The translations under genes were made by a program, and so were the position numbers. The notes under the pieces are model-generated. The model had not been told where the DNA came from. It saw only the letters and a list, made by a program, of their open reading frames with translations, and did no database searches. Below are positions 1-64,000 of a stretch of 64,000 nucleotides of DNA, in pieces; the stretch's first letter is position 1, and every line of letters starts with the position of its first letter. Source of the DNA: a virus; IMG/VR virus record IMGVR_UViG_3300047121_000347, positions 37,831-101,830 of that record. The stretch is one strand, 5' to 3'.

Positions 1-792
1 CTCGGTCGACCAACCCGTCATGGCCCCGATGATCAGCGCCGCCCGGTCGGCCGCCGCCACCGTGGGGCAGTAAACGGCAACGTGCCGGCGGCGCGACGCC
101 AACTCCCCAATCGACCGCGCCACGCTAATGAGCCACTCCTGAGTCTCGAGCGACGCCACCTCCGACTGAACGTAGTCGCTGTCGATTCGAACCCCACCCA
201 CGTCAAGCTGAACGGCGGTCTCAACCCCCACCAAGGGGCAAAGGTAGCCTTCCTTCACGGCGCGGGGCACGTTGTAAGAGTACGCCAAGCGGTCGAACCA
301 GAACTGCTCCCCTTCGCCGTGAATCACTCCGTTGTCCATGCGCCACGGGGTGGCGGTCATGGCGATGCGGCGGGCTTGCGGTTGCCCGCTTAAGACGCGC
401 TCATACTGCGTGGGTTTGCCGTGATTGTGCGGGACGCGATGCGCCTCGTCAATGATGATGAGCTCCGGCGGGGGCATGCGCCCCGTGGCGCTGATGACGG
501 TCTGAATGGTTCCGTAGATGACCGGCGCGTCGTAGTCGCGGCGCTTCAACCCGGTGCAAACCACGCCCGGCTCCGAGCCGGTGTGCCGAGCGTAAGTCGC
601 GGCATTTTGCCTGACGAGCTGCTGAACGTGCGTGAGTACCCACGTTCGACCGGGCAGCCGGCGGCGAGCCAGCTCCGCTATGATGAGGGACTTGCCGGTG
701 CCGGTGGCGAGCTGCAACGCCGGGTTGCCTCCCGCGTTGAGCGCGTCGAGCCCGGCCTCGACCGCCTCAAGCTGATAGGGTCTCAGGTTCAT
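1..792 (-). CDS. SF2 (DExH) helicase, 5' part, copy 1; runs off the window
   Basis: Manual translation from ATG at 792: MNLRPYQLEAVEAGLDALNAGGNPALQLATGTGKS. Collinear, with a constant offset of 58262, with 58263-59054. Confidence 0.9.
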   Translation of the reverse strand, partial: MNLRPYQLEAVEAGLDALNAGGNPALQLATGTGKSLIIAELARRRLPGRTWVLTHVQQLVRQNAATYARHTGSEPGVVCTGLKRRDYDAPVIYGTIQTVISATGRMPPPELIIIDEAHRVPHNHGKPTQYERVLSGQPQARRIAMTATPWRMDNGVIHGEGEQFWFDRLAYSYNVPRAVKEGYLCPLVGVETAVQLDVGGVRIDSDYVQSEVASLETQEWLISVARSIGELASRRRHVAVYCPTVAAADRAALIIGAMTGWSTE

Positions 793-833
793 ATCGTAAA
801 GTTATCGGTTATTGCGAGGTTGAACGATTTTTA

Positions 834-862
834 ATTATGCGCAAACCCCGCCAAGAAGGCAA
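834..862 (-). promoter_or_regulatory. sigma70-like promoter for the helicase (TTGCCT-17-CATAAT)
   Basis: Hexamers and spacing are conserved in copy 2 (59094-59122) while the spacer diverges. Confidence 0.65.
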
Positions 863-892
863 GCTATACCCAACCACCGTGCGGGGTCTTTT

Positions 893-1120
893 TCAATGGA
901 TTGCGCCGGGACCGTCGAACATACGCTGCCGCACCGCAGCGGCTATCGCCAGCGTGCCGTAGCCATCAGTACCCATGCGTTCAATCAGCCGGGCGCACTG
1001 CTCGTTCTCGGCCGCCGCAGCGGCAAACATCAACATGTTCACGTTAGCGCGGAGTGCTGCTAAGGTGCGTTTGATGTCCTCAAGATCCTGCAAGGCGCGT
1101 TCGTAGTCGGCGGTGTTCAT
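893..1120 (-). CDS. Early-cassette hypothetical protein
   Basis: Near-identical to 62566-62796 (MNTADYERAL...). Confidence 0.8.
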   Translation of the reverse strand: MNTADYERALQDLEDIKRTLAALRANVNMLMFAAAAAENEQCARLIERMGTDGYGTLAIAAAVRQRMFDGPGAIH

Positions 1121-1123
1121 CGC

Positions 1124-1333
1124 TCATCCTTTCGTTGGGTAAAAAGTTACGAAGTCGCTGGCGACGTGAATCGTGGCCGTGCAGCCGAGGTTGCGGCATA
1201 CCTGCTCGGCCCAGTCTTGAATCGCTCTCAAGGCTGGCACTTCGGGCGGGTACGCTTGCTCAAGCAACGCAAGACTAATGGTTGCGTCTTTGCCACACAG
1301 TACTTGGCTGGCGATCCAGGCTTCGTAGTTCAT
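1124..1333 (-). CDS. Early-cassette hypothetical protein, copy 1 only
   Basis: 69-aa ORF tightly packed in the operon. Confidence 0.7.
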   Translation of the reverse strand: MNYEAWIASQVLCGKDATISLALLEQAYPPEVPALRAIQDWAEQVCRNLGCTATIHVASDFVTFYPTKG

Positions 1334-1335
1334 GC

Positions 1336-1569
1336 CTACCCCCTTGCTCGAATCAACTCAAACAAATGCTTCAACAAAGATTCATCAGAATCGGACAGAT
1401 CGTCGCGCTCAGCATAATCAAACAGAACCTTTGCACACGCCTCACGCTCGGCAGCGGCAACAAGAGCGGCGAAGCGTTCAAGCTCATGCACCATCAGTAA
1501 ATGGGGTGTTTCAATGGCTTGCTTAATGTTAGCCTCCCGCGCCATGCGGATTATTTCATCTTGGGTCAT
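1336..1569 (-). CDS. Early-cassette modular hypothetical protein (MTQDEII..AREA / FAALVAAAEREACA modules)
   Basis: Start refined to ATG 1569. Shares modules with 62312-62569 and 1957-2226. Confidence 0.75.
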   Translation of the reverse strand: MTQDEIIRMAREANIKQAIETPHLLMVHELERFAALVAAAEREACAKVLFDYAERDDLSDSDESLLKHLFELIRARG

Positions 1570-1570
1570 T

Positions 1571-1708
1571 TCAATACCCCCATCGAATACGGAAGCACAC
1601 CAGATACAGGTGCAGTACAAATTCGCTGCCACTGCTCATGAACCCCACGGCGAAGCAGGGCCACTTGCGCGGCAAGAATTCAGTAGTTAGATGTAAACTT
1701 TTTCGCAT
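1571..1708 (-). CDS. 45-aa small protein not in the ORF track (MRKSLHLTTEFLPRKWPCFAVGF...)
   Basis: Manual translation; GAGGT RBS; near-identical copy at 62173-62310. Confidence 0.7.
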   Translation of the reverse strand: MRKSLHLTTEFLPRKWPCFAVGFMSSGSEFVLHLYLVCFRIRWGY

Positions 1709-1711
1709 ACA

Positions 1712-1954
1712 TTACCTCTGTGGGTTAAAGCCAAGCCGACGCATACCCAACTCAATGAGCATTGCGGCGTCCTCAAGGCGGTTCTGACTACTGCTCATGC
1801 CGGTCTGCCATTCGCCGCCTACGCGTTTGCCGACAATAGCCACCGTGACGACCTCCCCAGATTTGGCGTCTTCCAGCCACTGCTCCAACATTTCTATGGC
1901 ATCAGAGTTGTCAGGGGTTGTAGCCTTGATGAACGGTTTGATGTTGCCTGTCAT
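1712..1954 (-). CDS. Early-cassette hypothetical protein
   Basis: MTGNIKPF...; near-identical to 61927-62169; GGAG RBS. Confidence 0.8.
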   Translation of the reverse strand: MTGNIKPFIKATTPDNSDAIEMLEQWLEDAKSGEVVTVAIVGKRVGGEWQTGMSSSQNRLEDAAMLIELGMRRLGFNPQR

Positions 1955-1956
1955 GT

Positions 1957-2226
1957 TTAACTCCTTGCTCGTATAGCGCCTGCGCTGTAGTCGGGACGAA
2001 CCCACTTGCTTTTTGCCACGGCGATGCAGTCGTTCGAATCCAGCATGTAATCGCCTTCGGTGACGCAGTAATCGTCTTCCTCTTTGATCGCCTTGCAGAT
2101 GCGCTCACGCTCGGCGGCAGCAACAAGGGCGGCGAAGCGTTCAAATAATTCGAGGTTTGCGCCCGTGTATGAGACTGGGTTAAAACCAGCCTCTCGCGCC
2201 ATGCGGATGATGTCTTCTCTGTTCAT
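1957..2226 (-). CDS. Early-cassette modular hypothetical protein
   Basis: MNREDIIRMAREAG...FAALVAAAERE; ATGA overlap with the upstream gene. Confidence 0.7.
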   Translation of the reverse strand: MNREDIIRMAREAGFNPVSYTGANLELFERFAALVAAAERERICKAIKEEDDYCVTEGDYMLDSNDCIAVAKSKWVRPDYSAGAIRARS

Positions 2227-2402
2227 AGGTTTACATTCCAATAATGTAGTTTGGTCATTTCAAGTACACCGATCACGGTTGCAACGGTCATGTGGTCGTA
2301 CTTAGGAGAGTTAACCAAAGCTCTTATGTCGTTCATCAAATCAATCCCCATAGCTTTTTGATCGGACGATGGGATGACTGTTAACTTTTTTTCTCTATCC
2401 AT
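2223..2402 (-). CDS. 59-aa small protein not in the ORF track (MDREKKLTVIPSSDQK...)
   Basis: Manual translation; GGAG RBS lies inside the upstream gene end; fills the operon gap exactly. Confidence 0.7.
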   Translation of the reverse strand: MDREKKLTVIPSSDQKAMGIDLMNDIRALVNSPKYDHMTVATVIGVLEMTKLHYWNVNL

Positions 2403-2853
2403 GATTCTTCTCCTTTAGCTTGGCTTCGATGAGGTCACGTAGTTTCAACAGAGAATCGTCACAAACCTCTCCGTCTGCTGACCACCAGTGCATCGCCTCT
2501 GGGTCATCGTCGTTGTCGTAATCCTCATGAATATCAAATCCTGCTTTCCAAGCCGCGACCATGACCTCCTCATCTGTCAGCCCAACCCATTCAGCAGCCT
2601 TTGGTGGTGCGGTGTACAGGGGTGATCGACCTTCGCCAGCAGATTTGTAAATCGTGCCGCATCCGACCGAATCAAAATGCTCACGCACCTCATCAATCTT
2701 TACCCAGCCCTCTACTGCGTTCCAGTATTCAAACGGCTCTGTCTCCAGTGCTTGGCGTAGAGCTTTGACGGCTTCGTCAAACCTTTGAACGCTCATCCTG
2801 CTTTGATATAACTCCAGCGCCCCAAGCGCCAACTGCATAGCTTCTCTGCTCAT
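2395..2853 (-). CDS. Early-cassette modular hypothetical protein (MSREAMQ / YTAPPKAAEWVGLT / IEAKLKEKNHG)
   Basis: Modules shared with 60191-60610, 60607-60987 and 61309-61659. Confidence 0.8.
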   Translation of the reverse strand: MSREAMQLALGALELYQSRMSVQRFDEAVKALRQALETEPFEYWNAVEGWVKIDEVREHFDSVGCGTIYKSAGEGRSPLYTAPPKAAEWVGLTDEEVMVAAWKAGFDIHEDYDNDDDPEAMHWWSADGEVCDDSLLKLRDLIEAKLKEKNHG

Positions 2854-3065
2854 GTTTTCTCTCCTGTTGCTTTAGCGATAGCAGCACGGGCTTTTGCGGC
2901 CGACTGCTGCATGTGTTCTTCCATGTGCTCAACAGCATGAAAGCTAGTGACCATGCCCCAAAGCGCCTCTAGCAGGTCTTGGTTCACCGCATGCAGGCGG
3001 CGCAGTTCTTCATGCGCTCGGCGAAGTGCTTCAGCCAAGTGCATTTCTTCAGGTTGCGGGTTCAT
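2850..3065 (-). CDS. Early-cassette modular hypothetical protein (DLLEAL...ARAAIAKATGEK)
   Basis: Start refined to ATG 3065; C-terminus shared with 60980-61312. Confidence 0.7.
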   Translation of the reverse strand: MNPQPEEMHLAEALRRAHEELRRLHAVNQDLLEALWGMVTSFHAVEHMEEHMQQSAAKARAAIAKATGEKT

Positions 3066-3406
3066 GCGAGTTCCTCCGGAATGTGAACGGTGTCGCCGAG
3101 TTTCGACGCCACATAGCAGCGCATGGCTGAAATGAGGGGGGTGGGGCCGTACTGGGAATTGCAAATGCCGTTGCTGAACGGGTCACGCTGATAAGAGCGC
3201 CAGCCTTTGTTGATGGTGGGCTTGCAGAAAATCCCCTCGCGCTCAATAATCGGCCCGCCTTGTGCCCAGTCGGTTGAGTAGTGAAACTCAGCATCGCCAT
3301 CACCCTCCGCGTCGCGGTAGAACAGGCGGAACGCTTCTTCGTCCACTCCTTCGCACTTCGCGACCGCCCAGTCGAGGGCGGGGCCGGATAGTTCATTGGT
3401 TTTCAT
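3062..3406 (-). CDS. NinX/DUF2591-like phage protein
   Basis: LSGPALDWAVAKCEG, YSTDWAQGGPIIERE and GPTPLISAMRCYVASKLG motifs. Confidence 0.7.
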   Translation of the reverse strand: MKTNELSGPALDWAVAKCEGVDEEAFRLFYRDAEGDGDAEFHYSTDWAQGGPIIEREGIFCKPTINKGWRSYQRDPFSNGICNSQYGPTPLISAMRCYVASKLGDTVHIPEELA

Positions 3407-3657
3407 GCGCGGTCTCCTGCGTGTAGTTGCCAATCCTCAACGGGTTCGGGCTGCCGGGCATACCCCGCCGGGAGCATCTCCGCTTTTATGTGCTCGGGGA
3501 TGAGCGGCAACGGTGCCCAAGCCAACGCCCACGCACCCCAGGTTCCGATGACGCACACGCCCCCTCGGTTCAGGAGGAGCATTTTCACGCCCAGCGGCGG
3601 GGGTTCCTCGGCGGGCAGTCGCCACGTGGACTGACCCGCGACGTAGTTCTTCACCAT
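3403..3657 (-). CDS. Early-cassette hypothetical protein (DUF551-like W...PP...W.PLP pattern)
   Basis: Near-identical to 59940-60194. Confidence 0.75.
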   Translation of the reverse strand: MVKNYVAGQSTWRLPAEEPPPLGVKMLLLNRGGVCVIGTWGAWALAWAPLPLIPEHIKAEMLPAGYARQPEPVEDWQLHAGDRA

Positions 3658-3965
3658 CTTTGTTTCTCCTCTTTATACGTGAGTGCGGTCACCCGATCGC
3701 GCAGCTCGTCCAGCTGAGCGAGCAGCTCTTGTAGCTCCGTGGCGTGCACCATGACGTAGTCGTTGCGTTGCGCCAGCTCGCGCACCACCGCCAACGAGCC
3801 GTCGTCCGCAGTGGCGTCCAGGAACCCTTCGCAAAGGCACACGTAGCGTCCGGCGCTGTGACTGGCGTTGCGGTCAAAACCGTGCGGGTGTGCGGGGTCT
3901 TGTGAGCAGCTCAGCTCGTCATCGAGGCTGCCGGGGTCGCCGCGCATATTGCGTTTCTTTTGCAT
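3651..3965 (-). CDS. Early-cassette hypothetical protein (HPHGFDRNASH..GRYVCLCE, possibly metal-binding)
   Basis: Near-identical to 59632-59946; GGAGAACT RBS. Confidence 0.8.
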   Translation of the reverse strand: MQKKRNMRGDPGSLDDELSCSQDPAHPHGFDRNASHSAGRYVCLCEGFLDATADDGSLAVVRELAQRNDYVMVHATELQELLAQLDELRDRVTALTYKEEKQRW

Positions 3966-3981
3966 TTTCAGTTCTCCATAG

Positions 3982-4893
3982 TTATCGTAAATCTCTTTTA
4001 TCGTTCCAATCGCGTTGGCTATCGACGGGTATATCTTTCACGGCATCGTGTTGAGCTTGGATGATAGCGTCAGAACCAACGTTGATGAATATAGCACCGG
4101 GTGCTGCATACTGTTCGAAACTCTTCCAACACTTAGCATCATAGTTTACGGTGGAGTCGAACGGCGGGCGCAGCTCTTCGGCTACCGGTTTCAGGAACGG
4201 TAACGTAGATCCAATGATCTTTGCGTGGCCGATTTCGCCGGGTTGCATGTTTCGCGCAACCGCAATACCTTTGCATTTAGTGTTCGGCCAAGCGATCTGA
4301 AACGCTCGGATAGCGGTGCCCGTCGAAACGCTCATCCAAACTTCGGTCGGTTCGCCACCAATTTGCTCGCTGATCCGAGCAGCCAGCTTCACGAGTCCCG
4401 CAGTCACCAACGGCGCTTTCGACAACCCCGGTGGTAAATATTCAGCACCATGCTTTTCAGCCCAAGCCTTTGCCCAACCGTTCAGGTTCGGCATGCGGAC
4501 GATCTTAGCGAACCGTAGCTCAGCACCATGGTAAAGCAGAGCGCGTTGATGCACTGAGAGCTCTTTGGCTGCAGGGCAAAAGAAAACACACTTTTTACCA
4601 TACAGTTTGCCGAGCGTCGCAATCGCGTTGGGGGCCATGCCGGCCCGAGGTGCTACGTAAACGAGTTTGTCGCTCTGGGTTTGTGCGATGAGCTGCTCGG
4701 CTCCGTAACCCTTGAGGCTGATCTGGCTCAAGTCACCTCGAAAAACCCATCGATTGCCATGCGAGATAACGACTGGCGGAGTTAATTTAGATACGAATTT
4801 ACTGCTCATCGACAAATAATGTTCGCGTGCTCGGTGCACGTCCATTCCGGTCGGGATGTCGCGGTTAGTGCGGTCTTCGGTTACGGTGAACAT
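3982..4893 (-). CDS. PLP-dependent enzyme, fold type II (cysteine synthase / ACC deaminase-like)
   Basis: FRGDL...SLK (PLP lysine), SVSTGT phosphate loop, NYDAK; GAGGAG RBS favours ATG 4893. Confidence 0.7.
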   Translation of the reverse strand: MFTVTEDRTNRDIPTGMDVHRAREHYLSMSSKFVSKLTPPVVISHGNRWVFRGDLSQISLKGYGAEQLIAQTQSDKLVYVAPRAGMAPNAIATLGKLYGKKCVFFCPAAKELSVHQRALLYHGAELRFAKIVRMPNLNGWAKAWAEKHGAEYLPPGLSKAPLVTAGLVKLAARISEQIGGEPTEVWMSVSTGTAIRAFQIAWPNTKCKGIAVARNMQPGEIGHAKIIGSTLPFLKPVAEELRPPFDSTVNYDAKCWKSFEQYAAPGAIFINVGSDAIIQAQHDAVKDIPVDSQRDWNDKRDLR

Positions 4894-4898
4894 TAGAC

Positions 4899-5081
4899 TC
4901 AATGCTCCTCGGTGGCTTTGATTGACTCGACCTCGACGTCGTGGTCGTTGACGTTAGGGTAGTCGCTTTCGTAAAGCTCTTCGATGGCGAGCTCGGCAGC
5001 TGCTTCAGCGTTCTCGGCTTCGACTTGAATACGCACAAAACTAGTCAGGCGTAATTCGACTTCAAAGGTTTTCTTTTCCAT
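4899..5081 (-). CDS. Small acidic protein (V.VEAENAEAA.E.A motif)
   Basis: GGAGAACT RBS before ATG 5081; first gene of the cassette. Confidence 0.7.
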   Translation of the reverse strand: MEKKTFEVELRLTSFVRIQVEAENAEAAAELAIEELYESDYPNVNDHDVEVESIKATEEH

Positions 5082-5131
5082 GTTTAGTTCTCCAATTAAG
5101 TTATTGAGTTGTTTCATTTACCACTGACCGA

Positions 5132-5160
5132 ACTATAGTGCACTTTTTTGCTGCTGAAAA
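5132..5160 (-). promoter_or_regulatory. Putative early promoter (TTTTCA-17-TATAGT)
   Basis: AT-rich region upstream of the first cassette gene. Confidence 0.45.
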
Positions 5161-5232
5161 GAAAATCATTCAAGCAGCCGCTGAGCGGTTCAATGAGGTA
5201 GTTGAACGGCATTGAATTAGCCTTAACAAGCC

Positions 5233-5675
5233 ATCGTTTGGGCGATCGTTCGGGGTGATCGTTCGACCAAACGATCGACCAAACGATCGGTTTCAGAGCG
5301 GCTAAAACGTTCGACGGTCAGTGGTTGCCATTAGGGGTGTAGCATGTTGCCGTTAGGGACTTAAAAAAGACCGTTCGAGGAACCTTAAAAGTGATCGTTC
5401 GTTTGGTTTGATCGTTCTTAAAGAAACCGACCGAACGAACGATCGATTTTGGGGTTCTTGAGGGAGAGCTGAGCGGTCGTATTTGGGGTGTGAACGGTAG
5501 GGGTTGAATCTGTGCGTAAACGCTCCCTTGTCGCTCTGATCGGCTGCGGTGTGGGGAGGCCAAAGGCACTCCCCCACACTCCGCCCAATCCGAGCTCCTG
5601 AGCTTGCGTTGGCTGCGATCGTTCGGTCGGCTAATCGTTCGAACGATCGACCAAACGATCAAAACCGAACGATCG
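5233..5675. repeat. Non-coding cluster of GATCGTTCG/CGAACGATC repeats with a central imperfect hairpin (5533-5595); candidate origin or pac region, copy 1
   Basis: More than a dozen (G)ATCGTT/AACGAT(C) cores in both orientations; GTGTGGGG..CCCCACAC stem. Confidence 0.8.
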
Positions 5676-5684
5676 AAAATATGG

Positions 5685-5713
5685 TTGCCGACTGCGAAAA
5701 ACGTGGGTATAAT
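5685..5713 (+). promoter_or_regulatory. sigma70 promoter for the terminase/structural arm (TTGCCG-17-TATAAT)
   Basis: Near-consensus; ATG 5723 lies 9 nt after the -10 box. Confidence 0.7.
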
Positions 5714-5722
5714 CCGGCGAAT

Positions 5723-6196
5723 ATGAAAGTAGAAAAACCCTTGCAAGAAAAAGCTCCGGGCGAAAAGCGCCGCTCTGGAGGTGCGCAGCCCGGTGCGGGC
5801 CGACCGGCGTTTGTGCCCACGAAGACCGAGCGGGAGCTGGTCGCGACGCTCTCGGGGTATGGGTTGCCGCAGGATCAGATTGCGATTTTGGTCCGCGAGG
5901 GCATCGACCTCAGCACCCTGCGTAAGCACTTTGAGCGGGAGCTGCTGCTCGGCAAGGCGCACGCCAACAGCAAAGTCGGCAAGACGCTTTTTACCAAAGC
6001 CGTCGAGGGCGACACGGCCTCGGCCATATGGTGGTCGAAGACGCAGCTGCGTTGGGCCGAAACGCATCGCATCCAGCACGCCGGAGCGGACGATGGGCCG
6101 CTGCGGGTTGAGGTAAACGTATTTGACGAGATTCTGAAAAACATCGAGCTCAAACGGCGCACGTCCGATGAGGGCGGCGGTAGTGGGCGCGGCTGA
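5723..6196 (+). CDS. terS: Terminase small subunit, copy 1 (HTH type)
   Basis: GRP..PT, G...DQIA, TLRKHF..EL..G, GDTASAIWW.K motifs; overlaps TerL. The 5549 start lies inside the repeat region and is unlikely. Confidence 0.75.
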   Translation: MKVEKPLQEKAPGEKRRSGGAQPGAGRPAFVPTKTERELVATLSGYGLPQDQIAILVREGIDLSTLRKHFERELLLGKAHANSKVGKTLFTKAVEGDTASAIWWSKTQLRWAETHRIQHAGADDGPLRVEVNVFDEILKNIELKRRTSDEGGGSGRG

Positions 6197-7640
6197 TTCG
6201 GCGCTCCGGGACCTGCTGCAAGACGCAAAGCTGCGCGAAGAGTTCGGCCGGCTACCGCTCGAGCGGCAAGCCGCTTGGGCGTGGCGGGCGCTGTGGCTTT
6301 CGAAGGCGCACCTGCATCAGCTGCTGCCCCAGGGCGAATGGTGGAGCATATGGTTGATGTTGGCGGGCCGGGGCGCGGGCAAGACCCGCACCGCCGCCGA
6401 GCAGGTGGGGTGGTGGGCGTGGAGCTACCCCCGGACGCGATGGCTAGTGGCGGCGCCAACCTCCTCGGACGTGCGTGGCACCTGCTTTGAGGGCGACTCG
6501 GGACTGCTCACCGTGATTCCGCAGGTGCTCATCAGCGAGTACAACAAAGCACTGCACGAGTTGAAGCTGACCAACGGCTCGCTGATAAAAGGCATTCCGG
6601 CCTCGGAGCCCGAGCGGTTCCGGGGGCCGCAGTTTCACGGTGGATGGTGCGACGAGCTAGCGGCGTGGGAGTACCTGCAGGAGGCGTGGGACCAGATTCA
6701 GTTCGGTGTGCGCCTCAAGCTGCCCGACATGAAGTCCCGCCTGCTCATCACCACGACCCCCAAACCCCGCGACCTGATTGTTGACCTCATCAGCCGGGAA
6801 GGCACCGACGTCACCCTAACCACGGCGAGCACGTACGCGAACGTGGATAACCTGAGTGACAACTTCAAAGCGCAGATCCTGGCGTATGAGGGTACCAACC
6901 TCGGCCGGCAAGAGATCCACGCCGAAGTGATTGACCCGGAAGAAGGGGGTATAGTCAAGCGGGATTGGTTCAAGCTCTGGCCAGCGGAGAGAGAGCTCCC
7001 GAAGCTGGAGTTCATCGTTCAGTCGTACGACTGCGCGTATACGGAGAAGACGCACAACGACCCCACGGCGTCGATCACCTTCGGAGTGTTCAAGCCGCAA
7101 GACGGCCCGATGGGCGTGTTGGTCATCGACGCGTGGCAGGATCACCTGCAGTACCCCGACTTGAAACCCAAAGTCATCGACGAGTACGACATTGTCTTCG
7201 GCGAGGGGCGCAATCTGAAGAAGGTCGACCTCGTGCTCGTTGAGGACAAAGCGGCGGGCATCGTGCTCATTCAAGACCTGCAGCGTGCGCATGTGCCGGT
7301 GCGGGCGTACAACCCCGGCAAGGCCGATAAGATCCAGCGCCTGAGCATAGTTGCCAACATCGTCCGCGCTGGCCGGGTCTACATCCCGGAGTCTAGCGCT
7401 CGGACGGGCTACGTCCGTGACTGGGCCGAGGGCATGATCACGCAGATCTGTAGCTTCCCCAACGCCACGCACGATGACTTTGTGGATGCTTTCAGCCAGG
7501 CGCTGCGGTACATGCGCGATGCGGGTTGGCTCAACATTGACCCCGCGCCGCGTGATGACTACGACCCCGAGGATTACATTGACGCCCTCAATGACTCGGA
7601 CGACTACACCGGACCCAAGGTGAACCCCTATGCCGCCTAG
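6168..7640 (+). CDS. terL: Terminase large subunit
   Basis: AGRGAGKT Walker A, RFRGPQ, WCDE Walker B, SYD...DPTA, FPNATHDDFVDA nuclease motifs. Start may be GTG 6183. Confidence 0.95.
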   Translation: MRAAVVGAADSALRDLLQDAKLREEFGRLPLERQAAWAWRALWLSKAHLHQLLPQGEWWSIWLMLAGRGAGKTRTAAEQVGWWAWSYPRTRWLVAAPTSSDVRGTCFEGDSGLLTVIPQVLISEYNKALHELKLTNGSLIKGIPASEPERFRGPQFHGGWCDELAAWEYLQEAWDQIQFGVRLKLPDMKSRLLITTTPKPRDLIVDLISREGTDVTLTTASTYANVDNLSDNFKAQILAYEGTNLGRQEIHAEVIDPEEGGIVKRDWFKLWPAERELPKLEFIVQSYDCAYTEKTHNDPTASITFGVFKPQDGPMGVLVIDAWQDHLQYPDLKPKVIDEYDIVFGEGRNLKKVDLVLVEDKAAGIVLIQDLQRAHVPVRAYNPGKADKIQRLSIVANIVRAGRVYIPESSARTGYVRDWAEGMITQICSFPNATHDDFVDAFSQALRYMRDAGWLNIDPAPRDDYDPEDYIDALNDSDDYTGPKVNPYAA

Positions 7641-10566
7641 CCTAATGCCCCCCAGCCCCGAGGAACTCGAAGAGCTCCGCGCTCAACGCCGCTTAAAGCT
7701 ACCTCCGGGGGTTCAACGCGCTACTGCGGCCGCCCCAACTCGGGGTAGCGTGGCCCCTGTGCCCGGAATCCGCTACCCGGCTGAGTTCATCGGCGGGTTT
7801 GCGGGCGCTAACCAGCGCCGCAGCGTCATGGAGCCCGACGCCGAAGGTCTTGAAAGCGCCTACCGCGCCGGGGAGGCCACCAGCGTGCTCGGTGATTTGT
7901 TTGGCTCGTTGACCCCGTTCGCGACCGCCTCAACGCTGTCCCGTGTGGGGGCGCTACCCGGCGCGGCGGTCATCAAACCCAAAGGCGGCAACTGGCTTGC
8001 CGGGTCGTTCTCGGCTGAGCGGGCGCTCGAGCCGTTGAGGAAACCCATGCCTTCCCGCGCCACTGACGCCTTCGGCAATGAGGTTCCTAACCCGCTGGCC
8101 AACTCGCCGATGTACACGGAAAACGCCGCCCTCAACAAGTGGATTGATACCAAGCTCACCAAGTACGTCAAGAACGAAATGGCTACCCCCGAGGACCCCG
8201 TCCGGGCACTCGCTGAGCGGGGCACGCTGCACTTTGAGCCGCAAGATGCCCCAAGGCCTATGGGGTTTGAGAGGGAGGGCCGGACGCTACGTGAAAACCG
8301 AGAGGCCAGCGGCTATCCTATTGAGGGTCTAGGTAAATCCAACCTCGCCAAGGACTGGGAGGCTCTCGCTGATATAAACATACAGCCCGATAAAGCTGAG
8401 GTGTTTCAGTCGATGCAGTTGGTTGAAGCAAACCCTTGGCTAGCGAAAGTGTCGCCTGATACGCCGGTGTACGGTATGAATCTGAGCACCGATATGTCTA
8501 AGCTCGGCTTCCCGCACATCATCGACGAGCTAACCAACGCCATGAACCCCAACTCGGGGCTGCCGGCGTCGTTGCGGCTGACCCCGCAGCAGCTTGAGAA
8601 GATCACGGTGCCGCAGGCCGTCGAGCGGGTCGCAAAGATCAACGAGTGGCGGGCGGCGCAAAAGGTCGAGGCCGACGCCCTCAAGGCGCGCAACCCCGCC
8701 ACGTTCGAGCACCGCGCCTATGAGACCGTTCCGGGCACCACCGAGCCCAACGAGAAAGGCCTGCGTTGGGTAGAGTTGAAAGCCTCCACAGAGCCCGTCG
8801 ACGTGAGTAGCATGCTGATTCAAAACGCCGGCAAGTACTCAATCCTTGAGCCGGGGCAGAAACTATCCTGGAAAGACCCTAAGACCGGGCGCGTGCTGTT
8901 TGACACACCCGAGAAAGCCGCCAAGGCTTACACCGAGCACAAGCATTACGCCTCACTCGAGGACGCCCTCAAGTACGAGGGCGACGTCATGGGGCACTGC
9001 GTCGGGGGCTACTGTCCGGACGTCATCGAGGGGCGCAGCCGCATTTACAGCCTGCGCGACAAGAAGGGCGAACCCCACGTAACGATTGAGGTCGCGCCTC
9101 ACAATCCGAATCTTGAGTCTGTTTACGCGAAACAGAACCTCCCTGAGCTTTACGCAAAGTACAGCGCAGATCGAAATAAGTATTCTAACAGTTGGCCTGA
9201 ATTTCTTAAAACAGAAGCGCCAGAACTTTTAAACGCAACGGAAAACAAAATCATCCAAATCAAAGGCAAGGCCAACCGAGCCCCCAAGGACGAGTATCTG
9301 CCCTTTGTGCAGGACTTCGTGCGTTCGGGGCGGTGGTCGAGTGTCGGGGACTTAGGTAACACCGGGCTGATCCGTATCAACCCCGACAGCGACCTAGGTA
9401 TGAACCTTCGAGCCGCGAATGTAACCGCGCCCGAGTTCGTCACGCAACGCCAACTCAGCGATCTCTTAGACAAATACGGCAGGACAAACCTACCGCCTAG
9501 TAGCCCAGAAGGCTACGCCGCCGGTGGCGCGGTGCGCATGAACGAGGGCGGCAAACCCCCTAAGCGTCGGGCGTCAGACCTGCCCGGTTACGGCGAGGGC
9601 TCCGCCGGAGCGTTGAGCGACGTGGTGCGCGGGTTCATGGGCGAGAAACCCGCCGAACCCACCAACCCCAGCGAGCTGTTCCGACTGGCGCAAGCCCTCG
9701 GGGCGTTTCCGCCGGTGGCGGGCGCAGTCGGGGCCGTGAAGCGTCCCGCCGGGGCAGCGGCTGCGTTGCGCGAGCTGTTGAAAACCGAAGCCCCCGCGCA
9801 GTCCGCCGCCGCTCGGGAGGCGCTCCGTCGTGCATACCGCACCGGCCACGAGCACTCCGTCGTGGGGCTGACCGAAGCCGGCGTCCCAGGCGAAGTTGTT
9901 ACCTCGGGCAACCGCACGCGAGTCATCCCCAGTGCGGCGGACGTCAGCCGAGCGGTCAGCGACCCGCAGCGTCGCGCGATTGTAGACTTCCACACTCACC
10001 CGAGCGACGTCAGCGGGCTGCGGGTTTCGCCCAGCGCGGATGACGTGGCGTTTTACGCCGACTACGAGCGGGGTGCGTGGCCCCGGACGTTGAAGACTTT
10101 CATCGCCTCGCCCCCCTCAACCGGAGGTGGCCGAGCCTCCACGGCGTACAGCTTCTTTGAGACCGACGTGCCGCGTCGCGTTTACGACAAAGATCTTTTT
10201 GAAAAAGCCGAACTGGAGCTGCAAAACGCGGGCCGACTCGGCCGGTTTGACCGCGTGCGGCGCGACCCGGCGTTTGCGGCGGCGTTTGAGTCCGGTGCGG
10301 TGGACCTGCAAGACCTGCTCGGTGAGGCGGCCCCGTTGTTGCTGCTCGAACGGCGAGCCGCTCAGGGCGCGGGTCGGCAGCGGTTGGACCTGGGCGCTAA
10401 CGCCGTAGCCCCCAACGCTGAGCTGCGTGACTTTTACGAGATGATTCGCGAGCCCGCTCAAGAGTTCCTGAAAAAGAACAAGCTCAAAAAGGGCGGTGCG
10501 GTTAAAATTGAAACTAATCCCACGCTCATGGCCGATGAGCTGTTGTTCAAGGGCTACAGGCGCTGA
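7630..10566 (+). CDS. Multidomain protein: PcfJ-like domain plus C-terminal JAB/MPN-like domain; probably virion-packaged
   Basis: EGDVMGHCVGGY..IYSLRD..PHVTIEV..QIKGKAN (PcfJ-like); EH...DFHTHPS..PSADD (JAMM-like); YAAGG, MNEGG and LKKGG linkers. Confidence 0.65.
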   Translation: MPPSLMPPSPEELEELRAQRRLKLPPGVQRATAAAPTRGSVAPVPGIRYPAEFIGGFAGANQRRSVMEPDAEGLESAYRAGEATSVLGDLFGSLTPFATASTLSRVGALPGAAVIKPKGGNWLAGSFSAERALEPLRKPMPSRATDAFGNEVPNPLANSPMYTENAALNKWIDTKLTKYVKNEMATPEDPVRALAERGTLHFEPQDAPRPMGFEREGRTLRENREASGYPIEGLGKSNLAKDWEALADINIQPDKAEVFQSMQLVEANPWLAKVSPDTPVYGMNLSTDMSKLGFPHIIDELTNAMNPNSGLPASLRLTPQQLEKITVPQAVERVAKINEWRAAQKVEADALKARNPATFEHRAYETVPGTTEPNEKGLRWVELKASTEPVDVSSMLIQNAGKYSILEPGQKLSWKDPKTGRVLFDTPEKAAKAYTEHKHYASLEDALKYEGDVMGHCVGGYCPDVIEGRSRIYSLRDKKGEPHVTIEVAPHNPNLESVYAKQNLPELYAKYSADRNKYSNSWPEFLKTEAPELLNATENKIIQIKGKANRAPKDEYLPFVQDFVRSGRWSSVGDLGNTGLIRINPDSDLGMNLRAANVTAPEFVTQRQLSDLLDKYGRTNLPPSSPEGYAAGGAVRMNEGGKPPKRRASDLPGYGEGSAGALSDVVRGFMGEKPAEPTNPSELFRLAQALGAFPPVAGAVGAVKRPAGAAAALRELLKTEAPAQSAAAREALRRAYRTGHEHSVVGLTEAGVPGEVVTSGNRTRVIPSAADVSRAVSDPQRRAIVDFHTHPSDVSGLRVSPSADDVAFYADYERGAWPRTLKTFIASPPSTGGGRASTAYSFFETDVPRRVYDKDLFEKAELELQNAGRLGRFDRVRRDPAFAAAFESGAVDLQDLLGEAAPLLLLERRAAQGAGRQRLDLGANAVAPNAELRDFYEMIREPAQEFLKKNKLKKGGAVKIETNPTLMADELLFKGYRR

Positions 10567-10580
10567 GAGGAACCCGAGCT

Positions 10581-13142
10581 ATGGCTATCGAATTTCCACA
10601 ACCCCAACTTGAAGACGAACTGCCCGCTGGGCCGATGACCGTCGAGTACGAAGAGGAAGAACTCGAGCTGGGTGACGCCGAGCTTGAGGAGCTGCCCGAT
10701 GGGTCGGTGCTCGTCAATCTTGAGCCGGATAGCGGCCCGGAGGAGAACCCCGAGTTCTACGCCAACCTGGCGGAGGTGTTTGATCCGCTCGACCTTGACA
10801 CGCTCGCTAGTCGGTACTTGGAACTCATCAAGAAAGACAAAACGGCGCGGGAAGATCGCGACAAACAGTACGAAGAAGGCCTCAAGCGCACCGGGATGGG
10901 CAAGGACGCCCCCGGCGGTGCGACGTTCATGGGCGCGAGCAAGGTCGTACACCCCGCGATGGCGGAGGCCTGCGTCGACTTTGCCTCCCGAGCCATAAAA
11001 GAGCTATTCCCGCCCGACGGCCCCGTCAAAACTAAGATCCTCGGCCAAAACGATGAGGAGAAAACCCAGCGTGCGGAGCGTAAGCGCGACTGGATGAACT
11101 GGCAACTCACTGAGCAGATTGAAGAGTTCCGCGACGAGCAGGAGCAACTCCTCACTCAGCTGCCCCTGGGCGGGTCGCAGTACCTGAAGCTCTGGTACGA
11201 TGACCGGCAAAAGCGCCCTTGCGCCGAGTTCCTGCCCATCGACAAGGTGTTGATACCCTTTTCGGCCACGAACTTCTACACCGCGCAGCGGGCCACCGAG
11301 ATTCACGACATCAGCGAGTGGGAGTTCAAGCGTCGAATCAGCTCCGGTATGTATCGCGACATCAGTTTGATCCGCGCCACCATGGAGCCCGAGGAAACTA
11401 AGGCCGAAAAGGCCAACAACAAGATCGAAGGCCGCAAGTGGGATGAGAACACCGACGGCGAACGCCGTGTTTTTCACATCTACACCTGGCTCGAGTTTGA
11501 AGATGACCGCGAAAGCGGGGGCGAAATGGCCCCGTATATCCTGATGATTGACGAACTTGAGTCGGAAGTGGTGGGGTTGTACCGGAACTGGGAAGACGGC
11601 GACGAATCGATGACCAAACTGGACTGGGTCATTGAGTACAAGTTCATTCCGTGGCGTGGAGCGTACGCAATCGGGCTGCCGCACCTCATTGGGGGGCTCT
11701 CGGCGGCGTTGACGGGGGCGCTGCGTGCCCTGCTCGACTCGGCGCACATCAACAACGCGCCGGCGATGCTCAAACTGAAGGGCGCAAAGGTGAGCGGGCA
11801 GAGCCAACAGGTCGACATCACGCAGGTTGTTGAGATCGAAGGCGCACCGGGCGTGGACGATATCAAGAAAATCGCAATGCCTATGCCTTTTAACCCCCCG
11901 AGCGCTGTGCTTTTTGAGCTTTTGGGGTGGCTTGACAAGGCCACTAAGGGCGTAGTCACGACGGCGGAGGAAAAGATCGCCGACGTGAGCGCGCAAACCC
12001 CCGTCGGCACTACGCAGGCGCTCATCGAGCAAGGCGCGGCGGTTTTCAGCGCCATTCACGCCCGGCTGCACGATGCGCAAGGCCGACTTTTGAAGGTTCT
12101 GGGGCGGTTGAACCGCTGGTACCTGAGCGACATGCGTAAAGGCGAGGTCGTGGCGGACCTCGAGATTGAGGAAGCTGATTTTCAACGCAATACGGACGTG
12201 GTGCCGGTTTCGGACCCGCATATCTTTAGCGAAACCCAACGCATGGCGCAGATTCAGGCGGTGCTGGCCCGTGCGGACGCCGCGCCGGACCTCTACGACC
12301 GGCGGGCGGTGGAAGAACGGCTGCTGAAACAGCTGAAAATACCCGGCTACAACGAACTGCTCAAGAATACGCCTTCGCCGGACGAACTCAGCGCGGTTGA
12401 TGAGAACGTTGCCATGGCGTTGGGGCAGAACGGCTACGCCTATATGCATCAAGATCACTTGGCGCATATTCAGACGCACTTGGACTTTGCCCTGAACCCG
12501 GCGTTCGGTGGTAACCCCATCATGGCGTCGATTTACCTGCCTCGGGCGCTGGAGCACGTGAAGCAGCACATGATTCTGTGGTACCTGAACCGCTCGCAAG
12601 GGTACGTCACCAAGCTCCGCAACGGTCGCCCCGTGACCGAGGCCGAGTACGAGGACAAAACCCTCACGGCGCAGATCGACAAAGTGTACGCCCTCGTGTC
12701 GCAACACGTCAAGTCCGACGCCGAGCAGGCGTTCGGTAAGATTCTTCCCCTCGTCGGACAGCTGCTTCAGGCGATGCAACAAATGACCCCGCAACCTCAG
12801 TTGCCACCCGAGGCGCAAGTGCTCAAGGAAACCAGCCTGGCGGAAACCCAGCGCCGTGCCCAGCGCGACGCAGCGGAGATGCAGCTCAAAGGAGCCGACA
12901 TGCAACAGCGGGGGCAGATTGACGTGGCGCGGCTTCAAGCCGAGCAACAACGCGCCGCCGAGCGTGATCAGATTGACGTGGCGCTGAACGCCTCGGATAA
13001 CCTGACCCGCGAGCGCATAGAAACCGCACGCCTGACTCAAGAAGACGACAGGCTGCGCACCGAGCAGTACGAGACTGCAATCCGGCTTCAAAACGAAGCC
13101 CAACGTAACCTAGGAGCTGAACGTGGCCCAACCATCCAATAA
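10581..13142 (+). CDS. Portal protein (podovirus type)
   Basis: 853 aa downstream of TerL; GASKVVHP, ELFPPDGPVK, PVGTTQALIEQG, coiled-coil C-terminus. Confidence 0.85.
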   Translation: MAIEFPQPQLEDELPAGPMTVEYEEEELELGDAELEELPDGSVLVNLEPDSGPEENPEFYANLAEVFDPLDLDTLASRYLELIKKDKTAREDRDKQYEEGLKRTGMGKDAPGGATFMGASKVVHPAMAEACVDFASRAIKELFPPDGPVKTKILGQNDEEKTQRAERKRDWMNWQLTEQIEEFRDEQEQLLTQLPLGGSQYLKLWYDDRQKRPCAEFLPIDKVLIPFSATNFYTAQRATEIHDISEWEFKRRISSGMYRDISLIRATMEPEETKAEKANNKIEGRKWDENTDGERRVFHIYTWLEFEDDRESGGEMAPYILMIDELESEVVGLYRNWEDGDESMTKLDWVIEYKFIPWRGAYAIGLPHLIGGLSAALTGALRALLDSAHINNAPAMLKLKGAKVSGQSQQVDITQVVEIEGAPGVDDIKKIAMPMPFNPPSAVLFELLGWLDKATKGVVTTAEEKIADVSAQTPVGTTQALIEQGAAVFSAIHARLHDAQGRLLKVLGRLNRWYLSDMRKGEVVADLEIEEADFQRNTDVVPVSDPHIFSETQRMAQIQAVLARADAAPDLYDRRAVEERLLKQLKIPGYNELLKNTPSPDELSAVDENVAMALGQNGYAYMHQDHLAHIQTHLDFALNPAFGGNPIMASIYLPRALEHVKQHMILWYLNRSQGYVTKLRNGRPVTEAEYEDKTLTAQIDKVYALVSQHVKSDAEQAFGKILPLVGQLLQAMQQMTPQPQLPPEAQVLKETSLAETQRRAQRDAAEMQLKGADMQQRGQIDVARLQAEQQRAAERDQIDVALNASDNLTRERIETARLTQEDDRLRTEQYETAIRLQNEAQRNLGAERGPTIQ

Positions 13143-13290
13143 CCTCAAAGACAACGAAGCCGTCCCCTATCACAAGCGCATCGCCATGGGCGCGGCGCTC
13201 GACGGCACTAGTCTGAAGTCCAAAGGTAGCACCACCCCTCAACCCGCACAAAAAGGAGCCCCCGCCCCGCTAGCACGCAAAAACAAATGA
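13123..13290 (+). CDS. 55-aa basic protein not in the ORF track (VAQPSNNLKDNEAVPYHKRIAMG...)
   Basis: AGGAG RBS, GTG start, stop overlaps the next ATG. Confidence 0.6.
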   Translation: MAQPSNNLKDNEAVPYHKRIAMGAALDGTSLKSKGSTTPQPAQKGAPAPLARKNK

Positions 13291-13478
13291 CCCTAACCCT
13301 GAGCCAACTGATTGGCGCATTCAAGGCACGTCAGGCTGAAATAGGCCATTCCCTAGCGGCGGGCAACGCTGCGACCTGGGAGGCGTACCAGCGCATGGTT
13401 GGCGAACACATGGGGCTGCAAAAAGCCCTTGACATTATTGAGAACTTTATAGAGGAAGAAGATGAACATGATGACTGA
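13287..13478 (+). CDS. Small head-module hypothetical protein
   Basis: 63-aa ORF coupled to both neighbours. Confidence 0.75.
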   Translation: MTLTLSQLIGAFKARQAEIGHSLAAGNAATWEAYQRMVGEHMGLQKALDIIENFIEEEDEHDD

Positions 13479-13902
13479 ACCAGTAGCGTCGCAAGACGCT
13501 GAGATGGCTTGGGCTTTCCCGAGCGTGGATCCTGGTGCGCAGCCGTTAGGTGGACGTATACTGGTGCAACTGCGCCGTAGCCGTAAAAAGACCACCAAAG
13601 CAGGAATCGTACTTGTTGAGGAAACCAAAGAGACCGAAAAGTGGAACACCCAGGTCGCCAAGGTCATCGCCGTGGGGCCGCTCGCCTTTCGGCATCGCGA
13701 CTCGATGAACCCCTGGCCCGAGGGGTCGTGGTGTGGGGTGGGTGACTTTATTCGTGTGCCCAAGTGGGGCGGCGACCGCTGGGAGGTCAAAGTGCCCGGT
13801 GAGGACCACCTTGAGGACCCCGCACTGTTCATGATCGTTAATGATCACGAGGTCATTGCCCGAATCACCACTAACCCCCTCGAGACTAAGGCATTCCTAT
13901 GA
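13462..13902 (+). CDS. groES: GroES/Cpn10-like co-chaperonin
   Basis: QPLGGRILVQ, TKAGIVL mobile loop, AKVIAVGP, VGD. Confidence 0.8.
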   Translation: MNMMTEPVASQDAEMAWAFPSVDPGAQPLGGRILVQLRRSRKKTTKAGIVLVEETKETEKWNTQVAKVIAVGPLAFRHRDSMNPWPEGSWCGVGDFIRVPKWGGDRWEVKVPGEDHLEDPALFMIVNDHEVIARITTNPLETKAFL

Positions 13903-14891
13903 GCACGAGCACCGAAGTAAAAGAACCCGATATCGAGATCACCGAGCAGCCCGACGGTTCAGTCGCGGTGGCGCTGCCGGAAGGTCTCGCTCCACCCTCG
14001 GTTCAAGATGACGATGAGGACGACTCACCGCAAAACAAAGCCGAAGGCGGCCCCGCCGACGACCCGGCTGACGCCGATGCCGACGACGACACCGAGGCGC
14101 TACGCAACGCCAAACGCGAGCGCCGCCGCGCCAAGCGCGAACTAGCCCGCAAAACCAGCGCCGAGAAAGACCAGCGGTTGCAACTGCTGCAGCGACAAAA
14201 CCAAGAGCTAATGGAGCGGCTGAGCGTGGTTGAGCGTAAAACGCACGCCGGCGAAATCGCCAAGCTCGACAAGGCGGTCGAAGACCAAGAGCTGCGGCTC
14301 GAGTACGCCAAGCGCAAGATCGCCGAAGCCACCCGTGCTCAAGACGGCGACGCCCTGGCGCAGGCCCAGGAGCTCTGGTACGAGTCGAGGCAACAGCTCG
14401 AAGCCTTGAAAAACCTCAAAAAGGCCAGCACCACCCCCCGGCAGCAGAACAACCTGCCCGATGCGAGGGTGCAGAAAATGGCCGCCGACTGGATTCGACG
14501 CAACGACTGGTACGACCCCCAGCACCGCAACACCGACTCCCGAATCGTCAAGCAGATAGACGAGGAACTCACCGCCGAGGGCGGTTGGGACCCGGCAACC
14601 GAGGAGTATTGGGAAGAGCTCGACGAGCGGGCAAAAAAGTACTTGCCTCATCGGTATGAATTGAGCTATAATGCTCCGAATCAGCGTTCAAGGCCTCGGA
14701 ATATGCAAACTAGCACCGGTCGCGAATCATCCAACAGTGGCGGCTCCCCCAAGGGGCAGTTCATGCTCGAACCGGATCAGGTACGCGCCATGAAGGATGC
14801 CGGCTTTTGGGACGACCCCGTCAAGCGCAACAGTATGATCAAGCGCTACGCGGCGGAAGCTCGCAAACGTGCTGCTGCAAACCCACGCTAA
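13899..14891 (+). CDS. Putative capsid scaffolding protein
   Basis: Acidic N-terminus, long coiled coil, W..RN.WY; lies between portal and capsid genes. Confidence 0.6.
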   Translation: MSTSTEVKEPDIEITEQPDGSVAVALPEGLAPPSVQDDDEDDSPQNKAEGGPADDPADADADDDTEALRNAKRERRRAKRELARKTSAEKDQRLQLLQRQNQELMERLSVVERKTHAGEIAKLDKAVEDQELRLEYAKRKIAEATRAQDGDALAQAQELWYESRQQLEALKNLKKASTTPRQQNNLPDARVQKMAADWIRRNDWYDPQHRNTDSRIVKQIDEELTAEGGWDPATEEYWEELDERAKKYLPHRYELSYNAPNQRSRPRNMQTSTGRESSNSGGSPKGQFMLEPDQVRAMKDAGFWDDPVKRNSMIKRYAAEARKRAAANPR

Positions 14892-14909
14892 TTCAAAGGA
14901 CGCACACAA

Positions 14910-15458
14910 ATGGATTCAAGACTTAAGAAATCTCTCTCCGCCGGTGGACGCGAAAGCCGCGCAAGCGAAGACCTCGACCGCCTTCCGCCGGAGACTATGT
15001 TCGCCGCCTCACAGGACATCGACAAGATGTGGAGTGACGAGTGGACGCAAACCGCCCTGCCGAACGTGCCCGCCCTGCCGGGTTGGCACATGTGCTGGCT
15101 TTCCACCACCAACAGCTACGACACGATTGACAAGCGAATCCGACTGGGGTACGTTCCGGTGACAGCCGATGAGTTACCTGGGTTTGAGAATTATCGCGTA
15201 AAAGCGGGCGAGCATGTGGGTCACATTTCGTGCAACGAAATGTTGCTGTTCAAGATTCCGACTGAACTCTACCAGCGGGTCATGGCGCATTTCCATTATC
15301 AAAAACCAATGGAAGCAACTCAAGCGATCATGGAACGTATGGAGGAACTTCAGCAGGGCGCTGACAGCTCAGGACACAAACTCCTGAAAACGGAAGGCGA
15401 AGGCTTCGGACGAGTGGCACAATCATCCGTCAACCGACCCCCGGTCTTCGAGGGTTAA
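14910..15458 (+). CDS. Conserved head-module protein
   Basis: PG..W...RLGYVPV...LLFKIP pattern; upstream of capsid genes. Confidence 0.6.
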   Translation: MDSRLKKSLSAGGRESRASEDLDRLPPETMFAASQDIDKMWSDEWTQTALPNVPALPGWHMCWLSTTNSYDTIDKRIRLGYVPVTADELPGFENYRVKAGEHVGHISCNEMLLFKIPTELYQRVMAHFHYQKPMEATQAIMERMEELQQGADSSGHKLLKTEGEGFGRVAQSSVNRPPVFEG

Positions 15459-15476
15459 ATTGGAGTTTACAATATC

Positions 15477-16091
15477 ATGTCTGCAACCTTAGCACCCTTT
15501 GGTTTGCGGCCTGCGTATCACCCCTCGGGGCTCGATCGTGCGCAGGGGCTAGCCAATGTGATTCAGTCGGGGTATGCTCAGAACATCTTGAAGGGTCAGG
15601 CCGTTAAGCTCGACCCCACAACTGGGTATATCGTTCGTGCCGCGAGTGGCGATCCAATCTACGGCGTCTTTGATGGCGTCGAGTGGACCGACACCACGGG
15701 GCGTCGTCGTGTGTCGAACTGCTGGCCCGCCAACACGGGCTATCAGACCGGCTCGCTCATTGCGTATGTGTGGACTGACCCCAAAGTGGTTTACGAAATC
15801 CAAGCCGAAGGCTCGATTGCGCAAACCGCCCTGGGCCAAGAGTACGACATCACCAACCCGTATAACCCGACTTCGGGCGACCCGACGCTGGTGGGTCTGT
15901 CTCAGGCCACTATGGGCACTACGGCGGCCGCCTCCAACGCCACCAAGACCCTGCGCGTGGTCGATCTGGCTCCGTATCCGGGCAATGCATGGGGTGATTC
16001 GTACACGATCGTTCGTGTGCAGATTGCCGAGTTCCAGTACGCTGGTATTTACGAAGGTGCGGCGGTGGCTTACCCCGTTACCGTAGCTTAA
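15477..16091 (+). CDS. Capsid cement/auxiliary protein
   Basis: APFGLRP N-terminus, GVFDG, DP..VYEIQA; immediately upstream of the MCP. Confidence 0.6.
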   Translation: MSATLAPFGLRPAYHPSGLDRAQGLANVIQSGYAQNILKGQAVKLDPTTGYIVRAASGDPIYGVFDGVEWTDTTGRRRVSNCWPANTGYQTGSLIAYVWTDPKVVYEIQAEGSIAQTALGQEYDITNPYNPTSGDPTLVGLSQATMGTTAAASNATKTLRVVDLAPYPGNAWGDSYTIVRVQIAEFQYAGIYEGAAVAYPVTVA

Positions 16092-16105
16092 AGGAGGGCT
16101 AACAA

Positions 16106-17023
16106 ATGGCAGCCCCAATGCGCAGTACGGACTTTCGGAGCATCGTTGAGCCTATCCTGAACGAGTGCTTCGACGGAGTCTATGATCAGCGTGCCGATGA
16201 GTGGTCGCGAGTCTTCCGCGAGCAGAACGGCATCCCCCGTAATTACCATGAGGAACCCGTCCTGTACGGTTTTGGCTTGGCACCGTTGCTCCCCGACGGC
16301 AGCCCCGTAACCTATCAGCAAGGTGGCGTGTTGTTCCTGAAGCGTTATGTCTACTCGGTGTACGGTCTAGCCTTCGCGTTGACGAAAGTCCTCGTCGAAG
16401 ACGGCGACCACATCCGCATCGGGTCGGTGTACGCTCGTCACCTGGCACAGTCTTTGGTCGAGACCAAAGAAACCCTGTGCGCCAACGTGCTGAACAACGC
16501 CTTCACGGGCGGGCAGTATGCCGGTGGTGACGGTGTAGCGCTTAACAGTGCCTCACACCCCATCGTGAACGGTACGGTGAGCAACCTCCTCACCACAGCG
16601 GCCAACCTCAGCCAGACCTCCCTTGAGCAGATGCTCATTCAGGTGCGTCAGGCGGTTGACAACAACGGCAAAAAGATTCGCCTCGTGCCACGACAGCTCG
16701 TCGTCGCCCCAGGCAACATCTTCCAAGCCGAAGTGTTGCTCAAGAGTGTGCTGCGTGCCGGTCAAGCCAACAACGACATCAACCCAGTCAAATCTATCGG
16801 TTTGCTCGATGAAGGTGCTGCGGTTCTGTCGCGTTTGACCAGCTCGACCGCATGGTGGGTGCAGACCGACACGCCCGAAGGTATGAAGCTCATGATGCGT
16901 CGCGGCCTTGAAAAGACCATGGAAGGTGATTTCGAAACCGACTCCATGCGCTACAAGGCCACCGAGCGTTACGATGTGGGCTTTACCGATTGGCGCGCAA
17001 TGTACGGCACGCCCGGAGTCTAA
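16106..17023 (+). CDS. Major capsid protein (HK97 fold, Mu gpT-like)
   Basis: ANVLNNAF, GGDGVAL..HP, P.QLVV.P, RY..GFTDWR..YG.PG; strong GGAGG RBS; followed by a terminator. Confidence 0.9.
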   Translation: MAAPMRSTDFRSIVEPILNECFDGVYDQRADEWSRVFREQNGIPRNYHEEPVLYGFGLAPLLPDGSPVTYQQGGVLFLKRYVYSVYGLAFALTKVLVEDGDHIRIGSVYARHLAQSLVETKETLCANVLNNAFTGGQYAGGDGVALNSASHPIVNGTVSNLLTTAANLSQTSLEQMLIQVRQAVDNNGKKIRLVPRQLVVAPGNIFQAEVLLKSVLRAGQANNDINPVKSIGLLDEGAAVLSRLTSSTAWWVQTDTPEGMKLMMRRGLEKTMEGDFETDSMRYKATERYDVGFTDWRAMYGTPGV

Positions 17024-17031
17024 GGAAACCA

Positions 17032-17053
17032 GGGGGCTGCGGCCCCCGCTTTA
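17032..17053 (+). terminator. Rho-independent terminator after the MCP
   Basis: GGGGGC-TGCG-GCCCCC followed by GCTTTAT. Confidence 0.6.
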
Positions 17054-17066
17054 TAGGAGTTAAAGT

Positions 17067-17750
17067 ATGACTACGACTCGGTTTCCTAATGGGGTCACCA
17101 ACGTGGGTGAGCAGTCGCTGTTTGCTGAGCTAGGCCAGCCCGCAGCCACGCTGTATCACACCTACTTTGAGGACTTCGACTACTACACGGCGGCCGACTG
17201 GACGGTGACCGAAACCGACGCAGGGGCAACCCAGGCGTTGGCTGATGGTGATGGGGGTTTGTTGCTCATCACTAACACCGCTGCTGACAATGACCTTGTG
17301 TCGTTGCAGAAGAAAGGTGAGTCGTTCCGGTTCGCTAGCGGTAAACCACTGTTCTTTGAGGCTCGCTTCAAAGTCAGCGACGCCACGCAGTCGGACGTTG
17401 TCATTGGTCTGCAGATCACCGACACGACCCCGCTTGATGTGTCTGACGGCGTCTTCTTCATCAAAGCTGATGGTGCTGCGACGGTCAATTTCCTTGTTGA
17501 GAAAAACAACACGGCAACCACCGCGAGCGCTGTGGCCACGATGGCAGATGACACCTACATCCGTCTTGGGTTTTACTATGACGGGATTTCGGCGGTGCAG
17601 TACTTTGTGAATGGCTCAATCGCTGGCAGTTCGGTAACTACCAACCTGCCCGACGATGAGGACATGACCATCACCATCGCAATCCAGAACGGTGAAGCCG
17701 TCGCCAAGACCATGACCGTGGACTATGTCTATGTAGCCAAGGAGCGCTAA
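17067..17750 (+). CDS. Putative capsid decoration protein (beta-sandwich)
   Basis: MTTTRFPNGVTN arm, beta-rich body; follows the MCP. Confidence 0.55.
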   Translation: MTTTRFPNGVTNVGEQSLFAELGQPAATLYHTYFEDFDYYTAADWTVTETDAGATQALADGDGGLLLITNTAADNDLVSLQKKGESFRFASGKPLFFEARFKVSDATQSDVVIGLQITDTTPLDVSDGVFFIKADGAATVNFLVEKNNTATTASAVATMADDTYIRLGFYYDGISAVQYFVNGSIAGSSVTTNLPDDEDMTITIAIQNGEAVAKTMTVDYVYVAKER

Positions 17751-17752
17751 TC

Positions 17753-18577
17753 ATGGGCCAATTTAAACCGATGGTTAAAATGATGACCACCGAGCCTTCA
17801 GTGATTCTGAAACTGAAGAAAGGCGGTTCGGTCAAAGCGCCCAAAAAGATGATGGACGGTGGGGTGATGCGTGGTCTTGCGGCCGCGCCTGCACCCGGTG
17901 CCCGAGGCGGGATGCCTCCGGCGGTTGCTCCGGCACGTCCCTCGATGGCTATGCGTCGCAAAGCGATGATGGCTCGCCCGATGATGAAAGAGGGCGGCGA
18001 AAGCAAAGCTGAGCACGCCGCTGAGATGAAGAAGATGATGGGCACCGAGGCTAAGCTCAAAAAGCACGCCTCTATGCCTGCTTCTAAAGCTCACAAAGGT
18101 CTTGCAACCGGCGGTGTGGCAATGGGTCAGGCAGGGTTCAAAAAGGGTGGAGTAATTGGCGTAGCGGCCTCTGAAAAGGGAGCTAAGGGTTATGTCAAGA
18201 CCAAGATGGACACTGCTTCAGGCGAGCATCACACTCCGAAGAAGACTGGCGACGTGGCAATGGGCAAACCCGGCGGTTACAAGCACGGCGGGAGCCCCAA
18301 GTACGCTAAAGGTGGCGGAGTCGAAGGTAATGTTTCGACGTCCAAACCCGGCCCAACCAACACCACCACTGGCGAAGTGAAGAAAGGCAACGCCGGGGGC
18401 TTTAAGAAAGGCGGTGCGTTGGGAAAGCGTTATGCTACGGGGGGTCTAGTCGATAGCGGACGTCCCGTAGCGATGCCTCGGCACCCGGTGTCGAAACCCG
18501 TGGCTAATGACCTGCAGTCCGGAACCTTCAAAAAGGGTGGCGGAGTACAGAAAAAGGCCTACGGCGGCGCGTGCTAA
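17753..18577 (+). CDS. Highly basic K/G/M-rich protein with about 10 hydrophobic-x-x-GG repeats; candidate internal/core protein
   Basis: LKKGG, MMDGG, MKEGG, LATGG, FKKGG (x3), YKHGG, YAKGG, YATGG, KAYGG. Confidence 0.75.
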   Translation: MGQFKPMVKMMTTEPSVILKLKKGGSVKAPKKMMDGGVMRGLAAAPAPGARGGMPPAVAPARPSMAMRRKAMMARPMMKEGGESKAEHAAEMKKMMGTEAKLKKHASMPASKAHKGLATGGVAMGQAGFKKGGVIGVAASEKGAKGYVKTKMDTASGEHHTPKKTGDVAMGKPGGYKHGGSPKYAKGGGVEGNVSTSKPGPTNTTTGEVKKGNAGGFKKGGALGKRYATGGLVDSGRPVAMPRHPVSKPVANDLQSGTFKKGGGVQKKAYGGAC

Positions 18578-18580
18578 ATA

Positions 18581-18607
18581 GCGGGGGCTTCGGCCCTCGC
18601 TTATTTT
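18581..18607 (+). terminator. Rho-independent terminator
   Basis: GCGGGGGC-TTCG-GCCCTCGC then TTATTTT. Confidence 0.75.
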
Positions 18608-18615
18608 AAGGACTT

Positions 18616-18921
18616 GTGATGAGAGTTCAATCGGTTTCAAAGACTGGTGTCGGTTCAAGTAGCGCCGTGATCATGAATACTAATATCAGTCCGTTTAATG
18701 TGGGCTTTGGTGTGACGGTGTCAGGTACGGTTGATTACACCGTCCAGCACTCATTTGACGACCCCAGCGGTACGATTTCTACTTGGTTCAGTCATCCCAC
18801 AGTAGCGGGTGAAGTTGCGGCGGCTGATGGTAATTACGCATTTCCGGTGACGGCTATCAAACTGCTTGTTAATTCAGGCTCCGGTACGGCAACGCTTAAA
18901 ATCGTTCAAGCGGGTATTTAA
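18616..18921 (+). CDS. Small beta-rich virion protein
   Basis: 101 aa, all-beta pattern ending in QAGI. Confidence 0.65.
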   Translation: MMRVQSVSKTGVGSSSAVIMNTNISPFNVGFGVTVSGTVDYTVQHSFDDPSGTISTWFSHPTVAGEVAAADGNYAFPVTAIKLLVNSGSGTATLKIVQAGI

Positions 18922-19160
18922 TGGCTCCTGTCGGCTACTCCAGCGTTGCCGATCAAGCCAACACCTCAGACGGCTTTGCGTTAGGTGTCGGTGCCCAGAA
19001 TGTCATCGGAGGCACCGACTACGGCCTTGATGTTGGCGATGATGGTGTGGTTGACACTTATGGCACCATTCCGCCAACCACGTTTTATATTCTGGATGAA
19101 GCAACGCCAGGATATGTGCTGCAAGAAGACGACAGCAAAATTGTTTTGGAGCAATCATAA
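18921..19160 (+). CDS. Small acidic virion protein, putative fibre adaptor
   Basis: YILDE...VLQEDDSKIVLE C-terminus; TAATG coupling. Confidence 0.6.
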   Translation: MAPVGYSSVADQANTSDGFALGVGAQNVIGGTDYGLDVGDDGVVDTYGTIPPTTFYILDEATPGYVLQEDDSKIVLEQS

Positions 19161-19744
19161 TGGCCGACCAGAAAATTAGCGCAATGCCAGCAGCCGCAAC
19201 GCTGACGGGCGCAGAGCTTGTGCCGTTAGTGCAAAGTGGCGCGAATGTGCAAGCAACCATCGGTGATTTGCGGGCGTTTGGTGCGGCTTATGGCGGCTTT
19301 AGCAGCACCCAAGATCAGACGGGAAGCACCACTGCTGGCACGGCCATGACTTGCAACACTACGGATATTGCCGATGGCATTACCCTGGTTAGCAATAGCC
19401 GTTTTACGGTACCCAGTGACGGCATTTATAACTTTCAGTTCAGCGCCCAGTTCAAGAACGTCGCTAACGAGCAGCATATCGTTACGATTTGGATCAAGGT
19501 CAACGGTTCGGATCTTGCCAACTCATCGACGCAAGTTACGGTGCCAGCGCGTAAGAATGCAGGCATTTTTGGTTTTGCGGTAGCTGCTTGGAACTTCTAT
19601 TTAGATTTGAACGCTACCAACTATGTGCAATTGTTTTGGCTGCCTGAATCAACGGATGTAACGCTTGAGGCGCTGCCATCAAGTGTGACGCCTGCGTACC
19701 CGGCCATCCCTTCGTTGATTGTTACTATGGGGCAGATAGCTTAA
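19160..19744 (+). CDS. Short fibre/spike with a C1q/TNF-like (BclA-like) head
   Basis: MADQKISAMP..LTGAELVP.VQ N-module; FTVP..GIYNFQFS, W.KVNG. Confidence 0.65.
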   Translation: MADQKISAMPAAATLTGAELVPLVQSGANVQATIGDLRAFGAAYGGFSSTQDQTGSTTAGTAMTCNTTDIADGITLVSNSRFTVPSDGIYNFQFSAQFKNVANEQHIVTIWIKVNGSDLANSSTQVTVPARKNAGIFGFAVAAWNFYLDLNATNYVQLFWLPESTDVTLEALPSSVTPAYPAIPSLIVTMGQIA

Positions 19745-20149
19745 ATGCCTGCCAAGACTAAAGCACAGTTCCGGCTGATGAAAGCGGCTGAGAATAATCC
19801 AAAGTTTGCCAAGAAAGTAGGCATTCGACCTGATGTGGCTGCAGAGTTTACGCAGTCCAACGTGAAAGGGAAATCGTATGCAAAACTTCCTGAACGGCTT
19901 AAGAACGGTGGTCCGAGCCTTGCGATCGGTCGCGGTGAAAAGTTACCGGCGTCTCAGGGTGCGGGTCTCACGGCGAAAGGCCGCGCCAAGTACAACCGAG
20001 CCACCGGCTCAAACTTGAAGGCTCCTCAGCCCGAGGGCGGCCCACGGCGCGACTCGTTTTGTGCCCGAATGGGTCCCGTAGCACGTAAGTCTGAGCGCGG
20101 TTCGCGTGCTCGGGCCTCAATGAAGCGCTGGAACTGCCCAGGGTGGTAA
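19745..20149 (+). CDS. Basic two-module virion protein (DUF6321-like C-terminus)
   Basis: MPAKTKAQ.RLM module, LKNGG, then GLTAKGRAKYN...RRDSFCARM module. Confidence 0.65.
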   Translation: MPAKTKAQFRLMKAAENNPKFAKKVGIRPDVAAEFTQSNVKGKSYAKLPERLKNGGPSLAIGRGEKLPASQGAGLTAKGRAKYNRATGSNLKAPQPEGGPRRDSFCARMGPVARKSERGSRARASMKRWNCPGW

Positions 20150-20153
20150 AGAT

Positions 20154-21224
20154 ATGGCGTACTCAGACACTTACGGTCAGGTTTACAACGTTCAAACGCT
20201 AATTGATCACGCCGCTCGCCGGTGTGGTAAGTTGGCCGAAGAGCTCACCAGCGAGCAGCTGCTCACCGCGAGGGAGTCGCTCGGCTTCGTGCTGACTAAC
20301 CTCATCAATATCGGTATTCAGTATTGGGCTATAAAGAAAGAGGTCATCGGCCTGACGCCCGATAAGTATATTTACACGTTGCCCGTTGGGGCTAATGACG
20401 TGCTCAACGCGCTGTATCGAACCATGAACCGCCCCACGGGTAGCTATAGCACCTCGGCGGGCGGAACGGTCAGCAATGTAGCCGACAATGATGTTGATAC
20501 GTATTGTCAGCAGAGCTCCGCAAACGGCAACATTACGGTCGATTTCGGCACCGACAACCCCGTTTATGCGGGGTCTATTGGTGTGCTACCTTATGTTTCT
20601 GGGGGCGGAAGCGCCACTTGGACCTTCACCCTCAAGTATTCAACCGATGGGTCGACTTGGAACACGCTTGAGAATGTCGGCACAACGGTTGTGACTGACA
20701 ATCAGTGGTTGTGGTATGACATCGACCCCGGTCAAACGGTTCGTTACTACCGAATTGAGGCTTCGGGCGGCACTACATTGGCGCTGCGCGAGTGGTATGT
20801 GGGTAATAACAGTCGCGAGATTACGATGTCACGTCTGAATCGTGATGATTACACCAACCTGCCTAACAAAAACTTTACGGCCAACCAGCCTTATCAGTTT
20901 TGGTTCAATCGCACCATCCCGCAACCTGAAATTTACCTCTGGCCGACGCCCTCAGACCCATTTGTGCAGATGACCGTGTGGTATTCGAAGCAAATCATGG
21001 ACGTGGGTGAGTTGACCGATGAGTTGCAGATCCCTCAAAGGTGGTACCTCGCCACGCTCGCTATGTTGAGCCACCAGTTGTCGCTCGAACTGCCCGCAGT
21101 CCCTCTCGACCGCGTTCAGTACCTCGAAACGCAGGCCGAAAAATACCTGAACCTGGCCGAGCAGGAAGAGCGCGACCGTTCTCCCATTTACTTCGCGCCG
21201 AACATTAGCGTTTACACGGCCTGA
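20154..21224 (+). CDS. Head-tail adaptor-like protein with an inserted discoidin-like domain
   Basis: Helical N- and C-termini, LNRDDY..LPNK, LWPTP; DFG...YSTDG.TW insertion. Confidence 0.55.
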   Translation: MAYSDTYGQVYNVQTLIDHAARRCGKLAEELTSEQLLTARESLGFVLTNLINIGIQYWAIKKEVIGLTPDKYIYTLPVGANDVLNALYRTMNRPTGSYSTSAGGTVSNVADNDVDTYCQQSSANGNITVDFGTDNPVYAGSIGVLPYVSGGGSATWTFTLKYSTDGSTWNTLENVGTTVVTDNQWLWYDIDPGQTVRYYRIEASGGTTLALREWYVGNNSREITMSRLNRDDYTNLPNKNFTANQPYQFWFNRTIPQPEIYLWPTPSDPFVQMTVWYSKQIMDVGELTDELQIPQRWYLATLAMLSHQLSLELPAVPLDRVQYLETQAEKYLNLAEQEERDRSPIYFAPNISVYTA

Positions 21225-21225
21225 C

Positions 21226-21567
21226 ATGCCTATTTTTCTTGATACCACGGGTTATTCATCGCTGGCGATTGCGATCTGCGACCGCTGCCGGATGAAACGC
21301 CCGTATTCGGTATTGATGAATGACCCGAACTTTGCGGGTCTGAGGGTTTGCAATGAAGGTTGCGCGGACCAGAAAGACCCGTATCGCCTGCCGGCGCGGC
21401 AGACCGAGCGCATCAACCTGCGTTTTCCCCGGCCTGACGTTTCCGTAGCGGCGATTCAAGACAACATCGTAACCAATAACCAGCAGAGCGTTATACTTTC
21501 AACCGAAGGCAATACCCAGACGCCGGAGAACAATGGGAATCTTGACGGAATAGCGATTTCACCATAA
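21226..21567 (+). CDS. Small Cys-rich virion protein
   Basis: AICDRC...VC..GC.D...PRPD motif. Confidence 0.65.
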
Positions 21568-23990
21568 TGGCTAATCAGACTATCACGCAGTTGCCCACCG
21601 CGAATGCGCTCACCGGAACTGAGCTAGTACCGATTGTTCAAAACGGCGGTACAGTTAAGACTACCGTAGCGGACATCGCTAACGCGCCGACGTTGACGTT
21701 CAGCTTTTTGACTGCGACCTCAGAGGCCGGGCTGCCTGATTCACGGTTGCTTTCAGCACCGGGTGGTGGTCTCACGCTGACTGACAACGGCGCGGGTTCT
21801 ACGTTAGCTTTAGCCCTGTCGGGTGCGCCGGCGAGTTTGGTGTCTTCGGGCAACGGTATTCAGGTCAAAACCAGCTCCACAACGCTCGCGGCTCGCTCAC
21901 TAGCTTATAGCGGAAACGGTCTGAGCATTGCCGATCCGGACGGTGTGGCGGCTAACCCAACCATTTCGCTGTCTGGGTTCATTGGGCAGATCTCAAATAT
22001 AACCTCCGGTACCGGACTTTTAGCTCGTACGGTGGGTCCGGGGGCGGGTCTGGTGTCAATCCTAGGCACTGCCGATCAGATCAATGTAGCTAACGGTAGC
22101 GGTGGTTCAGGCGACCCGACCATTAGTCTAGCGTCCAACGCGGTGCTGCCCGGCACAGCTGCCATGACCCCGCCGATTGGGACAACCGCCCAACGGCCGG
22201 GATTACCGACTGACGGCCAGTTTCGCTTCAACGCAGATCTTGCTCAGTTTGAGGGCTATACCTCGGGGTCTTGGCAGCAGTTCTCTTTAGCAGGTGGTGT
22301 ACTGTCATTCAGCGCCGGGACTACCGGTTTAACACCAGGAGTCGCAACTTCAGGAAACGTTACGCTTGCTGGAACCCTGAATGTTGCCAGCGGCGGAACC
22401 GGAGCTAATACACTCACGGGTTATGTGAAGGGCACTGGCACCACTGCAATGACCGCCAGTGCGACGATTCCCAATACGGACATCACCGGCTTGGGGACGA
22501 TGTCCACGCAGAACTCGGGTGCGGTTACGATCACTGGCGGTACGATTGCGGCTGCTATTTCGGGCGCGACGGTGAACAATACAATCATCGGTGGATCGAC
22601 CCCTGCTGCTGGTACGTTCACCTCGATCACGACCACGACGGGCACGATCAGTACAACGCCTACGAACGCGACCGACATCGTCAATAAGTCTTATGTCGAT
22701 ACGATCGCAGCCTCGGGCATCACCTACCACACGCCGGTTAAGTATGAAGCGCCAACCGCACTGACTGCGACCTACAACAACGGCACAGCAGGCGTCGGAG
22801 CTACGCTGACGAATGCGGGAACCTTGGCTGCTTTCGCGCCTGACGGACCCACAGCATCCCCAGGCGATCGCATCCTGGTTTATAACCAAGCAGCACCGGC
22901 TCAAAACGGCGTTTACACGGTCACGACGGTTGGCGATGGGTCTACTGCCTGGGTGCTTACTCGTGCGACGGATTGCGACTCTTACGGCCTCAAGGACCCC
23001 AATGCACTAGGCGAAGGCGATGCGTTCTTCGTCACCTCGGGCCTTACCGGCGCTGGCGAGACTTACGTCTGCAATACCTCGGGCACGATTACCTTCGGGA
23101 CGACGGCGATCACGTTCGTTCAGGTATCGTCCGCGCAGATCTACAGCGCAGGTACGGGTCTGACGCTCACGGGTACGCAATTCTCGATCACCAATACCGG
23201 GGTTACTGCGAACTCTTACGGCGGCGCGGCCACGGTCCCCACCTTCACGGTTAACGCTCAGGGACAGCTAACCCTTGCGACTGACGTTTCGATTGCAATC
23301 ACTTCCGGGCAGGTTTCTGGCCTTGCTGCATCGGCTACAACGGACACGACTAACGCCTCGAACATCTCCTCAGGCACGCTCAATACGGCTCGTCTGACGG
23401 GCTCCTATACCGGTATAACAGGCGTCGGAACGCTGACGGCAGGAACCTGGAACGCCACGACGATCGGCATCGGTTACGGTGGTACCGGGGTTACTGGAAC
23501 ACCTACGAATGGCCAGTTACTGATCGGTAACGGCTCGGGCTACACGCTCAATACGCTAACCGCCGGAACTAACGTCAGCATCAGCAATACGGCAGGCGGC
23601 ATTACGATTTCTGCCACCCCGTCTTTTGGCGGTACGGTTACTTCGGTCTCTGCCGATGGCGGCACGACGGGTCTTACGTTCTCTGGAAGCCCGATCACTA
23701 CGAGCGGAACCCTAACACTAGGTGGTACGCTTGTGGTCTCCAATGGCGGCACCGGAGCCACGACCTTAACGGGTTACGTTAAAGGTAACGGCACTTCAGC
23801 CTTCACAGCCTCGGCCAGTATTCCCAACACGGACATCTCGGGTTTGGGTACCATGTCGACGCAAAGCGCAAGCAGTGTGGCGATTACGGGCGGGACGATT
23901 GACGGCACCACGATCGGCGCAACAACGGCTGCTGCCGGAACCTTTACAACGGTAACAGCAACCACAGGCATCTACGGAGGTGCATTCTAA
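21567..23990 (+). CDS. Tail fibre protein (G/T-rich, internal duplication)
   Basis: [19 protein letters not shown]...QNGVY; repeated [18 protein letters not shown] module. Confidence 0.8.
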
Positions 23991-25814
23991 ATGGCACAGT
24001 CAGGCTACACACCCATCCTCATTTACGCGAGTGGTACGGCTTCCGCGTTGCCTTCGGCGGCGAACCTTACCTCCTCCGCTAATGGCGCCGAGCTTGCACT
24101 GAACTACGCAGACGGCAAGCTCTATTACAAGAACTCCTCCGGCGTAGTTACGCTCCTTGCAAGTGCAGCCGCAGCAAGCGGCACTTCTCCCGGTGGCTCC
24201 ACCACGCAAGTCCAGTACAACAATGCTGGTGCGTTTGGTGGGTCTGCGAACTTCGTTTGGGATAACAGCAACGTAAGACTTGGTATTGGGACGAGTTCTC
24301 CGGCAACAAAGTTAGACGTGCGGGGTACACCCGGAGCGGACTACGGGATAGCAAACATTTTTGATACGACGTCTGCCGCTTCGGGTGTCGGCGGCGTTCT
24401 GGCTTTAAGCGGTTATAAAACAACTACGTCTGGCGCTGCAATTTTTGCAAAAATAAAAGGCATAAAAGAAAACGCAACGGCCGGAAACGAGGCGGGCGCA
24501 TTAACGTTTGAAACAAATAGTGGTAGTGCTTACACCGAGCGGATGCGTATCACCTCCGCAGGCAACGTGGGGATTGGGACTACATCACCATCAACTAAAC
24601 TGGATATTGTCGGCCCTGGCACCGGCTCTGCTCTTGCTGATGGAGTGAGGGTTTCATCTTCAATCGGTTTTGGTGCTAGTTATGGTGATGGACTATCTTT
24701 TTATAACAGCAACCCTTCTTATTTGGCACAGCTTGCAGGCATCTACCCTTATACAAGCGGTTTTTCCCAGAAAGCCGGTAATCTGATATTCGCTACCAAT
24801 AACAGTACGACATATGCCGAGCGGATGCGTATCGACTACTCCGGCGCAGTATGTATCAACACATCATCATCCACATTGAATGGGCTAACCAGTCAGTTAG
24901 CCATAAGTATTAACAATTCAACCAGTAGTCCAAACGCAGCGTTGAACATTCGCCGTTCTTACGATGAACATCCGGGCCGAACATCAAACTACTACGGCGT
25001 TTACTCCAATGTTGTAGGCTCCACACAAGCTAGTACCTTCACTACCGCCGGTGTGTATGGGGAGGCAAGCATTGATAATGGAAACGGCGTAATTGGTAAA
25101 AGTGGTACTGTTACCAGTAACGCATATGGCGTGACGGGTTGGGCCAGTGTAGATAGCAACGGGTACGGAAACGCATTTGCTTTGCGTGCTTATCTGTCTC
25201 AAACAGGTCCGAATCCGGGCAATGGTAATTTGTATGGTCTTTTCATTGATTTGCCGAATTACGAAGGCAACGGTTCTGTTAGAACGATTGGTGTGTACTA
25301 TAAGTCTGATTACACTGGAAGTCAGACAACGTATGCGATGTATTTCGTAAGAAACTCGAATAACATTGGCAGCATAAGCACCAGCACCACTGCAACTGCC
25401 TACAATACTTCGTCCGACTATCGACTGAAAGAAAATGTGCAACCAATGACGAACGCATTGGCGACCGTTGCACAGCTCAATCCTGTCACCTACACCTGGA
25501 AATCGACTGGTGAAGCAGGTCAAGGCTTCATCGCGCATGAGCTTCAGGCTGTCGTTCCTCATGCGGTAACAGGTGAGAAGGACGCAATAAAAACTGAGCG
25601 TGTTGAAGTCAGTCCGGCAGTGTCTGCAACGTACGATGAAGAAGGCAACGAACTCACGCCAGCGGTTGAGGCAGTCTTTGAAGATCGTGAGGTTCCAGAT
25701 TATCAGGGGGTTGATACATCGTTCTTGGTTGCAGCGCTCACAGCAGCTATTCAAGAACTCAAAGCAATCGTTGACGCGCAAGCGGCGCGTATTGCCGCCC
25801 TCGAGGGTAACTGA
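23991..25814 (+). CDS. Tail fibre/receptor-binding protein with a C-terminal peptidase S74 intramolecular chaperone
   Basis: ERMRI..GNVGIGT repeats; SSDYRLKEN..L.PV.Y.W..GFIAHE; C-terminal coiled coil. Confidence 0.85.
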   Translation: MAQSGYTPILIYASGTASALPSAANLTSSANGAELALNYADGKLYYKNSSGVVTLLASAAAASGTSPGGSTTQVQYNNAGAFGGSANFVWDNSNVRLGIGTSSPATKLDVRGTPGADYGIANIFDTTSAASGVGGVLALSGYKTTTSGAAIFAKIKGIKENATAGNEAGALTFETNSGSAYTERMRITSAGNVGIGTTSPSTKLDIVGPGTGSALADGVRVSSSIGFGASYGDGLSFYNSNPSYLAQLAGIYPYTSGFSQKAGNLIFATNNSTTYAERMRIDYSGAVCINTSSSTLNGLTSQLAISINNSTSSPNAALNIRRSYDEHPGRTSNYYGVYSNVVGSTQASTFTTAGVYGEASIDNGNGVIGKSGTVTSNAYGVTGWASVDSNGYGNAFALRAYLSQTGPNPGNGNLYGLFIDLPNYEGNGSVRTIGVYYKSDYTGSQTTYAMYFVRNSNNIGSISTSTTATAYNTSSDYRLKENVQPMTNALATVAQLNPVTYTWKSTGEAGQGFIAHELQAVVPHAVTGEKDAIKTERVEVSPAVSATYDEEGNELTPAVEAVFEDREVPDYQGVDTSFLVAALTAAIQELKAIVDAQAARIAALEGN

Positions 25815-25862
25815 GCCATAATTAAATTGTTGTACCTTGATCAACCAACCTAAGAGGTTTGC

Positions 25863-26027
25863 ATGAAACTTCATATTCCAATCGAACTCGCGAATCAAAT
25901 CATTGGCTACCTGGGCACCCGCCCGTACCAGGAGGTCTACCAACTGATTGAGGGCATGAAGGAGGCTGCAAAGCCACCGATGACCCCCTTGCAGGAAGTG
26001 CCAACCGAGGAACAAGAGGCTGCTTAA
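25863..26027 (+). CDS. 54-aa protein not in the ORF track (MKLHIPIELANQIIGYLGTRPYQEV...)
   Basis: GAGG RBS; abuts the next ATG. Confidence 0.7.
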   Translation: MKLHIPIELANQIIGYLGTRPYQEVYQLIEGMKEAAKPPMTPLQEVPTEEQEAA

Positions 26028-26225
26028 ATGAGCGACGACCTGGACAAGCGCTTGTCGGTGCATGAAGCGATTTGCGCCCAACGCTACGAGAACATCGAGA
26101 AACGCCTCGGTGACGGTAGCCGACGCATGCGCCATATCGAGTGGCTGCTTTACATCACGATCGCTGCTGTCTTGCTTGGTCCAGGTGTCGCGGCCATGTT
26201 CGTTAAGAAGCTGCTGGGTATCTGA
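26028..26225 (+). CDS. Small membrane protein (holin/hemolysin XhlA-like)
   Basis: HE..C..RY coiled coil plus one TM segment. Confidence 0.55.
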   Translation: MSDDLDKRLSVHEAICAQRYENIEKRLGDGSRRMRHIEWLLYITIAAVLLGPGVAAMFVKKLLGI

Positions 26226-26641
26226 TGGACGATAAAACCCACGAGTTGGCGGTGCTTAAAGCGCAAGCCAAGATCCGGCTTGAAGAACTTAAAGCGCAAG
26301 ACTCGGCCAAAGAAGTAGCAGGAAAAGCCATTGGCGAAGATGGGCTGCTTTATATCTTCCTGATCGTGCTCGTGGGTGTCGGTGCATCGTTATTCCTTGA
26401 AGGCGAAAAGATTGCCGCTGTAATGGGCCTGCTAGGCGCCTCGTTGACAGCCTTGATCCAAATGCTCAACGGTATTGCCGGAACCGCGCCAAAGCAAGAA
26501 AAGCCCGAGTTCGAGGTCATCAAGGACCTTATCACCCGCCTGGACAAGTTGGACCGTGCCGAGCCGCCTATGCAGGTTGATGTTGAAGGCAGCAAGGTAA
26601 CAGTCAAGAAGGGTGCCGACATCGTAACTGCTAGAGGCTAG
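26225..26641 (+). CDS. Two-TM membrane protein in the lysis module
   Basis: Two hydrophobic helices; adjacent to holin/endolysin. Confidence 0.55.
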   Translation: MDDKTHELAVLKAQAKIRLEELKAQDSAKEVAGKAIGEDGLLYIFLIVLVGVGASLFLEGEKIAAVMGLLGASLTALIQMLNGIAGTAPKQEKPEFEVIKDLITRLDKLDRAEPPMQVDVEGSKVTVKKGADIVTARG

Positions 26642-26643
26642 AG

Positions 26644-27141
26644 ATGCTAGACATTATTGGTGGTGGTCTTTTCGGCACAATCTTCGGGGGCTTATTTCGA
26701 CTGGCTCCCGAAGTCTTGAAGTTTCTTGATCGCAAGAACGAACGGCAACATGAACTCTCGATGTTCAACCGTCAGTGCGAACTTGAGCAGATACGCGGTG
26801 AAATGAAGTTGGCTGAGATAGGAGCTGAACGTGATAAAGCAATCGATACTGGCGTTATGGCTGCATTCGAAGCTGCTATCAACTCACAGACCGAGATGGC
26901 TAAAGCTGCCGGTGGCTGGGTTGCATCGCTTTCGGCTTCAGTCCGACCGGTAGTGACCTATTGGATCTTGGCCATCTGGTCAGCGTCGCATGTCTGGTTT
27001 GCGATCATCGCCTCGCGTGAAGGTCTTCCCGTGCAGGAAGTGTTCAAAATGATTATGTCGCCCGACTTCGCCGCACTGGTCGCAGGCACGTTCAATTACT
27101 GGTTTCTTGATCGCACCTTGAAGGCTAGAGGGTTGGCGTGA
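26644..27141 (+). CDS. Putative holin (3TM, GTA-holin-like)
   Basis: SVRPVVTY, YWF..R motifs; directly upstream of the endolysin. Confidence 0.6.
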   Translation: MLDIIGGGLFGTIFGGLFRLAPEVLKFLDRKNERQHELSMFNRQCELEQIRGEMKLAEIGAERDKAIDTGVMAAFEAAINSQTEMAKAAGGWVASLSASVRPVVTYWILAIWSASHVWFAIIASREGLPVQEVFKMIMSPDFAALVAGTFNYWFLDRTLKARGLA

Positions 27142-27599
27142 AACTAGACCTCGCTGCTGAGCTATGCCGACGGTTTGAGGGTTTTTCAGCCCGGCCGTAT
27201 CTCTGCCCGGCGGGGGTGTGGACCATCGGATACGGGTCGACTTATTATCAAAGCGGCGACAGGGTTACAAAGGATGATCCCCCGATAACGCGTGAATACG
27301 CCGAGCAGCTGTTAATGCATGAGCTGGTGCGCACTTACGCACCGGGGGCGATTCGGCTCTGCCCGATACTGCTGACTCTCGCGATTCAAAAGAAAGATTG
27401 GGGAAAGTTAAACGCCGTAGTAGATTTTTGCTATAATTTAGGCGTAGGGCGTTTACAAACATCCACTTTGAGGCGTAAAATAAACGCTCAAGATTGGGAA
27501 GGCGCAAAAGAGCAGCTCGGACTCTGGGTACGTGGGGGTGGTAAAGTGTTACGCGGCTTAGTCCTCAGACGTCAAGCCGAATGCAACCTAATGGGGTGA
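27138..27599 (+). CDS. Endolysin, GH24 lysozyme
   Basis: FEG...PYLCPAGVWTIGYGST, F.YN.G, GL..RR..E. Confidence 0.9.
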   Translation: MKLDLAAELCRRFEGFSARPYLCPAGVWTIGYGSTYYQSGDRVTKDDPPITREYAEQLLMHELVRTYAPGAIRLCPILLTLAIQKKDWGKLNAVVDFCYNLGVGRLQTSTLRRKINAQDWEGAKEQLGLWVRGGGKVLRGLVLRRQAECNLMG

Positions 27600-27606
27600 G
27601 GAAGCT

Positions 27607-27771
27607 ATGAAAGAGGTATGGGAAAAACCACGGCCCAAGTCACTCGGCGAGTCCAAGTCTCTGAGTCCGAATCAGAAACGAGCCGCCAAAGCGTTCGCCA
27701 AACGCACCGGCACCAAGTACCCTTCGCTAGTCGCAAATATGGCCGGCGCTAAGGCTAAAAGGAGCTGGTAA
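27607..27771 (+). CDS. 54-aa basic protein not in the ORF track (MKEVWEKPRPKSLG...YPSLVANM...)
   Basis: GAGG RBS; TAATG coupling to the next gene. Confidence 0.65.
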   Translation: MKEVWEKPRPKSLGESKSLSPNQKRAAKAFAKRTGTKYPSLVANMAGAKAKRSW

Positions 27772-28403
27772 TGCCCGCCTACGCAATGACCTATAACAAC
27801 TTGGTCACTGACATTCAGCAGTACCTTGAGCGTACCGATACGGCCACGGTGGACCGCATACCGACGTTCATCGGCCTAGCTGAGCAGGTGATAGCGAGTC
27901 AGATTAAATTTCTAGGTAACCTGACCGTTCAGACTAGCAGTATGACCGCCAGCAACCCCATCATCAACAAACCGGCACGTTGGCACAAGACGGTCAGTAT
28001 GAACCTTACCGTAGCGGGTCGGCGACAGCCTGTGCTGTTGCGCAAATATGAGTACCTGCGTGAGTACTGGCCGGACTCAACGCAAACCGAAGTGCCTCGG
28101 TTTTACTGCGATTACGACTACACGCACTGGTTTGTAGCGCCGACACCGGCTCAGGCTTATAGTTTTGAGGTATTGTACTATGAGCGGGTTCAGCCATTGG
28201 ACTCTTCAAATCAAACAAACTGGTTCACCGAATACGCCCCGCAGGCGTTGTTATACGGGTCGCTTCTGCAAGCTATGCCATTTTTGAAGAACGACGAACG
28301 GATACCGATGTGGCAGTCGCAGTACAACGCGATCATGCAGACGCTCATAGCGGAAGACAAACTACGTATCGCCGATCGCCAGGCGATCGCGTCGGATAGC
28401 TGA
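27771..28403 (+). CDS. Tail adaptor / tubular protein
   Basis: MTY..L...IQ.Y.ER, FI.LAE, P.P, TNW....P..LLYG.L pattern. Confidence 0.65.
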   Translation: MPAYAMTYNNLVTDIQQYLERTDTATVDRIPTFIGLAEQVIASQIKFLGNLTVQTSSMTASNPIINKPARWHKTVSMNLTVAGRRQPVLLRKYEYLREYWPDSTQTEVPRFYCDYDYTHWFVAPTPAQAYSFEVLYYERVQPLDSSNQTNWFTEYAPQALLYGSLLQAMPFLKNDERIPMWQSQYNAIMQTLIAEDKLRIADRQAIASDS

Positions 28404-28405
28404 TC

Positions 28406-29608
28406 ATGAGTTACGTTAGCCCTTTTACTGGCGACGTCATACAGCCGACCGATGTTCTCTACCTTGAGATTCAGCTCGACGCAAACCTTCAGCTGTTCTG
28501 GCCAATTAACGGTAATGAAGCCACCGAGACCCCGGCTGCTCGAATCATGGACGTTGACGCTTCGGGTAGCTACGAGCTGCGCATGCCTCCGGCCAATCAG
28601 GTCTCGGTCGGGCAAGATGCGTTGATACGTAACGTCGGCAGCAACACGTTTACGGTTAAGACCTATGATGGCAACGGCACTATTGTGTCGATACCTTCCG
28701 GCGCGGCGCGTTACATTTATTTGACCGATAACGCCGACGACTACGGCGCGTGGGGTAATTTTACGTTCGGCGCGGGAACGTCCTCAGCTGATGCGGCTAC
28801 GCTCGCCGGGGCGGGGCTGCTCGCTAGTGGGTTAACCCTGAACCAAAGCCATCCGGTTTCGGCCATCACCGCGAGCCAAGTATTCGTTGACGGTGACCGA
28901 GCGAAAACTTATGTTTGGAGCGGCGGGGTTACAACCACCACGCTGCCTTCCGCTGTTACGGTAGGTAGTAATTGGTTCTTTCTGATAAAGAACGCCGGAA
29001 CGGGCACGCTCACGGTTAACTGCACGGGTGTTGAGCTGATTGACGGGGGAGCTTCAAAAGCCTTTGCGCCTAATGAGTCGGCTTTTATCGTTTCGACCGG
29101 AACCGGGTTCATCACGGTGGGTTACGGGGTTAGCACGCAGTTCGAGTACGGTATTCTGACTAAAACCGTAACCAGCGGAACCTACACCCTGACGGCTAAC
29201 GAGGCCTCAAACACAATTCAGATTTATAACGGAACCCTCACGGGTAACGTCACAATCATCATACCGCCGGTGGTTAATTTCTACATCATCAGCAATCAAT
29301 GTAGCGCGGGCGGTTTCACTCTGACAATCTCAACTGGCGCGGTCGGCGGGGCTACTGCGATCGTTCCCGCCTCGGGGCAAGCGAGTTTGTTTTGCGACGG
29401 TACTAATGTGCTCAACGCTAATACGACTCAGGCCGGCGGCACTTCGTTCAGTATCGTTAACGGCAGCGCGGGTAGCCCTTCTTTGAATTTTGCCTCTGAA
29501 ATAAGCACCGGGCTGTTCAGGCCCGGCGCAGGTCAGTTTGGAATATCCGTGCTCGGAACCATAAAGTTCATGTTGACTTCTGAAGGTATCTCTGGGGGTT
29601 CGTTCTGA
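28406..29608 (+). CDS. Tail structural protein
   Basis: G/T-rich beta repeats; ends GISGGSF. Confidence 0.6.
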   Translation: MSYVSPFTGDVIQPTDVLYLEIQLDANLQLFWPINGNEATETPAARIMDVDASGSYELRMPPANQVSVGQDALIRNVGSNTFTVKTYDGNGTIVSIPSGAARYIYLTDNADDYGAWGNFTFGAGTSSADAATLAGAGLLASGLTLNQSHPVSAITASQVFVDGDRAKTYVWSGGVTTTTLPSAVTVGSNWFFLIKNAGTGTLTVNCTGVELIDGGASKAFAPNESAFIVSTGTGFITVGYGVSTQFEYGILTKTVTSGTYTLTANEASNTIQIYNGTLTGNVTIIIPPVVNFYIISNQCSAGGFTLTISTGAVGGATAIVPASGQASLFCDGTNVLNANTTQAGGTSFSIVNGSAGSPSLNFASEISTGLFRPGAGQFGISVLGTIKFMLTSEGISGGSF

Positions 29609-31905
29609 TGACTAAGAAAGTCTTCGCCCTCGATACCCGGCCCGGTATTCAACGCGATGGTACCATCTTTGACAAAGAGTACTATACTGACGGGCGCTGG
29701 GTGCGTTTTCAGAAGTTCGGGGGTGAGCTGGCTCGTCCGCGAAAGATGGGCGGGTACCGTCAAATCGTGAACTCGCTCGCTGGGCCTTCTCGCGGCGTGT
29801 TTGTGGTGGTGCGTAATCTGTACAATAACGTTTACAGCGGCTACAACGACGGTCTGCAGCTCGTACCGATTGACAATAACGGAGTGGGTTCGGGGGTTAC
29901 TGACTTCAAATTTGGCGGCCCCGCCACCACACTCAGCATAACGGTCGCCGGTTCGGGTTACCTGCCCGGTACGTATACCAACGTACCCTTAACGTACACA
30001 ACCTCAGGCACCGGAGAAGGTCTCATAACGACGGTTACCGTCGGCGGCGGGGGAACCGTGACCGCCGTGACCGTGACCGGAGGCGGGGTACGTTACGTGG
30101 CTGGAGACTTCCTCACCGCTAGCAATACTTCTCTCGGCGGTGTGGGTTCAGGGTTAGTACTTCAGGTGAGCGCCATTGACTCGCCGTTTGTGGCTTCGGA
30201 CCTGAACTCTTGGCAGTTCGACACGTTCACCGATACGGTAGGTTACAACACGAGCCTGCTGCTCGCGCACCCGTCGCAAGACCTCGTCAGCATTGACAAC
30301 GAAACCAATACGCGGCTGCTTTGCGGACCGCTAACAGGTACAACGCTCTGGGCTGCGGGGCTTTTTGCCGTGACGACATGTACCGTTACGAGCGGTTCGC
30401 CCACGGTCACCATCCCCACCACCGATGTTCGTATCGCCGCTGGGCAGGTGGTCAAGGGTTACGGAATACCGGCGGGTACGACGGTTGTCTCAGTCGTCAC
30501 CAGCACTATAACGTTGAGCCAGAACGCAACCGCTACAAGCGTAACAACGCTCACGTTTGACAACGAGGTTTCCGTCTCGGGCGGCGTAGTATCGCTACAC
30601 CCTTACGTATTCGTTTACGGCAACAACGGTCTCATCTGGAACTGCTCAGCCGGGGACATCGATGACTGGGTTTCGGCTGATGCCAACCGGGTCAACGCCG
30701 CGACGGGTAAGATACTACAAGGGTTGCCGGTGCGGGGCGGTTCGAACTCGCCTTCCGGGCTCTTTTGGTCGTTGGACTCACTGGTTCGAGTGTCTTACGC
30801 ACCTCAGTCGTTAGGTGTGGCGGGCACGCCTAACTTTGCAGCTACGACCTACTGGCGTTACGATATCATCACTTCGCAGTCCTCGTTCTTGTCGTCTTCG
30901 GCGGTCATCGAGTATGATGGTATTTACTTCTGGACAGGGGTCGATCGGTTCCTGCTGTATAACGGGGTTACAAAAGAGATTCCAAACACGTTCAATCAGA
31001 ACTACTTCTTTGACAATCTCAACTACACGCAGCGACAGAAAGTCTGGGCTACTAAAGTGCCTCGTTTCGGTGAAGTGTGGTGGTTTTACCCCAGGGGTAA
31101 CGCCACCGAGTGTACCGATGCGGTGATCTACAACGTGCGTGACAATACGTGGTATGACACCGGGGAAGCTTCCGGTGCGCAGCGTTCGGCTGGGTACTTT
31201 TCGCAGGTCTTTCGGTTCCCCATTCAGGCGGGTTATAACGTCAACACGGCGGACGCGATCAACGTGTTTACGATCAGCGATCAAGGCTCCGGCTACGCCG
31301 ACGGCACGTACAACTACGAGAGCCTAACCGGGGGAACCGGCAGCGGCGCGACCGCCACAATCACGGTGCTCGGTGGGAAAGTGGTCACGGTTGATATAAA
31401 CAATCGCGGCAGCGGTTACGCTGAGGGTGACCTGCTCACGGCGGTGTTGGACGGCGTAGGTGTTGACTTTGAGATCACGGTCGATTCGTTGATGCAGCAG
31501 GTCTCGCTGTGGCAGCATGAAATTGGAAAAGACTCCGTTCAGGGTGCAACCGTGCTCGCAATTGAATCGTACTTCACGACCTCGGATCTCGGCGTCATAG
31601 CCGGCGGCCCGGCTACGTTCTCCCCAGTGGGTGAAAACAAATGGACGCGTATCGAGCGCGTTGAGCCGAACTTTGTGCAGGTCGGAAACCTTGACTTATA
31701 CATCATCGGCCGCCCCTATGCTGATGAGGTCGATCAAGTCACGGGGCCATACACATTTGCGCCGGGCACAGGTAAGATCGACATGAAAGAGCAGCGCCGT
31801 ATACTGCGAATCAAGATAGTTAGCAATGTTTCCGGCGGTGATTATCAAACGGGTAAAATTATGGTCGACGCCGACACCGGCGACGTTCGAGGCTACTCAA
31901 CATGA
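29608..31905 (+). CDS. Tail nozzle/stabilisation protein with inserted GSGY beta modules
   Basis: PGI..D.T....Y.DG.WVRF N-terminus, F.EVWWFYP; position before the ejection genes. Confidence 0.6.
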   Translation: MTKKVFALDTRPGIQRDGTIFDKEYYTDGRWVRFQKFGGELARPRKMGGYRQIVNSLAGPSRGVFVVVRNLYNNVYSGYNDGLQLVPIDNNGVGSGVTDFKFGGPATTLSITVAGSGYLPGTYTNVPLTYTTSGTGEGLITTVTVGGGGTVTAVTVTGGGVRYVAGDFLTASNTSLGGVGSGLVLQVSAIDSPFVASDLNSWQFDTFTDTVGYNTSLLLAHPSQDLVSIDNETNTRLLCGPLTGTTLWAAGLFAVTTCTVTSGSPTVTIPTTDVRIAAGQVVKGYGIPAGTTVVSVVTSTITLSQNATATSVTTLTFDNEVSVSGGVVSLHPYVFVYGNNGLIWNCSAGDIDDWVSADANRVNAATGKILQGLPVRGGSNSPSGLFWSLDSLVRVSYAPQSLGVAGTPNFAATTYWRYDIITSQSSFLSSSAVIEYDGIYFWTGVDRFLLYNGVTKEIPNTFNQNYFFDNLNYTQRQKVWATKVPRFGEVWWFYPRGNATECTDAVIYNVRDNTWYDTGEASGAQRSAGYFSQVFRFPIQAGYNVNTADAINVFTISDQGSGYADGTYNYESLTGGTGSGATATITVLGGKVVTVDINNRGSGYAEGDLLTAVLDGVGVDFEITVDSLMQQVSLWQHEIGKDSVQGATVLAIESYFTTSDLGVIAGGPATFSPVGENKWTRIERVEPNFVQVGNLDLYIIGRPYADEVDQVTGPYTFAPGTGKIDMKEQRRILRIKIVSNVSGGDYQTGKIMVDADTGDVRGYST

Positions 31906-32150
31906 CCGTTCCGTTGGTTTATGACCCGCGTTATCACAGCTTTGAGTCTTGGGCAGCGTTGATGGTTGAGGCTTACGCCGCGCAGCAGCTGCAAGTTCCG
32001 ATGACCGACACCGATTGGAAGTCATGGGGTGCAGGGTTAAAAGCCATCGACGTGTTTGCTAATGAAGCTATACCCGAGCCTTATCAATTTGACGACTGGC
32101 AAGAATGGGCCGCCGCATTGGTCGGTGCCGTAAACCCGAGGATGAGCTAG
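31902..32150 (+). CDS. Small Trp-rich virion protein
   Basis: 82 aa; P.P..F.DWQEWA. Confidence 0.65.
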   Translation: MTVPLVYDPRYHSFESWAALMVEAYAAQQLQVPMTDTDWKSWGAGLKAIDVFANEAIPEPYQFDDWQEWAAALVGAVNPRMS

Positions 32151-32151
32151 T

Positions 32152-35100
32152 ATGGCGACTTCACCTTTATCGATAACGCCCGAAGCACTCAAATCGCTTT
32201 ACGATGACTTGACAAGCCAAGGTTACAGCCATGATGTTCTCGTCAATGCTGCGAGACAAAACTACGGCATAGATCTTGATCAGGCTTTGAAAAGTTCCGC
32301 GCCCATTTCTTACGCTGACAAAATCAATTCAGGACCGTTGGAGAAAGCCGCTCAGCCCACTTACGCCGAGTATCAAGCATCACTCCCCGCTGCGAAATCT
32401 ACTGTTCCTGGCACTGACCTAACGTACACTCGAACTTCAGATGACACGAGCTGGTTAAGTAATGTTCGACAAGGCTATGGGCCGCAGGGTCAGGGTGCTC
32501 GCACTGAAGAGCAGATACCGAGCCTTTATCGTGACCCGGATTCAGGTTACGGTGTTGGGGTTGAGATGGAGGACGGGCAGGTTCAAAAGCTCGTTTACTA
32601 CGACCCGCAAGGCCGAAAACTGCGATCAAGTATTTTTACTGCGCCAGAACTGTATAAAAACGCCAATGAATTTGGAATCAATTTAAGTGGAATCGGTAGT
32701 CTAGGTACAGCATTAGACGCTGCAGGAATAAAATATAAGCCCGGAGAGCTTTACGCAGGCGTTGGTTCAAACTTAGGGATCAATTTTAATGACATTGCAG
32801 CCGGTAAACTCGGCGCTGCATACGACTGGACACAAGACCCGTTTGCATCAACTAAAGGTCCATACGGCTCGCAGACGCTCGCCGAAAATCAAAATATTGC
32901 GCGAACGCTAAATGTTAAACCTGAGCTTTCAGAAAACCTTGCCACAATTGATCCTTATAAAGGACCTACGGGAACACGAAACTTTGCCGTAGTTATACCT
33001 AGTATTTCGGGTTCTCCGACCGTTGCATATTACGCTACTGCTGAAGAGGCTGAAGCTGCAAAATATTTATACGGAGGTACGCTTTATAACGTAGCTGAAA
33101 GTCCATTAGATGTGGGTAACGATGGGACAGTTACTACTTCGCAAAATGCGACCGCTTCTGCGCCGTTAGGTGCGTTATCTACCGCTACAAATACAGCGCC
33201 TGCAACTGGCGCACTACCGACAAGCGGTTTTGATGCATTTGGTAACCCAAGGGGTAATACCTGGACGGAAGACCGTTACAACCCCAATGATCCCGCTTCA
33301 TCAAGCTACATAGCAGACCCTAATGCTGGTCGGTATGTGTTTGATCCAGCCACTGGCAAACATACCCTTGTTCCTAGCACTGGCGCAACGTCAGTTACGG
33401 GCGCAACAGGTAATGACACTGTTACAGGCGCTCTTGATACGGCCAGTAGATTTTACGACCCAGTCTTGAAATCCAACTGGGAAATAGAAAATGTTGGCGA
33501 TCTTGGACTGGCAAACGATCCAAGATTTCAGGGTCAGGGTTCTCAGGTTTACATTGACCCCAAAACGGGTCGTATGTTATCCCGTGATGAATACTTGCAA
33601 GTTGCCAATACAACAGAGGCTGTTAGCTATCGCGCTGAACAAGAGCGCATTGCCGCTGCAAATGCAAAATTATTTAGGCCTGGAAACACATTAGACAACC
33701 CTCTTGCAGGTGTTACTGATTTTGGCGGCGACACTGCCATTTCGTTGCTTACGGCAAGCCCAAACATTTCTGCTGCAATACAGCACAAGTCAACATTTGT
33801 TAAGCCTTACAAGATTATTAACGGCAAATTACAAGAAGTGACTGATGCGGACATCACGCCACAAGACATCGCATCTAACAGCGTTTACTTTTACATTGGT
33901 GGCGCCACAGGTGGACCAGATCGCCAGCGCATGGCGCAGTTGTATCAATCCAAAGGTGACAAGCTGGTGCCTGTTGGCGATCCAAGCTTTTATCAAGGCG
34001 CTCACCCAGATCAAGCGGCTATGGACTTTGCAAGAATCGCATTGCCCATTGCGCTATCGTTTGTTCCAGGCCTCGGTACTGCCATTGGTGGTGCATTAGG
34101 CGCAACTGGCGCTGCTGCCGGTGCTTTAGGTTCAGGCGTATTAAGCTTTGGTACGCAACTGGCCATGGGTGCCGATCCTTTGCAGGCCTTAAAAGGTGCG
34201 GCGTTAAGTGCGGCGGGTGGCTATCTCGGCAGCCAGATTAGCTCAATGTTACCCACTGAAGTTGCAGGTATTGGAAAAAACGTCATTACGCAACTTGTAA
34301 CAACGGGCAAACTTGATCCGGCTGCGTTAGCAACAAGCGTTGGCACTAGCTTTGCCACAGACGCTTTGGCAGCAGAAACCGGCATGGACAAAGCCACTGC
34401 TGCAAAAATCGTTACGGCAGGTTTGCAGGCTATACAGGGCAACGAATTAGCCGCATTGACATCATTAGCTCAGGCCGGTATTCAATCAGGCCTTGCTGGC
34501 ACAGGAGTAACAGCACAATCACCTCAAGACCGGGCCGCATTTCTTGAGGCCAACGCGTCACCACTTGGGTTAAGTGCGCTTAGTCCGATCGCCGCTGAAG
34601 ATGAGGAGATTGCACTGCTGCAACGGCAAAACGCTGCCAATCAAGCCCTGTCAGATTATCTAGGGCCAGGCAATGACTTAAGCCGTGAGGGTCTTGTTAG
34701 TCAATTGAAAAACCTTGGCTTCACGGCAGATCAGGCCGAAGGTTTCGCAATACAAGCAGATCAGCGGATCAATATGCAGCGCGTTGGCGCTGATGTGATG
34801 AGCCGCTACTCAAAGATTGATCCTGAGTTCGGCACACCACAGCTTGATCGAGACATAGCGTGGGCAGAAATGGTTGCTGCTGGCTTTTCATCAGATCGTG
34901 CTAATGAAATATTGAACGGTATTGATGCGCAAAATGCGATCAAGTTAGAAAACAAACTGAGCGTTCAGTCTGCATATCAAAACTTCACGCAAGGCAAAGG
35001 CTCTGAAGACCAGCTACGCAGCGCTCTAACCTCTGCTGGCTATAACGACGCGCAGATCAACGAACTTGTCACGCGTGGTCGAGGTGTTCTTGAAGGTAGC

Positions 35101-38100
35101 AAATTAACCTCTGGTGAGCAAGCACAGATTCGCGCTGAGAACCTGCCCGACATCAGGAGTGAGATCGCAGGCAAGAGCAATTTCAATGATGCCTATGCTT
35201 TAGCGCGGGATAAACTCGGTGCTGATGCCACGTTTACCTGGCAAGGCAAAACTTATAGCACTGCCACGGCAGCAGAAAGACCTGACCTATCAGGCACAAC
35301 AAGCAAGCCAACGGCTGAAGTCCCGTATGTCGCACCTAACGGTATGCATAACCGCGCAGCCTTTATCCAGGCTGGTGGTGGTACAAGCGACGCTGATTAC
35401 GCCAAGTACGTTCAGGCAGTAAACGCCGTTATTGCCGAAGGGAAATCGGGCACGTTAATCACGCCTGCATCGGTTAATAGCACTGGTAAAGAGATGCCAT
35501 CGACCACAGGCCCGGTCACGATGGAAAAGCCCAGTGTTGACTCAGTGCTTGGCAGTGTTGCTGCGCAAGGTGTAGCGAGCTTCGGGGCCAACTCCATCGC
35601 TGGCGTATTAAGTGCATTAGGCTTTACAGATGCGGGTAGAACAGTGCTTGATAAGGCCAATCAAATTGCTGCTGCCGCTACTGCAGCAGAAGGCGCTGAC
35701 ATCACGCAAGGCAAGAGGGACATCAATGCTGCCATCCAAAGAGTTGGCGAGTCCTCTGGAATCAAAGACTTTGCTACCAATGTCGGCAACTTAGTATCAA
35801 CAGCTTTTAATAATCCAAAAGCATTTGGCGCTACTGTTGGCAGTGAGGTTGTTGAAGAAGTATTGCAACTTGCCACACTGAAGTTCCCTGGCAGCTTCCT
35901 TGTCAAAGAGACCGTTGCCTCGGCCTTAGAAAATGGCGGTGCTGCTTACAACACGGAATATGAGTCACAGATTGCCAAAGGCGCTTCCAAGGAAGATGCG
36001 CACTTGGCCGCTCAGAAAGCTGCCGGCACGGCTGCTGGCGTCACCGTAGCCCTGGCAGGCGGTGCTGCTGGCTTAGGCAAGGTGGCCGGCAAGGTCTTTG
36101 GCAGCCAAGCTGATGAGGCAGCAAGTGGCGTATCTCAAGTTGGCAAGACCACGCTGAGAGAGTCAGCACAAGAAGTGCTCGAGGAAGGCAGTATTGCCGG
36201 GTCGATTGATTTGGCGTTGGGTAGGCCTGTCGATGCTGTAAACGCGCTTACTAACATGACGGGCGGTGCTTTGTATGGTGGCGTTACGGCAGGGTCCATG
36301 CAAGGCACGAAGCTTGATACACTTGATCAAGCCGCATCAACATCGATTGGCTCAGGCGTTCAAGCCTCATTCAATGACACGCTCGCTCAAACTGGCAACA
36401 TCGCTCAGGCTTCGACCAACTCGGTTACCACTGCGATCAATAATGGGCTTGACCCTGGCGCAGCGGTTTCAACCGTGATTGACACAGCAGCCAAGTCGGG
36501 CGGTGATATGTCAGCCGTTATCACTGCGTCAATTAATACGGGTCTTTCGACTGCTCTAAGCAGTGGCGTAGATACCTCAACAGCCGTCAGCACGATTGTT
36601 GCAGGCTCCGTTACCGCATCGCTCAACAACGGTGTTAATGCTTCGATGGCGGTCTCTTCAACCGTTGGATCTTCAGTCAAGACAGGAATTGAAAGCGGTG
36701 CTGACGCCTCGACTGTTATTGCATCCTCGGTAACTACAGCCGTTTCGACTGCTACACAAAATGGTGCCAATTCGACAGCGGTTGTTGCAGGCTCAACGAG
36801 CACGGCAATATCAACAGCAATTGCAAGCGGTGTTGATGCAAGCACTGCTATTAGCTCTGCTGTTGACTCGGCTACCAAGGCAGGGGCTGACACCTCAGTT
36901 GCCACAGCGTCTTCAATTACGGCTGCGGTTGCTGCCGGCACGGATACAAACACGGCTATCGCGGCAGCTACGGGTGCGAACTCAAACATTACGGCAAATA
37001 GCACAACAAACAACAATGTCACATCCACAGTCGTAACGGATACGAAGACAGGCGTAACAAGTCAGACCGTGGTTGACAGTACCAATAATGCGTCAACGAC
37101 TACAACGACTAATAACAACGTCACCTCACAGGTAACGACGGTTGGCAGTACAACCACTACAGTTACAAGCGATACAAGTACGGGCGTGACCACTCAAACA
37201 ACAGTTGATGGCACTCGCTCAACAGACGTCACGGTCAATACAACCACAAATGTCACGACACAGGTCGTTACAGATACAAACACAAACACCAAAGTGACTG
37301 TGGAGTGGGAGCCTGATGGGGAGACCAGGTGCACTTTTACGGATCCTGAAGGTCGGGAAACTGTTTTTGATGATCTTGACGTTGGCGATCCTCCAAAGGT
37401 TGACATTGTTGTGCCCCTTGAGCCTGTTAAACCAGAAGTCAAGCCTGAAACGCCGAAAGAAACAAAACCCAAGACCTCTCAATCGGGCAGCGGTTCCGCC
37501 ATGATGATGCCCGCGATGGCGGGTGCGGCGGCTGCGGTTGATTGGTTAGGTCCGCAGTTTTTGAAGTCTAAAGAGCGCGGTACTTATGTTGACCCACTTG
37601 CCGAATTTCAAGCGCTGCAGCAACAAGCCGACCAACAGCAAATACTCAGTCAAATACAACCCGAACTAGCTAATGTTTTAACGGAGCGCGGTGCTATGCC
37701 CTATTATGCCTATGGCCAAGAGCCCTCGATTGATGAAGTTCTGGGCTTGCCCGATCAAGAATCTTCAAGCTATAATGAATCGGATTACGTTCCGGTGTTC
37801 AAATCAGGCGGAAAAGTATCCCCGCTGAACATTCAAATGATGTACGCCAAAGGTGGGCACGCTCGTGAAGACTTCCGTGACGGTAAGCATGTGGCCGGCC
37901 CCGGTGACGGGCAGTCGGATGATATTCCGGCGTGGCTCGCTGACGGGGAGTTCGTATTCCCGGCGGATGTGGTCAGCGCCCTCGGAAACGGCTCAACAAA
38001 GGCCGGAACCGAAAAGCTCTACGAGATGATGCATGAGATCAGAGGTCGTGCTCGCTCAAAACACCCGAAAGACCTGCCTCCGCCGGCGCACAAAAGCCCG

Positions 38101-38127
38101 CTTGATTACCTGAAGAAAGGCAAATAA
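32152..38127 (+). CDS. Very large internal/ejection protein (1991 aa)
   Basis: Low-complexity A/G/T/S segments; C-terminal YAKGG..GPGDGQSDDIPA.L.DGEFV domain. Confidence 0.7.
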   Translation: MATSPLSITPEALKSLYDDLTSQGYSHDVLVNAARQNYGIDLDQALKSSAPISYADKINSGPLEKAAQPTYAEYQASLPAAKSTVPGTDLTYTRTSDDTSWLSNVRQGYGPQGQGARTEEQIPSLYRDPDSGYGVGVEMEDGQVQKLVYYDPQGRKLRSSIFTAPELYKNANEFGINLSGIGSLGTALDAAGIKYKPGELYAGVGSNLGINFNDIAAGKLGAAYDWTQDPFASTKGPYGSQTLAENQNIARTLNVKPELSENLATIDPYKGPTGTRNFAVVIPSISGSPTVAYYATAEEAEAAKYLYGGTLYNVAESPLDVGNDGTVTTSQNATASAPLGALSTATNTAPATGALPTSGFDAFGNPRGNTWTEDRYNPNDPASSSYIADPNAGRYVFDPATGKHTLVPSTGATSVTGATGNDTVTGALDTASRFYDPVLKSNWEIENVGDLGLANDPRFQGQGSQVYIDPKTGRMLSRDEYLQVANTTEAVSYRAEQERIAAANAKLFRPGNTLDNPLAGVTDFGGDTAISLLTASPNISAAIQHKSTFVKPYKIINGKLQEVTDADITPQDIASNSVYFYIGGATGGPDRQRMAQLYQSKGDKLVPVGDPSFYQGAHPDQAAMDFARIALPIALSFVPGLGTAIGGALGATGAAAGALGSGVLSFGTQLAMGADPLQALKGAALSAAGGYLGSQISSMLPTEVAGIGKNVITQLVTTGKLDPAALATSVGTSFATDALAAETGMDKATAAKIVTAGLQAIQGNELAALTSLAQAGIQSGLAGTGVTAQSPQDRAAFLEANASPLGLSALSPIAAEDEEIALLQRQNAANQALSDYLGPGNDLSREGLVSQLKNLGFTADQAEGFAIQADQRINMQRVGADVMSRYSKIDPEFGTPQLDRDIAWAEMVAAGFSSDRANEILNGIDAQNAIKLENKLSVQSAYQNFTQGKGSEDQLRSALTSAGYNDAQINELVTRGRGVLEGSKLTSGEQAQIRAENLPDIRSEIAGKSNFNDAYALARDKLGADATFTWQGKTYSTATAAERPDLSGTTSKPTAEVPYVAPNGMHNRAAFIQAGGGTSDADYAKYVQAVNAVIAEGKSGTLITPASVNSTGKEMPSTTGPVTMEKPSVDSVLGSVAAQGVASFGANSIAGVLSALGFTDAGRTVLDKANQIAAAATAAEGADITQGKRDINAAIQRVGESSGIKDFATNVGNLVSTAFNNPKAFGATVGSEVVEEVLQLATLKFPGSFLVKETVASALENGGAAYNTEYESQIAKGASKEDAHLAAQKAAGTAAGVTVALAGGAAGLGKVAGKVFGSQADEAASGVSQVGKTTLRESAQEVLEEGSIAGSIDLALGRPVDAVNALTNMTGGALYGGVTAGSMQGTKLDTLDQAASTSIGSGVQASFNDTLAQTGNIAQASTNSVTTAINNGLDPGAAVSTVIDTAAKSGGDMSAVITASINTGLSTALSSGVDTSTAVSTIVAGSVTASLNNGVNASMAVSSTVGSSVKTGIESGADASTVIASSVTTAVSTATQNGANSTAVVAGSTSTAISTAIASGVDASTAISSAVDSATKAGADTSVATASSITAAVAAGTDTNTAIAAATGANSNITANSTTNNNVTSTVVTDTKTGVTSQTVVDSTNNASTTTTTNNNVTSQVTTVGSTTTTVTSDTSTGVTTQTTVDGTRSTDVTVNTTTNVTTQVVTDTNTNTKVTVEWEPDGETRCTFTDPEGRETVFDDLDVGDPPKVDIVVPLEPVKPEVKPETPKETKPKTSQSGSGSAMMMPAMAGAAAAVDWLGPQFLKSKERGTYVDPLAEFQALQQQADQQQILSQIQPELANVLTERGAMPYYAYGQEPSIDEVLGLPDQESSSYNESDYVPVFKSGGKVSPLNIQMMYAKGGHAREDFRDGKHVAGPGDGQSDDIPAWLADGEFVFPADVVSALGNGSTKAGTEKLYEMMHEIRGRARSKHPKDLPPPAHKSPLDYLKKGK

Positions 38128-38128
38128 C

Positions 38129-39160
38129 ATGGCCGGATTATTTGAAGGTTCCGCCCCAGAACCCATCGAACTGACTAAGACCTCGGCCGCAAAAGCGCCG
38201 GAGTATCTTACCAACTACCTCACTTCGCTGTCTCAAGCGGGAATGGGTGCGTTAGGTACCGTAACCCCCGGCACCCCGGCTACTGACACAACGCCAGGCA
38301 CCGCCCCGACGGTCAAGGCGTTTACCGGTAAAGAGCTGGTCGCAGACCTTCCCGATTTTTATAAAACTCTCATGACTCCGAAGGCTGGCGCAAGTCTGCC
38401 GGGTCTTTCAGATCTGACACGTTATCAGGACGCTTTAGATCAAGCGCTAACGTCAGGTAAGTCGGCTATGGAGGTCGGCGGTACGGACATTTCAAAGTTC
38501 TATGACCCTTATCAGAAACAAGTCATAGACGAAATGCAAAAGCAGTCTGACATCAACGTGCAGCGCAACGTGTTGCCCGCCCTCAAAGCGTTGGGGGTGA
38601 GCGGCATGGGTGGGGCACTAGGTAGCTCCCGCACAGGTACGATTAGTGGTCAGGCACTGGCTGAAATTGCAGCTAACCTTCAAGCCCAGCAGACCGCTGC
38701 TCGGTCGAAAGGTTTTCAGACCGCGCTTGATGCTGCGCTCAAAGAGCAGGGGCAACAGGCCACCACAACGAGTGCTCTCTCAGGTTTAGGTTCTCAGGAG
38801 CAGACGGCCGCAACTTCAGGGTTGAAAACTTTGAGTGACGTGGGGGCTGCAAAACTGGCTTACGATCAGTCTCAGATAGAAGCACCGCTCAAGCGAGCTT
38901 TGAACGTGGCTGAAATTATGCGCGGTTACACCTACCCCACCAGCTCAACTGAAACCGCTGAAACGATTCCAACAACTTTCGCCCCCTCACCGTTGCAGCA
39001 GATCGCCGGACTTGGAACTTTAGTCGGAGCGGCATTTCCAGCTGGCGGAGGCGGAGTGGGTAATAAAATTATCAGCGGTATTGAGAAAATTTTCAGCGGC
39101 GGTAGCGACAGTAATGACACAGGTAGTTGGGTTGATTGGTGGAATAAAGGGGGCGGCTAA
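38129..39160 (+). CDS. Putative ejection (DNA pilot) protein
   Basis: PEY, PYQ.QV, GALGSSR, Q/A-rich helix, SPLQQIAGLG. Confidence 0.6.
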   Translation: MAGLFEGSAPEPIELTKTSAAKAPEYLTNYLTSLSQAGMGALGTVTPGTPATDTTPGTAPTVKAFTGKELVADLPDFYKTLMTPKAGASLPGLSDLTRYQDALDQALTSGKSAMEVGGTDISKFYDPYQKQVIDEMQKQSDINVQRNVLPALKALGVSGMGGALGSSRTGTISGQALAEIAANLQAQQTAARSKGFQTALDAALKEQGQQATTTSALSGLGSQEQTAATSGLKTLSDVGAAKLAYDQSQIEAPLKRALNVAEIMRGYTYPTSSTETAETIPTTFAPSPLQQIAGLGTLVGAAFPAGGGGVGNKIISGIEKIFSGGSDSNDTGSWVDWWNKGGG

Positions 39161-39162
39161 TT

Positions 39163-40782
39163 ATGACTACTTCTAGAGGCGCGTTGCCCGTTTCTTATTA
39201 CGCCGAGACGCCCGGTGAAAAGAAAAGTCTTGATGATTTTTTACGCATTCAGGACGAGCTCGAGAAAGCCTTAACTAACCGGCAGCAGTTGTTTGACCCG
39301 GTGCTGCTCGCGATGGCGCAAGGGTTCCTCGCCCCTACTAAGACGGGTAAGTTTGGCGAGGCGCTCGGCAACGTAGCCGCTCAGGTCGTCCCTGCGCAGC
39401 AGGCCGAAGAAAAGCGCATGTTGGAAAACATTGCTATGCGTCGCGACCTCGCGGCGTCTAAGCTCGGCGCTCAGCAGGCCTCCCGCGATGAGCAGATGCT
39501 ACGCGGGCTGCTCAAACCGCCCACGGCCACCCCAACGGCTACCCCGGCGGCTGAAGGCACAACACCCCCCGCAGCCCCGGTTGAAGGAGCCCCTGCGGCC
39601 GAGCCGGTTGCGGGTGCGCCGTTAGCGCCCAGACCCGCTGAGGCTCAGGCGACCGCTGCTCCTGTACGAAGCCTTCAGGAAGGCTCTACGCTTGATCAAC
39701 TCACTAGCCCTCAGCTGAGTGCGATGGCTATAAGTAACAACCCACGGGTTCAGGCACTGGCGAAGTATGTTCTAAATTTGCGCGAAGATGAGCGCAAAAA
39801 TCTCATGGTAGTGGGTGGTAATCTCGTCGATACCCGCACAAGAGAAGTAGTGTTCACGGGCGCGGAAGAGCAGAAACCTTACAGTTTCCCCGGCATAGAA
39901 GGCCGATTCCCGATGACACCTTCTGAGTACAGGAAAATTGTTGCTCAGGTGGGTGATTTGACCGGCGAAGCACAAGCGCAGAAAATTAGGGATATACTCA
40001 AAGGGCGGCAGACTCTGGAAGAACAAGAGGCCGCTAGCGAACGGTCTAAAGAACGTGCTAAAGGTGACGTGAAACTTGAAGAAGGAATTTTCGCGGACGC
40101 TAAAGTTGCACCCGAGCTGATACGTAGCGCAGACACGCTCATTCAGCTGGCTAGCAACCCTAACACTAAGCGCACGTTCGGTATCCTTGCCCAGTCGGGG
40201 TTCCTCGGTGCGTTGGGGCAGCTGGGTGAAAACACGCTGCGCGTGGGTTCATACAATATTGGTGTTCCGTCGATTGAGCAGGCTATCCGGACCGCAACCC
40301 GCACGCCGGCTGAGATACGCGCTGCTGAAATCGCCTCCGCCGCATCAACCACGCTGGAGCTGAACTTCCGCCAGTTGTTCTACAAAGGGCAAGGTAACGT
40401 CTCAAACATGGAGGCTGAGACGATTCGCCAGCTGGGCGGGTCAATAAAAGACACTCCGGAAGGTATAGTCGCTAAGGCGCAAATGGTCAAGTTGCGCTCT
40501 GAGTTTGACCGTAAGGCAGCTGAGATCTTCCGCGCTGCGCAAAAACGCGGCGTTAGCGTTCGAGATTTCAAAGACAGCGAAGAGTACAAAACAGCGGTCA
40601 AAGAATATGATGACGGTATTCAGACCGTTCGCGATTCGATCATAAACTTTCAGCCTGCCGCCAGCGGCGCACCAGCGGGCGGTCGTCCGGCTGCCGGCTC
40701 CAGACCCGCCGAACGCACTATGCCTGACGGTAGCGTCTGGGTTCTGCAGCCCAACGGCTCGTATGTTCAGAAGAAAAAGTAA
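39163..40782 (+). CDS. Putative ejection protein
   Basis: Helical, P/A-rich linker, GNVSNME motif; in the ejection cluster. Confidence 0.55.
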   Translation: MTTSRGALPVSYYAETPGEKKSLDDFLRIQDELEKALTNRQQLFDPVLLAMAQGFLAPTKTGKFGEALGNVAAQVVPAQQAEEKRMLENIAMRRDLAASKLGAQQASRDEQMLRGLLKPPTATPTATPAAEGTTPPAAPVEGAPAAEPVAGAPLAPRPAEAQATAAPVRSLQEGSTLDQLTSPQLSAMAISNNPRVQALAKYVLNLREDERKNLMVVGGNLVDTRTREVVFTGAEEQKPYSFPGIEGRFPMTPSEYRKIVAQVGDLTGEAQAQKIRDILKGRQTLEEQEAASERSKERAKGDVKLEEGIFADAKVAPELIRSADTLIQLASNPNTKRTFGILAQSGFLGALGQLGENTLRVGSYNIGVPSIEQAIRTATRTPAEIRAAEIASAASTTLELNFRQLFYKGQGNVSNMEAETIRQLGGSIKDTPEGIVAKAQMVKLRSEFDRKAAEIFRAAQKRGVSVRDFKDSEEYKTAVKEYDDGIQTVRDSIINFQPAASGAPAGGRPAAGSRPAERTMPDGSVWVLQPNGSYVQKKK

Positions 40783-40794
40783 GGAGCCTCACCG

Positions 40795-42159
40795 ATGAGT
40801 ACGTTGGCTGAGTACAACAATAATCCGGGTAATTTGCGCCCACCGCCGGGGGTAAAATATGACGGCCAGATAGGCGTTGATGAGAACGGGTTCGCTATCT
40901 TTGAAAACAAAGACTACGGACGCCGAGCACTCATCAATGATATTGAAATCAAGCTCAAGCGTGGTTTGAACAGCCCCGATAAGTTCATCGAACGTTATGC
41001 CCCACGCGGTAACGAGAACCCGCAGGAAGCCCAAGACAACTACAAAATTTGGCTCGCCGGGTCGTTAGGTCTTGAAAGTACTAACGCTCCTTTCCCTAAA
41101 GACTCAGCCGAAAAAATAGCCGACGCCGTAGCACAGTTTGAGAGCGGCACATGGGGAAAGCCACCAGCAGCCGCACCTTCAAGCCCGAGCACAGAAGAAA
41201 CTAACGGCCAGCTCACCGATCAACAGCGGCGGGATAAACTAACTGAAGAAATCAAAGCACTCCCTGGAAAAATCTATGAAGAATACCCCACCGCTAGTCG
41301 CGTTGCGATTGACGCTGCGGGGGCTGCTTTAGGTTCACAGGCAAGCCGGTTCACTGAAAGCGGTAGAGAACGGGCAGCACAAGCCGCAGCTGATTTGCTA
41401 CGGAGTTCGACCAAACCCGTTGCCCCGGCGGTTCAACCGGCGGCCACCCCTCCAGCTCCGATACCTACAGACCCGATGCACACCCGGCAGCTGCAAGGCA
41501 CCACGGACGCAGGGGCTACGGGTCGTGCGAGGCAACAGACCTACAACGTAGGCACCTCTCAACAGGCTGCCGCTGCTAACGAGCAGGCCAAAGTCATCGA
41601 GCAGCTCAAGCGTCAAGGGATTGTAACGGGTGATGCGAAGTCCCTGCTCGCTAAAGCACCCGGCCTTACTTCAACACCTTCGGGAGTGTTACTACCTTCG
41701 AGTCAGGTCTATGCCGACGTACCTCCCACCCAAGGCACAACGCCCCCGCCGCCTCCAGAACCACCTCAGCCCCGCCAGCCTTCACCGTTGTCACGCGGTG
41801 CTCAGGCAGTCTCACGCGGAGTAAATATTGGGTACAGAGCATTTCCCGGAGCAGCTGGTGCGCTAGCAGGCCTAGGAATGGCCGATCTCGGGCAGCAGGC
41901 GTACAGCCGATTCTCAGAAGGTGACGTTCCGGGCGGCATCCTAGCGAGTGTTGGAGCCGGGAGCTCAGCGCTTTCGTTGTTTCCGTTTCCAGTAACCCGC
42001 GTACCTTCAACGCTGCTAGCGGTTGCTTCACCACTGGCGCTGCTAGCCTACGATAAAATGAAAGAACGCGCAGTTTCTCAAGCCCAAGGGTATGGTGCGC
42101 TAGCCGCCGGGCGGCAACTCCCCGCACCGTCAATATACTCCGGCTTTACCAGTCCCTGA
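40795..42159 (+). CDS. Ejection protein with an N-terminal NNPGN-type lysozyme-like domain
   Basis: NNNPGNLR..FAIF....G.RA..FIERYAP..EN...Y..FESG; hydrophobic C-terminus. Confidence 0.65.
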   Translation: MSTLAEYNNNPGNLRPPPGVKYDGQIGVDENGFAIFENKDYGRRALINDIEIKLKRGLNSPDKFIERYAPRGNENPQEAQDNYKIWLAGSLGLESTNAPFPKDSAEKIADAVAQFESGTWGKPPAAAPSSPSTEETNGQLTDQQRRDKLTEEIKALPGKIYEEYPTASRVAIDAAGAALGSQASRFTESGRERAAQAAADLLRSSTKPVAPAVQPAATPPAPIPTDPMHTRQLQGTTDAGATGRARQQTYNVGTSQQAAAANEQAKVIEQLKRQGIVTGDAKSLLAKAPGLTSTPSGVLLPSSQVYADVPPTQGTTPPPPPEPPQPRQPSPLSRGAQAVSRGVNIGYRAFPGAAGALAGLGMADLGQQAYSRFSEGDVPGGILASVGAGSSALSLFPFPVTRVPSTLLAVASPLALLAYDKMKERAVSQAQGYGALAAGRQLPAPSIYSGFTSP

Positions 42160-42204
42160 GTGTGCGGGGACTCCTCGTCGCCTCTCTGTCCATGGGGGCG
42201 GCTT

Positions 42205-42240
42205 CCCCCGAACTGTTTAGGTTCGGGGGTTTTTCTTTTT
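42205..42240 (+). terminator. Strong terminator at the convergence of the two arms
   Basis: CCCCCGAAC-TGTTTAG-GTTCGGGGG then TTTTTCTTTTT. Confidence 0.85.
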
Positions 42241-42715
42241 ACTTGAAATGCTTCTCATAAAGCCACTGCGCCATGAGGAGCGCCTCGGCCCGATCGGCAT
42301 ACTTCTTCAAGTTGAGCGGCGCATCAGGGTAGAGCCTGATTGCAAACGCCCGGCACTGCTCTTTGTCAGAGCTCAGCCCGAAGTGCCTCTTCCAAGTCAC
42401 AGGTGACGTATAAGTAAGGCTCAGCCGAGCGGCCGCAACCGCTGCTCGAGCCACACCGAAAGAGTCCCCCAGGCTAAAAACCGAACTCACCCCCTGACCG
42501 GGCATAGCGTTTACGCGCTCAAGAACCACAGCTACGTCTTCATCCGGTGCGACGTGGTGCCTCAGGATAGCGAGAAGTCCCGCCGCGTCAACTTCGCTCT
42601 TAACGCTACCCGAACCCTTAGCAACGGTAGGCATGTCCTCTACGGCGACGAATCGTCCGTCTCTGAGCACCCCCACCGCCCCACTCAAGCCGGGGTCAAT
42701 ACCGATAGTGATCAT
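42239..42715 (-). CDS. ruvC: RuvC-like Holliday junction resolvase
   Basis: IGIDPG.SGA, VVLE.V.AMPGQGVSS.F, P..WK, D.AEA.L. Confidence 0.85.
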   Translation of the reverse strand: MITIGIDPGLSGAVGVLRDGRFVAVEDMPTVAKGSGSVKSEVDAAGLLAILRHHVAPDEDVAVVLERVNAMPGQGVSSVFSLGDSFGVARAAVAAARLSLTYTSPVTWKRHFGLSSDKEQCRAFAIRLYPDAPLNLKKYADRAEALLMAQWLYEKHFK

Positions 42716-43026
42716 ATCTTGTTCTCATCCAGCCGGTGGTCACCGCACCAGTCGGTCATAAAGACCACGGGATAGCCTCCCATCGTTGGAGCGTGACGGC
42801 GGCAGCGGCCAACGCTCGACTTTCCTGTAGCGGTGGTCAACTCTTTGAGTACGAACCAGATACAGGTCTGACAGCGCATCCCAACAGAGCGGTGCTTCCA
42901 GGGGTCCTTTTCCCCTTCTTTCGTAAACTGCACAGGTCCGCCAGGGTAGTTGATCGTTGGCCCGCCAGGGTGGTTGATCGTTGGCCCTTCAAAGCTAGGG
43001 ATGGTGCTTGCGTTACTCGTGCTCAT
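42712..43026 (-). CDS. Small Cys-rich protein (CxxC..CRR.AP..DWCG)
   Basis: GGAGG RBS before ATG 43026. Confidence 0.7.
   Translation of the reverse strand: MSTSNASTIPSFEGPTINHPGGPTINYPGGPVQFTKEGEKDPWKHRSVGMRCQTCIWFVLKELTTATGKSSVGRCRRHAPTMGGYPVVFMTDWCGDHRLDENKI
42938..42985. repeat. 24-bp tandem duplication encoding GPTIN(H/Y)PG twice
   Basis: CCGCCAGGGTRGTTGATCGTTGGC x2. Confidence 0.85.
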
Positions 43027-43027
43027 C

Positions 43028-43270
43028 TCAGTACCTCCAAGTTGCGGCCTTGACGGCCCACATCTGCCCAGACTGAATGTCGGTGATGGCAAGGGACGCC
43101 ATGCGCGCGATCTCGCCGTTGGGCTGGTTGGTGCGCAGCTCATGGATCTCATCAATCAGATCGGCGCACTTACGTTTGATTGCCTCGACCGTCGGGTCAC
43201 CGCTTGGGTTAAAGGTGATTCCGACGGCTTTTTCGCCGAAGGTCATGGGTCTTGAATTATTCATAATCAT
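43028..43270 (-). CDS. Acb2/Tad1-like helical hairpin protein (candidate anti-defence sponge)
   Basis: FNPS..V..IK...A.LID...R..SLAITDIQSGQMWAVKAAT resembles the Acb2 C-terminal helix. Confidence 0.55.
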   Translation of the reverse strand: MIMNNSRPMTFGEKAVGITFNPSGDPTVEAIKRKCADLIDEIHELRTNQPNGEIARMASLAITDIQSGQMWAVKAATWRY

Positions 43271-44103
43271 AATACCTCGTAATGTTCACACCCGGCCCGC
43301 TGCTCGTCGAGGGTTAGGGTGTGGTTGTTGAGTTCGCATACCCAACGGCCTTCCGGCCCTGGGGTACACATGCGGCAGGTGCGGCAGTGACGCAGGGGTT
43401 CAACTTCGCGGGTGCAGACCGCCCTCATGCTGCAGAACCTGCAGCCGAAACTTGAGCCATCATCACTGATTCCGGCCGGGCGTAGCCGGGCCTCCGTGAG
43501 TTTGATGATTCGCGCTCGCAGTCGGTCTTGCTCGGCTGCGTCTTCCCGTATACGCTCGACGTAGAACTGCTCGTCGTCTTTGCAGACCGCCACATACAGC
43601 GCCCGAGAGAATCCCCCGAGCGCCATACTGATCTGCACCTGAGCGTAGTGAGAAGGCTTTGAGTCGGCTACACCTTTCTTCAGCAGCGAACTGAAGCTGT
43701 TTTTGTTGTGCGTCTTCACCTCCAGCAGGTGCGGTTTGTCGCTCTCCGGAACATCCCTGACCACGCCGTCCACTTTTGTAATAAAGTGCCCGGTCGAGTC
43801 GCCGAACTCGTACTGACGTCCGTCGGGTTGTTTGTCCCAGACCGCGAACCCCGCACGGCGCAGATCATCTACGATTCGCGCCTCCTGAAGGTGCCCCGTC
43901 TCAAAAAGGCGATACAGGCGTCCGTCAAACTGCTCGCGGGCGAAACCTCGCCAGTTGAGCCACACCTGACGGACGCACTCCTCACCTATCCCAGACGAGC
44001 CAAGCCGCCCTAAGTACAGTTCAGAATCTGCTTTCTCTTTCTGAATGGCAGCGTAGACACGGTTAATTATCTGCTGCTCGGGTTTGGGCGGAATGGCTAC
44101 CAT
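43267..44103 (-). CDS. Cas4-like PD-(D/E)xK exonuclease
   Basis: SSGIG.EC.R, G...E, DG..EVK, Q...M; C-terminal Cys cluster. Confidence 0.85.
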   Translation of the reverse strand: MVAIPPKPEQQIINRVYAAIQKEKADSELYLGRLGSSGIGEECVRQVWLNWRGFAREQFDGRLYRLFETGHLQEARIVDDLRRAGFAVWDKQPDGRQYEFGDSTGHFITKVDGVVRDVPESDKPHLLEVKTHNKNSFSSLLKKGVADSKPSHYAQVQISMALGGFSRALYVAVCKDDEQFYVERIREDAAEQDRLRARIIKLTEARLRPAGISDDGSSFGCRFCSMRAVCTREVEPLRHCRTCRMCTPGPEGRWVCELNNHTLTLDEQRAGCEHYEVL

Positions 44104-44108
44104 GGCGA

Positions 44109-44606
44109 TCAGTCCCAGGGGTTAGAAGACGCGGCGGCGGGCTTTGAGGCGGCCTTGGGCGCGGGCTTAGGGGCGGGGGCGGCTTTTGGGGCTGCCGCTG
44201 CGGGAGCATCATCAAACAGGAACGCTTTGATCTTGTTGCTCGCCTTGTAGCCGTTGCTAGCGGGCTCGACACCGACCGCTGCGCGGAACGGTTTTTCAAG
44301 CAGCTTGTCGGTGTCGTCGGCTTCGGGCCTGCCGCACGCGGTGGCCCAGGCGACGAGCTGCTGCCGGCCGATACGCTGTGCTTTCTCGCTGGGGTTGTTG
44401 ATGTTGAAATTTTGCCACAACAGGCGGCCGGCGTGCTCACCTTTGACGACTTCAAACTTCGCCTTGATGTAGCTGCCGTCGCCTCGGCTGGTGGACTTCT
44501 CCTCAGCGTCGAGTGCCTTCAGAATGTACTCACCCTCAGGAATGGGGTCGTACTCGGCGGGGGCGGAAACATCAACTTCGGCGGTGTCAAATCCAAACTT
44601 TGCCAT
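44109..44606 (-). CDS. DUF669-type ssDNA-binding protein
   Basis: YDPIPEGEY, V..GE..GR..W..N; P/A tail ending NPWD. Confidence 0.75.
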   Translation of the reverse strand: MAKFGFDTAEVDVSAPAEYDPIPEGEYILKALDAEEKSTSRGDGSYIKAKFEVVKGEHAGRLLWQNFNINNPSEKAQRIGRQQLVAWATACGRPEADDTDKLLEKPFRAAVGVEPASNGYKASNKIKAFLFDDAPAAAAPKAAPAPKPAPKAASKPAAASSNPWD

Positions 44607-44624
44607 GATAAGGGGCTCCTTTAA

Positions 44625-45389
44625 TTAAGCGGCAATGGGGATGAGTTTTTCGAGATTTTCAATCTTCATCTCAATCTCGTCGGGGCAACCGTAACGGTTC
44701 TTTGCAGCATACGCGGGGTTCTCAATAAAGTGCAGCAGTCGCTCGCCGGTAGTCACGCCTCGGGTCTTTTGATTGTTGAACCCGGTATCAGACTTGCGGA
44801 TGATCACTTTGAACGCCGCAAACGCAATCACATCGGCCCACTCTTGCAGCAGCGCGTTGCAGCGATTCGGCAGCTTAGGCTGATAGCGATCGTACGGCTC
44901 GGTGCGGGGGTCTTCGAACTTCACCACCGCCGCATGTGCGATCAAGACCACGTTCATACCGCGCTTGATTCGCAGCACGTCGAGCCCCTGCAAGATCTCG
45001 CGAAACTCCTCCGCGACCAACATCTGTCCCTTGCCGTAGGCGAGGTCTTTGGCCTCGTGGGAAGACTCCACATTGCTCACAATCAGCGGCTCAATCAGCC
45101 AGTCAACCGAGTCAATCACCACGGTCTTGAACTGATGCTCTTCTTTGATGAGCGTCTTAATACTCTCCACCACGTCGTTGATCTGCGTCGCTCGGGGAAA
45201 GCTCGTCACGTCGAGCGAGTCCAAGCCGTCTTCCGTACTGATGAAGATCGGGGCCGGAAACTGGCTGGCGAGCGTCGACTTACCTATCCCGTGGCCGCCG
45301 TAGATGACGATACGCGGGGGAACGGCCTGCTTACCCCGGCGCAGCGTGTCCTGCCAGCTGCTGGGGGTGGGTTGCTTCTCTTTTGACAT
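44625..45389 (-). CDS. Sak4-like AAA ATPase / ssDNA annealing protein
   Basis: IYG..GIGKST, TVVIDS.DW, IAH, EWAD, AKNR. Confidence 0.85.
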   Translation of the reverse strand: MSKEKQPTPSSWQDTLRRGKQAVPPRIVIYGGHGIGKSTLASQFPAPIFISTEDGLDSLDVTSFPRATQINDVVESIKTLIKEEHQFKTVVIDSVDWLIEPLIVSNVESSHEAKDLAYGKGQMLVAEEFREILQGLDVLRIKRGMNVVLIAHAAVVKFEDPRTEPYDRYQPKLPNRCNALLQEWADVIAFAAFKVIIRKSDTGFNNQKTRGVTTGERLLHFIENPAYAAKNRYGCPDEIEMKIENLEKLIPIAA

Positions 45390-45417
45390 TTTGTTTCTCC
45401 TTTCTGAGTAGAGGCGG

Positions 45418-45792
45418 TTAGTCGTCCGCCGTTGCGAAATCGTCGTAGTCTTCGGCGTTCTGGCCGAAGTCCCACTGGTGTGTGATGTACTGGAACAGCT
45501 CGCGGTCCCAGCTCAACAGGTTCAACTTGTAGTCCTGCTCGGTGACCAGCGCGGCGCATATGGCGCACAGCGACGGATCTCCCACCATGAGCAGGTAGTC
45601 TCCCGGCTCCCACTCACTCAATACTCGTCGCGCTTTAGCGATCATCATGCGGGTGTTGTACGGTTTGCGGGGGCGGCTAAACACTGCCCGCAGCTGACCG
45701 AACCGACGCGCATCGCTGAGGTCTTTGCTGTTGTCAACCTGCACGACGAATACGGTGCGGGTGTTACCGGATGATTGTAGAGGTGTTGTCAT
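45418..45792 (-). CDS. Conserved replication-module hypothetical protein
   Basis: VFVVQ..D.S.A.RFG, DYLL..GDP, L.WDR; start refined to ATG 45792. Confidence 0.65.
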   Translation of the reverse strand: MTTPLQSSGNTRTVFVVQVDNSKDLSDARRFGQLRAVFSRPRKPYNTRMMIAKARRVLSEWEPGDYLLMVGDPSLCAICAALVTEQDYKLNLLSWDRELFQYITHQWDFGQNAEDYDDFATADD

Positions 45793-47617
45793 TTTTACGT
45801 TTCCTAGGTTGTTTGGGTGGTGGGGCGATGAGCGCGAGCTCTTCCGAGCTGAGGTAGTTCTCACAACCCACCGCCACGGCGATCTTGATCGCCTCTTTTT
45901 GATACCAAGTGTGGTCGAGATCAGCCGGGTGTTTGATGAAGTCCTCAACGGTCATGCAGGCTCGAGCACCGTCGGTCTTGGGCACCTTGTTATTGTTCTT
46001 GATATAACGTATCGGCTCCAGCGCGGGGTCGTTAGATTGATACCACCGCACCACGCGACCCAAGTACTGACCGGCCTGAGCACCGCCGCCCGTGACGTTA
46101 CGCGCTGAGATGAAGTCTCTGAACGGCGCGGCGTGTATCGTGTCGAGCAGCGGCGTGCCTCGCGCTAACCACTGCCCCACAGCGTCTGAGCAGACCTGCG
46201 CAGTGGGGTTTTTCTTGAGCGACAACGGTGCGTAAATACCTTTAACTTTTAGCGATCGGTCCGGTTTGACGGCGATGTAGTTGTTAACATCCTTCATCGC
46301 CAGCACGCGGTAAGGCGTAAACTCAAAAGCGAACTTAGAAATTTCACCGTACCGACGCACCACCTTTTGAATAGTGTCCTCGAGCGCGGCCGGATACCGA
46401 ATCGCGATACCGTCGGTGTTGGCGGAAAGCGTGGTCGCCCCAGCCAGCTCAAGCCACTCAATCAACATGAGCAGGGTGAACTGCCCAGTCAGCGTCACAG
46501 CGAGCATCAAGTCCGGCGAGTACAGCACCGAGTAACGGCTAGCGAGCTTGCCAAATGTGCCGTTCAAAGAAATCTTGAGCGTGGCGTCCGTGGTCTTATC
46601 ACCAGAACGTTTGGCCTCCAGCCGCCGTTCGTAAATTTTACGATACTCGCGAACGAAGTCCTCACCCAGTCCGGCAGGCACAAAACCACACTCAAGGATG
46701 ATGCTGGGGTAGAAGCTAGCGGCGTCAATGTCACAGATGACGTCGGCCCCAGCGACGTAACACACTTTTCGGTCGTGAACACTATGTATACCTCCCACGC
46801 CGAGCTGATACTCGCCGGTGCCGAACGGTATAGTGCGCTCGCCCAGGAAGTCCGGCAGCACCACATGCCCGGTGTTTTGGTTCATGATGAACGTGTGCTC
46901 AGCCACCCGGTCAAGCAGTCCCTGCAACTGCGCGTCCTGAAACCGCAAAAAGCTCGGCGGCGTATAACGCACCGTACGGGGGATTTCGTTCTCCCGTCGC
47001 TGAAGGCGCATACTGGTAATGTACGCCTGCTCGGCCATCTGAGAATCAGACTTGCTGCGCATGTCGACGCCGTAACGCCGGCTCATCTCCACCCGTAACA
47101 GGACCTCTTTTTCAAGCTGCCGCAGTAGTTCGGCCGTGGTCTCAACGTCGTTGTGGCAGTATTCGAGCAGCGTAGCCTCCTGCTCGGGGCGTATGAGTTC
47201 GGCATGATGAATGGGTAGGTCTTGAAGGCGAGGCATGTGCATGCGAGCGCCGTAGGCTTTTAACCCCACAAACGAAGGAGCCACCTCGATCAGGTCGATC
47301 GAATCAAAACGCAACTCGGGCAGCATGTATTTACGCATCGCGGCCCAGGGCGCTAGGCGGTTACCGATGATATCATCCGCGATGCGTTTGATTTCGGCCT
47401 CCGTGCGGGTGTTGCAGAACGCCGCCACGACGACATTGTCAAACTCCCGCGAGTTGAACCCTACGAAAGTGCCCCCGGAGGTGAGCAGCTTCTTCAGCCG
47501 CTCAGGAGCCTCCGGCTCGTGACGCCATAGGTCAAACCACTCGCCGGTGTCTACGTTCTTGGCGCAGAACAACGTTCGGTTGCGGTAAGTTTCGGTATCA
47601 AACACCCAGGTGCTCAT
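45764..47617 (-). CDS. DNA polymerase, family B-like, with 3'-5' exonuclease
   Basis: FDTE, GFN..FD, YC.ND (exonuclease); D..SFYPS, K.SLNG.FGK, NTDG (polymerase). Confidence 0.9.
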   Translation of the reverse strand: MSTWVFDTETYRNRTLFCAKNVDTGEWFDLWRHEPEAPERLKKLLTSGGTFVGFNSREFDNVVVAAFCNTRTEAEIKRIADDIIGNRLAPWAAMRKYMLPELRFDSIDLIEVAPSFVGLKAYGARMHMPRLQDLPIHHAELIRPEQEATLLEYCHNDVETTAELLRQLEKEVLLRVEMSRRYGVDMRSKSDSQMAEQAYITSMRLQRRENEIPRTVRYTPPSFLRFQDAQLQGLLDRVAEHTFIMNQNTGHVVLPDFLGERTIPFGTGEYQLGVGGIHSVHDRKVCYVAGADVICDIDAASFYPSIILECGFVPAGLGEDFVREYRKIYERRLEAKRSGDKTTDATLKISLNGTFGKLASRYSVLYSPDLMLAVTLTGQFTLLMLIEWLELAGATTLSANTDGIAIRYPAALEDTIQKVVRRYGEISKFAFEFTPYRVLAMKDVNNYIAVKPDRSLKVKGIYAPLSLKKNPTAQVCSDAVGQWLARGTPLLDTIHAAPFRDFISARNVTGGGAQAGQYLGRVVRWYQSNDPALEPIRYIKNNNKVPKTDGARACMTVEDFIKHPADLDHTWYQKEAIKIAVAVGCENYLSSEELALIAPPPKQPRKRKNDNTSTIIR

Positions 47618-47871
47618 CTGTCTTGATTAGTGTAGCCGGAGGTCGGTTCAGCACCGTCGGACTGCTCAGTGTGGCGAGCGATCTCGATGTATTTCTCAAG
47701 AAAGTGCTGTGCCTTGAGCAGGTCCGTGAGACCGTTCTTACGTTTCCAACGCGTTACATATTTAGTGATCTGACCCTGAAAATAGTCAAGGTCGTTAGCG
47801 ACGACGTAGTCCCAGTGCTGAATGCCGGAGCGGTAATGCGAGCCGGCGACTTGTTTTTCGTTAGCACTCAT
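47614..47871 (-). CDS. DUF3310 protein (T7 gp1.7-related, putative nucleotide kinase)
   Basis: QV.G.HY..IQ.WD...G...KY..R...KNG..DL.KA. Confidence 0.75.
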   Translation of the reverse strand: MSANEKQVAGSHYRSGIQHWDYVVANDLDYFQGQITKYVTRWKRKNGLTDLLKAQHFLEKYIEIARHTEQSDGAEPTSGYTNQDR

Positions 47872-48355
47872 AACGTAACCCCTTGATGATGTTGAAAAGG
47901 TCAAGCTCACGACCCGACAGGATAAACTCATGCGCGTACGCAACGTAACGATCGTGAACCTCGAGCATCCGCCGGTTGCCGAGCTGCACCTCACGTAGGC
48001 AAAACACCGCCCCGTGAGCTATGTCGGCGAGCTTGAGCGTGCGCTGATCGCAGGCGTTGAGCTCGGGGTACACGATGCCCGCATCGAGCATTAGCCGCCG
48101 CTCGAGTTTATCAACCTGATCGCCTATGCCGTATTCGCGTTTGGCTGGCGAGGGGATGTCGCCCGTATACTGCTCGGCGAGGTCATGAAACAACGCAGCC
48201 AGGAGCAACTGACGACTGGCGTCCGGGTTTAGCAGCAAGGTAAAACAGGCAACACCATGCGAATGGTGACCGACGGTTTCAGTTTGCAGGGTCGTGAGCG
48301 TGTGAAAGCGTTTGACTTCGCTTCCGTTGATGATGAACTGAAGGGTTTTTCTCAT
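47861..48355 (-). CDS. HD-domain deoxynucleotide phosphohydrolase (YfbR/DatZ-like)
   Basis: VKRFH, ETV.HHS, ALFHDLAE..TGDIP.P.K, KLAD. Confidence 0.85.
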   Translation of the reverse strand: MRKTLQFIINGSEVKRFHTLTTLQTETVGHHSHGVACFTLLLNPDASRQLLLAALFHDLAEQYTGDIPSPAKREYGIGDQVDKLERRLMLDAGIVYPELNACDQRTLKLADIAHGAVFCLREVQLGNRRMLEVHDRYVAYAHEFILSGRELDLFNIIKGLRYEC

Positions 48356-48397
48356 GTCAGAGTTCTCAAGTTAAAAGTTATAAAGCTAGAACGGTAA

Positions 48398-48426
48398 AGT
48401 ATAGGCCACATTTGTTGAAACGCAAA
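48398..48426 (-). promoter_or_regulatory. Putative internal promoter (TTTGCG-17-TATACT)
   Basis: Lies in the AT-rich gap upstream of HD-DUF3310-Pol. Confidence 0.45.
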
Positions 48427-48427
48427 A

Positions 48428-49417
48428 TTAGCGCTTGCGAGCTGCTTCGCGCCGCTCAACCCAGTCCATGGTTGCGCTACGCCAATCGGTAGCCCGAACC
48501 GAAGCGGCCTCCACCCGGCCCGTTTCCCCTGCCCGGCGAGCCGCACTGACCATAGCCATCGGGCGGGCGACCTCGCTCAGGAAAGTGTTACGGTATGGGT
48601 TGTTAGCCAGCGGGTCGGTGCAGAACCACTCACACTCGTACAGGAACAGCTGCGGGTCGGGCTCGGTCATCAACGCACGCGGCGTAACCATCCCCCGCCA
48701 GTACCGATCAAATTCACTCGCCTGAGGTGGGAGGCTGATATACTGGTCGGCTTTGTACAGGTGGGTGTAGAGGTGCATGTTGGCGCTGACCTGCCGGTAG
48801 ATCCCGAGCGGCACTCCGAGCGCGGTGGCTATGAACTCCTGCAGCACGCTGAAATGCACCGCGTTAGCACCCAACGCACCCCACCAGATATCATTGCTAC
48901 GGTTCAACACGGTCATGTCGAGTCGGCCGGCTTGGGTTTCAAAGATGATCTGCGTGTTGCAGGCTTTGTCTTTGGTGGTCTTGGTGAGATCGGCTGGGTC
49001 CCAGATCTGCACCACCGCCTGACGGCTCTGGGGGTCGCGACGTAACACGTCTATCACCGCGAGCAGTTGATCAAAACCAAAGTGCCGACGCCAGCGGTAA
49101 CCGTACGCAGCGTTAAACGTCACGCCGTCATCGCTATACTGCCTGATGCGACTGTTGAACCGCTCAAGAAACGCGACGTCGTTGCGCCCCGCGAGCATCC
49201 AAATCGACTCCAGCAGGTGAAATATCGGGTTAGCGTCACGCCCCTCATGAAACAACACCCGCTCCTGAGGTTTGAGGTAAGTGATGATGAAAGTGTCTGT
49301 GAACGTAATAGCGGGTCCGTTACGCGTATTGCGCAGGTGCGTAGGATACGTGCGGAGCTTCCAGAATACCTCCGCGAACGCTTCGTTGACGTTGGTGGCT
49401 GTGATTGTATAGGACAT
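48428..49417 (-). CDS. Thymidylate synthase-family dUMP hydroxymethylase
   Basis: TRNG, RDANP.F, YSDDG..AYG.R, SRQAV, D.AC, RSND..WG..GAN (Asn indicates dUMP specificity), N.H.Y. Confidence 0.85.
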   Translation of the reverse strand: MSYTITATNVNEAFAEVFWKLRTYPTHLRNTRNGPAITFTDTFIITYLKPQERVLFHEGRDANPIFHLLESIWMLAGRNDVAFLERFNSRIRQYSDDGVTFNAAYGYRWRRHFGFDQLLAVIDVLRRDPQSRQAVVQIWDPADLTKTTKDKACNTQIIFETQAGRLDMTVLNRSNDIWWGALGANAVHFSVLQEFIATALGVPLGIYRQVSANMHLYTHLYKADQYISLPPQASEFDRYWRGMVTPRALMTEPDPQLFLYECEWFCTDPLANNPYRNTFLSEVARPMAMVSAARRAGETGRVEAASVRATDWRSATMDWVERREAARKR

Positions 49418-49421
49418 GATC

Positions 49422-50342
49422 TTAGAACGCCTTCTCGGGTTTGTATCGGGTCTTGGGGACGCCTTCGCCCAGCACAGTGCGAGCGTACTTGCTGTACTCG
49501 CACATGACGTTCTGCACGTCGTGTAGGGTGAGGTCGGTGATGTCGAGCTTTGTTTTGATCGCTTCGTTCAGTTCGATGAGCTTTTTGTTGAACTGCGCCG
49601 GGTTCCACACCGCGAAAGGCTTACGCCCGGTTAGGTAGTTCAACCCTCTCAAGCTACCCGGCCCTATGGGAGCGTAGGTGTAGAGATCCAACGCAGTGCC
49701 CAGGTGCTCATCCGAGTAGGTCAAGTCGGCGGCCACCTGTCCAGCCATAAAGGTGCTGATGCCAAAACTACCGGCGAGTAGGTTCACAAACTTCTCGATG
49801 CTCGGCTTGGCGTAACTGAGCTCTTCCTCAATCGCCTCCTGCAGCTGCGCGGCCGGCTGAATAATATGCCGAGCGATGGCGAGGCTTTTCAAACCGTCGG
49901 GGTCTTTCTTAGTGGGGTAAACCATATACGCCCCGCTGTAGATCTTATCAACCTTGCTGCGATAGTCCTCAACCACTCGGCTGAACGCCTCGGGTGAGAA
50001 GTCACGCGGCGCGACGGGCAACTGTTTCTCGTAGATTAACGTGAGCAGCGTTGGCGGCCAGTTGATGAGCCGAGCGATGAGCAACGTGAACCACAGGTCA
50101 GGACGTTTCTCATCGGGTTGGATCAAATACCTGATGATCCAACGGGAAACGCGGTCATCCCGGCGACGAATGTTCGTGAACTTGTAATCGCGCAGGATAG
50201 GGTCCTCGGTAAACGGAGGAGCCACACCGCTGCTATAAGCGATGTTGACTACTTCGCGTTCCCATACGAAGTAGAGCAACCCGTCAACCGAGGCGACCTG
50301 CTCAGCGGTGGTGGGGCGCGGGTAGGGACATTCTTCAATCAT
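49422..50342 (-). CDS. 5-hmU DNA kinase helical domain protein (aGPT-Pplase1-like)
   Basis: ERE, P.T.DPIL..YKFTN..R.DDRVS, R.IN.P, F.A.Q...DL, GPG...GL, QN..CE..KY. Confidence 0.8.
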   Translation of the reverse strand: MIEECPYPRPTTAEQVASVDGLLYFVWEREVVNIAYSSGVAPPFTEDPILRDYKFTNIRRRDDRVSRWIIRYLIQPDEKRPDLWFTLLIARLINWPPTLLTLIYEKQLPVAPRDFSPEAFSRVVEDYRSKVDKIYSGAYMVYPTKKDPDGLKSLAIARHIIQPAAQLQEAIEEELSYAKPSIEKFVNLLAGSFGISTFMAGQVAADLTYSDEHLGTALDLYTYAPIGPGSLRGLNYLTGRKPFAVWNPAQFNKKLIELNEAIKTKLDITDLTLHDVQNVMCEYSKYARTVLGEGVPKTRYKPEKAF

Positions 50343-50905
50343 GCTTCAAACTCCTCAATTATGCTCATGAGTTGCGGATGTGGGTCGGTGTAGTCGATGA
50401 GCCGCACGTCATAGCCCGCTGCGCGGAGGTTTTTATAACAGTTCACCACCGAATCGAACTTATCGACAAGGTTCTTCGGGTTAAATGGTTTCTCATTACC
50501 GGCGGTCAGGCGACGTTGCTTGACGCGCTCTATGCACAACTCGAGCGGGGTGTTCAGGAAAGCGTACACGTCACAGCCCGTGGGGTGAACGGCCTGGGTT
50601 ACGGCTCCGCCGAGCCCACTCGCTGAGACCAACGCCCCTTCATAGAGCACGTGGCCTAGCGGGTGGGCGCGGAGGATCTTCTCGGCTATCTCAGCCTGGG
50701 TCTTGATGGCATCCGTACCGCCGCAGGTGTTATCGTACTTGCCGATCACATACACCGGCCGTTTCAGCTGGGTAGGAGCGACCCGATAACCGGCGATTCG
50801 CGCTCCGCTCATCAATGTGTCGTTCGGGTAGGAAAAGAATTGACGCACGGCGGTGGTCTTACCCGACCCAAAGGTGCCCGCCACACGCAGTATCACGTTA
50901 CGCAT
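50339..50905 (-). CDS. P-loop kinase, putative 5-hmU DNA kinase catalytic domain
   Basis: G..GSGKTT, GKY...CGG.D, EG, C..RV..RR...N.K; ATGA overlap with the helical-domain gene. Confidence 0.8.
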   Translation of the reverse strand: MRNVILRVAGTFGSGKTTAVRQFFSYPNDTLMSGARIAGYRVAPTQLKRPVYVIGKYDNTCGGTDAIKTQAEIAEKILRAHPLGHVLYEGALVSASGLGGAVTQAVHPTGCDVYAFLNTPLELCIERVKQRRLTAGNEKPFNPKNLVDKFDSVVNCYKNLRAAGYDVRLIDYTDPHPQLMSIIEEFEA

Positions 50906-50920
50906 GTTCTCAGTTCTCCG

Positions 50921-51931
50921 TTATAGAAAGTGTTCCGCTCGGTAGGGTTGCCCCTGCTCGGGAAATATACCTGCTTTTTCCCGCAAAGACAAGCGCTCCG
51001 TTTCACATTCAGCGCGCAACCAATCCGGCAGGTTCAAGCTCCTGATGTCTTTGAACACTCCGGTGAACTCACTCAGACCACGAGCATCCGCCCACTCGAT
51101 CCGTTCCCAGGCCATATCGGCGTAAACACCGGGGTAGCGTCGTCCGAAGAAATGATTCTTGAACGTACAAAGGTTACTCTCCAACGTGAAGAACGAGGCG
51201 TTGGGCGTGTCGTAGTTGGCTTCCGTAAAGTCAAATAGTACGTTGTCAGCCTCACGACTCAGCCAGTTACACATCCCTTCAAAGTTAAAATAATTGCCGT
51301 CAAAATCATTGTTAGCGCGTTTATCCCAGACCAGTTGGTCATGCCCGGTGAGGAACAACATACCGTTGCGATGTGAACGAGAACCAGATTTATCACTAAA
51401 AAGCAGATCATCACAGTCGGCTCCGTATCCGTTCAGGTGGACGTACTCCAGGTAACTGAACGATGATAACCGACCAAACGAGAAGTAGTGGTTGCGTACA
51501 AGTTTCCACAACTCGGCGTAGGTCTTTCCGGTGAGCATAGCGAACTGCGAGCCGCCGTGTTCGGCCACCAAGTTGGCGTAGGTCTTTATGGCTTCGACGG
51601 TGTCGGCTTTTTGATACCGTCGGTCGGTGTCGTACTGCAGCCGGTCCCACTCCGCGTTGAACCACTCGCTGAATTGTGTTAGAGCCGCGCCGGGCGGCGG
51701 AACACCGGGCAGCCGGGAAGCCAACCTGAGCGAAGTAATGGGGTTCTGAGTGAGACCGTTCAAAAAGGCAAACCAGAGCTTCTGCTCATGGTCCCAGCCG
51801 TAACGCTGCGCCAGTTCGGGCATGTACAAGTACACCAACCCCGGCATGATTCCGTAAGTCAGGTTCAGACCGTAGAGCTTATCAAAGTACTCGCGACGGT
51901 TTTCCGGCAATCGGTAATCTTTAACGCTCAC
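50921..51931 (-). CDS. Amino acid:DNA transferase (aGPT-Pplase2-like)
   Basis: W.AF..G.T, DRRY.K, FGR...F.Y.E (HhH-like), ES.LC..K...RYPG.Y; GTG start with GAGGAG RBS. Confidence 0.75.
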   Translation of the reverse strand: MSVKDYRLPENRREYFDKLYGLNLTYGIMPGLVYLYMPELAQRYGWDHEQKLWFAFLNGLTQNPITSLRLASRLPGVPPPGAALTQFSEWFNAEWDRLQYDTDRRYQKADTVEAIKTYANLVAEHGGSQFAMLTGKTYAELWKLVRNHYFSFGRLSSFSYLEYVHLNGYGADCDDLLFSDKSGSRSHRNGMLFLTGHDQLVWDKRANNDFDGNYFNFEGMCNWLSREADNVLFDFTEANYDTPNASFFTLESNLCTFKNHFFGRRYPGVYADMAWERIEWADARGLSEFTGVFKDIRSLNLPDWLRAECETERLSLREKAGIFPEQGQPYRAEHFL

Positions 51932-52884
51932 TGCACACTCCTCAGGTAGTAGGGTTCGATGACTTTGGGGTTGGGCGCGGAGCCTACAATCCAGAAACCC
52001 CAAGAGTCGTCCTGCGGGATGAACCGACGCTCGCGCTGCCAGCGCCAGATCTTGGCTTCGTAGGTGGGGTGAAACTCGATGCTGCTAAACCGCTCGCCCT
52101 TGAACTTATCGCTATACCGACTGTACCCCGTGGTGTGGAGGCTGTAATGCTGCCACGCGAACGGCAGGTTCGTAACGTCGATACCGATCTTCTGCATACG
52201 CTCGCGCACCCAGGTGTGCTTTTCGGGGCCGATACCGATCGTGACAAGGCGCTTGAGGTTGTGCGGTCTGCGGCTCAACCCTAGCAGCACGCTGCAAAGG
52301 CTGTTGCACGACCCGGCGGGCATGACCAGATTTTCAACCGAATCGGGAAGGTTTTCAACCTGCCGAGCGCCGACCTCATGAAACTTACGCACGTCGTCGG
52401 CCGGGTAGCGTTCATGAGGTACGGTGATACCATACTCAACGACCAGCGACTTCTCCTGCGTCAGGTCGGCCACCCGGCGCTGAATGATCGGGTTGTACGG
52501 ACCGTTGGTGTACTCAAACTCAGCGCCGAACCCGTAGGCTATACGCGGGTTTTCATGGCTCAAAACTGTCTCCGGCTTACTGTACACCACCTGACGAGCA
52601 CGGAGTCCGTAATGTGCACCCACTATAGCGGACATGCTCAGCTGGGGGGACTGAATGCTCGCGCCGGTGACGATGTGCGTCTTACCTTCGCGATACCGAT
52701 TCACGTACCAAATCAACTGCCGCATCTTTGACCCGTTGGGACCGCCGTAACCGAGCGGAGCAAAGTAGTCATCGCGTTTGAACCAGATACCGTCGTGGTT
52801 CTCCCACGGGGTGAACGCCCCGAGGTACGCCTCCCACTGTATCTGATCGCGGTTCAGGGCGAACTGCGGAAACACGCTGCTCAT
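51928..52884 (-). CDS. PLP-dependent enzyme (fold II), putative DNA-amino acid decarboxylase
   Basis: TP....WFKRDD...NGSKMRQ, SPQ, PAGS, PTYEAK. Confidence 0.8.
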   Translation of the reverse strand: MSSVFPQFALNRDQIQWEAYLGAFTPWENHDGIWFKRDDYFAPLGYGGPNGSKMRQLIWYVNRYREGKTHIVTGASIQSPQLSMSAIVGAHYGLRARQVVYSKPETVLSHENPRIAYGFGAEFEYTNGPYNPIIQRRVADLTQEKSLVVEYGITVPHERYPADDVRKFHEVGARQVENLPDSVENLVMPAGSCNSLCSVLLGLSRRPHNLKRLVTIGIGPEKHTWVRERMQKIGIDVTNLPFAWQHYSLHTTGYSRYSDKFKGERFSSIEFHPTYEAKIWRWQRERRFIPQDDSWGFWIVGSAPNPKVIEPYYLRSVQ

Positions 52885-53015
52885 ATCAGGTTCCATCCGA
52901 AGTTAAACAGCAGGTTAAGAATACGCAAGCCCAACCCCAGCAGCACCGATCCGCTAAGGAGCAAGATCACCCAGCTCATGATCCACAAGAGGAAATAAAC
53001 ATTTTCACGCGACAT
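52881..53015 (-). CDS. 44-aa membrane protein not in the ORF track (MSRENVYFLLWIMSWVILLLSG...)
   Basis: AAGGAG RBS; ATGA overlap with the PLP gene. Confidence 0.65.
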   Translation of the reverse strand: MSRENVYFLLWIMSWVILLLSGSVLLGLGLRILNLLFNFGWNLI

Positions 53016-53463
53016 TTCTAAGCTCCTTAGCGGTTAGTTGATACCGACGGCCGTTCATCTCGGCCACGGCGGCTTCGCCACGCTTGGCGGCTTCATACAG
53101 TTTGCGGGTCAGGCGGTCTTGCTGCCCGCTGCTCATCCAGTCAGGGTGCTGCTTCCACATCTGATGAGCGTTGGGCCAGGTCTCCATAGTATCCAAGCAG
53201 CGGATTTCACGGGACAGTTTAAGCGTATCGCGCATGGCCTCTCGCTTGAGCGGCTGCTCGGTCTTGCGTGCCGGGGGGCGCTGGTTCAAGACTTTACTAT
53301 GCGAGGCGGCCTGCAACGACTCCCACAGATCAGAGCAACGCTTGATGGCTGTGGGTCGGTCGCTGAACCGACGGACGGGACGCTCGGCATACTGATTGTA
53401 GAACGCGATGAGCGCCGGGGTGGTGAGTTCGTTAAAATTCATCATGGTCGTGGGTCCTATCAA
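53005..53463 (-). CDS. Hypothetical protein
   Basis: L...YN....PVRRFSDR.TA motif; operon packing. Confidence 0.65.
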   Translation of the reverse strand: MIGPTTMMNFNELTTPALIAFYNQYAERPVRRFSDRPTAIKRCSDLWESLQAASHSKVLNQRPPARKTEQPLKREAMRDTLKLSREIRCLDTMETWPNAHQMWKQHPDWMSSGQQDRLTRKLYEAAKRGEAAVAEMNGRRYQLTAKELRNVA

Positions 53464-53678
53464 AAAGGGGCTTCTTCAAAATCTTCAACACTCGGGGGTG
53501 ACTTGGGGGTGCGCACGGCTTTGACTTGCGAGATGTGGAGGATGACCCACTGCGGAAATGGCCAGTTGGTCTCTTGATTGATGAGCCGCACTGAACATCC
53601 CCCGTCAGCATGAATCGCCTCCAGCACACCCAGGCCTGAAGGCGTCATCACACGATCGCCTTGTTGATGGTAACGCAT
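53460..53678 (-). CDS. Small SH3/KOW-like hypothetical protein
   Basis: GDRV.TPSGLG; ends EEAPF. Confidence 0.6.
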   Translation of the reverse strand: MRYHQQGDRVMTPSGLGVLEAIHADGGCSVRLINQETNWPFPQWVILHISQVKAVRTPKSPPSVEDFEEAPF

Positions 53679-53681
53679 CGT

Positions 53682-53888
53682 TCAAACCCCCTCAACAACG
53701 TACTCAGCGTCCAGCGGTGCGTCGATAGCCGCGAGGTAATCCTCGACGGCGTCTTGCTGCGTCGCGCCGTGGCCAATCGGGTCACCGGGCTCGTAGTCCG
53801 GGCTGCAAGCCGCCCAGTCAAAACAGCGCACCGGAATAGGAGCTAGGCGAAATGATACGTGGATTTTAATCACGGCGAAACCTCTCAC
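53682..53888 (-). CDS. Hypothetical protein
   Basis: PIP.R.FDW.A...YE.GDP.G.G.T..A motif. Confidence 0.65.
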   Translation of the reverse strand: MRGFAVIKIHVSFRLAPIPVRCFDWAACSPDYEPGDPIGHGATQQDAVEDYLAAIDAPLDAEYVVEGV

Positions 53889-54144
53889 TCAACAGATGCT
53901 GAACCTCGGTTCGAATTTCTTCGTCCTCAGCCCAGGTGGCTTTGGCGGCTAGCTCGGGGGACAACTGGCCGTCTTCATCAAGCACGTGCCACTCGCAGTC
54001 AAACCAGCCGTGGTAGTCAAGGTCGCTGGCGGCGTTGCGGTTAAACGTGCCGCGTACGCTCTCGTAGGACAACACGCCGATGATGCACGGAACACCGCCG
54101 ATGCGGTGCTCGAACGTGAGGAGGTACTTGTCCGGGGTGGTCAT
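53866..54144 (-). CDS. Hypothetical protein
   Basis: GVPC, A.SD.DY.G motif; GAGGAG RBS. Confidence 0.65.
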   Translation of the reverse strand: MTTPDKYLLTFEHRIGGVPCIIGVLSYESVRGTFNRNAASDLDYHGWFDCEWHVLDEDGQLSPELAAKATWAEDEEIRTEVQHLLSERFRRD

Positions 54145-54149
54145 TTGGG

Positions 54150-54335
54150 TTACTCCTCGACGGTGACTTCGAGTTGAGCAGCTTCAATCGCGTGCTTCAG
54201 AGGCCACACCGCTAACCAGGCTTCGGCCTGCAACGCGCCGACGTATTGCGGGTCTTGAAACGTCTTCATGCTTGCTCTTTCGATCTTGCTGAGCACTTCG
54301 ATGACTTTAACAAGTTGGCTGACTGTGACTTTCAT
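54150..54335 (-). CDS. Hypothetical protein
   Basis: 61 aa with an AACTC-repeat leader and AAGGA RBS. Confidence 0.6.
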   Translation of the reverse strand: MKVTVSQLVKVIEVLSKIERASMKTFQDPQYVGALQAEAWLAVWPLKHAIEAAQLEVTVEE

Positions 54336-54364
54336 TTTGAGTTCCTTTGAGTTGTTGAGTTATG

Positions 54365-54380
54365 AGGGGCCGAAGCCCCG
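54365..54380 (-). terminator. GC hairpin (GGGGC-TTCG-GCCCC) with a weak U-tract
   Basis: UUCG tetraloop directly after the 54388-54720 stop. Confidence 0.45.
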
Positions 54381-54387
54381 TTGGTAA

Positions 54388-54720
54388 TTAAAGTGAAGTG
54401 ACTTTGACGCTGAAAACAGCTGAAACCTTGGTGTTTTTGGCGACCAAGTTGCTGATGACACTGTTGATGTCGATCTGAGGGTTCTGCTGTTGGATGAGGT
54501 CAGCGAGTACCGTTACAATGGATTTGTAGTCAACCGTTGCGCGGTTGCTCTCGCTGTAAGTCGCTTTGAACAATACACCCTCGACGACCTTAGCACCGCC
54601 GGCGCTAGCAGCGTCTTTGATTTGGTTCTTGATTTCCTCGGCACGAGCCTCGAGGGTTTTGATCTCAGCGAGCAACGCGCCGAGCTGATCAATACTGGTG
54701 AGTTTGAGATCGTTAAGCAT
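54388..54720 (-). CDS. Conserved early hypothetical protein
   Basis: ID.LG.L.A.I..L, EG.LFKAT; GGAGAACT RBS. Confidence 0.75.
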   Translation of the reverse strand: MLNDLKLTSIDQLGALLAEIKTLEARAEEIKNQIKDAASAGGAKVVEGVLFKATYSESNRATVDYKSIVTVLADLIQQQNPQIDINSVISNLVAKNTKVSAVFSVKVTSL

Positions 54721-54762
54721 TTGAAGTTCTCCGAGTTAGTAAGTTATCAAGGTACAACGGTT

Positions 54763-54793
54763 TGAATTAAAACTCATTTCAAACGTGGATTGA
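54763..54793 (-). promoter_or_regulatory. Conserved early promoter-like element TCAATCCACG-N4-AAATRAGTTTTAATTCA
   Basis: 26/31 identical to 59155-59185 on the opposite strand. Confidence 0.65.
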
Positions 54794-54805
54794 GGGTATA
54801 ACCAT

Positions 54806-55159
54806 TCAGTCTGGTTGGGTATTGACACGCTCCCTCCCGCGCCCCAGGTTGAACGGGTCGTTGAACATAGGCGGCGAGGTGTTCGGTCGTTTCTTCTTTG
54901 ACGGAATGGGCTTGGTGGCTTTGTAGTAGCCGAGCTTAACGACTTTGCTCGCTAGGGAGGTCTGCTCAAATTTGAAAGTTCGCTCCACTTCTCCCGCCAT
55001 CAGCAGCGGGCGCAGGTTGCCCGTAATGCACGCTGTGGTCACCTTGAACCGTTCGGCCAGCGCGGTCGTTGAGACCGGAGTGGTGCGATTCCTCAGGTAA
55101 TTGAGTAGCTGCCGTTGCCGATCATTGATCACCAGCGGAGGTAGTTCATGCTCGCTCAT
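54806..55159 (-). CDS. Winged-HTH DNA-binding protein
   Basis: RQ..LL.YL....PVS...LAERF.VT...I...L..L...G. Confidence 0.65.
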   Translation of the reverse strand: MSEHELPPLVINDRQRQLLNYLRNRTTPVSTTALAERFKVTTACITGNLRPLLMAGEVERTFKFEQTSLASKVVKLGYYKATKPIPSKKKRPNTSPPMFNDPFNLGRGRERVNTQPD

Positions 55160-55374
55160 GACTGGGTCTCCCCGGCGAGCTGCCACCGGCGATAGGTTTC
55201 ATGTTTACGCATCGTTTCCGGGCACTCCCGTGAGGGCGGCACCCAACCGTGACGACGCCACACGTCCTCAACGGGCAGGCACCAGTTGCCGGGTTTGATC
55301 TGCCTGTTGAACTCCGCAACCCAACCGGGTGGTTTCGGCTGATCGTCTTGGGCAGTGTTGATGATGTTATCCAT
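55156..55374 (-). CDS. Hypothetical protein
   Basis: WRRHGWVPPS motif; GGAGAACT RBS. Confidence 0.6.
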   Translation of the reverse strand: MDNIINTAQDDQPKPPGWVAEFNRQIKPGNWCLPVEDVWRRHGWVPPSRECPETMRKHETYRRWQLAGETQS

Positions 55375-57526
55375 TCTGCAGTTCTCCTTCTTCGGGGTTA
55401 AAAATACGTAATGAGCCGGGCTCGGTGGGGTAATGCTGCGCGATGAGCGCTTCATTCAGCCGCACGTAATGATTGGCGCGGCCCTGCGGTTTCTCAAGCT
55501 CGACCCGCTCCACCAACCCATCGGCTAGCAGGGAGTTCATCAACCGCTCGCGTCGTTCTTGAGAACACTTCAGACCGCCCTCGGCCGTGGTCAACCGCTC
55601 AAAATAGCTTCGTGCTCGGTTGGGGTTGGCACGGATGAGCTGAATCATTTGCTGCGTCAGGGTGGCCCACTGCGTGCGCTCGCGCTCCTCCTTGACTTGA
55701 TCCTTGAGGTCTATGCGCTCGCCGGGCTTGAGCGGCCGGGCGACGGCATGCGCAAACCACACATCACGCATATGCCCCAACACGTCGGCGTGGCGCTCAC
55801 GATTGCTGACCAGTTCAAAAGCCAGCTCCGGGTAGGCGGCCGGGAACCTGACCTTGAGCGCTTTTAACACTCGCGGAGCATTGACGTCTTCGCCATCTTT
55901 GAACACAGCGTAAACCCCCTGCGCATCCCCGGTCCAGGCCGACGCCCCGCGTGGGCTGAGGTAATCGGACTCCTGCGAGCCGAGAATCTTAGCCGTGTGG
56001 CTGACGATGAGTATAGGGAACGCCGCAAAGGCCTGCTTCACCTCGGCCATCGCCCGCCCCACCTCGGCGTTGTCGTTTTCATTCTCAAGGTCAAACACAG
56101 CGTTGGCGGTATCAAACACCACGAGCGGTAGCGCGGCATGCGCTGTGCCGTCAACACGGGCGTTGTCCACCGTCCAGGCTCGGTACTCGCTCGCAACCGC
56201 GCCCACCACTTTGGGTTGCAACCGGCGGGCGGGTATGACCCGCACCCGAGCTTCAAACTCGGCGCTGCTCGCTCCGGTGCAACCCCACGAGTACAGCGAG
56301 TAGACGGTGCGTTGAACCTGCTCAACGGATTCGGTAATGATGATGACATTACGCCGCACCGTGGGGCGGAGGGTGTAGTCCGCCGGGCACAAGTGCGCGG
56401 CCGCCAACGCCAACGGTATGACTAGGGTGGTCTTGCCGACGCCGGGGGCACCAGCCACCACGTTCACCCCCACGCTCATAAAGTCATCAAAGATGTACTC
56501 AAACATGGGCGGGCGTTCGGCCCCGGACTCTCGTGCCTCGCTCAGGGCGAACGGATGTTTACCCTCGGGGGTGGTGGGGCTGCCTGCGGACGGGGTATTA
56601 CCCGACCAACCGTTGTCGATGGCGAGGCGGAAAATGGACCGGTACGTAATGGAGTGTGGCTGCTCGATGTCGCGCTCCCACTTGCGGCGCTGCGCGGCGG
56701 CGTTGAACTTGTCGCTCTGAGCCGCCCACTCGGTCCAGATCTTGTAACCGTTCTCGCCATACGGACGTAGCGCCATTCCGACGTTGACCCACGTGGTGTA
56801 GTCATCAGCGTCGACGTGCTTGAGCGCGGAACGCAGGTCATCAAAGGTCTGCGCTGTGGCTACGGGCACCCCACCCCGCTCCACTAGGCTGTAGTTCACC
56901 GGGGAGTGCGCCCGGTCAAGAATCAAGTTGGGTAGGGGCGAGGGCTGCGCCGGAGCCGACCGCGACAACGGCGAACGACCCGCCGCCCAACGATACTCGC
57001 CGGAGGGTCCCAACGTGGGCGCGACGCAGATGTAACCGTGGTGCTTCAGGTCAAGCCCACGACCCAACGAGCCGGGGTAGCTGAGTTCGGGCGATGCCTG
57101 AAAGATGCGATGCTCGCCGCCGCCCTGGGTGACCGCCGTGAGGTCGGAGTGCAGGACGCCGTGCTCGGCCTCGAGCGTCGCAAGGCTCTCCGCACCGCCG
57201 TTTTGCGGATCAATGTCAAGGGCGAGCAACCCCGAGTCAGCTAGGCTAACCCCTATGCCCGCCTCCGGGTCGGTTGACCACCATTGGCGAATGCGCTCCT
57301 CATCAGTCGTCGCGTCTTGATGCCCATGCGGCACCAGTTGAGACTGAGGATGCTTGCCGGCTTTGTGGCCCTGCTCGCTGTTGGCGCGGCCGCATCGGCA
57401 CTGCCCATGGGCGTCCACCGACCACACCGGCAACACCGCCCACCCCAACCGAGCGTAAGCCAGTGCGTAGTCGAGCGTGGTGGGGGCGCGGTCCACGGCC
57501 CAGAGTTGTTTTTGTTTACTGACCAC
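55367..57526 (-). CDS. Primase-helicase: Prim-Pol + PriCT-2 + AAA (RecA-like)
   Basis: A.AYA..GW.VLP, GKHP, ATTD, LDIDP..GG, T.GGG.H; Y..W..VG.AL; GAPGVGKT; RGAS. Confidence 0.9.
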   Translation of the reverse strand: MVSKQKQLWAVDRAPTTLDYALAYARLGWAVLPVWSVDAHGQCRCGRANSEQGHKAGKHPQSQLVPHGHQDATTDEERIRQWWSTDPEAGIGVSLADSGLLALDIDPQNGGAESLATLEAEHGVLHSDLTAVTQGGGEHRIFQASPELSYPGSLGRGLDLKHHGYICVAPTLGPSGEYRWAAGRSPLSRSAPAQPSPLPNLILDRAHSPVNYSLVERGGVPVATAQTFDDLRSALKHVDADDYTTWVNVGMALRPYGENGYKIWTEWAAQSDKFNAAAQRRKWERDIEQPHSITYRSIFRLAIDNGWSGNTPSAGSPTTPEGKHPFALSEARESGAERPPMFEYIFDDFMSVGVNVVAGAPGVGKTTLVIPLALAAAHLCPADYTLRPTVRRNVIIITESVEQVQRTVYSLYSWGCTGASSAEFEARVRVIPARRLQPKVVGAVASEYRAWTVDNARVDGTAHAALPLVVFDTANAVFDLENENDNAEVGRAMAEVKQAFAAFPILIVSHTAKILGSQESDYLSPRGASAWTGDAQGVYAVFKDGEDVNAPRVLKALKVRFPAAYPELAFELVSNRERHADVLGHMRDVWFAHAVARPLKPGERIDLKDQVKEERERTQWATLTQQMIQLIRANPNRARSYFERLTTAEGGLKCSQERRERLMNSLLADGLVERVELEKPQGRANHYVRLNEALIAQHYPTEPGSLRIFNPEEGELQNG

Positions 57527-59054
57527 CGAACCTCTCCTCCAAAACATTCCAGTAGCGCCCCCGCTTGATTATACGCACCTCTTGTGGCTGGCGCGGCGCA
57601 TTACGCAACTGCCACAACACCGACCGAGCCGGCGCGGGCAGCCTAACGGCCAGCGCCCGCTGATTGAAGAACCTAACAGCACGCTGATCGGGTTGCGCCG
57701 AGTTGATGAACTGCGACGCCTGAAGGCGTGCGCCTTCGGGGGTCATGCAGTTGTAGTTGACGAGCAGGATTGGCGTGGCGGGGTCGCGGCGAGTGGTGAT
57801 AGCTACGCTGTTTACGGTATGCACCTGCGCAGTCAGCACAGCGCCGTCTTGGGCCTCCTGGCCCGTCATGGGGTCAATGGGTGATAACTTGATGAGCCCA
57901 GGGCGCATCTCCCGCTCGCGGCGCTCGGCCGGGTCGGCGCGGACCTGCTCAAGATGGCCAGCGTCATTCTTCTCCCGGTAATACGTCTCCATCATATCAA
58001 CCCCGCCCAGCCGGATGAGGTTGCCGACGTAGTCCAAGATGAGGCAGTTGCGTTTGCTTTCATGCAGTCGGGTACCTCGCCCTTGCATCTGCACCCACAA
58101 TGATGAGGACAGCGTGGGTCGCAGGCACACGATGCAGTCCAATGCCGGGTGATCGAACCCCGTGGTGAGCATATCCACCGAGCACAACACCCGAGTTTGC
58201 CCACTCGTGAACCGCCCCAACACCGCCTGACGTTGCTCCTCATCAAGAGCGCTGGTGAGCACCTCGGTCGTCCAGCCGGTCATGGCCTGAATGACGAGCG
58301 CAGCTCGCTTGGCGGCCACCACCGTCGGGCAGTACACCGCGACGTGCCGACGGCGCACAGCCAACTCACCCAGCGACCGGGCCACGCTGATGAGCCACTC
58401 CTCGGTCTCAAGGTTGGCCACTTCGGACTGCACGTAGTCGCTGTCGATCTTTACGCCACCCACGTCAAGCTGAACGGCGGTCTCAACCCCAACGAGGGGG
58501 CAGAGGTAGCCCTCCTGCACTGCGCGAGGCACATTGTAGGCGTACGCCAACCGATCAAACCAGAACTGCTCCCCCTCGCCGTAGATCACGCCGTTGTCCA
58601 TACGCCACGGGGTGGCGGTCATAGCGATGCGTTGGGCCTGGGGTTGCCCGCTCAGCAGCCGCTCATACTGAGTCGGCTCCCCGTGGTTATGCGGCACGCG
58701 GTGTGCTTCGTCAATGATGATGAGTGCCGGCGGGGGCATACGCCCCGTGGCACTGATGACGGTTTGAATGGTGCCGTAGATGATCGGCGCGTCGTAGTCG
58801 CGGCGCTTCAGCCCGGTGCAGACCACACCCGGCTCCGCGCCGGTATGCCGAGCGTAGGTGGCGGCATTCTGCCTCACCAACTGTTGAACGTGAGTGAGTA
58901 CCCACGTTCGGCCGGGCAGCCGCCGACGAGCCAACTCAGCTATGATGAGGGACTTTCCCGTCCCGGTGGCGAGCTGCAACGCCGGGTTGCCACCCGCGTC
59001 GAGCGCATTGAGTGCGGAGTCGACCGCCTCAAGTTGATAGGGTCTCAGATCCAT
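57516..59054 (-). CDS. SF2 (DExH) helicase, RadD/YejH-like, copy 2
   Basis: LRPYQ, TGTGKS, DEAH, TATP, LTTGFD.P, QM.GRG.R. Confidence 0.9.
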   Translation of the reverse strand: MDLRPYQLEAVDSALNALDAGGNPALQLATGTGKSLIIAELARRRLPGRTWVLTHVQQLVRQNAATYARHTGAEPGVVCTGLKRRDYDAPIIYGTIQTVISATGRMPPPALIIIDEAHRVPHNHGEPTQYERLLSGQPQAQRIAMTATPWRMDNGVIYGEGEQFWFDRLAYAYNVPRAVQEGYLCPLVGVETAVQLDVGGVKIDSDYVQSEVANLETEEWLISVARSLGELAVRRRHVAVYCPTVVAAKRAALVIQAMTGWTTEVLTSALDEEQRQAVLGRFTSGQTRVLCSVDMLTTGFDHPALDCIVCLRPTLSSSLWVQMQGRGTRLHESKRNCLILDYVGNLIRLGGVDMMETYYREKNDAGHLEQVRADPAERREREMRPGLIKLSPIDPMTGQEAQDGAVLTAQVHTVNSVAITTRRDPATPILLVNYNCMTPEGARLQASQFINSAQPDQRAVRFFNQRALAVRLPAPARSVLWQLRNAPRQPQEVRIIKRGRYWNVLEERFGGQ

Positions 59055-59093
59055 CGCAGTTATCGGTTATGGGGTTGAACAAAAGGGTTTTTC

Positions 59094-59122
59094 ATTATGC
59101 GCACTCCCGGCGGGAAAGGCAA
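59094..59122 (-). promoter_or_regulatory. Helicase promoter, copy 2 (TTGCCT-17-CATAAT)
   Basis: Homologous to 834-862. Confidence 0.65.
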
Positions 59123-59154
59123 ATTATAACCAACCAAAGCGAGTGGTTATATGT

Positions 59155-59185
59155 TCAATCCACGCGCCAAATAAGTTTTAATTCA
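59155..59185 (+). promoter_or_regulatory. Early-cassette promoter-like element (TTCAAT-17-TTTAAT)
   Basis: Repeat of 54763-54793. Confidence 0.65.
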
Positions 59186-59228
59186 CTTCAGCAACAACTT
59201 AATAACTTTTAACTCAGGAGAACTCAGC

Positions 59229-59615
59229 ATGAAACTAGGCACACAAACCGGAAGCCTCATCAATCACGTCCTCTCGGGCAGCACCACGGGCAAGCCCCCT
59301 TACGTGGGGATGCCCGCTACGCTGCTCGCTTGGTCGGACCGTTACCCCGCCACGGTGGTTGAGGTCAACAACTTGAAACGGTACATCGTGGTGCAGGAAG
59401 ACCACGCCCGACGCATTGACCGGAACGGTCTCAGCGAGCAGCAAGTCTACGAGTACACCCCCAACCCCAACGGTCATCGGCGCATCTTCCGTAAAATGAA
59501 GAACGGCCAGTGGGCCGAGCACTTCATCAACCCCGAGACGAAGCGCCTGGTAAAAGCCAGCAGCTGCGGGTTGTGGCTCGGGCACCGCGAGAAGTATGAA
59601 GATCCCTCGTTTTGA
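59229..59615 (+). CDS. Early hypothetical protein, copy 2 only
   Basis: TGSL.N, P.VGM.AT...WSDR...TV, G.R..Y.DPSF motifs; AGGAGAACT RBS. Confidence 0.8.
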   Translation: MKLGTQTGSLINHVLSGSTTGKPPYVGMPATLLAWSDRYPATVVEVNNLKRYIVVQEDHARRIDRNGLSEQQVYEYTPNPNGHRRIFRKMKNGQWAEHFINPETKRLVKASSCGLWLGHREKYEDPSF

Positions 59616-59631
59616 CAGCTGGAGCAAACAC

Positions 59632-59946
59632 ATGCAAAAGAAACGCAACATGCGCGGCGACCCCGGCGGCCCTGATGACGAGCCGGGCTGCTCACGGGAC
59701 CCCGCACACCCCCACGGTTTCGACCGCAACGCCAGCCACAACGCCGGACGTTACGTGTGCCTTTGCGAAGGGTTCCTGGACGCCACCGTGGACGACGGCT
59801 CGTTGGCGGTGGTGCGCGAACTGGCGCAACGCGACGACTACGTCATGGTGCACGCCACGGAGCTACAAGAGCTGCTCGCTCAGCTGGACGAGCTGCGCGA
59901 TCGGGTAACCGCACTCACGTATAAAGAGGAGAAACAAAGATGGTGA
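59632..59946 (+). CDS. Early hypothetical protein (homologue of 3651-3965)
   Basis: Near-identical protein. Confidence 0.8.
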   Translation: MQKKRNMRGDPGGPDDEPGCSRDPAHPHGFDRNASHNAGRYVCLCEGFLDATVDDGSLAVVRELAQRDDYVMVHATELQELLAQLDELRDRVTALTYKEEKQRW

Positions 59947-60194
59947 AGAACTACGTCGCGGGTCAATCCACGTGGCGACTACCCGCCGAGGACCCCCCGC
60001 CGTTGGGGGTGAAGATGCTCCTCCTGAACCGAGGGGGCGTGTGCGTCATAGGCACTTGGGGTGCGTGGGCGTTGGCTTGGGCACCGTTGCCGCTCATCCC
60101 CGAGCACATAAAAGCGGCGCTGCTCCCGGCGGGGTATGCCCGGCAGCTCGAACCCGTTGAAGATTGGAAACTACACGCAGGAGACGCCGCATGA
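59940..60194 (+). CDS. Early hypothetical protein (homologue of 3403-3657)
   Basis: Near-identical protein. Confidence 0.75.
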   Translation: MVKNYVAGQSTWRLPAEDPPPLGVKMLLLNRGGVCVIGTWGAWALAWAPLPLIPEHIKAALLPAGYARQLEPVEDWKLHAGDAA

Positions 60195-60610
60195 GCCGAG
60201 AGCTAATGAAGCTGGCGCTAGAAGAATTGCAAAACGCCCGCGATCATATTTACCTACTGCCCGAGAACGAGCAGCCTCTCACCGAAGAGCAGATTCTCAA
60301 CCGCATCAACGCGGCTATCACCCTTTTGCATCAAGAGGTGTACGGCGACGCTAATGACACATCCCAAAAATGCGCAGGGAAGCAAGAACCCGTAGCGTGG
60401 ATGCACACAACCGGAACCGGGCACGTGTACTTCCGCAAGAAGCCGCAAGACAAGGTGTTCAACCCGCAGCCTGTGTTCACCGCACCGCCAAAAGCTGCTG
60501 AATGGGTTGGGCTGACGCTAAATGAAGCAGAAGATTTCTACGAGAAATACCCTGACAGGGCGGAGCTCATTAACGCCATAGACAAGTTCCTTGAGGAGAA
60601 GAACGCATGA
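60191..60610 (+). CDS. Early modular hypothetical protein
   Basis: MSRELMKLALE, QEPVAW, TAPPKAAEWVGLT, L.EKN modules. Confidence 0.75.
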   Translation: MSRELMKLALEELQNARDHIYLLPENEQPLTEEQILNRINAAITLLHQEVYGDANDTSQKCAGKQEPVAWMHTTGTGHVYFRKKPQDKVFNPQPVFTAPPKAAEWVGLTLNEAEDFYEKYPDRAELINAIDKFLEEKNA

Positions 60611-60987
60611 GCGATTCATACGATGATTACGAGTCAAAAATGCAACTTGCAGAACACGCATGGGAGGTAAAAACTGAACACGACCGTGCGGTTGAGCTGG
60701 CGAAGGCCTACGAGCGCGGATGGAATGCAGCATTAGCGCAACAAGAGCCGGTGGCAGAGATTCAAGCCGAAGATATGGGGAAACCATTTAACGCAATACG
60801 GGTGACGGTTCATTTCTACGCAGAAGTGCCTGCTGTGGGTACGAAACTCTACAAAGCACCACCAAAGCGTGAATGGGTTGGGCTGACTGATGAAGAGGTT
60901 AATGAGCTGGTTGCTCGGTTTAAACGGTATGCCTATGTATTGCTCCGTGAAGTCGAAGCCAAACTCAAGGAGAAGAATCATGGATAG
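60607..60987 (+). CDS. Early modular hypothetical protein
   Basis: QEPVA, LY.APPKREWVGLTDEE, EAKLKEKNHG. Confidence 0.75.
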   Translation: MSDSYDDYESKMQLAEHAWEVKTEHDRAVELAKAYERGWNAALAQQEPVAEIQAEDMGKPFNAIRVTVHFYAEVPAVGTKLYKAPPKREWVGLTDEEVNELVARFKRYAYVLLREVEAKLKEKNHG

Positions 60988-61312
60988 AGAAGCTATGAAA
61001 CACACACCGGGGCCGTGGGTTGTTGATCCAGCAGTCCGTCAAGGCTTCACGGTCTACGCACCGAAAGAAGGATTCATCGTGGGAACGCAAGATGAAGAAG
61101 GACGCTACGGTGCAATTGAATCAGAAGCCAACGCTCGCCTGATCGCCGCCGCGCCTGATTTGTTGGAAGCGTTACAACAAGCCACGTCTGCTCTTGAGTG
61201 GCGCTGGGAAAGAGTCGCAAACTGCGCAGCACCAGTACACGAGACAGCCATTCAGGAAGCCTACAACCAAGCCCGCGCCGCCATCGCCAAGGCAACAGGA
61301 GAGAAATCATGA
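60980..61312 (+). CDS. Early modular hypothetical protein
   Basis: KHTPGPW, ANARLIAAAPDLLEAL, ARAAIAKATGEK. Confidence 0.8.
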   Translation: MDREAMKHTPGPWVVDPAVRQGFTVYAPKEGFIVGTQDEEGRYGAIESEANARLIAAAPDLLEALQQATSALEWRWERVANCAAPVHETAIQEAYNQARAAIAKATGEKS

Positions 61313-61659
61313 GCAGAGAAGCTATGCAGATGGCGCTTGAGGCGTTGGAGTTGTACCAAAGCAAAAGCAGCGTTCAAATGTTTGACGATGCCGTTAAAGC
61401 CCTGCGCCAAGCACTGGAGACAGAGCAAGAACCGGTGTGTTGGACTGTTGCCGATGGATGGGTTTATGCCAACGACACGAGCCAAATTGGTACTTCAAAG
61501 GAAGTTAATTGGCAGACCCTCTACACCGCACCACCAAAGGCTGCTGAATGGGTTGGGCTGACGGATGAGGACATGGAAGCACTTTTCTTGAATGAGGACG
61601 GTGTGAGGTTTGCCCGATACATCGAAGCCAAGCTGCGGGAGAAGAATCATGGACATTGA
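61309..61659 (+). CDS. Early modular hypothetical protein (mosaic homologue of 2395-2853)
   Basis: Same three modules, different middles. Confidence 0.8.
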   Translation: MSREAMQMALEALELYQSKSSVQMFDDAVKALRQALETEQEPVCWTVADGWVYANDTSQIGTSKEVNWQTLYTAPPKAAEWVGLTDEDMEALFLNEDGVRFARYIEAKLREKNHGH

Positions 61660-61924
61660 AAAGATTAGGGTACGGATTATGTCCGAAGCCTACGACCTCG
61701 CAGACCGAGGCGATTTTGAAGGTTACAACGCGGTCAAAGTGATGTGTGGTGATGTGTTGGAATCAATAGCTGCTGTCGTCGCTGCCGAGCGCGAGGCGTG
61801 TGCCAGATTATGCGACCAGATGTTTCATGACTGGTGCAATCAAGAATTTGAAGACGAGGACGAGGCTTACAGAAACAAACCTGATGCCGAGGATTGCAAG
61901 AAAGCTATACGAGAAAGGAGTTAA
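61649..61924 (+). CDS. Early modular hypothetical protein
   Basis: AAEREACA and AIR.RS modules. Confidence 0.7.
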   Translation: MDIEKIRVRIMSEAYDLADRGDFEGYNAVKVMCGDVLESIAAVVAAEREACARLCDQMFHDWCNQEFEDEDEAYRNKPDAEDCKKAIRERS

Positions 61925-61926
61925 AC

Positions 61927-62169
61927 ATGACAGGCAACATCAAACCGTTCATCAAGGCTACAACCCATGACAACTCTGAGGCCGTAACCATGCTGGAGCA
62001 GTGGTTGGAAGACGCCAAGTCTGGGGAGATCGTCACGGTGGCTATTGTCGGCAAACGCATAGGCGGCGAATGGCAGACAGGCATGAGCAGCAGTCAAAAT
62101 CGCCTTGAGGACGCCGCAATGCTCATCGAGTTGGGTATGCGTCGGCTTGGCTTTAACCCACAGAGGTAA
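61927..62169 (+). CDS. Early hypothetical protein (homologue of 1712-1954)
   Basis: Near-identical protein. Confidence 0.8.
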   Translation: MTGNIKPFIKATTHDNSEAVTMLEQWLEDAKSGEIVTVAIVGKRIGGEWQTGMSSSQNRLEDAAMLIELGMRRLGFNPQR

Positions 62170-62172
62170 CGT

Positions 62173-62310
62173 ATGCGAAAAAGTTTACATCTAACTACTG
62201 AATTCTTGCCGCGCAAGTGGCCCTGCTTCGCCGTGGGGTTCGTGAGTAGTGGCAGCGAATTTGTACTGCACCTGTATCTGGTGTGCTTCCGTATTCGATG
62301 GGGGTATTGA
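62173..62310 (+). CDS. 45-aa small protein (homologue of 1571-1708)
   Basis: Manual translation. Confidence 0.7.
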   Translation: MRKSLHLTTEFLPRKWPCFAVGFVSSGSEFVLHLYLVCFRIRWGY

Positions 62311-62311
62311 A

Positions 62312-62569
62312 ATGACCCAAGATGAAATCGTCAAGATGGCGCGAGAGGCTGGGCTTGTACGCACAGGAGACAAGTGGGTGGAGCCAGCGCGTTGGGGTGT
62401 AACTGAGCTTGTCCATTTCGCCGCCCTTGTCGCCGCAGCCGAGCGCGAGGCGTGTGCTGAATTGGCGGTGAAAGGGACGGACGAACCCGTGCAAACCAAG
62501 ACGCTTGAGATATTACGCAAAGAACGTGAGCGTATTGCCGCCGCCATACGAGCAAGGGGTGAGCAGTGA
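62312..62569 (+). CDS. Early modular hypothetical protein (mosaic homologue of 1336-1569)
   Basis: MTQDEI..MAREA, FAALVAAAEREACA, IRARG. Confidence 0.75.
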   Translation: MTQDEIVKMAREAGLVRTGDKWVEPARWGVTELVHFAALVAAAEREACAELAVKGTDEPVQTKTLEILRKERERIAAAIRARGEQ

Positions 62570-62796
62570 ACACCGCAGACTACGAACGTGCTTTGAGGGA
62601 CCTTGAGGACATCAAACGCACCCTAGCAGCGCTCCGCGCCAACGTGAACATGTTGATGTTTGCCGCTGCGGCGGCCGAGAACGAGCAGTGCGCCCGGCTG
62701 ATTGAACGCATGGGCACTGATGGCTACGGCACGTTGGCGATAGCCGCTGCGGTGCGGCAGCGTATGTTCGACGGCCCTGACCGTTCGGTGCACTAG
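62566..62796 (+). CDS. Early hypothetical protein (homologue of 893-1120)
   Basis: Near-identical protein. Confidence 0.8.
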   Translation: MNTADYERALRDLEDIKRTLAALRANVNMLMFAAAAAENEQCARLIERMGTDGYGTLAIAAAVRQRMFDGPDRSVH

Positions 62797-62848
62797 CTGT
62801 GACCGTCGGTTCGAGTGGCCTGGCCGTCGGTTCGAGGTTGAAAGTGAT

Positions 62849-63068
62849 TGATCGTTCGGGTAATCGTTCGAACGATCAAACCGAACGAACGATAGCGGAG
62901 GGGCGCAAACTGTGTTGCTCGATCGCCGGATGTGGGGGCAAACTACGTTGCCCCACACGGAGTCGATCAGAGCGAGGGGCGAACGGAGGGGTGCAAAAGT
63001 GGGTAATCGTTCGAACGTCTCCCTCTCTCGAAGAGAGAGGCGAACGATCAAACCGAACGATCACTTTT
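62849..63068. repeat. GATCGTTCG/CGAACGATC repeats plus hairpin (62917-62973), copy 2; reverse complement of about 5387-5661
   Basis: Reverse complement aligns to copy 1 (GCTCTGATCG..GTGTGGGG..CCCCCACA..GAGC..ATCGTTCGAACGAT; AAAAGTGATCGTTCG). Confidence 0.8.
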
Positions 63069-63091
63069 GGGTGTGGGTTTTGCAGGGGGGC

Positions 63092-63121
63092 TTGCCTTCT
63101 GCGGCGGGGTGAGGTTATAAT
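63092..63121 (+). promoter_or_regulatory. Promoter for TerS copy 2 (TTGCCT-18-TATAAT)
   Basis: Perfect -10; -35 region resembles the helicase promoter. Confidence 0.6.
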
Positions 63122-63152
63122 CTCGCGCATACCCCTGACGGTTGGAGCGTAG

Positions 63153-63740
63153 ATGAGCAAACCCCGAGCAACGAAGAGCGATGAACCCAGACGCGGTGTG
63201 GGTGCGCCTCGGCGTTACGATCGCGCCGCCGTGGCGGAGAAAGTTTGTGCGGAGTTGAAGCGTGGGCGTTCGTTGGAGTCGATTTGCGCGGCGGAGGATA
63301 TGCCGCACGTGGGGACTTTTCTTGAGTGGGTGGAGCGGGATTCCCCGGCCGGCATAGCGCAGGACTACGCGCATGCGCGCAAAATTGGCTACGCGCTGCT
63401 AGCGGAGGAGATCGTCGCCCTGGCGGACAAGACCCACGAGTGGGTGATGACGCAGGAGCTCGACCCGGACGGCCAGCCGATGTTTGAGGATGACGGCCGC
63501 CCCCGGTTGAGGAAGGTCCTCATGCCGTTGAGCGCGGACGTCATCGCGCACAAGCGGGTGCAGATTGACACGCGGAAGTGGATGCTGAGCAAGATGCTGC
63601 CCAAAGTGTACGGCGACCGCCTGACCACCGAGCACACCGGCGCTGAGGGCGGCCCGGTGCAGGTCGAGCTGAGCGTGTTTGATCAGATTCTGAACAATCT
63701 TGAACTGAAACGTCAGGCCGAAGACGGTGGGCGCGACTGA
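63153..63740 (+). CDS. terS: Terminase small subunit, copy 2 (Sf6 gp1-like)
   Basis: G.P..Y, G.SL..IC...MP...T...W, YA.AR, IDTRKW..SK..PK.YGD motifs. Confidence 0.8.
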   Translation: MSKPRATKSDEPRRGVGAPRRYDRAAVAEKVCAELKRGRSLESICAAEDMPHVGTFLEWVERDSPAGIAQDYAHARKIGYALLAEEIVALADKTHEWVMTQELDPDGQPMFEDDGRPRLRKVLMPLSADVIAHKRVQIDTRKWMLSKMLPKVYGDRLTTEHTGAEGGPVQVELSVFDQILNNLELKRQAEDGGRD

Positions 63741-64000
63741 CAGCGCAGCGCTGGCGGGGTTGCTGCAGGATGCGCAGCTACGCCAACAGTTCAGGCATCT
63801 CCCCCCGCAGCGGCAGGCGGCGTGGGCTTGGCGGGCGTTGTGGCTGAGCCAGGCTCACAGGCATCAGATACTCCCCGTGGGGGAGTGGTGGTCGATATGG
63901 TTAATGTTAGCCGGGCGGGGAGCAGGCAAGACCCGCACCGCAGCTGAGCAGGTCGGCTGGTGGGCTTGGAGCTACCCGAAGACCCGCTGGCTAGTCGCCG
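63727..64000 (+). CDS. terL: Terminase large subunit, copy 2, 5' part; runs off the window
   Basis: Manual translation VGATDSAA...WSIWLMLAGRGAGKTRTAAEQVGWWAWSYPKTRWLVA; homologous to the ORF from 6183. Confidence 0.9.
   Translation, partial: MGATDSAALAGLLQDAQLRQQFRHLPPQRQAAWAWRALWLSQAHRHQILPVGEWWSIWLMLAGRGAGKTRTAAEQVGWWAWSYPKTRWLVA

Follow-up and report, generated by a model that had tools for sequence, protein, structure and literature searches.

The question raised by this locus is what kind of protein is encoded between the large terminase (TerL) and portal genes of the virus IMGVR_UViG_3300047121_000347, and what function is served by the short Gly-Gly (GG) motifs that punctuate it. Coordinates are given throughout as positions (w) in the window, the 64,000-nt stretch of that record that was analysed. 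The reading favoured here, with somewhat more confidence than doubt, is that the gene product, P0001, is an accessory head-module protein of modular, polyvalent type, in which a fixed frame carries exchangeable cargo, in this case a JAB domain, with GG motifs at the junctions.

Position of the gene and its fixed frame

The P0001 gene sits between the TerL and portal genes, as assigned with Pfam and PHROG, and is tightly packed in the manner of an operon, with an overlap of 11 nt between the TerL stop and the P0001 start. The ATG at 7630 is supported as the start because homologues align from residue 1, and the order TerL-P0001-portal is repeated in DSL-LC04 and in IMG/VR loci. The original prediction had described a PcfJ-like region, xxGG motifs and an E...HTHP...PSADD signature in a protein located between TerL and portal, and each of these features was recovered in its place. 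The features of the region are as follows.

6168..7640, plus strand: TerL (large terminase; Pfam Terminase_6N, 4.8e-22, and Terminase_6C; PHROG terminase families)
7630..10566, plus strand: whole P0001 open reading frame, 978 aa, proposed modular polyvalent-type head-module protein
7630..7926, plus strand: N-terminal leader, aa 1-99 (BLAST HSPs over query residues 23-113; N-termini of relatives inspected)
7927..9513, plus strand: conserved PcfJ-like core, aa 100-628 (Pfam, invariants of alignment A2, AF2 model)
9514..9534, plus strand: junction motif 1, YAAGGAV, aa 629-635, left DNA breakpoint of the cargo block, disordered in the model
9538..9552, plus strand: MNEGG, aa 637-641, decayed second motif copy
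9562..9726, plus strand: internal leader-like linker, aa 645-699 (HSPs over query residues 645-713 against the N-termini of P0017, P0066, P0071, P0076 and P0080)
9727..10482, plus strand: JAB/JAMM module, aa 700-951, a JAB core with a helical C-terminal subdomain (alignment A1, AF2, Foldseek, VIA, Atlas)
10483..10503, plus strand: junction motif 2, LKKGGAV, aa 952-958, right DNA breakpoint of the cargo cassette, disordered in the model
10504..10566, plus strand: C-terminal tail, aa 959-978, KIETNPTLMADELLFKGYRR, and stop (BLAST and DNA comparison)
10581..13142, plus strand: portal protein (phrog_1216, 2.8e-15; tblastn to portal and head-to-tail connecting proteins)

Pfam PcfJ (PF14284) is matched at 33.3 bits against a cut-off of 25 over aa 446-503 (nt 8965-9138), and relatives of P0001 match it likewise, placing the protein in this family. 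The conserved core, at aa ~100-628, is much larger than this match; it contains the invariant residues HCVGGYC...PHVT.E in alignment A2 and is modelled by AF2 at a pLDDT of 84. For aa ~355-581 (model residues 256-482) the top 50 matches of the wide VIA search are all of GNAT/HAT1 type at middling Z scores of 5.3-7.6, while for the same assignment Foldseek returned nothing at E<0.001 and the core has no Pfam GNAT match.

The leader keeps its N-terminal place in relatives, even where cargo such as ART-PolyVal is inserted ahead of the core. The internal linker shows homology to the leaders at the N-termini of other family members and is common to relatives with differing cargo, and the C-terminal tail is matched exactly or almost exactly by relatives with cores of just 57-59% identity. 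In the proposed mechanism the leader, the PcfJ-like core and the tail would constitute the fixed frame that bears swappable cargo modules, with P0001 itself arising from the fusion of two leader-bearing units, leader-core-GG and leader-JAB-GG-tail.

A divergent JAB/JAMM module as cargo

From sequence and structural modelling, the cargo is predicted to be a divergent JAB/JAMM metallohydrolase with an intact catalytic site. The JAMM residues are Glu741 (9850-9852), His788 and His790 of an HTH stretch (9991-9999), and Ser802...Asp805 (10033-10044, with PSADD at 10030-10044). The E, HxH and SxxD columns of this signature are invariant in the 24-sequence family alignment A1 wherever the region is covered. 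The AF2 model of aa 700-951 has a pLDDT of 88.3 and a pTM of 0.84; its best Foldseek matches in the PDB are BRCC36, BubCD, a Rpn11 homologue, CSN5 and AMSH, down to an E of 9e-6, and the top 12 matches of the wide VIA search are all of the JAB/MPN fold, with Z scores of 5.1-7.7 that are middling yet uniform. Atlas structure rows agree with this fold. The JAB/MPN-like domain of the original prediction is thus borne out by the fold, by best structural matches that are JAMM proteins only and by the family-invariant signature, and the modelling of aa ~700-950 that had been proposed as a check gave a confident JAB fold (pLDDT 88).

At the sequence level the module is remote from described families. 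Prok-JAB (PF14464) gives a sub-threshold match in 11 of the 24 A1 members (best E 6.9e-4), the window copy having an E of 0.09 over the HxH...SxxD stretch, and a PDB sequence search with the module returned no match to any solved JAB. The family is also rare, with 47 clusters among 1.84 billion representatives.

Every JAB module is followed by a GG motif, and the stand-alone forms of 250-270 aa stop 8-15 residues past the GG. Just 14 of 62 complete loci contain the module, which occurs as a separate gene immediately upstream of the core gene (8 loci), as an N-terminal fusion (4) or as a C-terminal fusion (2), and is always fused or adjacent to the GG-bearing core gene. No copy was found in any of ten complete relatives' genomes (CheckV 99-100%) that encode GG-motif proteins, the positive controls being detected in 4/4 cases, and five of these ten genomes have no Prok-JAB match either.

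Cargo exchange at the GG motif and its occurrence elsewhere

Homologues of P0001 number more than 1,131, are 542-1,675 aa long and share the core with a variable remainder; family loci in IMG/VR number at least 553. Besides JAB, the cargo of relatives includes ART-PolyVal, RadC, LPD23, DUF7178 and DUF6973, a bona fide RadC domain being found in the cargo position of the relative P0047. Caulobacter phage RW and Roseobacter phage CRP-902 have no gene in the slot between TerL and portal, which is occupied in MW202545 by a different, 890-aa non-PcfJ protein with the same motifs and tail, and the P0001 gene is carried by no cultured relative examined. The slot is accessory.

It had been anticipated that GG motifs mark off the domains and are the exact points of cargo exchange among homologues, and both protein alignments and DNA breakpoints agree with this. 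Among BLAST alignments of the core, 72 of 126 terminate within aa 629-646 and 19 resume exactly at aa 953. In all eight loci with other cargo a DNA block of 83-95% identity, extending through the portal gene, begins at w10491; the high-identity block of two loci that share the JAB (L011 and L015) begins at w9517, and a block at 9570-9722 is common to two loci of different cargo (L013 and L023). The breakpoints of this DNA mosaic fall on GG codons.

The motif, G-[FY]-A-x-G-G-x-V, is present in 164 of 166 family proteins, where a median of 22 residues separates its final copy from the C-terminus. It is often tandem (2-4 copies), with conservation flanking the GG on both sides, and the place of MNEGG, eight residues past the first motif, is taken in relatives by MKKGGAV, LKKGGAV or LKDGGKV. 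Its density in related loci is 2.08 per 10,000 aa in sense-strand ORFs vs 0.15 in opposite-strand ORFs, a 14-fold difference, and it is therefore more than a product of chance. The AF2 models of both the core and the JAB module leave it disordered, and literature searches retrieved no description of it. Two further proteins of the window also carry the motif.

17753..18577, plus strand: P0169, GG-repeat protein of 274 aa, basic, rich in Gly, Lys and Met, with 4 strict and ~8 relaxed motif copies
37798..37857, plus strand: FKSGGKV and YAKGG motifs, ~100 residues ahead of the C-terminus of a 1991-aa ORF (32152-38127)

The P0169 gene lies two genes past that of the major capsid protein, and 23 related loci, like the GenBank relative MW202545, have a counterpart downstream of the capsid gene; across P0169 and its counterparts, this basic, disordered protein holds 4 to ~10 motif copies. 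In the regions read of the slot-less phages RW and CRP-902, the latter region ending before the capsid gene, no GG-repeat protein was found.

In the proposed mechanism the disordered motif that ends every module would act as a recombination junction for the exchange of cassettes between phages. Since it is shared with the basic GG-repeat head protein and the 1991-aa late protein, some conserved head component probably recognises it as a signal as well, for head targeting or maturation cleavage. From the gene position and the analogy with polyvalent and MuF proteins only, P0001 probably enters the capsid and reaches the host along with the DNA, where the JAB would act as an early effector. Such a packaged effector is plausible and could act as an isopeptidase on a Ubl-type conjugate of the host or, in the manner of RadC, on nucleic acids.

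Competing roles and relation to known systems

JAMM enzymes cut after a C-terminal Gly-Gly, and the original prediction had proposed that the JAB processes the GG motifs. In its strongest form the JAB would be a maturation protease that cuts after the motif Gly-Gly both in the polyprotein and in further GG-tagged head proteins, as could be suggested by the motif that follows each module, stand-alone forms included, by the disordered linkers in which motifs sit and by the constant linkage of the JAB gene to the GG-bearing core gene. As a general mechanism this is unsupported, because the motif is family-wide, extending to the non-PcfJ slot protein of MW202545 and to the GG-repeat head protein, while the JAB is confined to few loci and is absent from the complete relatives' genomes; the JAB does not serve as the motif's general enzyme. 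The hydrophobic residue of the motif at P5 and its conserved Val at P2' are in addition unlike ubiquitin tails, and the module's own motif is undocked in the AF2 model (pLDDT <50), so that the maturation protease is quite improbable. It is also unlikely, if less so, that the JAB works on nucleic acids or nucleotides in the manner of RadC rather than as a peptidase. Such a role has been argued for the JAB domains of polyvalent proteins (Iyer et al., 2017, PMC5512222), and it would fit both the RadC domain at the cargo position of P0047 and the presence of RadC among the structural matches (Z 6.0; Atlas rows). However, RadC (PF04002) has no Pfam match in P0001 or any A1 member, hhalign of A1 against P0047 aligns the GG tail alone and not the RadC domain, and the best structural matches are Ubl-directed JABs (BubCD, Z 7.7; Cap3, 7.5; PfJAMM1, 7.1). 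The original prediction had also put forward a JAB that may act against ubiquitin-like conjugation defences; the neighbours of the modelled module do take in Cap3, BubCD and a Bil-type deubiquitinase, but RadC lies within ~1.7 Z units of these, and scores of this middling size, at most 7.7, do not separate Ubl-directed JABs from RadC.

For the motif itself, cleavage by a different head-maturation protease, freeing the modules and cutting up the GG-repeat protein within the head into small peptides, would account for its recurrence in that protein, at junctions and ~22 residues before C-termini, for the conserved tail past the last motif as a removable targeting piece, and for the occurrence of the genes both fused and split, as would follow if fusion does no harm. 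Nevertheless, a scan of head-module ORFs found no recognisable protease family between the portal and capsid genes, and stand-alone modules would shed just ~10 residues, which leaves this reading doubtful. An equally doubtful proposal, drawn by analogy with encapsulin cargo-loading peptides, holds that the motif is a non-cleaved docking peptide that keeps cargo and GG-repeat protein bound to one another, to the portal or to the inner face of the HK97-fold shell. A short, frequently tandem linear motif in disordered regions near C-termini, conserved on either side of the GG, would suit this, as would its co-occurrence with a multivalent GG-repeat protein and the lack of the latter in the regions read of RW and CRP-902, although the co-occurrence is based on few independent lineages. 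The motif could also be just a tolerated flexible linker, retained because recombination uses it. A broader proposal, offered tentatively, is that a large clade of uncultured podovirus-like phages, freshwater and marine, has a system of capsid-internal proteins with G-[FY]-A-x-G-G-x-V as its short, previously undescribed signal, tagging effector modules, the multivalent basic GG-repeat protein and the giant late protein for head loading or maturation cleavage and doubling as a recombination junction. If true, this would give phages an equivalent of encapsulin cargo peptides or of the GG-site processing seen in adenovirus, and the junctions would let phages trade injected effectors, the JAB included.

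Polyvalent proteins are large, multidomain proteins of terminase-portal phages and conjugative elements, for which packaging in the capsid and delivery along with the DNA have been predicted (Iyer, Burroughs, Anand, de Souza, Aravind 2017, PMC5512222). P0001 resembles them in combining effector-type domains (PcfJ-like and JAB) in a terminase-portal head and packaging context, and its relatives in their variable architectures with ART-PolyVal, LPD23 and RadC-JAB, several of these cargo domains being signature domains of polyvalent proteins (PMC5512222). Three points set P0001 apart from the polyvalent proteins of that study, in which PcfJ has 0 occurrences: its cargo is borne by a PcfJ-like core together with a fixed leader and tail, its JAB belongs to a rare family distinct from RadC, and a specific GG motif bearing DNA breakpoints stands between its modules.

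In the polymorphic toxins a short motif (VENN in CdiA, PxxxxDPxGL in Rhs) borders the conserved delivery part and the hypervariable cargo and acts as a cassette-exchange junction, and the Rhs demarcation motif is cleaved. The GG motif is likewise a short conserved cargo border and exchange junction, but it differs in sequence, occurs in several copies per protein and in a non-toxin repeat protein, and belongs to a phage head context. Adenovirus (adenain) processes core proteins at (M/I/L)xGG-x, and ASFV (pS273R) processes polyproteins at GG-x. The likeness lies in hydrophobic-x-x-G-G motifs of basic, virion-internal proteins, a location only predicted here, whereas in the present case no clan-CE or other protease was detected, the hydrophobic residue is at P5 and not P4, and cleavage is putative.

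With the JAMM/MPN+ isopeptidases (CBASS Cap3, Bil-type deubiquitinase, BubCD, BRCC36, Rpn11, PfJAMM1) the P0001 JAB shares the fold and the E...HxH...SxxD metal site; unlike them it has an extra helical C-terminal subdomain, and it is encoded in a phage head operon and not in a defence operon. Its neighbours are TerL, portal and head genes, and no E1, E2 or Ubl Pfam family was matched among the scanned head-module ORFs, so that the operon partners of CBASS Cap3 or Bil-type enzymes (E1/E2 Cap2-like with Ubl or CD-NTase) are not found there. MuF or SPP1 gp7-type minor capsid proteins with effector or toxin fusions are similar as head accessories that adjoin the portal gene and carry swappable enzymatic cargo. 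In contrast, P0001 is without a MuF domain (no Pfam match to Phage_Mu_F, PF04233, at E<1) and its gene precedes rather than follows that of the portal. JAB folds fused to MuF (Phage_Mu_F) minor capsid proteins do occur among the structural neighbours of the module.

The slot protein and its family

P0001, a protein of 978 residues, is encoded between the genes for the large terminase (TerL) and the portal protein, a gene place referred to here as the slot. The original prediction had described it as a PcfJ-like and JAB-like protein with domains bordered by xxGG motifs, and its landmarks are all correct: YAAGG (9514), MNEGG (9538), LKKGG (10483), HTH (9991-9999) and PSADD (10030-10044).

Main genes of the window
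6168-7640: large terminase (TerL) gene, Pfam Terminase_6N/6C; its stop is overlapped by the ATG of P0001
7630-10566, + strand: P0001 ORF, 978 residues
10581-13142: portal gene, phrog_1216; begins 15 nt after the end of the P0001 ORF
13899-14891: candidate scaffold gene, 330 aa
16106-17023: capsid gene, in the late region
Other late-region genes: GroES-like gene, tail-fibre genes and a 1991-aa ORF

P0001 probably starts at the upstream ATG, since the alignment with homologues begins at residue 1; one gene caller chose a GTG at residue 44. Judged from its sequence, P0001 is a modular protein of the polyvalent type. The PcfJ-like part holds up, with a Pfam PcfJ match of 33.3 bits (cut-off 25) over aa 446-503, and an Atlas search with this region returns only PcfJ-like or unnamed clusters. 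The model of the PcfJ-like domain (8692-9372, aa ~355-581) resembles GNAT/HAT1 acetyltransferase folds in 50/50 top VIA rows (Z 5.3-7.6). A GNAT-like fold is only a lead, because Foldseek, given the 545-residue core model as one query, finds nothing at E<0.001. The core residues H456, C457, C462, H483 and E487, all invariant, could make up a catalytic or metal site.

Homologues, more than 1,131 in number and 542-1,675 aa long, have this core in common and differ in the remainder, and the family occupies at least 553 IMG/VR loci, on contigs of ~52-60 kb. The cargo of relatives, meaning their exchangeable enzyme modules, includes ART-PolyVal, RadC, LPD23, DUF7178 and DUF6973, several of which are signature domains of polyvalent proteins (Iyer et al., PMC5512222). 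The ends of the family are fixed: the N-leader (about aa 20-113) remains N-terminal even with ART-PolyVal inserted ahead of the core, and the C-tail keeps its position at the protein end. In addition, the N-leaders of other members have a homologous counterpart at aa 645-713 of P0001, which makes P0001 a fusion of two units that each carry a leader. P0001 fits the published definition of polyvalent proteins (Iyer et al., PMC5512222), but three of its features lie outside that description, namely a PcfJ-like carrier whose leader and tail are fixed, a JAB family that is not RadC, and a junction motif.

The slot itself is accessory: Caulobacter phage RW and Roseobacter phage CRP-902 have no gene there, pelagiphage HTVC023P has one of 201 aa, and MW202545, a GenBank relative with a 63% identical portal, has one for an unrelated 890-aa His/Cys-rich protein (6227-8899) that bears GG motifs and a similar C-tail. 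Membership of P0001 in the MuF proteins is rejected, as it has no Phage_Mu_F Pfam match; viral structure libraries do contain MuF minor capsid proteins with a fused JAB fold.

The JAB module

The cargo of P0001 is, according to its structural model, an intact JAB-fold module from a rare family. A search with aa 700-978 against 1.84 billion representative proteins yields 47 clusters only at E≤1e-3, their members being stand-alone proteins of 250-270 aa or segments of larger proteins. The Glu, D-x-H-x-H-P and P-S-x-x-D elements are all invariant in the family alignment, on which an AlphaFold2 model of the module was built (pLDDT 88.3, pTM 0.84). In this model the Glu opens the first strand, HxH lies at a strand end and S-x-x-D opens the next helix, which are the positions found in JAMM enzymes. 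The top Foldseek matches in the PDB are JAMM/MPN proteins only (BRCC36, BubCD, an archaeal Rpn11 homologue, CSN5 and AMSH), and in a separate VIA search JAB-fold chains take 12/12 top places, with middling Z values throughout: BubCD 7.7, Cap3 7.5, PfJAMM1 7.1, BRCC36 6.4, RadC 6.0 and a bacterial Ubl-deubiquitinase 5.6. With Z values of this order, the model identifies the C-terminal module as a real JAB domain because the matches are uniform and the signature is invariant, and the JAB-like domain of the original prediction is thereby borne out.

At the sequence level the family is isolated. Pfam gives a Prok-JAB match below threshold in 11/24 members, and searches of PDB sequences with P0001 and with the JAB profile give chance-level matches only. 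RadC membership is rejected, since the family has no RadC Pfam match and no alignment to a RadC domain. A decayed, inactive domain is likewise rejected, the catalytic residues being invariant, and so is a Cap3-type operon, as the neighbours are TerL, portal and head genes and no E1, E2 or Ubl Pfam match occurs among the head-module ORFs scanned. We know of no characterised member of this rare, intact JAMM family, and no packaged enzyme of this kind turned up in a literature search on counter-defence by JAB proteins of phages.

The IMG/VR genomic context of the module was obtained by a locus search with a single member of the 24-sequence family alignment, which is itself too diverse to serve as query. 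Of 62 core genes that are complete and have sequence upstream, 14 have the module: in eight it is a gene of its own directly next to the core gene, in four it is fused at the N-terminus and in two at the C-terminus; it travels as a unit.

The GG motif inside and outside the slot protein

The consensus G-[FY]-A-x-G-G-x-V is found in 164/166 family proteins, frequently as 2-4 tandem copies, and the median distance from the last copy to the C-terminus is 22 residues. It is disordered in the models of both the JAB module and the core. These motif junctions coincide with recombination breakpoints. In protein alignments, 72/126 core matches end inside aa 629-646, and those of 19 other-cargo relatives restart exactly at aa 953. 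At the DNA level, a block of 83-95% identity that spans the whole portal gene starts at 10491, on the GG codons of LKKGGAV, in 8/8 other-cargo loci, so that the exchange of cargo exactly at GG motifs, proposed as a check in the original prediction, is what homologues display. Furthermore, in two JAB-sharing loci a block of 90-95% identity starts at 9517 inside YAAGGAV, with a patchy core upstream, and two other loci have only the internal leader (9570-9722) in common. The JAB cassette proper therefore spans ~9723-10490. The DNA of the two junction motifs, YAAGGAV and LKKGGAV, has only ~11 nt of imperfect identity in common.

Among GenBank phages, only DSL-LC04 (7335-9812) has a PcfJ-like homologue, and the three GG motifs of this homologue are N-terminal (aa 26-71), not C-terminal, so the motif can precede the core.

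The motif is common to other late proteins and independent of JAB. P0169 (17753-18577), encoded two genes after the capsid gene, is a basic, disordered-looking, Lys/Gly/Met-rich protein of 274 aa with 4 strict and ~8 relaxed copies of [FYLM]-x-x-G-G-x-V and no match in Pfam or PHROG. In 23 related loci a basic GG-repeat protein is encoded downstream of the capsid gene, and no related locus with enough sequence is clearly without one; that of MW202545 (16399-17748) has 450 aa and 7 motif copies. In the regions read of the slot-less cultured relatives it is not seen, the CRP-902 region ending before the capsid gene. The 1991-aa ORF (32152-38127), which lacks a PHROG match, carries two GG motifs near aa 1885-1900, ~100 residues from its end, along with long Thr/Ser/Asn/Val-rich repeats and a conserved-looking C-terminal piece (DGEFVFPADVV...). 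Across related loci the motif is 14x commoner in sense-strand than in opposite-strand ORFs.

The proposal that the JAB domain processes the GG motifs fails as a general mechanism: the module is absent from 10/10 complete genomes of relatives (CheckV 99-100%) that bear the motif in their slot proteins, the same search detects it in 4/4 genomes known to have it, and five of the ten also give no Prok-JAB match. Cutting of GG sites by JAB is barely possible as a lineage-specific extra. A complex prediction of the module (alignment residues 1-252) with a 39-residue YAAGGAV...MNEGG peptide scored 0.00, which is evidence neither way. The motif probably has a signalling role, either in docking or in cleavage by some head component; PHROG and Pfam scans reveal no protease among the genes between portal and capsid. 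We take the motif to behave like the demarcation motifs of polymorphic toxins, and its sequence presumably recalls GG-site processing in adenovirus and ASFV as well as encapsulin cargo peptides. A literature search found no description of the motif or of capsid targeting with Gly-Gly, KGG matches being only a bacterial stress-protein repeat.

Probable packaging and cargo delivery, and the wider late region

Many phages are believed to rely on polyvalent and MuF-fused proteins for delivery of first-strike enzymes along with the DNA. To our knowledge, the exchange and loading of cargo in such proteins are poorly understood. From its gene position, and by analogy with polyvalent and MuF proteins, P0001 would be packaged and delivered, its JAB cargo acting as a putative effector. 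The family provides a clean and abundant natural case, with fixed ends and swappable enzymes on at least 553 viral contigs, and its cassette borders lie on the codons of a 7-residue motif also present in other late proteins. This motif system is the newest and most testable part of the finding. If the motif is a loading or cleavage signal, it would help to predict from sequence which effectors are packaged, and to load foreign proteins into phage heads. If the JAB domain strips ubiquitin-like conjugates, phages would deliver with it a countermeasure against Cap2- or Bil-type defences.

A podovirus-like late region makes up the remainder of the window and also encodes a protein with a lytic transglycosylase-like N-terminus. 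A GroES/Cpn10-like gene (13462-13902; Pfam Cpn10, 1.7e-7) lies in the head module, a position kept in Caulobacter phage RW, pelagiphage HTVC023P, Roseobacter phage CRP-902 and DSL-LC04. The whole record, of which the window covers 37831-101830, has 101,830 bases and is ~1.75x as long as the genomes of complete relatives, which measure 52-60 kb and in several cases have terminal repeats. Despite this length it holds the 978-aa gene only once, and it may represent either a concatemer or two related phages joined as a chimera.

Follow-up and report, generated by a model that had tools for sequence, protein, structure and literature searches.

The window, by which we mean the whole 64,000-nucleotide stretch of viral DNA that was analyzed, holds in its head module a gene whose product carries a recurring Gly-Gly peptide:

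17753..18577, plus strand: Lys/Gly-rich basic protein of 274 aa, with ten [FYLM]-x-x-G-G copies, a conserved N-terminus (MGQFKPMVKMMT) and a terminal Cys

The predicted product is an intrinsically disordered, strongly basic late protein (pI 10.4, net charge +35) that falls on the disordered side of the charge-hydropathy plot and is essentially a string of about ten motif copies, located at residues 21, 33, 78, 117, 129, 176, 184, 217, 227, and 259. It had no Pfam or PHROG match, a PDB sequence search gave no meaningful match, and its look-alikes in the ESM Atlas were unnamed small viral proteins only. It is the position of the gene that suggests that the protein may be carried inside the virion.

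As a chance test, the GG positions of the 274-aa protein were fixed and the remaining residues were shuffled 3000 times. The loose motif [FYLM]xxGG occurred 10 times compared to 3.07 expected, the strict motif [FYLM][KA]xGG 9 times compared to 0.95, and a seven-residue form 5 times compared to 0.08; in each of these cases none of the 3000 shuffles reached the observed count. The motif consensus, as read from the predicted proteins, is [F/Y/L/M]-[K/A]-x-G-G-x-[V/I], a seven-residue peptide consisting of a bulky hydrophobic residue, Lys or Ala, any residue, Gly, Gly, any residue, and Val or Ile.

A search with the 274-aa protein scored 4669 proteins at E ≤ 1e-3, a number that the low-complexity composition may inflate. 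Among the matches listed, all 120 homologues carried 7 to 12 motif copies each, and Cys was the last residue in 109 of the 120. In these homologues, Y, M, F, or L occupied position -3 relative to GG at 70% of sites (13% by composition), K or A occupied -2 at 70% of sites, and V occupied +2 at 31%. The aromatic residues of the family were strikingly placed, 59% of all of them standing exactly at -3. No tandem DNA repeats were found in the gene.

An initial annotation had proposed that the peptide is a tag common to predicted virion-internal proteins and had suggested counting it against a Gly-matched background. All of the motif sites that it quoted were recovered at their positions, and in the 274-aa protein the count was well above that background. 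On the other hand, there was no enrichment in the 28 other late proteins of the window, where the loose motif occurred 19 times compared to 30 expected, the strict motif 6 times compared to 4.3, and the seven-residue form 3 times compared to 0.54, a marginal excess that 6 of 300 shuffles also attained. It is thus relatives, and not counts within the window, that support a shared motif.

In orthologues of the 274-aa protein the strict motif had a density of 27 per 1000 aa. It was present in 36 of 43 orthologues of a 134-aa protein and in every listed distinct pre-portal protein bar one (L058), and it was absent (0 sites) from the portal, MCP, adaptor, p204, p227, p101, p194, p113, and TerL groups. 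A KAEGG peptide in the scaffold-like protein had been taken for a variant; with the strict motif in 1 of 34 orthologues, it is probably due to chance. A 449-aa homologue in MW202545.1 has 9 strict motifs, and the distant isolate DSL-LC04 shows the same motif pattern, including a 75-aa Gly-rich mini version. These data support the view that this is a specific, conserved short linear motif, limited to a few late proteins and situated at module borders and in C-terminal tails. Literature keyword searches found no published description of it, and searches with the motif strings returned primer sequences only.

Motif-bearing mosaic proteins of the locus

Besides the 274-aa protein, the predicted settings of the motif are the joint and tail of the pre-portal protein, the upstream flank of a module at the end of a giant protein, and the mini-module joint of the 134-aa protein:

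7630..10566, plus strand: mosaic "polyvalent" protein of 978 aa in the terL-portal interval, with a PcfJ-like domain, a motif pair, a JAB-like module and a motif-bearing tail
9514..9552, plus strand: internal junction YAAGGAVRMNEGG of the 978-aa protein (residues 629-641), between the PcfJ-like half and a swappable C-terminal cassette
9991..10044, plus strand: JAMM-like metal-binding motif HTHPSDVSGLRVSPSADD (residues 788-805), a sequence pattern in the 978-aa protein
10483..10563, plus strand: C-terminal tail LKKGGAVKIETNPTLMADELLFKGYRR of the 978-aa protein (residues 952-978), which resembles the tape-measure-type element (GG, spacer, ADELLF) in miniature
19745..20149, plus strand: basic protein of 134 aa, with an N-terminal mini-module, LKNGG at residues 52-56 (nt 19898-19912), DUF6321 and a Cys near the C-terminus
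32152..38127, plus strand: giant protein of 1991 aa, with variable N-terminal cargo and a conserved C-terminal tape-measure-type module
37798..38127, plus strand: C-terminal module of the giant protein, with FKSGGKV, YAKGGHA, then GPGDGQSDDIPAWLADGEFVFPADVV, a helix and a basic end

The 978-aa protein matched Pfam PcfJ at 33.3 bits (cut-off 25) and has motif sites at residues 629 (YAAGG), 637 (MNEGG), and 952 (LKKGG). Comparable pairs occur in non-homologous pre-portal proteins (YAKGGKV..MAKGGDK and LAMGGAV..MAGGGKL). Compared to the protein of the related locus L011, residues 103-613 and only the last 26 residues are homologous, the cassette between the motifs having been swapped; the two proteins, which otherwise differ, have 92% identity over this 26-residue tail. 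In L051, on the other hand, homology extends to residue 720, so that some breakpoints lie away from the motif. At least eight unrelated C-terminal halves are found at the same genomic position in related loci. A basic-GG-x-V/I tail was present in 14 of 17 distinct pre-portal proteins compared to 3 of 453 other protein tails (Fisher P ~2e-21). In combining several unrelated effector-type domains with mosaic exchange between relatives, the 978-aa protein has the makeup of a polyvalent protein.

The 134-aa protein matched Pfam DUF6321 (52 bits), and its N-module matched PHROG families annotated as "virion structural protein". Its relatives have differing N-modules, which are linked to DUF6321 at x-K-x-G-G, with the following module beginning immediately behind GG.

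In the giant protein, the motif sites are FKSGG at residue 1883 (nt 37798) and YAKGG at residue 1898 (nt 37843). Only the C-terminal part is common to phage A of the same record, L001, and Caulobacter phage RW. A search with this module returned 13,063 representative clusters at E ≤ 1e-3. In all 150 listed representatives the module was C-terminal, in proteins of 120 to 3022 aa, and 1 to 4 motifs lay 10 to 50 residues upstream of its core. Motif density in the representatives was 14.5 per 1000 aa just upstream of the core compared to 0.17 in 164,000 aa of upstream cargo. The core G-x-G-x-G-x-S-D-x-I-x-A-x-L-x-x-G-E-[F/Y]-V was invariant in the module alignment and is present in the giant protein. 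It is absent from the 274-aa protein, which, judged by its predicted sequence, is not a member of this module class.

By tblastn the module matched annotated tape measure proteins, and PDB sequence matches of the giant protein were to the tape measure proteins of phages Douge (E 0.003) and JBD30 (E 0.22), in whose structures the motif region of the tape measure is not resolved. An AF2 monomer model of the module, built on a 16-sequence alignment, had a pLDDT of 55 and was disordered bar one helix. Judged by these matches, the predicted motif copies of the giant protein belong to a tape-measure-type module. The initial annotation had pointed to similar FAxGG motifs in tape measure C-termini; lambda gpH holds FATGG and YATGG.

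Possible functions of the motif

Starting from the specificity, conservation, and placement of the motif and from the homology to the tape-measure module, all of which are established at the level of sequence, we tentatively favor, with somewhat less than even confidence, a junction or processing motif in tail-expelled proteins. The motif would mark the boundary between exchangeable cargo and a short C-terminal element by which the protein is anchored during assembly, and it would be cut during maturation or ejection, by analogy with T5 pb2, which is cut directly before AEGG. The motif-bearing late proteins are probably carried inside the particle, from which they would be expelled through the tail ahead of the DNA. 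A junction role is supported by the cassette swapped between the 978-aa and L011 proteins, by the three separate L064 genes that each have the motif at the end, and by the exchange of N-modules in relatives of the 134-aa protein. Against it stand the giant proteins, whose internal cargo joints are without the motif, the lack of a protease gene in the searches described below, and the counts for the window by itself, in which only the 274-aa protein is enriched. The initial annotation had suggested a cleavage or capsid-targeting signal. The specific, conserved motif and the cleavage precedents of T5 pb2 and lambda gpH are consistent with that part of the suggestion; its choice of the JAB-like domain as the protease did not survive. 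Instead, cutting could be done by a host enzyme or by a phage enzyme that escaped detection, or it could be self-cleavage.

We searched for such an enzyme. As had been noted initially, and as far as our searches reach, there is no canonical prohead protease gene: no late protein had a PHROG or Pfam protease match, and six-frame searches covering the entire record gave no match to Peptidase_S78, ClpP, S77, or C48. In the 305-aa MCP, the match to capsid profiles begins at the N-terminus and spans residues 6-300 of 305, so that a delta domain would not fit. Two further late features were examined:

14910..15458, plus strand: conserved head-module protein of 182 aa, with an invariant N-terminal SRLKKSLxAGGR and a motif-like LSAGG at residues 9-13
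39140..39157, plus strand: WNKGGG C-terminus of a 343-aa protein that follows the giant protein in the ejection-protein block; a single observation with weak conservation

In the 182-aa protein, H60, C108, and H129 are invariant and C62 is nearly so. As a hidden protease it gave no convincing fold match (Foldseek E > 0.3; VIA Z ≤ 3.6) from an AF2 model with a pLDDT of 65, and neither the 182-aa nor the 204-aa protein matched a PDB sequence in profile searches. The phage A homologue of the 343-aa protein ends in DFGG.

It is also possible, and nearly as likely as a junction that is cut, that the motif serves as a docking or packaging tag and stays uncleaved. It would then bind a repeated site on a conserved assembly component, for example the portal, internal core, or scaffold, and load unrelated cargo into the procapsid, with the 274-aa protein, through its ten copies, binding that site multivalently. 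Stand-alone small proteins have the motif 4 to 25 residues from the C-terminus, which a pure separator would not need and which suits a tag equally well or better: L064 has three separate genes (153, 578, and 288 aa) that each carry the motif at the end, and it also lies at the extreme C-terminus of a 171-aa protein of L001 and of 83- and 114-aa proteins of DSL-LC04. The PcfJ-like protein of DSL-LC04 has three copies at its N-terminus, and the use of several copies irrespective of position is typically seen with binding motifs. A tag is also suggested by the common tail of non-homologous cargo and by one comparison, that with phage RW, whose portal is very different (no BLAST match at 1e-4) and which is without the 274-aa, 134-aa, and pre-portal proteins. 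However, long-tailed phages hold the motif inside the tail tube, where the C-terminal end of the tape measure has no portal contact, and T5 does cut at the motif.

It is unlikely that the motif has no specific reader and is simply a flexible linker or turn, favored in low-complexity basic proteins and spread by recombination of module cassettes. Its occurrence at mosaic breakpoints would fit such a linker, as would the unfolded AF2 monomer of the giant protein's module, the predicted disorder of the 274-aa protein, and the lack of a tandem repeat in its gene. However, selection at the protein level acts on positions -3, -2, and +2 while codons and residues vary, the aromatic residues of the family are concentrated at -3, and conservation of the motif reaches from short-tailed phages as far as the lambda and T5 tape measures. 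In addition, some breakpoints are off the motif, as in L051.

Slightly less likely still is a histone-like role, in which the uncut 274-aa protein would neutralize packaged DNA as an internal protein, its motifs serving in DNA contact or spacing and not in processing. Its charge and isoelectric point and the location of its gene in the head module are consistent with this role, but it would leave unexplained why enzyme-bearing mosaic proteins and tape measures have this motif too, and the gene is dispensable in related Caulobacter phages.

Finally, the initial annotation had the JAB-like domain of the 978-aa protein cutting after Gly-Gly at all sites. Classic JAMM enzymes do cut after a C-terminal GG, and the 978-aa protein contains, bracketed by motifs, the metal-site pattern E...H-x-H-x(7-11)-S-x-x-D (GHEHS...HTHPSDVSGLRVSPSADD). 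However, where Pfam Prok-JAB has a cut-off of 25 bits, this module reached no more than 12.7-13.3, and neither a RadC search nor a PDB sequence search gave a match. Its homologues formed only 8 near-identical clusters, a very narrow lineage; among related loci it was found only in L012 and L015, L032 having an unrelated RadC-like one. Relatives that keep the motif and in which no JAB is detected, which the initial annotation had itself named as what would refute the protease assignment, were indeed found: the Prok-JAB match is absent from MW202545.1 and the HxH..SxxD pattern from 13 of 17 distinct pre-portal proteins, and in a motif scan of the DSL-LC04 pre-portal protein the motifs were kept and no JAB was noted. 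Moreover, the JAB domains of polyvalent proteins have been argued to be of RadC type, without a ubiquitin-tail groove and acting on nucleic acids (PMC5512222). Judged by this distribution, the predicted JAB-like domain is swappable cargo and not the reader of the motif. We rejected it as the protease because co-occurrence failed and the domain assignment is weak; its cutting at all sites is highly improbable, and as a general mechanism it is already refuted by the predicted proteins of relatives.

A wider version of the favored junction reading can be speculated, although we regard it as doubtful: that the motif and the short element that follows it are a general "load, anchor and release" code for injected proteins of tailed phages. 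Such a code would be common to the cargo and ejection proteins of short-tailed phages and the tape measures of lambda and T5, and it would be read by one common activity, which might come from the host as a protease, from an unrecognized phage enzyme, or from the module cleaving itself. If true, it would account for how lambda gpH and T5 pb2 come to be cleaved, which has long lacked an explanation, and would provide a portable tag for loading foreign proteins into phage particles. A short, easily recognized peptide that marks injected proteins across very different phages would make both their loading and tape measure cleavage testable questions; it would let cargo proteins be predicted from sequence, and it could give a tag for packaging chosen proteins into phage particles.

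Comparison with known systems

Adenovirus protease cuts at (M/I/L)-X-G-G|X, and basic core proteins are cut there into small DNA-associated peptides. A hydrophobic residue upstream of Gly-Gly is common to both motifs. The analogy, which had been drawn initially together with a proposed cutting of the 274-aa protein into DNA-condensing peptides, is nevertheless off register: here the hydrophobic residue stands at -3 relative to GG, which would be P5 of a cut after GG, compared to P4 in adenovirus. Moreover, the cut in phage T5 falls before Ala and not after GG.

The capsid-targeting sequence of T4 is also a short terminal peptide that is found on unrelated cargo, targets it to the procapsid, and is removed by cleavage. 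It is N-terminal and is cut by the prohead protease gp21 at L/I-x-E, whereas the element described here is mainly C-terminal and based on Gly-Gly, and no prohead protease was found. T7 gp6.7, which ends in SAFGGKK, and T7 gp7.3, which has ARAGGKK, are small, basic, Gly-containing, non-enzymatic virion proteins of a short-tailed phage that are ejected at infection. Their one or two GG sites, compared to ten here, are in another register, and homology was not detectable. An analogy with the GroES mobile loop was dropped; the GroES-like protein of the phage (KTTKAGIVL) has a single Gly in another register.

For polyvalent proteins, delivery together with the DNA and processing into units have been predicted (Iyer, Burroughs, Anand, de Souza, Aravind 2017, PMC5512222). 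Like them, the 978-aa protein is a large, mosaic, multi-domain late-gene product with swappable PcfJ-like and JAB-like effector domains. In contrast, that paper proposed embedded metallopeptidase domains as processors and described no Gly-Gly junction peptide (PMC5512222); an embedded processing metallopeptidase of this type was not detected here.

In lambda, the Gly-rich C-terminal region of gpH is where the protein is split into gpH* and gpHC, the latter binding the hub protein gpI; according to the 2025 Ur-lambda paper, neither the position of the cut nor the protease is known (PMC12617516). The Gly-rich region (residues ~700-790) reads FATGGFTGTGG...GIVHRGEFVF...YATGGYVG. By our recalculation, a cut at F733|A734 would give a fragment of ~12.6 kDa compared to the reported ~14 kDa, which suggests a start somewhat upstream of FATGG. 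Unlike the proteins described here, gpH is a tail-tube protein and has two copies only.

A precedent for cutting at the favored junction motif is T5 pb2, in which cleavage after R1127 yields pb2* and pb2C (Linares et al. 2023, PMC10038345). The sequence of the cut region is FVPR|AEGGMM...GEHGTEVV. Arg precedes Ala where the motif described here has an aromatic or hydrophobic residue, and a single protease specificity is therefore not obvious. In addition, T5 is a long-tailed phage with a single site, whereas in the present short-tailed phage the motif is multi-copy, occurs in several unrelated proteins, and is known from sequence alone. What the two have in common is A-E-G-G followed by a G-E-x-G-x-E-V-V core, like the YAKGG...ADGEFVF of the giant protein, and in T5 the C-terminal fragment of pb2 stays anchored in the tail tip (PMC10038345).

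Late genes and relatives of the phage

The full record is 101.8 kb long, and the window is its final 64 kb. The record contains a genome of roughly 57 kb in about 1.8 copies, with 73-82% nucleotide identity between 9.2-38.7 kb and 64.0-97.0 kb, and therefore represents two related phages joined in one record, the window holding the more complete one. The joined phages (window 1-6000 plus 42000-64000 versus record 9195-38706) are a chimeric assembly or a tandem pair, and some short blocks of their early regions are inverted relative to each other. The + strand of the window carries the late genes in this order:

TerL
7630-10566, +, 978-aa pre-portal protein
portal (853 aa)
13462-13902, +, GroES-like co-chaperonin
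scaffold-like 330-aa protein
14910-15458, +, conserved 182-aa protein of no assigned function
conserved 204-aa protein of no assigned function
major capsid protein, MCP (305 aa)
227-aa protein
17753-18577, +, 274-aa protein
small 101-, 79- and 194-aa proteins
19745-20149, +, small 134-aa protein
adaptor
fibres, lysis genes and nozzle-type proteins
82-aa protein
32152-38127, +, giant 1991-aa protein
343-, 539- and 454-aa proteins, the last with a lysozyme-like N-terminus

With neither a tail tube nor a sheath, the phage is short-tailed. Judged by MCP, its relatives are MW202545.1 (88%), Caulobacter phages RW, GB2A, RLK and KcrB (75%), roseophage CRP-901, pelagiphage HTVC023P and phage DSL-LC04. 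The GroES-like gene between portal and scaffold, whose product has a mobile-loop-like segment (KKTTKAGIVLV), is conserved in MW202545.1, RW and DSL-LC04. The 182-aa protein has 1631 homologues; its N-terminal SRLKKSLxAGGR is invariant, as are H60, C108 and H129, and C62 is nearly so. Its AF2 core was of medium confidence and matched no PDB fold.

A Gly-Gly motif in the 274-aa protein and in related loci

We counted a motif in a loose ([FYLM]xxGG), a strict ([FYLM][KA]xGG) and a seven-residue form ([FYLM][KA]xGGx[VI]). All copies quoted in the initial annotation were present in the sequence at the coordinates given there. Chance does not account for the frequency of the motif in the 274-aa protein: 10 loose copies were observed versus 3.07 expected, 9 strict versus 0.95, and 5 of the seven-residue form versus 0.08. 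When GG positions were fixed and the remaining residues shuffled, none of 3000 shuffles reached the observed count for any of the three forms. The protein is basic (pI 10.4), 18% Gly, on the disordered side of the charge-hydropathy boundary, and without a match in Pfam, PHROG or the PDB. Its family comprises 4669 of 8000 candidates at E<=1e-3, a figure that low complexity may inflate. The best 120 of these 4669 homologues each carry 7-12 strict copies and share a conserved N-terminus (MGQFKPMVKMMT); 59% of their aromatic residues lie exactly three residues before GG, and Cys is the final residue in 109.

A Cys was also found within the last 6 residues of 54/68 orthologues of the 274-aa protein and 70/70 of the 134-aa protein, a feature that hardly any other group of late proteins shares. 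In the window its codons are 18572-18574 (the last codon of the 274-aa gene) and 20132-20134 (...RWNCPGW, 134-aa protein); among small proteins of DSL-LC04, the C-termini read GGSACK, TRIC and RWKC. The C-terminal Cys of these small basic motif proteins may reflect covalent bonds formed within the particle, such as disulfides.

The initial annotation proposed a tag shared among predicted virion-internal proteins. Within the window but outside the 274-aa protein, the strict form occurred 6 times versus 4.3 expected and the seven-residue form 3 times versus 0.54, and counting revealed no enrichment in the remaining late proteins. A shared tag is therefore not sustainable from this window alone, whereas counts by orthologue group in related loci do support it. 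In 80 related loci, with ORFs called and labelled by BLAST, every orthologue of the 274-aa protein had the strict motif (27 per 1000 aa), as did 36/43 of those of the 134-aa protein and nearly every protein whose gene lies immediately before portal. The strict motif was present in none of the orthologues of portal, MCP, adaptor, TerL, or the 204-, 227-, 101-, 194- and 113-aa proteins. In the 134-aa family, x-K-x-G-G joins varied N-terminal mini-modules to DUF6321 and to further mini-modules, the following module starting immediately after GG.

The more distant isolate DSL-LC04 gave the same picture: a Gly-rich miniature of 75 aa with GGSACK at its end, two small post-portal proteins with the motif close to the C-terminus, three copies at the N-terminus of a PcfJ-like protein, and copies in a protein annotated "tape measure". 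Caulobacter phage RW has no pre-portal, 274-aa or 134-aa protein, and no motif-dense ORF in any frame. Its large terminase is annotated in two pieces with a SAM-dependent methyltransferase gene between them (L003:2445-5247), tRNA-Val and then portal follow terL directly, and this portal has no BLAST similarity to that of the window despite 75% MCP identity. Literature searches found no published description of the motif.

Pre-portal mosaics and the C-terminal module of giant proteins

Mosaicism is strong among the pre-portal proteins, whose C-terminal halves are of at least eight unrelated kinds, and despite this they carry one to three internal motifs. Their tails take the form basic-G-G-x-V/I-K/R, with the chain ending 4-25 residues further on. 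Such a basic-GG tail was found in 14/17 distinct pre-portal tails versus 3/453 other proteins, a comparison whose P value overstates independence as some of the tails are mutually homologous. The 978-aa protein and its counterpart in locus L011 have residues 103-613 in common and then only the last 26, the cassette between motifs being exchanged. In locus L064, three separate, translationally coupled genes occupy the pre-portal position, each with the motif at its end. By our reading of the sequences, the last 26 residues of the 978-aa protein (GGAVKIETNPTLMADELLF) resemble an abbreviated form of the giant protein's C-terminal element.

In the giant protein, two motifs run into GPGDGQSDDIPAWLADGEFVFPADVV. 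Internal repeats of two tape measure proteins, from mycobacteriophage Douge and Pseudomonas phage JBD30, match this stretch, as do proteins of Nitrincola and Arthrobacter phages annotated as tape measures; the Douge and JBD30 structures do not resolve the motif region. The same C-terminal module occurs at the same genomic position in otherwise unrelated proteins of phage A, the second phage in the record (1344 aa), MW202545.1 (639 aa) and RW (580 aa). An exhaustive search with its 146 residues (window 37687-38127) returned 13,063 representative clusters at E<=1e-3. In 150/150 listed proteins (P0122-P0271, 150 of the 13,063; 120-3022 aa) the module is C-terminal, capping an unrelated N-terminal part, and 1-4 motifs lie 10-50 residues upstream of its core. 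Motif density there was 14.5 per 1000 aa, versus 0.17 per 1000 aa in the cargo upstream (164,000 residues). The monomer prediction leaves the module unfolded except for a single helix. No Pfam model exists for this polymorphic architecture of "variable cargo plus constant end".

The 343-aa protein that follows the giant protein ends in WNKGGG (window 39140-39157) and its phage A homologue (record 19142-20188) in DFGG, both thus having a C-terminal Gly-Gly without a tail. In MW202545.1 the giant-protein homologue is followed by a 412-aa protein (L001:37388-38626) whose C-terminal end is a poly-Cys run, SCCCCCACCCASGG, and then KSRGGLPVKKG.

Readings of the motif and comparison with T5 and lambda

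The motif flanks the always-C-terminal module of giant proteins, closes stand-alone modules, lies between fused modules, and does not occur in shell, portal or tail proteins. This placement points to a junction where exchangeable cargo meets a short element at the C-terminus. Together with the anchor and the cut at or near the motif in T5 and lambda, it leads us tentatively to favour a junction or processing signal. Nearly as likely, though on balance doubtful, is an uncut docking tag, which would suit the motif staying near the ends of stand-alone proteins and its N-terminal use in DSL-LC04. The two are compatible and not mutually exclusive, since the T4 targeting peptide does both: it targets cargo and is then removed.

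The initial annotation also nominated a JAB domain in the 978-aa protein as a candidate protease. We rejected this JAB-like module (GHEHS...HTHPSDVSGLRVSPSADD) as a reader of the motif because its match is sub-threshold, its spread is narrow, and MW202545.1 keeps its motifs with no detectable JAB. The match to Pfam Prok-JAB was far below threshold, and there was none to RadC or any PDB sequence. Only 8 near-identical clusters carry the module; of the related loci, L012 and L015 have it, and the RadC-like one in L032 is unrelated. The motif carriers of MW202545.1 are a 449-aa homologue (9 copies), a pre-portal protein of 900 aa that is not homologous, and a 171-aa protein with FKKGGKVNW at its end. 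The module is therefore best seen as one of many swappable cargo cassettes. Iyer et al. argued that polyvalent-protein JAB domains are of a type without the ubiquitin-tail groove (PMC5512222). PHROG and Pfam searches of the late proteins and six-frame searches of the record for Peptidase_S78, ClpP, S77 and C48 found no further protease.

A junction or processing signal has counterparts in tail proteins. Lambda gpH (residues 733-790) reads FATGGFTGTGG..GIVHRGEFVF..YATGGYVG; it is cut in its Gly-rich C-terminal region, site and catalyst being unknown, and the C-terminal fragment remains bound to gpI in the tail tip (PMC12617516). T5 pb2 is cleaved after R1127 (PMC10038345), between ...SFVPR and AEGGMMYPGVSYQMGEHGTEVV in the sequence, and hence directly before A-x-G-G of the homologous element. 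Computed T5-style cutting of the 274-aa protein gave 11 pieces of 8-47 residues, ten net positive and one neutral; the protein would be a source of such pieces, or else a multivalent binder. On the T5 and lambda model, cargo would be parted from a retained C-terminal anchor at the motif. In both of these phages the part after the motif remains on the hub as an anchor, and cleavage of the chain occurs at the motif or close to it.

Follow-up and report, generated by a model that had tools for sequence, protein, structure and literature searches.

Layout and gene content of the array

The window analysed here is a stretch of 64,000 nucleotides (positions 37,831 to 101,830 of IMG/VR record IMGVR_UViG_3300047121_000347). 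On its minus strand, positions 47614-52896 hold a co-directional, translationally coupled array in the order PLP enzyme, amino acid:DNA transferase (ADDT), P-loop kinase, HMUDK_hel protein, thymidylate synthase (TS)-family enzyme, HD-domain protein, DUF3310 protein and DNA polymerase. The first five genes form its core; all five ORFs lie contiguously where a preliminary description of this DNA had placed them, on the minus strand, and match the families it had named. Start and stop codons overlap as GTGA at the first junction (PLP1/ADDT) and as ATGA between the kinase and HMUDK_hel genes, indicating coupled expression.

PLP1 (51928..52896, minus strand) is a PLP enzyme of fold type II that belongs to the ViI gp226 family, and a predicted decarboxylase of a DNA-bound amino-acid adduct. 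Translation probably begins at ATG 52884, as given previously, or at 52896. The protein has the PALP fold, with a weak Pfam match (2e-4) but a strong match to PHROG 3650 (3e-79); ViI gp226, a demonstrated decarboxylase of O-SerT, itself matches this PHROG at 2.5e-241 and is 34% identical to PLP1 (BLASTP, 6e-65). Lys57 (GPNGSKMRQ) aligns with NGSKL of gp226, with K36 of M6 gp52 and with NKLRK of the D-cysteine desulfhydrase 4d8t, and the Schiff-base Lys motif is invariant in 89 relatives. We assign PLP1 to the gp226-type family of PLP-dependent decarboxylases, with a predicted activity.

The ADDT (formerly aGPT-Pplase2; 50921..51931, minus strand) was called as an ORF of 360 aa at 50921-52003, which scores 63.2 bits against PF18724 (curated cut-off 26.2; 3.8e-17). 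The apparent 76-nt overlap with PLP1 arises because the ORF caller chose an upstream TTG; most likely, the start is GTG 51931, which shares bases with the TGA of PLP1 and so couples the two genes, and which is preceded by a GAGGAG Shine-Dalgarno sequence. The PF18724 family occurs twice in the record. Similarity to ViI gp247 is clear by HHalign (probability 99.4%, E 8e-22) and by BLAST (27% identity, E 2e-24). In MAFFT and HHalign alignments, numbered as in the 360-aa ORF, the catalytic residue is Cys279, the metal ligands are Glu275 and Ser276, the conserved tyrosine is Tyr290, and Thr280 follows the cysteine. In PaMx11 gp46 the catalytic residue is Cys247 and the metal is bound by Glu243 and Thr244 (PMC11472151); Ser276 is a conservative change from Thr244.

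The P-loop 5-hmdU DNA kinase (5-HMUDK; 188 aa; 50339..50905, minus strand) has the Walker A motif GTFGSGKTT and is the only P-loop kinase of the cluster. It belongs to PF18748, not PF18747, with a borderline score (27.8 bits; the cut-off is 27), and is 37% identical to PaMx11 gp49 (4e-23) and 29% identical to M6 gp54 (1e-14), which by itself is an active kinase. The HMUDK_hel protein (formerly aGPT-Pplase1; 49422..50342, minus strand) is encoded by a separate gene, the ATG of which overlaps the kinase stop; it matches PF18723 (3e-39, 135.5 bits) and is 32% identical to M6 gp55 (3e-45). Encoding of the kinase as two ORFs had been taken as a sign of novelty, but M6 (gp54 and gp55) and PaMx11 (gp49 and gp50) show the same arrangement, gp55 and gp50 being likewise stand-alone PF18723 proteins; a table in a 2018 paper likewise lists the corresponding classes of ViI (gp160) and PhiW-14 (gp72) as gene products of their own.

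The TS-family enzyme (48428..49417, minus strand) is predicted to be a dUMP hydroxymethylase making 5-hmdUMP. It matches PF00303 (1.5e-22) and PHROG 5131 (1e-104) and is 45% identical over its full length to M6 gp58 and PaMx11 gp51. Among solved structures, the CMP hydroxymethylase MilA matches best (6e-23), followed by true thymidylate synthases (~1e-13). The nucleophilic Cys lies in DKACNTQ, and the RSND...GAN region has the uracil-type Asn; to our knowledge, no residue is diagnostic of a hydroxymethylase as opposed to a TS. The HD-domain protein (47861..48355, minus strand), a YfbR-like 5'-deoxynucleotidase (PF12917 at 1e-9), is 34% identical to PaMx11 gp52 and M6 gp59, shares their position, and may shape the dNMP pool. 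The DUF3310 protein (47614..47871, minus strand; PF11753 and PHROG 5839, annotated 'nucleotide kinase' in PHROGs), whose real start is Met42 of a longer ORF, is a candidate hmdUMP kinase, with 52% identity to M6 gp61 and 40% to PaMx11 gp53.

Two flanking genes are context rather than modification genes. The DNA polymerase (45764..47617, minus strand; PHROG 1252 at 6e-161), the last gene of the coupled array, is 38-39% identical to the polymerases of phages AchV4, R7M and Seurat/CAjan. Upstream, a conserved protein of 152 aa (o152; 53005..53463, minus strand) has no Pfam match and, in the ESM Atlas, nothing beyond a weak lead to DUF3489 (score 0.83); a homologue is present in almost all related loci, always upstream of PLP1/ADDT. 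The portal protein is 31-47% identical to the portals of Caulobacter phage RW and of HTVC023P/CRP-901-type phages, and the podovirus-like character suggested previously is plausible.

A domain search found no radical SAM (rSAM) domain anywhere in the 101.8-kb record, and tblastn of the record with M6 gp53, PaMx11 gp47 (FAD lyase) and PaMx11 gp48 (acetyltransferase) returned no homologue. The lack of these tailoring genes noted for the operon extends to the entire record, and the set, complete for the transferase and PLP type, is ViI-like as described. A tblastn search of the record for an HMUD2-type second kinase (ViI gp243) was also empty, and no dUTPase, dTTPase or dCMP deaminase was recognised.

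Distribution of the array and structure of the record

Relatives of PLP1 are encoded by at least 124 IMG/VR contigs, and DNA of the operon was found in 20 lake or freshwater runs. The order o152, PLP, ADDT, P-loop kinase, HMUDK_hel, TS, HD, DUF3310, polymerase is repeated in about 79 further IMG/VR contigs, with PLP identities of 61-99%. The grouping is therefore not due to chance and, together with the invariant catalytic motifs in these diverged contigs, indicates purifying selection. In the natural fusion proteins P0017, P0018 and P0041, an ADDT of this clade is joined to a domain of the PLP1 family (30-40% identity), and P0028 is a kinase-PLP-ADDT fusion; these proteins support functional coupling. 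The relatives vary in their PLP genes: some have PLP1, others have PLP2 elsewhere and no PLP1, and at least one has neither.

The preliminary description had pointed to an extra PLP enzyme at 3982 as one reason why a new base is plausible. This second PALP-fold enzyme, PLP2 (3982..4902, minus strand; PF00291, 36 bits), belongs to PHROG 7093 (2e-40), of which M6 gp52 is the model member. It lies outside the genome copy that carries the operon: the 101.8-kb record is about 1.75 genomes long and made up of two related phages of ~57 kb that are 73-82% identical, and PLP2 follows the helicase of the other, diverged copy, which has no PLP1. It is missing from the homologous site beside the helicase of the operon copy (59617-59632) and from independent contigs, G006 among them, and copies 96-97% identical occur in the PLP1-less contigs G002 and G008. 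It is highly improbable that the record is nevertheless a single real genome that has two hypermodification clusters, with PLP2 acting beside the operon in the same cell. All parts do share an IMG/VR contig with a rating of 100% complete, both strains occur in the same lakes, and co-infection of one host population is plausible. However, the tail and replication modules are duplicated one genome length apart at 73-82% identity, related complete genomes measure 54-58 kb (one with terminal repeats), a third pass opens with a different TerS at 63153, and independent contigs have PLP1 or PLP2, never both. Moreover, the early cassette is covered 5-15x as deeply as the backbone and joins up in many alternative ways, a situation well known to produce chimeric assemblies.

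Proposed pathway and identity of the modified base

We propose, with a probability of about 0.7, that the array at 47614-52896 is functional and serves an uncultured ~57-kb freshwater phage for post-replicative thymidine hypermodification, the activities being assigned by homology. The TS-family enzyme would hydroxymethylate dUMP, and some hmdUTP would be incorporated instead of dTTP, aided by the HD nucleotidase and the DUF3310 protein. By homology to M6 gp54 and PaMx11 gp49, the P-loop kinase would then convert 5-hmdU in DNA to 5-PmdU. The fold and aligned catalytic residues of the ADDT suggest that it expels the phosphate of 5-PmdU, using Cys279 and a Glu/Ser-bound metal, and adds a carboxylate-bearing donor, which reacts as an amine or an alcohol. 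PLP1 would engage the free alpha-amine of the adduct in a Schiff base, followed by decarboxylation. The donor would have to be attached via its side chain because no rSAM isomerase is present. The product is most likely 5-NeOmdU or a similar adduct that is decarboxylated and linked through its side chain. Conversion of serine via O-SerT to 5-NeOmdU, which has a precedent, would be the single most likely outcome, although we put this forward tentatively; the exact modified base is not given by sequence alone.

The TS homologue could conceivably be an ordinary thymidylate synthase, with neighbours that are remnants or have a different substrate, and PF00303 membership does not by itself separate the two activities. 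We regard this as extremely improbable, since the enzyme is 45% identical to those of M6 and PaMx11, the DNA modifications of which derive from 5-hmdU, since the hydroxymethylase MilA is closer than any TS, and since all the partner genes are complete and are kept in about 80 contigs. It is also improbable that PLP1 catalyses beta-replacement, elimination or racemisation of the adduct, or supplies a non-standard donor to the ADDT, instead of decarboxylating. Beta-chemistry is typical of fold-type-II enzymes, the nearest solved relative, although weak (7e-4), is the D-cysteine desulfhydrase, and identity to gp226 is limited to the 34% given above. Nevertheless, both phage members characterised in this context, ViI gp226 and M6 gp52, decarboxylate on DNA, and the fusions with the ADDT and the kinase point to a reaction on the DNA-bound product.

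Serine is not secure as the donor of the proposed pathway because Thr replaces Trp at the donor-switching position. The residue after the catalytic Cys sets donor choice experimentally (PMC13458397): it is Trp in the ViI and Vibrio ackermannvirus enzymes, Lys in the glycine transferases, Gly in the diamine transferase and Thr here. In the glycine-specific ADDTs of the YuA/M6/PaMx11 cluster, Lys248 and Tyr257 coordinate the glycine carboxylate (PMC13458397); here the tyrosine is kept (Tyr290), whereas the lysine position is Thr280. The enzyme also falls outside the ViI serine-transferase cluster, its E value of 2e-24 to gp247 missing the 1e-50 sequence similarity network (SSN) cut-off used in PMC13458397. 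It is nearer to the uncharacterised actinophage enzymes of Montesquieu (38%) and Coopervirus (35%) than to gp247, and we found no characterised enzyme of its closest clade reported in the literature. The motif ESNLCTFKN...GRRYP, with an additional Arg directly before the conserved Tyr, is kept in 80 of 85 relatives, and the 150 nearest representative clusters have T, A, C, S, W, Q and others at the donor position, suggesting many specificities. The earlier suggestion of a donor other than that of ViI therefore has a basis in the residue after the catalytic Cys. Possibly, the ADDT adds another side-chain-linked amino acid, such as Thr, Cys, homoserine, Orn, Lys or Dab, and decarboxylation by PLP1 would then give an undescribed base or a known polyamine-type base by a new route. 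We give this nearly the same chance as serine. Against it, PLP1 is clearly related to ViI gp226, the gene composition is that of ViI, a single pocket residue does not define the donor, and ADDTs can be promiscuous in vitro.

It is also conceivable, though less likely than not, that a widespread freshwater lineage makes an undescribed thymidine derivative, with an ADDT clade (Cys-Thr...RRY pocket) whose donor is neither Gly, Ser nor a diamine, and with relatives that diversify the final base by gene swapping, some of them having lost PLP1 and carrying the unrelated PLP2. If so, one phage lineage would hold a natural series of bases, some being the amino-acid adduct and others its decarboxylated form.

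Comparison with known systems

Thymine hypermodification is an already known kind of anti-restriction DNA chemistry, and we interpret positions 47614-52896 of the minus strand as an intact array for it, by which an uncultured lake-water phage would exchange part of its thymine for a base derived from an amino acid, and which is built as a mosaic of parts seen in two different model phages. The kinase and precursor block is of M6/PaMx11 type and the PLP enzyme of ViI type, joined to an ADDT of an uncharacterised clade.

The closest cultured ADDT (38% identity, same Thr and RRY motif) is that of Glutamicibacter phage Montesquieu, the DNA chemistry of which is unreported. It adjoins a PLP1-family gene (30% identity, 2e-34), and the genome further encodes a TS/hydroxymethylase and, as MONT_52, a homologue of HMUDK_hel. 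At the place expected for a P-loop kinase lies MONT_40, which is annotated 'ABC transporter' and shows no BLASTP similarity to the window's kinase. Unlike the array described here, that of Montesquieu belongs to a phage of an actinobacterial host, has the ADDT before the PLP gene, and includes a thymidylate-kinase-like gene in addition, as well as a TS-like protein of far greater size. In mycobacteriophages of the Coopervirus group (e.g. Lolalove), a ParB, TET-JBP, ADDT and kinase cassette has an ADDT 35% identical to ours with the shared Cys-Thr and RRY; there, however, a T-dioxygenase makes 5-hmU on DNA, and neither a TS-like nor a PLP enzyme is present.

With the Pseudomonas phages M6 (5-NedU) and PaMx11 (5-AcNmdU; both Mesyanzhinovviridae) the array shares the order kinase, HMUDK_hel, TS-family enzyme, HD and DUF3310 protein, towards the polymerase, with identities of 26-52% across the block; those given for M6 gp54/55/58/59/61 and PaMx11 gp49-53 are 29-52%. 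In contrast, their ADDTs are glycine transferases (Lys after Cys) and have no significant similarity to ours beyond the catalytic motif, their polymerases are unrelated to the one here, and the tailoring by rSAM and gp52-type PLP enzymes (M6) or by FAD lyase and acetyltransferase (PaMx11) is not part of this operon.

The 5-NeOmdU pathway of Salmonella phage ViI, an Ackermannviridae myovirus, comprises the kinases gp67 and gp243, gp160, the serine:DNA transferase gp247 and the PLP decarboxylase gp226, with genes scattered over at least 10 kb. Here, a freshwater phage of ~57 kb has them in one tight operon, with an ADDT 27% identical to gp247 that has Thr instead of Trp after the Cys, and with one kinase, of M6/PaMx11 type and as in those two phages, and no HMUD2. 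What the array has in common with ViI is the logic of a transferase followed by a PLP decarboxylase, without rSAM, FAD lyase or acetyltransferase.

Layout of the operon on copy B

The preliminary description took five adjoining genes for a complete thymidine-hypermodification operon, and ORF calls together with Pfam and PHROG matches placed all five on the minus strand in the expected families. The PLP enzyme (PLP1, 51928-52896) matched PHROG 3650 at 3e-79 and Pfam PALP only weakly. The amino acid:DNA transferase (ADDT, 50921-52003 as called) and the helical-domain protein (HMUDK_hel, 49422-50342) were recovered with the HMMs proposed as a check, PF18724 at 63 bits and PF18723 at 3e-39, respectively. 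Between them lies a P-loop kinase (50339-50905; Walker A, GTFGSGKTT) that scored 27.8 bits with PF18748 (cut-off, 27), and a thymidylate-synthase (TS) family enzyme (48428-49417) matched PF00303 at 1.5e-22. The array continues on the same strand with a gene for an HD/YfbR-like phosphohydrolase (47861-48355), then one for a DUF3310 protein whose real start is at 47871, and ends with that for a DNA polymerase (45764-47617). Down to the polymerase all genes share one orientation, with overlapping or abutting stop and start codons.

The start of the ADDT is most likely GTG 51931, which lies behind a GAGGAG Shine-Dalgarno sequence and overlaps the PLP1 stop codon (GTGA); the equivalent overlap in relatives is ATGA. 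At the other end of PLP1, the TGA of a 32-codon ORF (52881-52979, minus) overlaps the second ATG of PLP1 (ATGA, 52881-52884), which supports 52884 as the PLP1 start. The peptide of this short ORF, MSWVILLLSGSVLLGLGLRILNLLFNFGWNLI, is very hydrophobic, a hint of a coupled small membrane peptide. Promoter and terminator scans gave background levels only, and a sub-threshold ESM Atlas lead was the sole result for a 152-aa upstream protein.

No radical SAM domain was found in the whole 101,830-bp record, nor did tblastn detect homologues of M6 gp53, PaMx11 gp47 or PaMx11 gp48 there, which agrees with the earlier failure to recognise radical SAM, flavin lyase or acetyltransferase genes. The operon genes are intact and their order is kept in about 79 contigs. 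We conclude that the operon is real, intact and conserved and follows a known logic, with a predicted hydroxymethylase, kinase, transferase and PLP decarboxylase. PLP1 relatives are encoded by at least 124 IMG/VR contigs; near-identical operon DNA occurs in 20 runs of lake or freshwater origin (19 studies), four of which possibly represent the source, and independent runs covered 50000-59781 with 0-6 differences.

Two phages in one record and the possible alternation of PLP enzymes

The record is 101,830 bp long, the window being its bases 37831-101830. The first 38.9 kb or so duplicate the tail and replication/modification modules of the window, with 73-82% nucleotide identity and at a distance of one genome length (duplicated blocks, record 9195-38698 and window 26163-59128). 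CheckV-complete related contigs measure 54-58 kb, one with direct terminal repeats, and a third pass starts at a small-terminase (TerS) gene of a different type (63153-63740). On the strength of the duplicated modules, the size of the complete contigs and the different TerS gene, the record is read as spanning two related phages, with about 1.75 genome lengths in all: copy B with the operon (47614-52896, minus) and a diverged copy A, which lies upstream and outside the window. Statements on the whole contig, such as size or gene count, are unsafe. The probable explanation is chimeric co-assembly of related lake phages whose maps are circularly permuted. We sought the point at which the assembly switches strain and could not place it; identity levels are mosaic. 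A helicase-TerS early cassette, whose ORFs have no Pfam domains, occurs twice in opposite orientations (909-3965, minus; 59632-62777, plus) at 84-94% identity. In Logan assemblies of four lake metagenomes its modules had 5-15 times the backbone depth and many alternative joints, the probable cause of the chimeric assembly. In a related contig (G006) the cassette lies between two inverted helicase genes, 98% and 90% identical to that of copy B; the cassette may undergo inversion or pass freely between co-occurring phages.

A second PLP enzyme (PLP2, 3982-4902, minus; PF00291 at 36 bits) had been counted as an extra enzyme of the same phage. It belongs to PHROG 7093, the M6 gp52 family (2e-40), and this placement rests on PHROG and Pfam, as BLASTP found no similarity between PLP2 and M6 gp52; nor is PLP2 detectably similar to PLP1. 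PLP2 sits in the early cassette after the helicase of copy A. At the corresponding site by the helicase of copy B (59617-59632) homologous blocks are present on both sides and a PLP2-type gene is absent, and the same PLP2-free junction was found in three independent sources, namely G006, at 98-99% identity to copy B, and Logan contigs of two independent lake runs. PLP2 is therefore unlikely to be a second enzyme of the genome that carries the operon. Two related contigs (G002 and G008) carry PLP2 copies at 96-97% identity and lack PLP1, three (G003, G004 and G005) carry PLP1 only, and one (G001) carries neither. This suggests that PLP1 and PLP2 are alternatives and not two enzymes of one genome; because the contigs are related to one another, the pattern is suggestive only.

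Copy A has the TS homologue, helical protein, kinase and ADDT and lacks a PLP gene adjoining the ADDT. Its ADDT (record 31369-32385) belongs to a PLP1-less sub-lineage, with ADDTs 80-85% identical, that includes loci L005, L006, L007, L017 and L020. Three of the four PLP1-less genomes with data carry PLP2 in the early cassette, and G001 has neither gene. In this sub-lineage PLP1 may have been replaced by a non-orthologous enzyme, or the pathway may end at the amino-acid adduct. Near relatives with PLP1, with PLP2 or with no PLP enzyme form a natural experiment on the evolution of the final base. The cultured-phage relatives of PLP2 are limited to three matches at 28-33% identity (H136-H138; Erythrobacter phages vB_EliS_R6L and ZS04 and Microcystis phage Mae-JY30), under features that carry the annotation ParB or 'DNA modification methylase'. 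If this is not an annotation error, the matches would be fusion proteins encoded by other DNA-modification loci.

Transferase, donor choice and coupling to PLP1

The ADDT is 27% identical to ViI gp247 (2e-24 by BLAST; HHalign probability, 99.4%). HHalign of its profile against PaMx11 gp46 was insignificant outside the catalytic motif, and the profile found no match among PDB sequences. AlphaFold2 models of ADDT and PLP1 were unusable (mean pLDDT, 52 and 47), as the alignments held only 6-8 close relatives, and Foldseek searches of the PDB with them returned nothing significant (PaMx11 gp46, 8z2n, at a TM of about 0.3). Structures and mutants of PaMx11 gp46, YuA Pplase2 and the enzyme of Acinetobacter phage 15599 define a catalytic Cys and a Glu-Thr metal site (PMC11472151, PMC13458397). 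In YuA, K248 and Y257 hold the glycine carboxylate, and a swap at these positions turns a diamine transferase into a glycine transferase (PMC13458397). The ADDT retains Cys279, Glu275/Ser276 and Tyr290, with which a carboxylate-bearing donor would fit.

The residue after the catalytic Cys is Thr in the ADDT, Lys in M6 and PaMx11, and Trp in ViI and a Vibrio ackermannvirus. Thr is shared by the enzymes of Glutamicibacter phage Montesquieu (38%) and mycobacteriophage Lolalove (35%), the closest relatives from cultured phages. The motif ESNLCTFKNHFFGRRYP is present in 80 of 85 relatives; at the residue after the Cys, the 150 nearest representative clusters differ (T, A, C, S, W and others). We found no report in the literature in which a member of this Thr/RRY clade had been characterised. 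The earlier suggestion of a different donor amino acid thus gains real, if indirect, support from the Thr, although the donor itself is not assignable from sequence. With a gp226-type PLP enzyme and no radical SAM isomerase, the adduct would need a free alpha-amine, and the donor would be attached through its side chain, as is serine in ViI. The ADDT is a promising enzyme in which to look for a new donor, since its clade is large and uncharacterised and has a different residue at a position where donor choice is known to be re-programmable; that the final base is itself new seems to us rather doubtful.

Natural fusion proteins of the ADDT clade emerged from an exhaustive profile search. In P0017 a PLP1-like domain precedes the ADDT (40% and 39% identical to their counterparts in the window), in P0018 and P0041 it follows, and P0028 joins an HMUD2 kinase, a PLP1-like domain and an ADDT in a single chain; kinase-ADDT and TET/JBP-ADDT fusions are also present. 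These fusions, the stop/start coupling and the order kept across contigs support the view that PLP1 would act on the DNA-bound ADDT product. As single-polypeptide versions of the pathway, the fusion proteins would be useful for biochemistry. The metagenomic fusions (also P0014 and P0015) join domains of the PLP1-family, ADDT, kinase and TET/JBP types in several orders, and include a 1278-aa kinase-PLP-ADDT chain. In relatives, variable inserts separate PLP1 from ADDT (L053, L090, L105, L099, L061 and L123), among them a 60-aa CxxCxGxG zinc-ribbon ORF, a MazG-like 100-aa ORF, a DHH/DHHA1 phosphoesterase and an ORF of 248-255 aa that matches no Pfam family and recurs in at least ten loci. In L123 the first 25 codons of the ADDT seem to be cut off from the rest by a GIY-YIG-like ORF. 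The window operon has none of these inserts.

Relation to known hypermodified phages

Thymidine hypermodifications stop most type II restriction enzymes, and the enzymes are under development as DNA-labelling tools. The operon is a compact seven-gene cassette that should lend itself to direct reconstitution, and it would place ViI-type transferase and decarboxylase chemistry beyond the Ackermannviridae, in a group of lake phages that is abundant and recurrent. Its kind is already known, as combinatorial clusters have been mined from IMG/VR and the general pathway reported (Lee et al., 2021). A podovirus-like phage is plausible from the portal protein, which is 63% identical to that of an uncultured Manatee Spring phage, 47% to those of Caulobacter phages RW, KcrB, RLK and GB2A, and 31-37% to those of roseophages CRP-901/902 and pelagiphages HTVC023P/027P. 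Neither an ADDT nor a TS-like gene occurs in MW202545 or Caulobacter phage RW, which are closest in their structural genes; they are uninformative as guides to the modification, and from their lack of these genes the module is taken for an acquisition of the operon's subgroup.

PLP1 is 34% identical to ViI gp226 (6e-65 by BLAST), and neither PLP1 nor ADDT has significant BLAST similarity to the M6/PaMx11 counterparts. Its motif GPNGSKMRQ, which aligns with that of gp226, retains the Schiff-base lysine, aligned with K36 of M6 gp52 and the NKLRK motif of D-cysteine desulfhydrase; the lysine motif is invariant in 89 relatives. The block from kinase to DUF3310 is 26-52% identical to its M6/PaMx11 counterparts, in the same gene order (kinase, helical, TS, HD, DUF3310) as M6 gp54, 55, 58, 59 and 61 and PaMx11 gp49-53. 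The TS homologue shares 45% identity with its equivalents in M6 and PaMx11, is closer to the CMP hydroxymethylase MilA (6e-23) than to the best thymidylate synthases (about 1e-13), and retains the nucleophilic Cys and a uracil-type Asn.

The two-ORF kinase, taken before as a sign of novelty, is an ordinary arrangement. M6 gp55 and PaMx11 gp50 are stand-alone PF18723 proteins after a P-loop kinase of about 188 aa, ViI (gp160) and PhiW-14 (gp72) have separate products for the corresponding classes and SP10 a fused one (table of the 2018 paper), and M6 gp54 alone phosphorylates 5-hmdU in DNA (PMC8989533). Origin of the split by frameshift was rejected, as the ATGA junction is kept down to 42% protein identity.

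Montesquieu (L035; OV696619, 932-10982), a cultured cheese-rind phage whose paper does not mention DNA modification, has the closest ADDT, followed directly by a PLP1-family gene. It also has an HMUDK_hel homologue (MONT_52), a TS/hydroxymethylase of large size and a TMK-like gene, and the place expected for the P-loop kinase is taken by a gene with the annotation 'ABC transporter'. It is an accessible model for the ADDT clade. By homology, the operon is a mosaic of an M6/PaMx11-type block, a ViI-type putative PLP decarboxylase and an ADDT of an uncharacterised clade.
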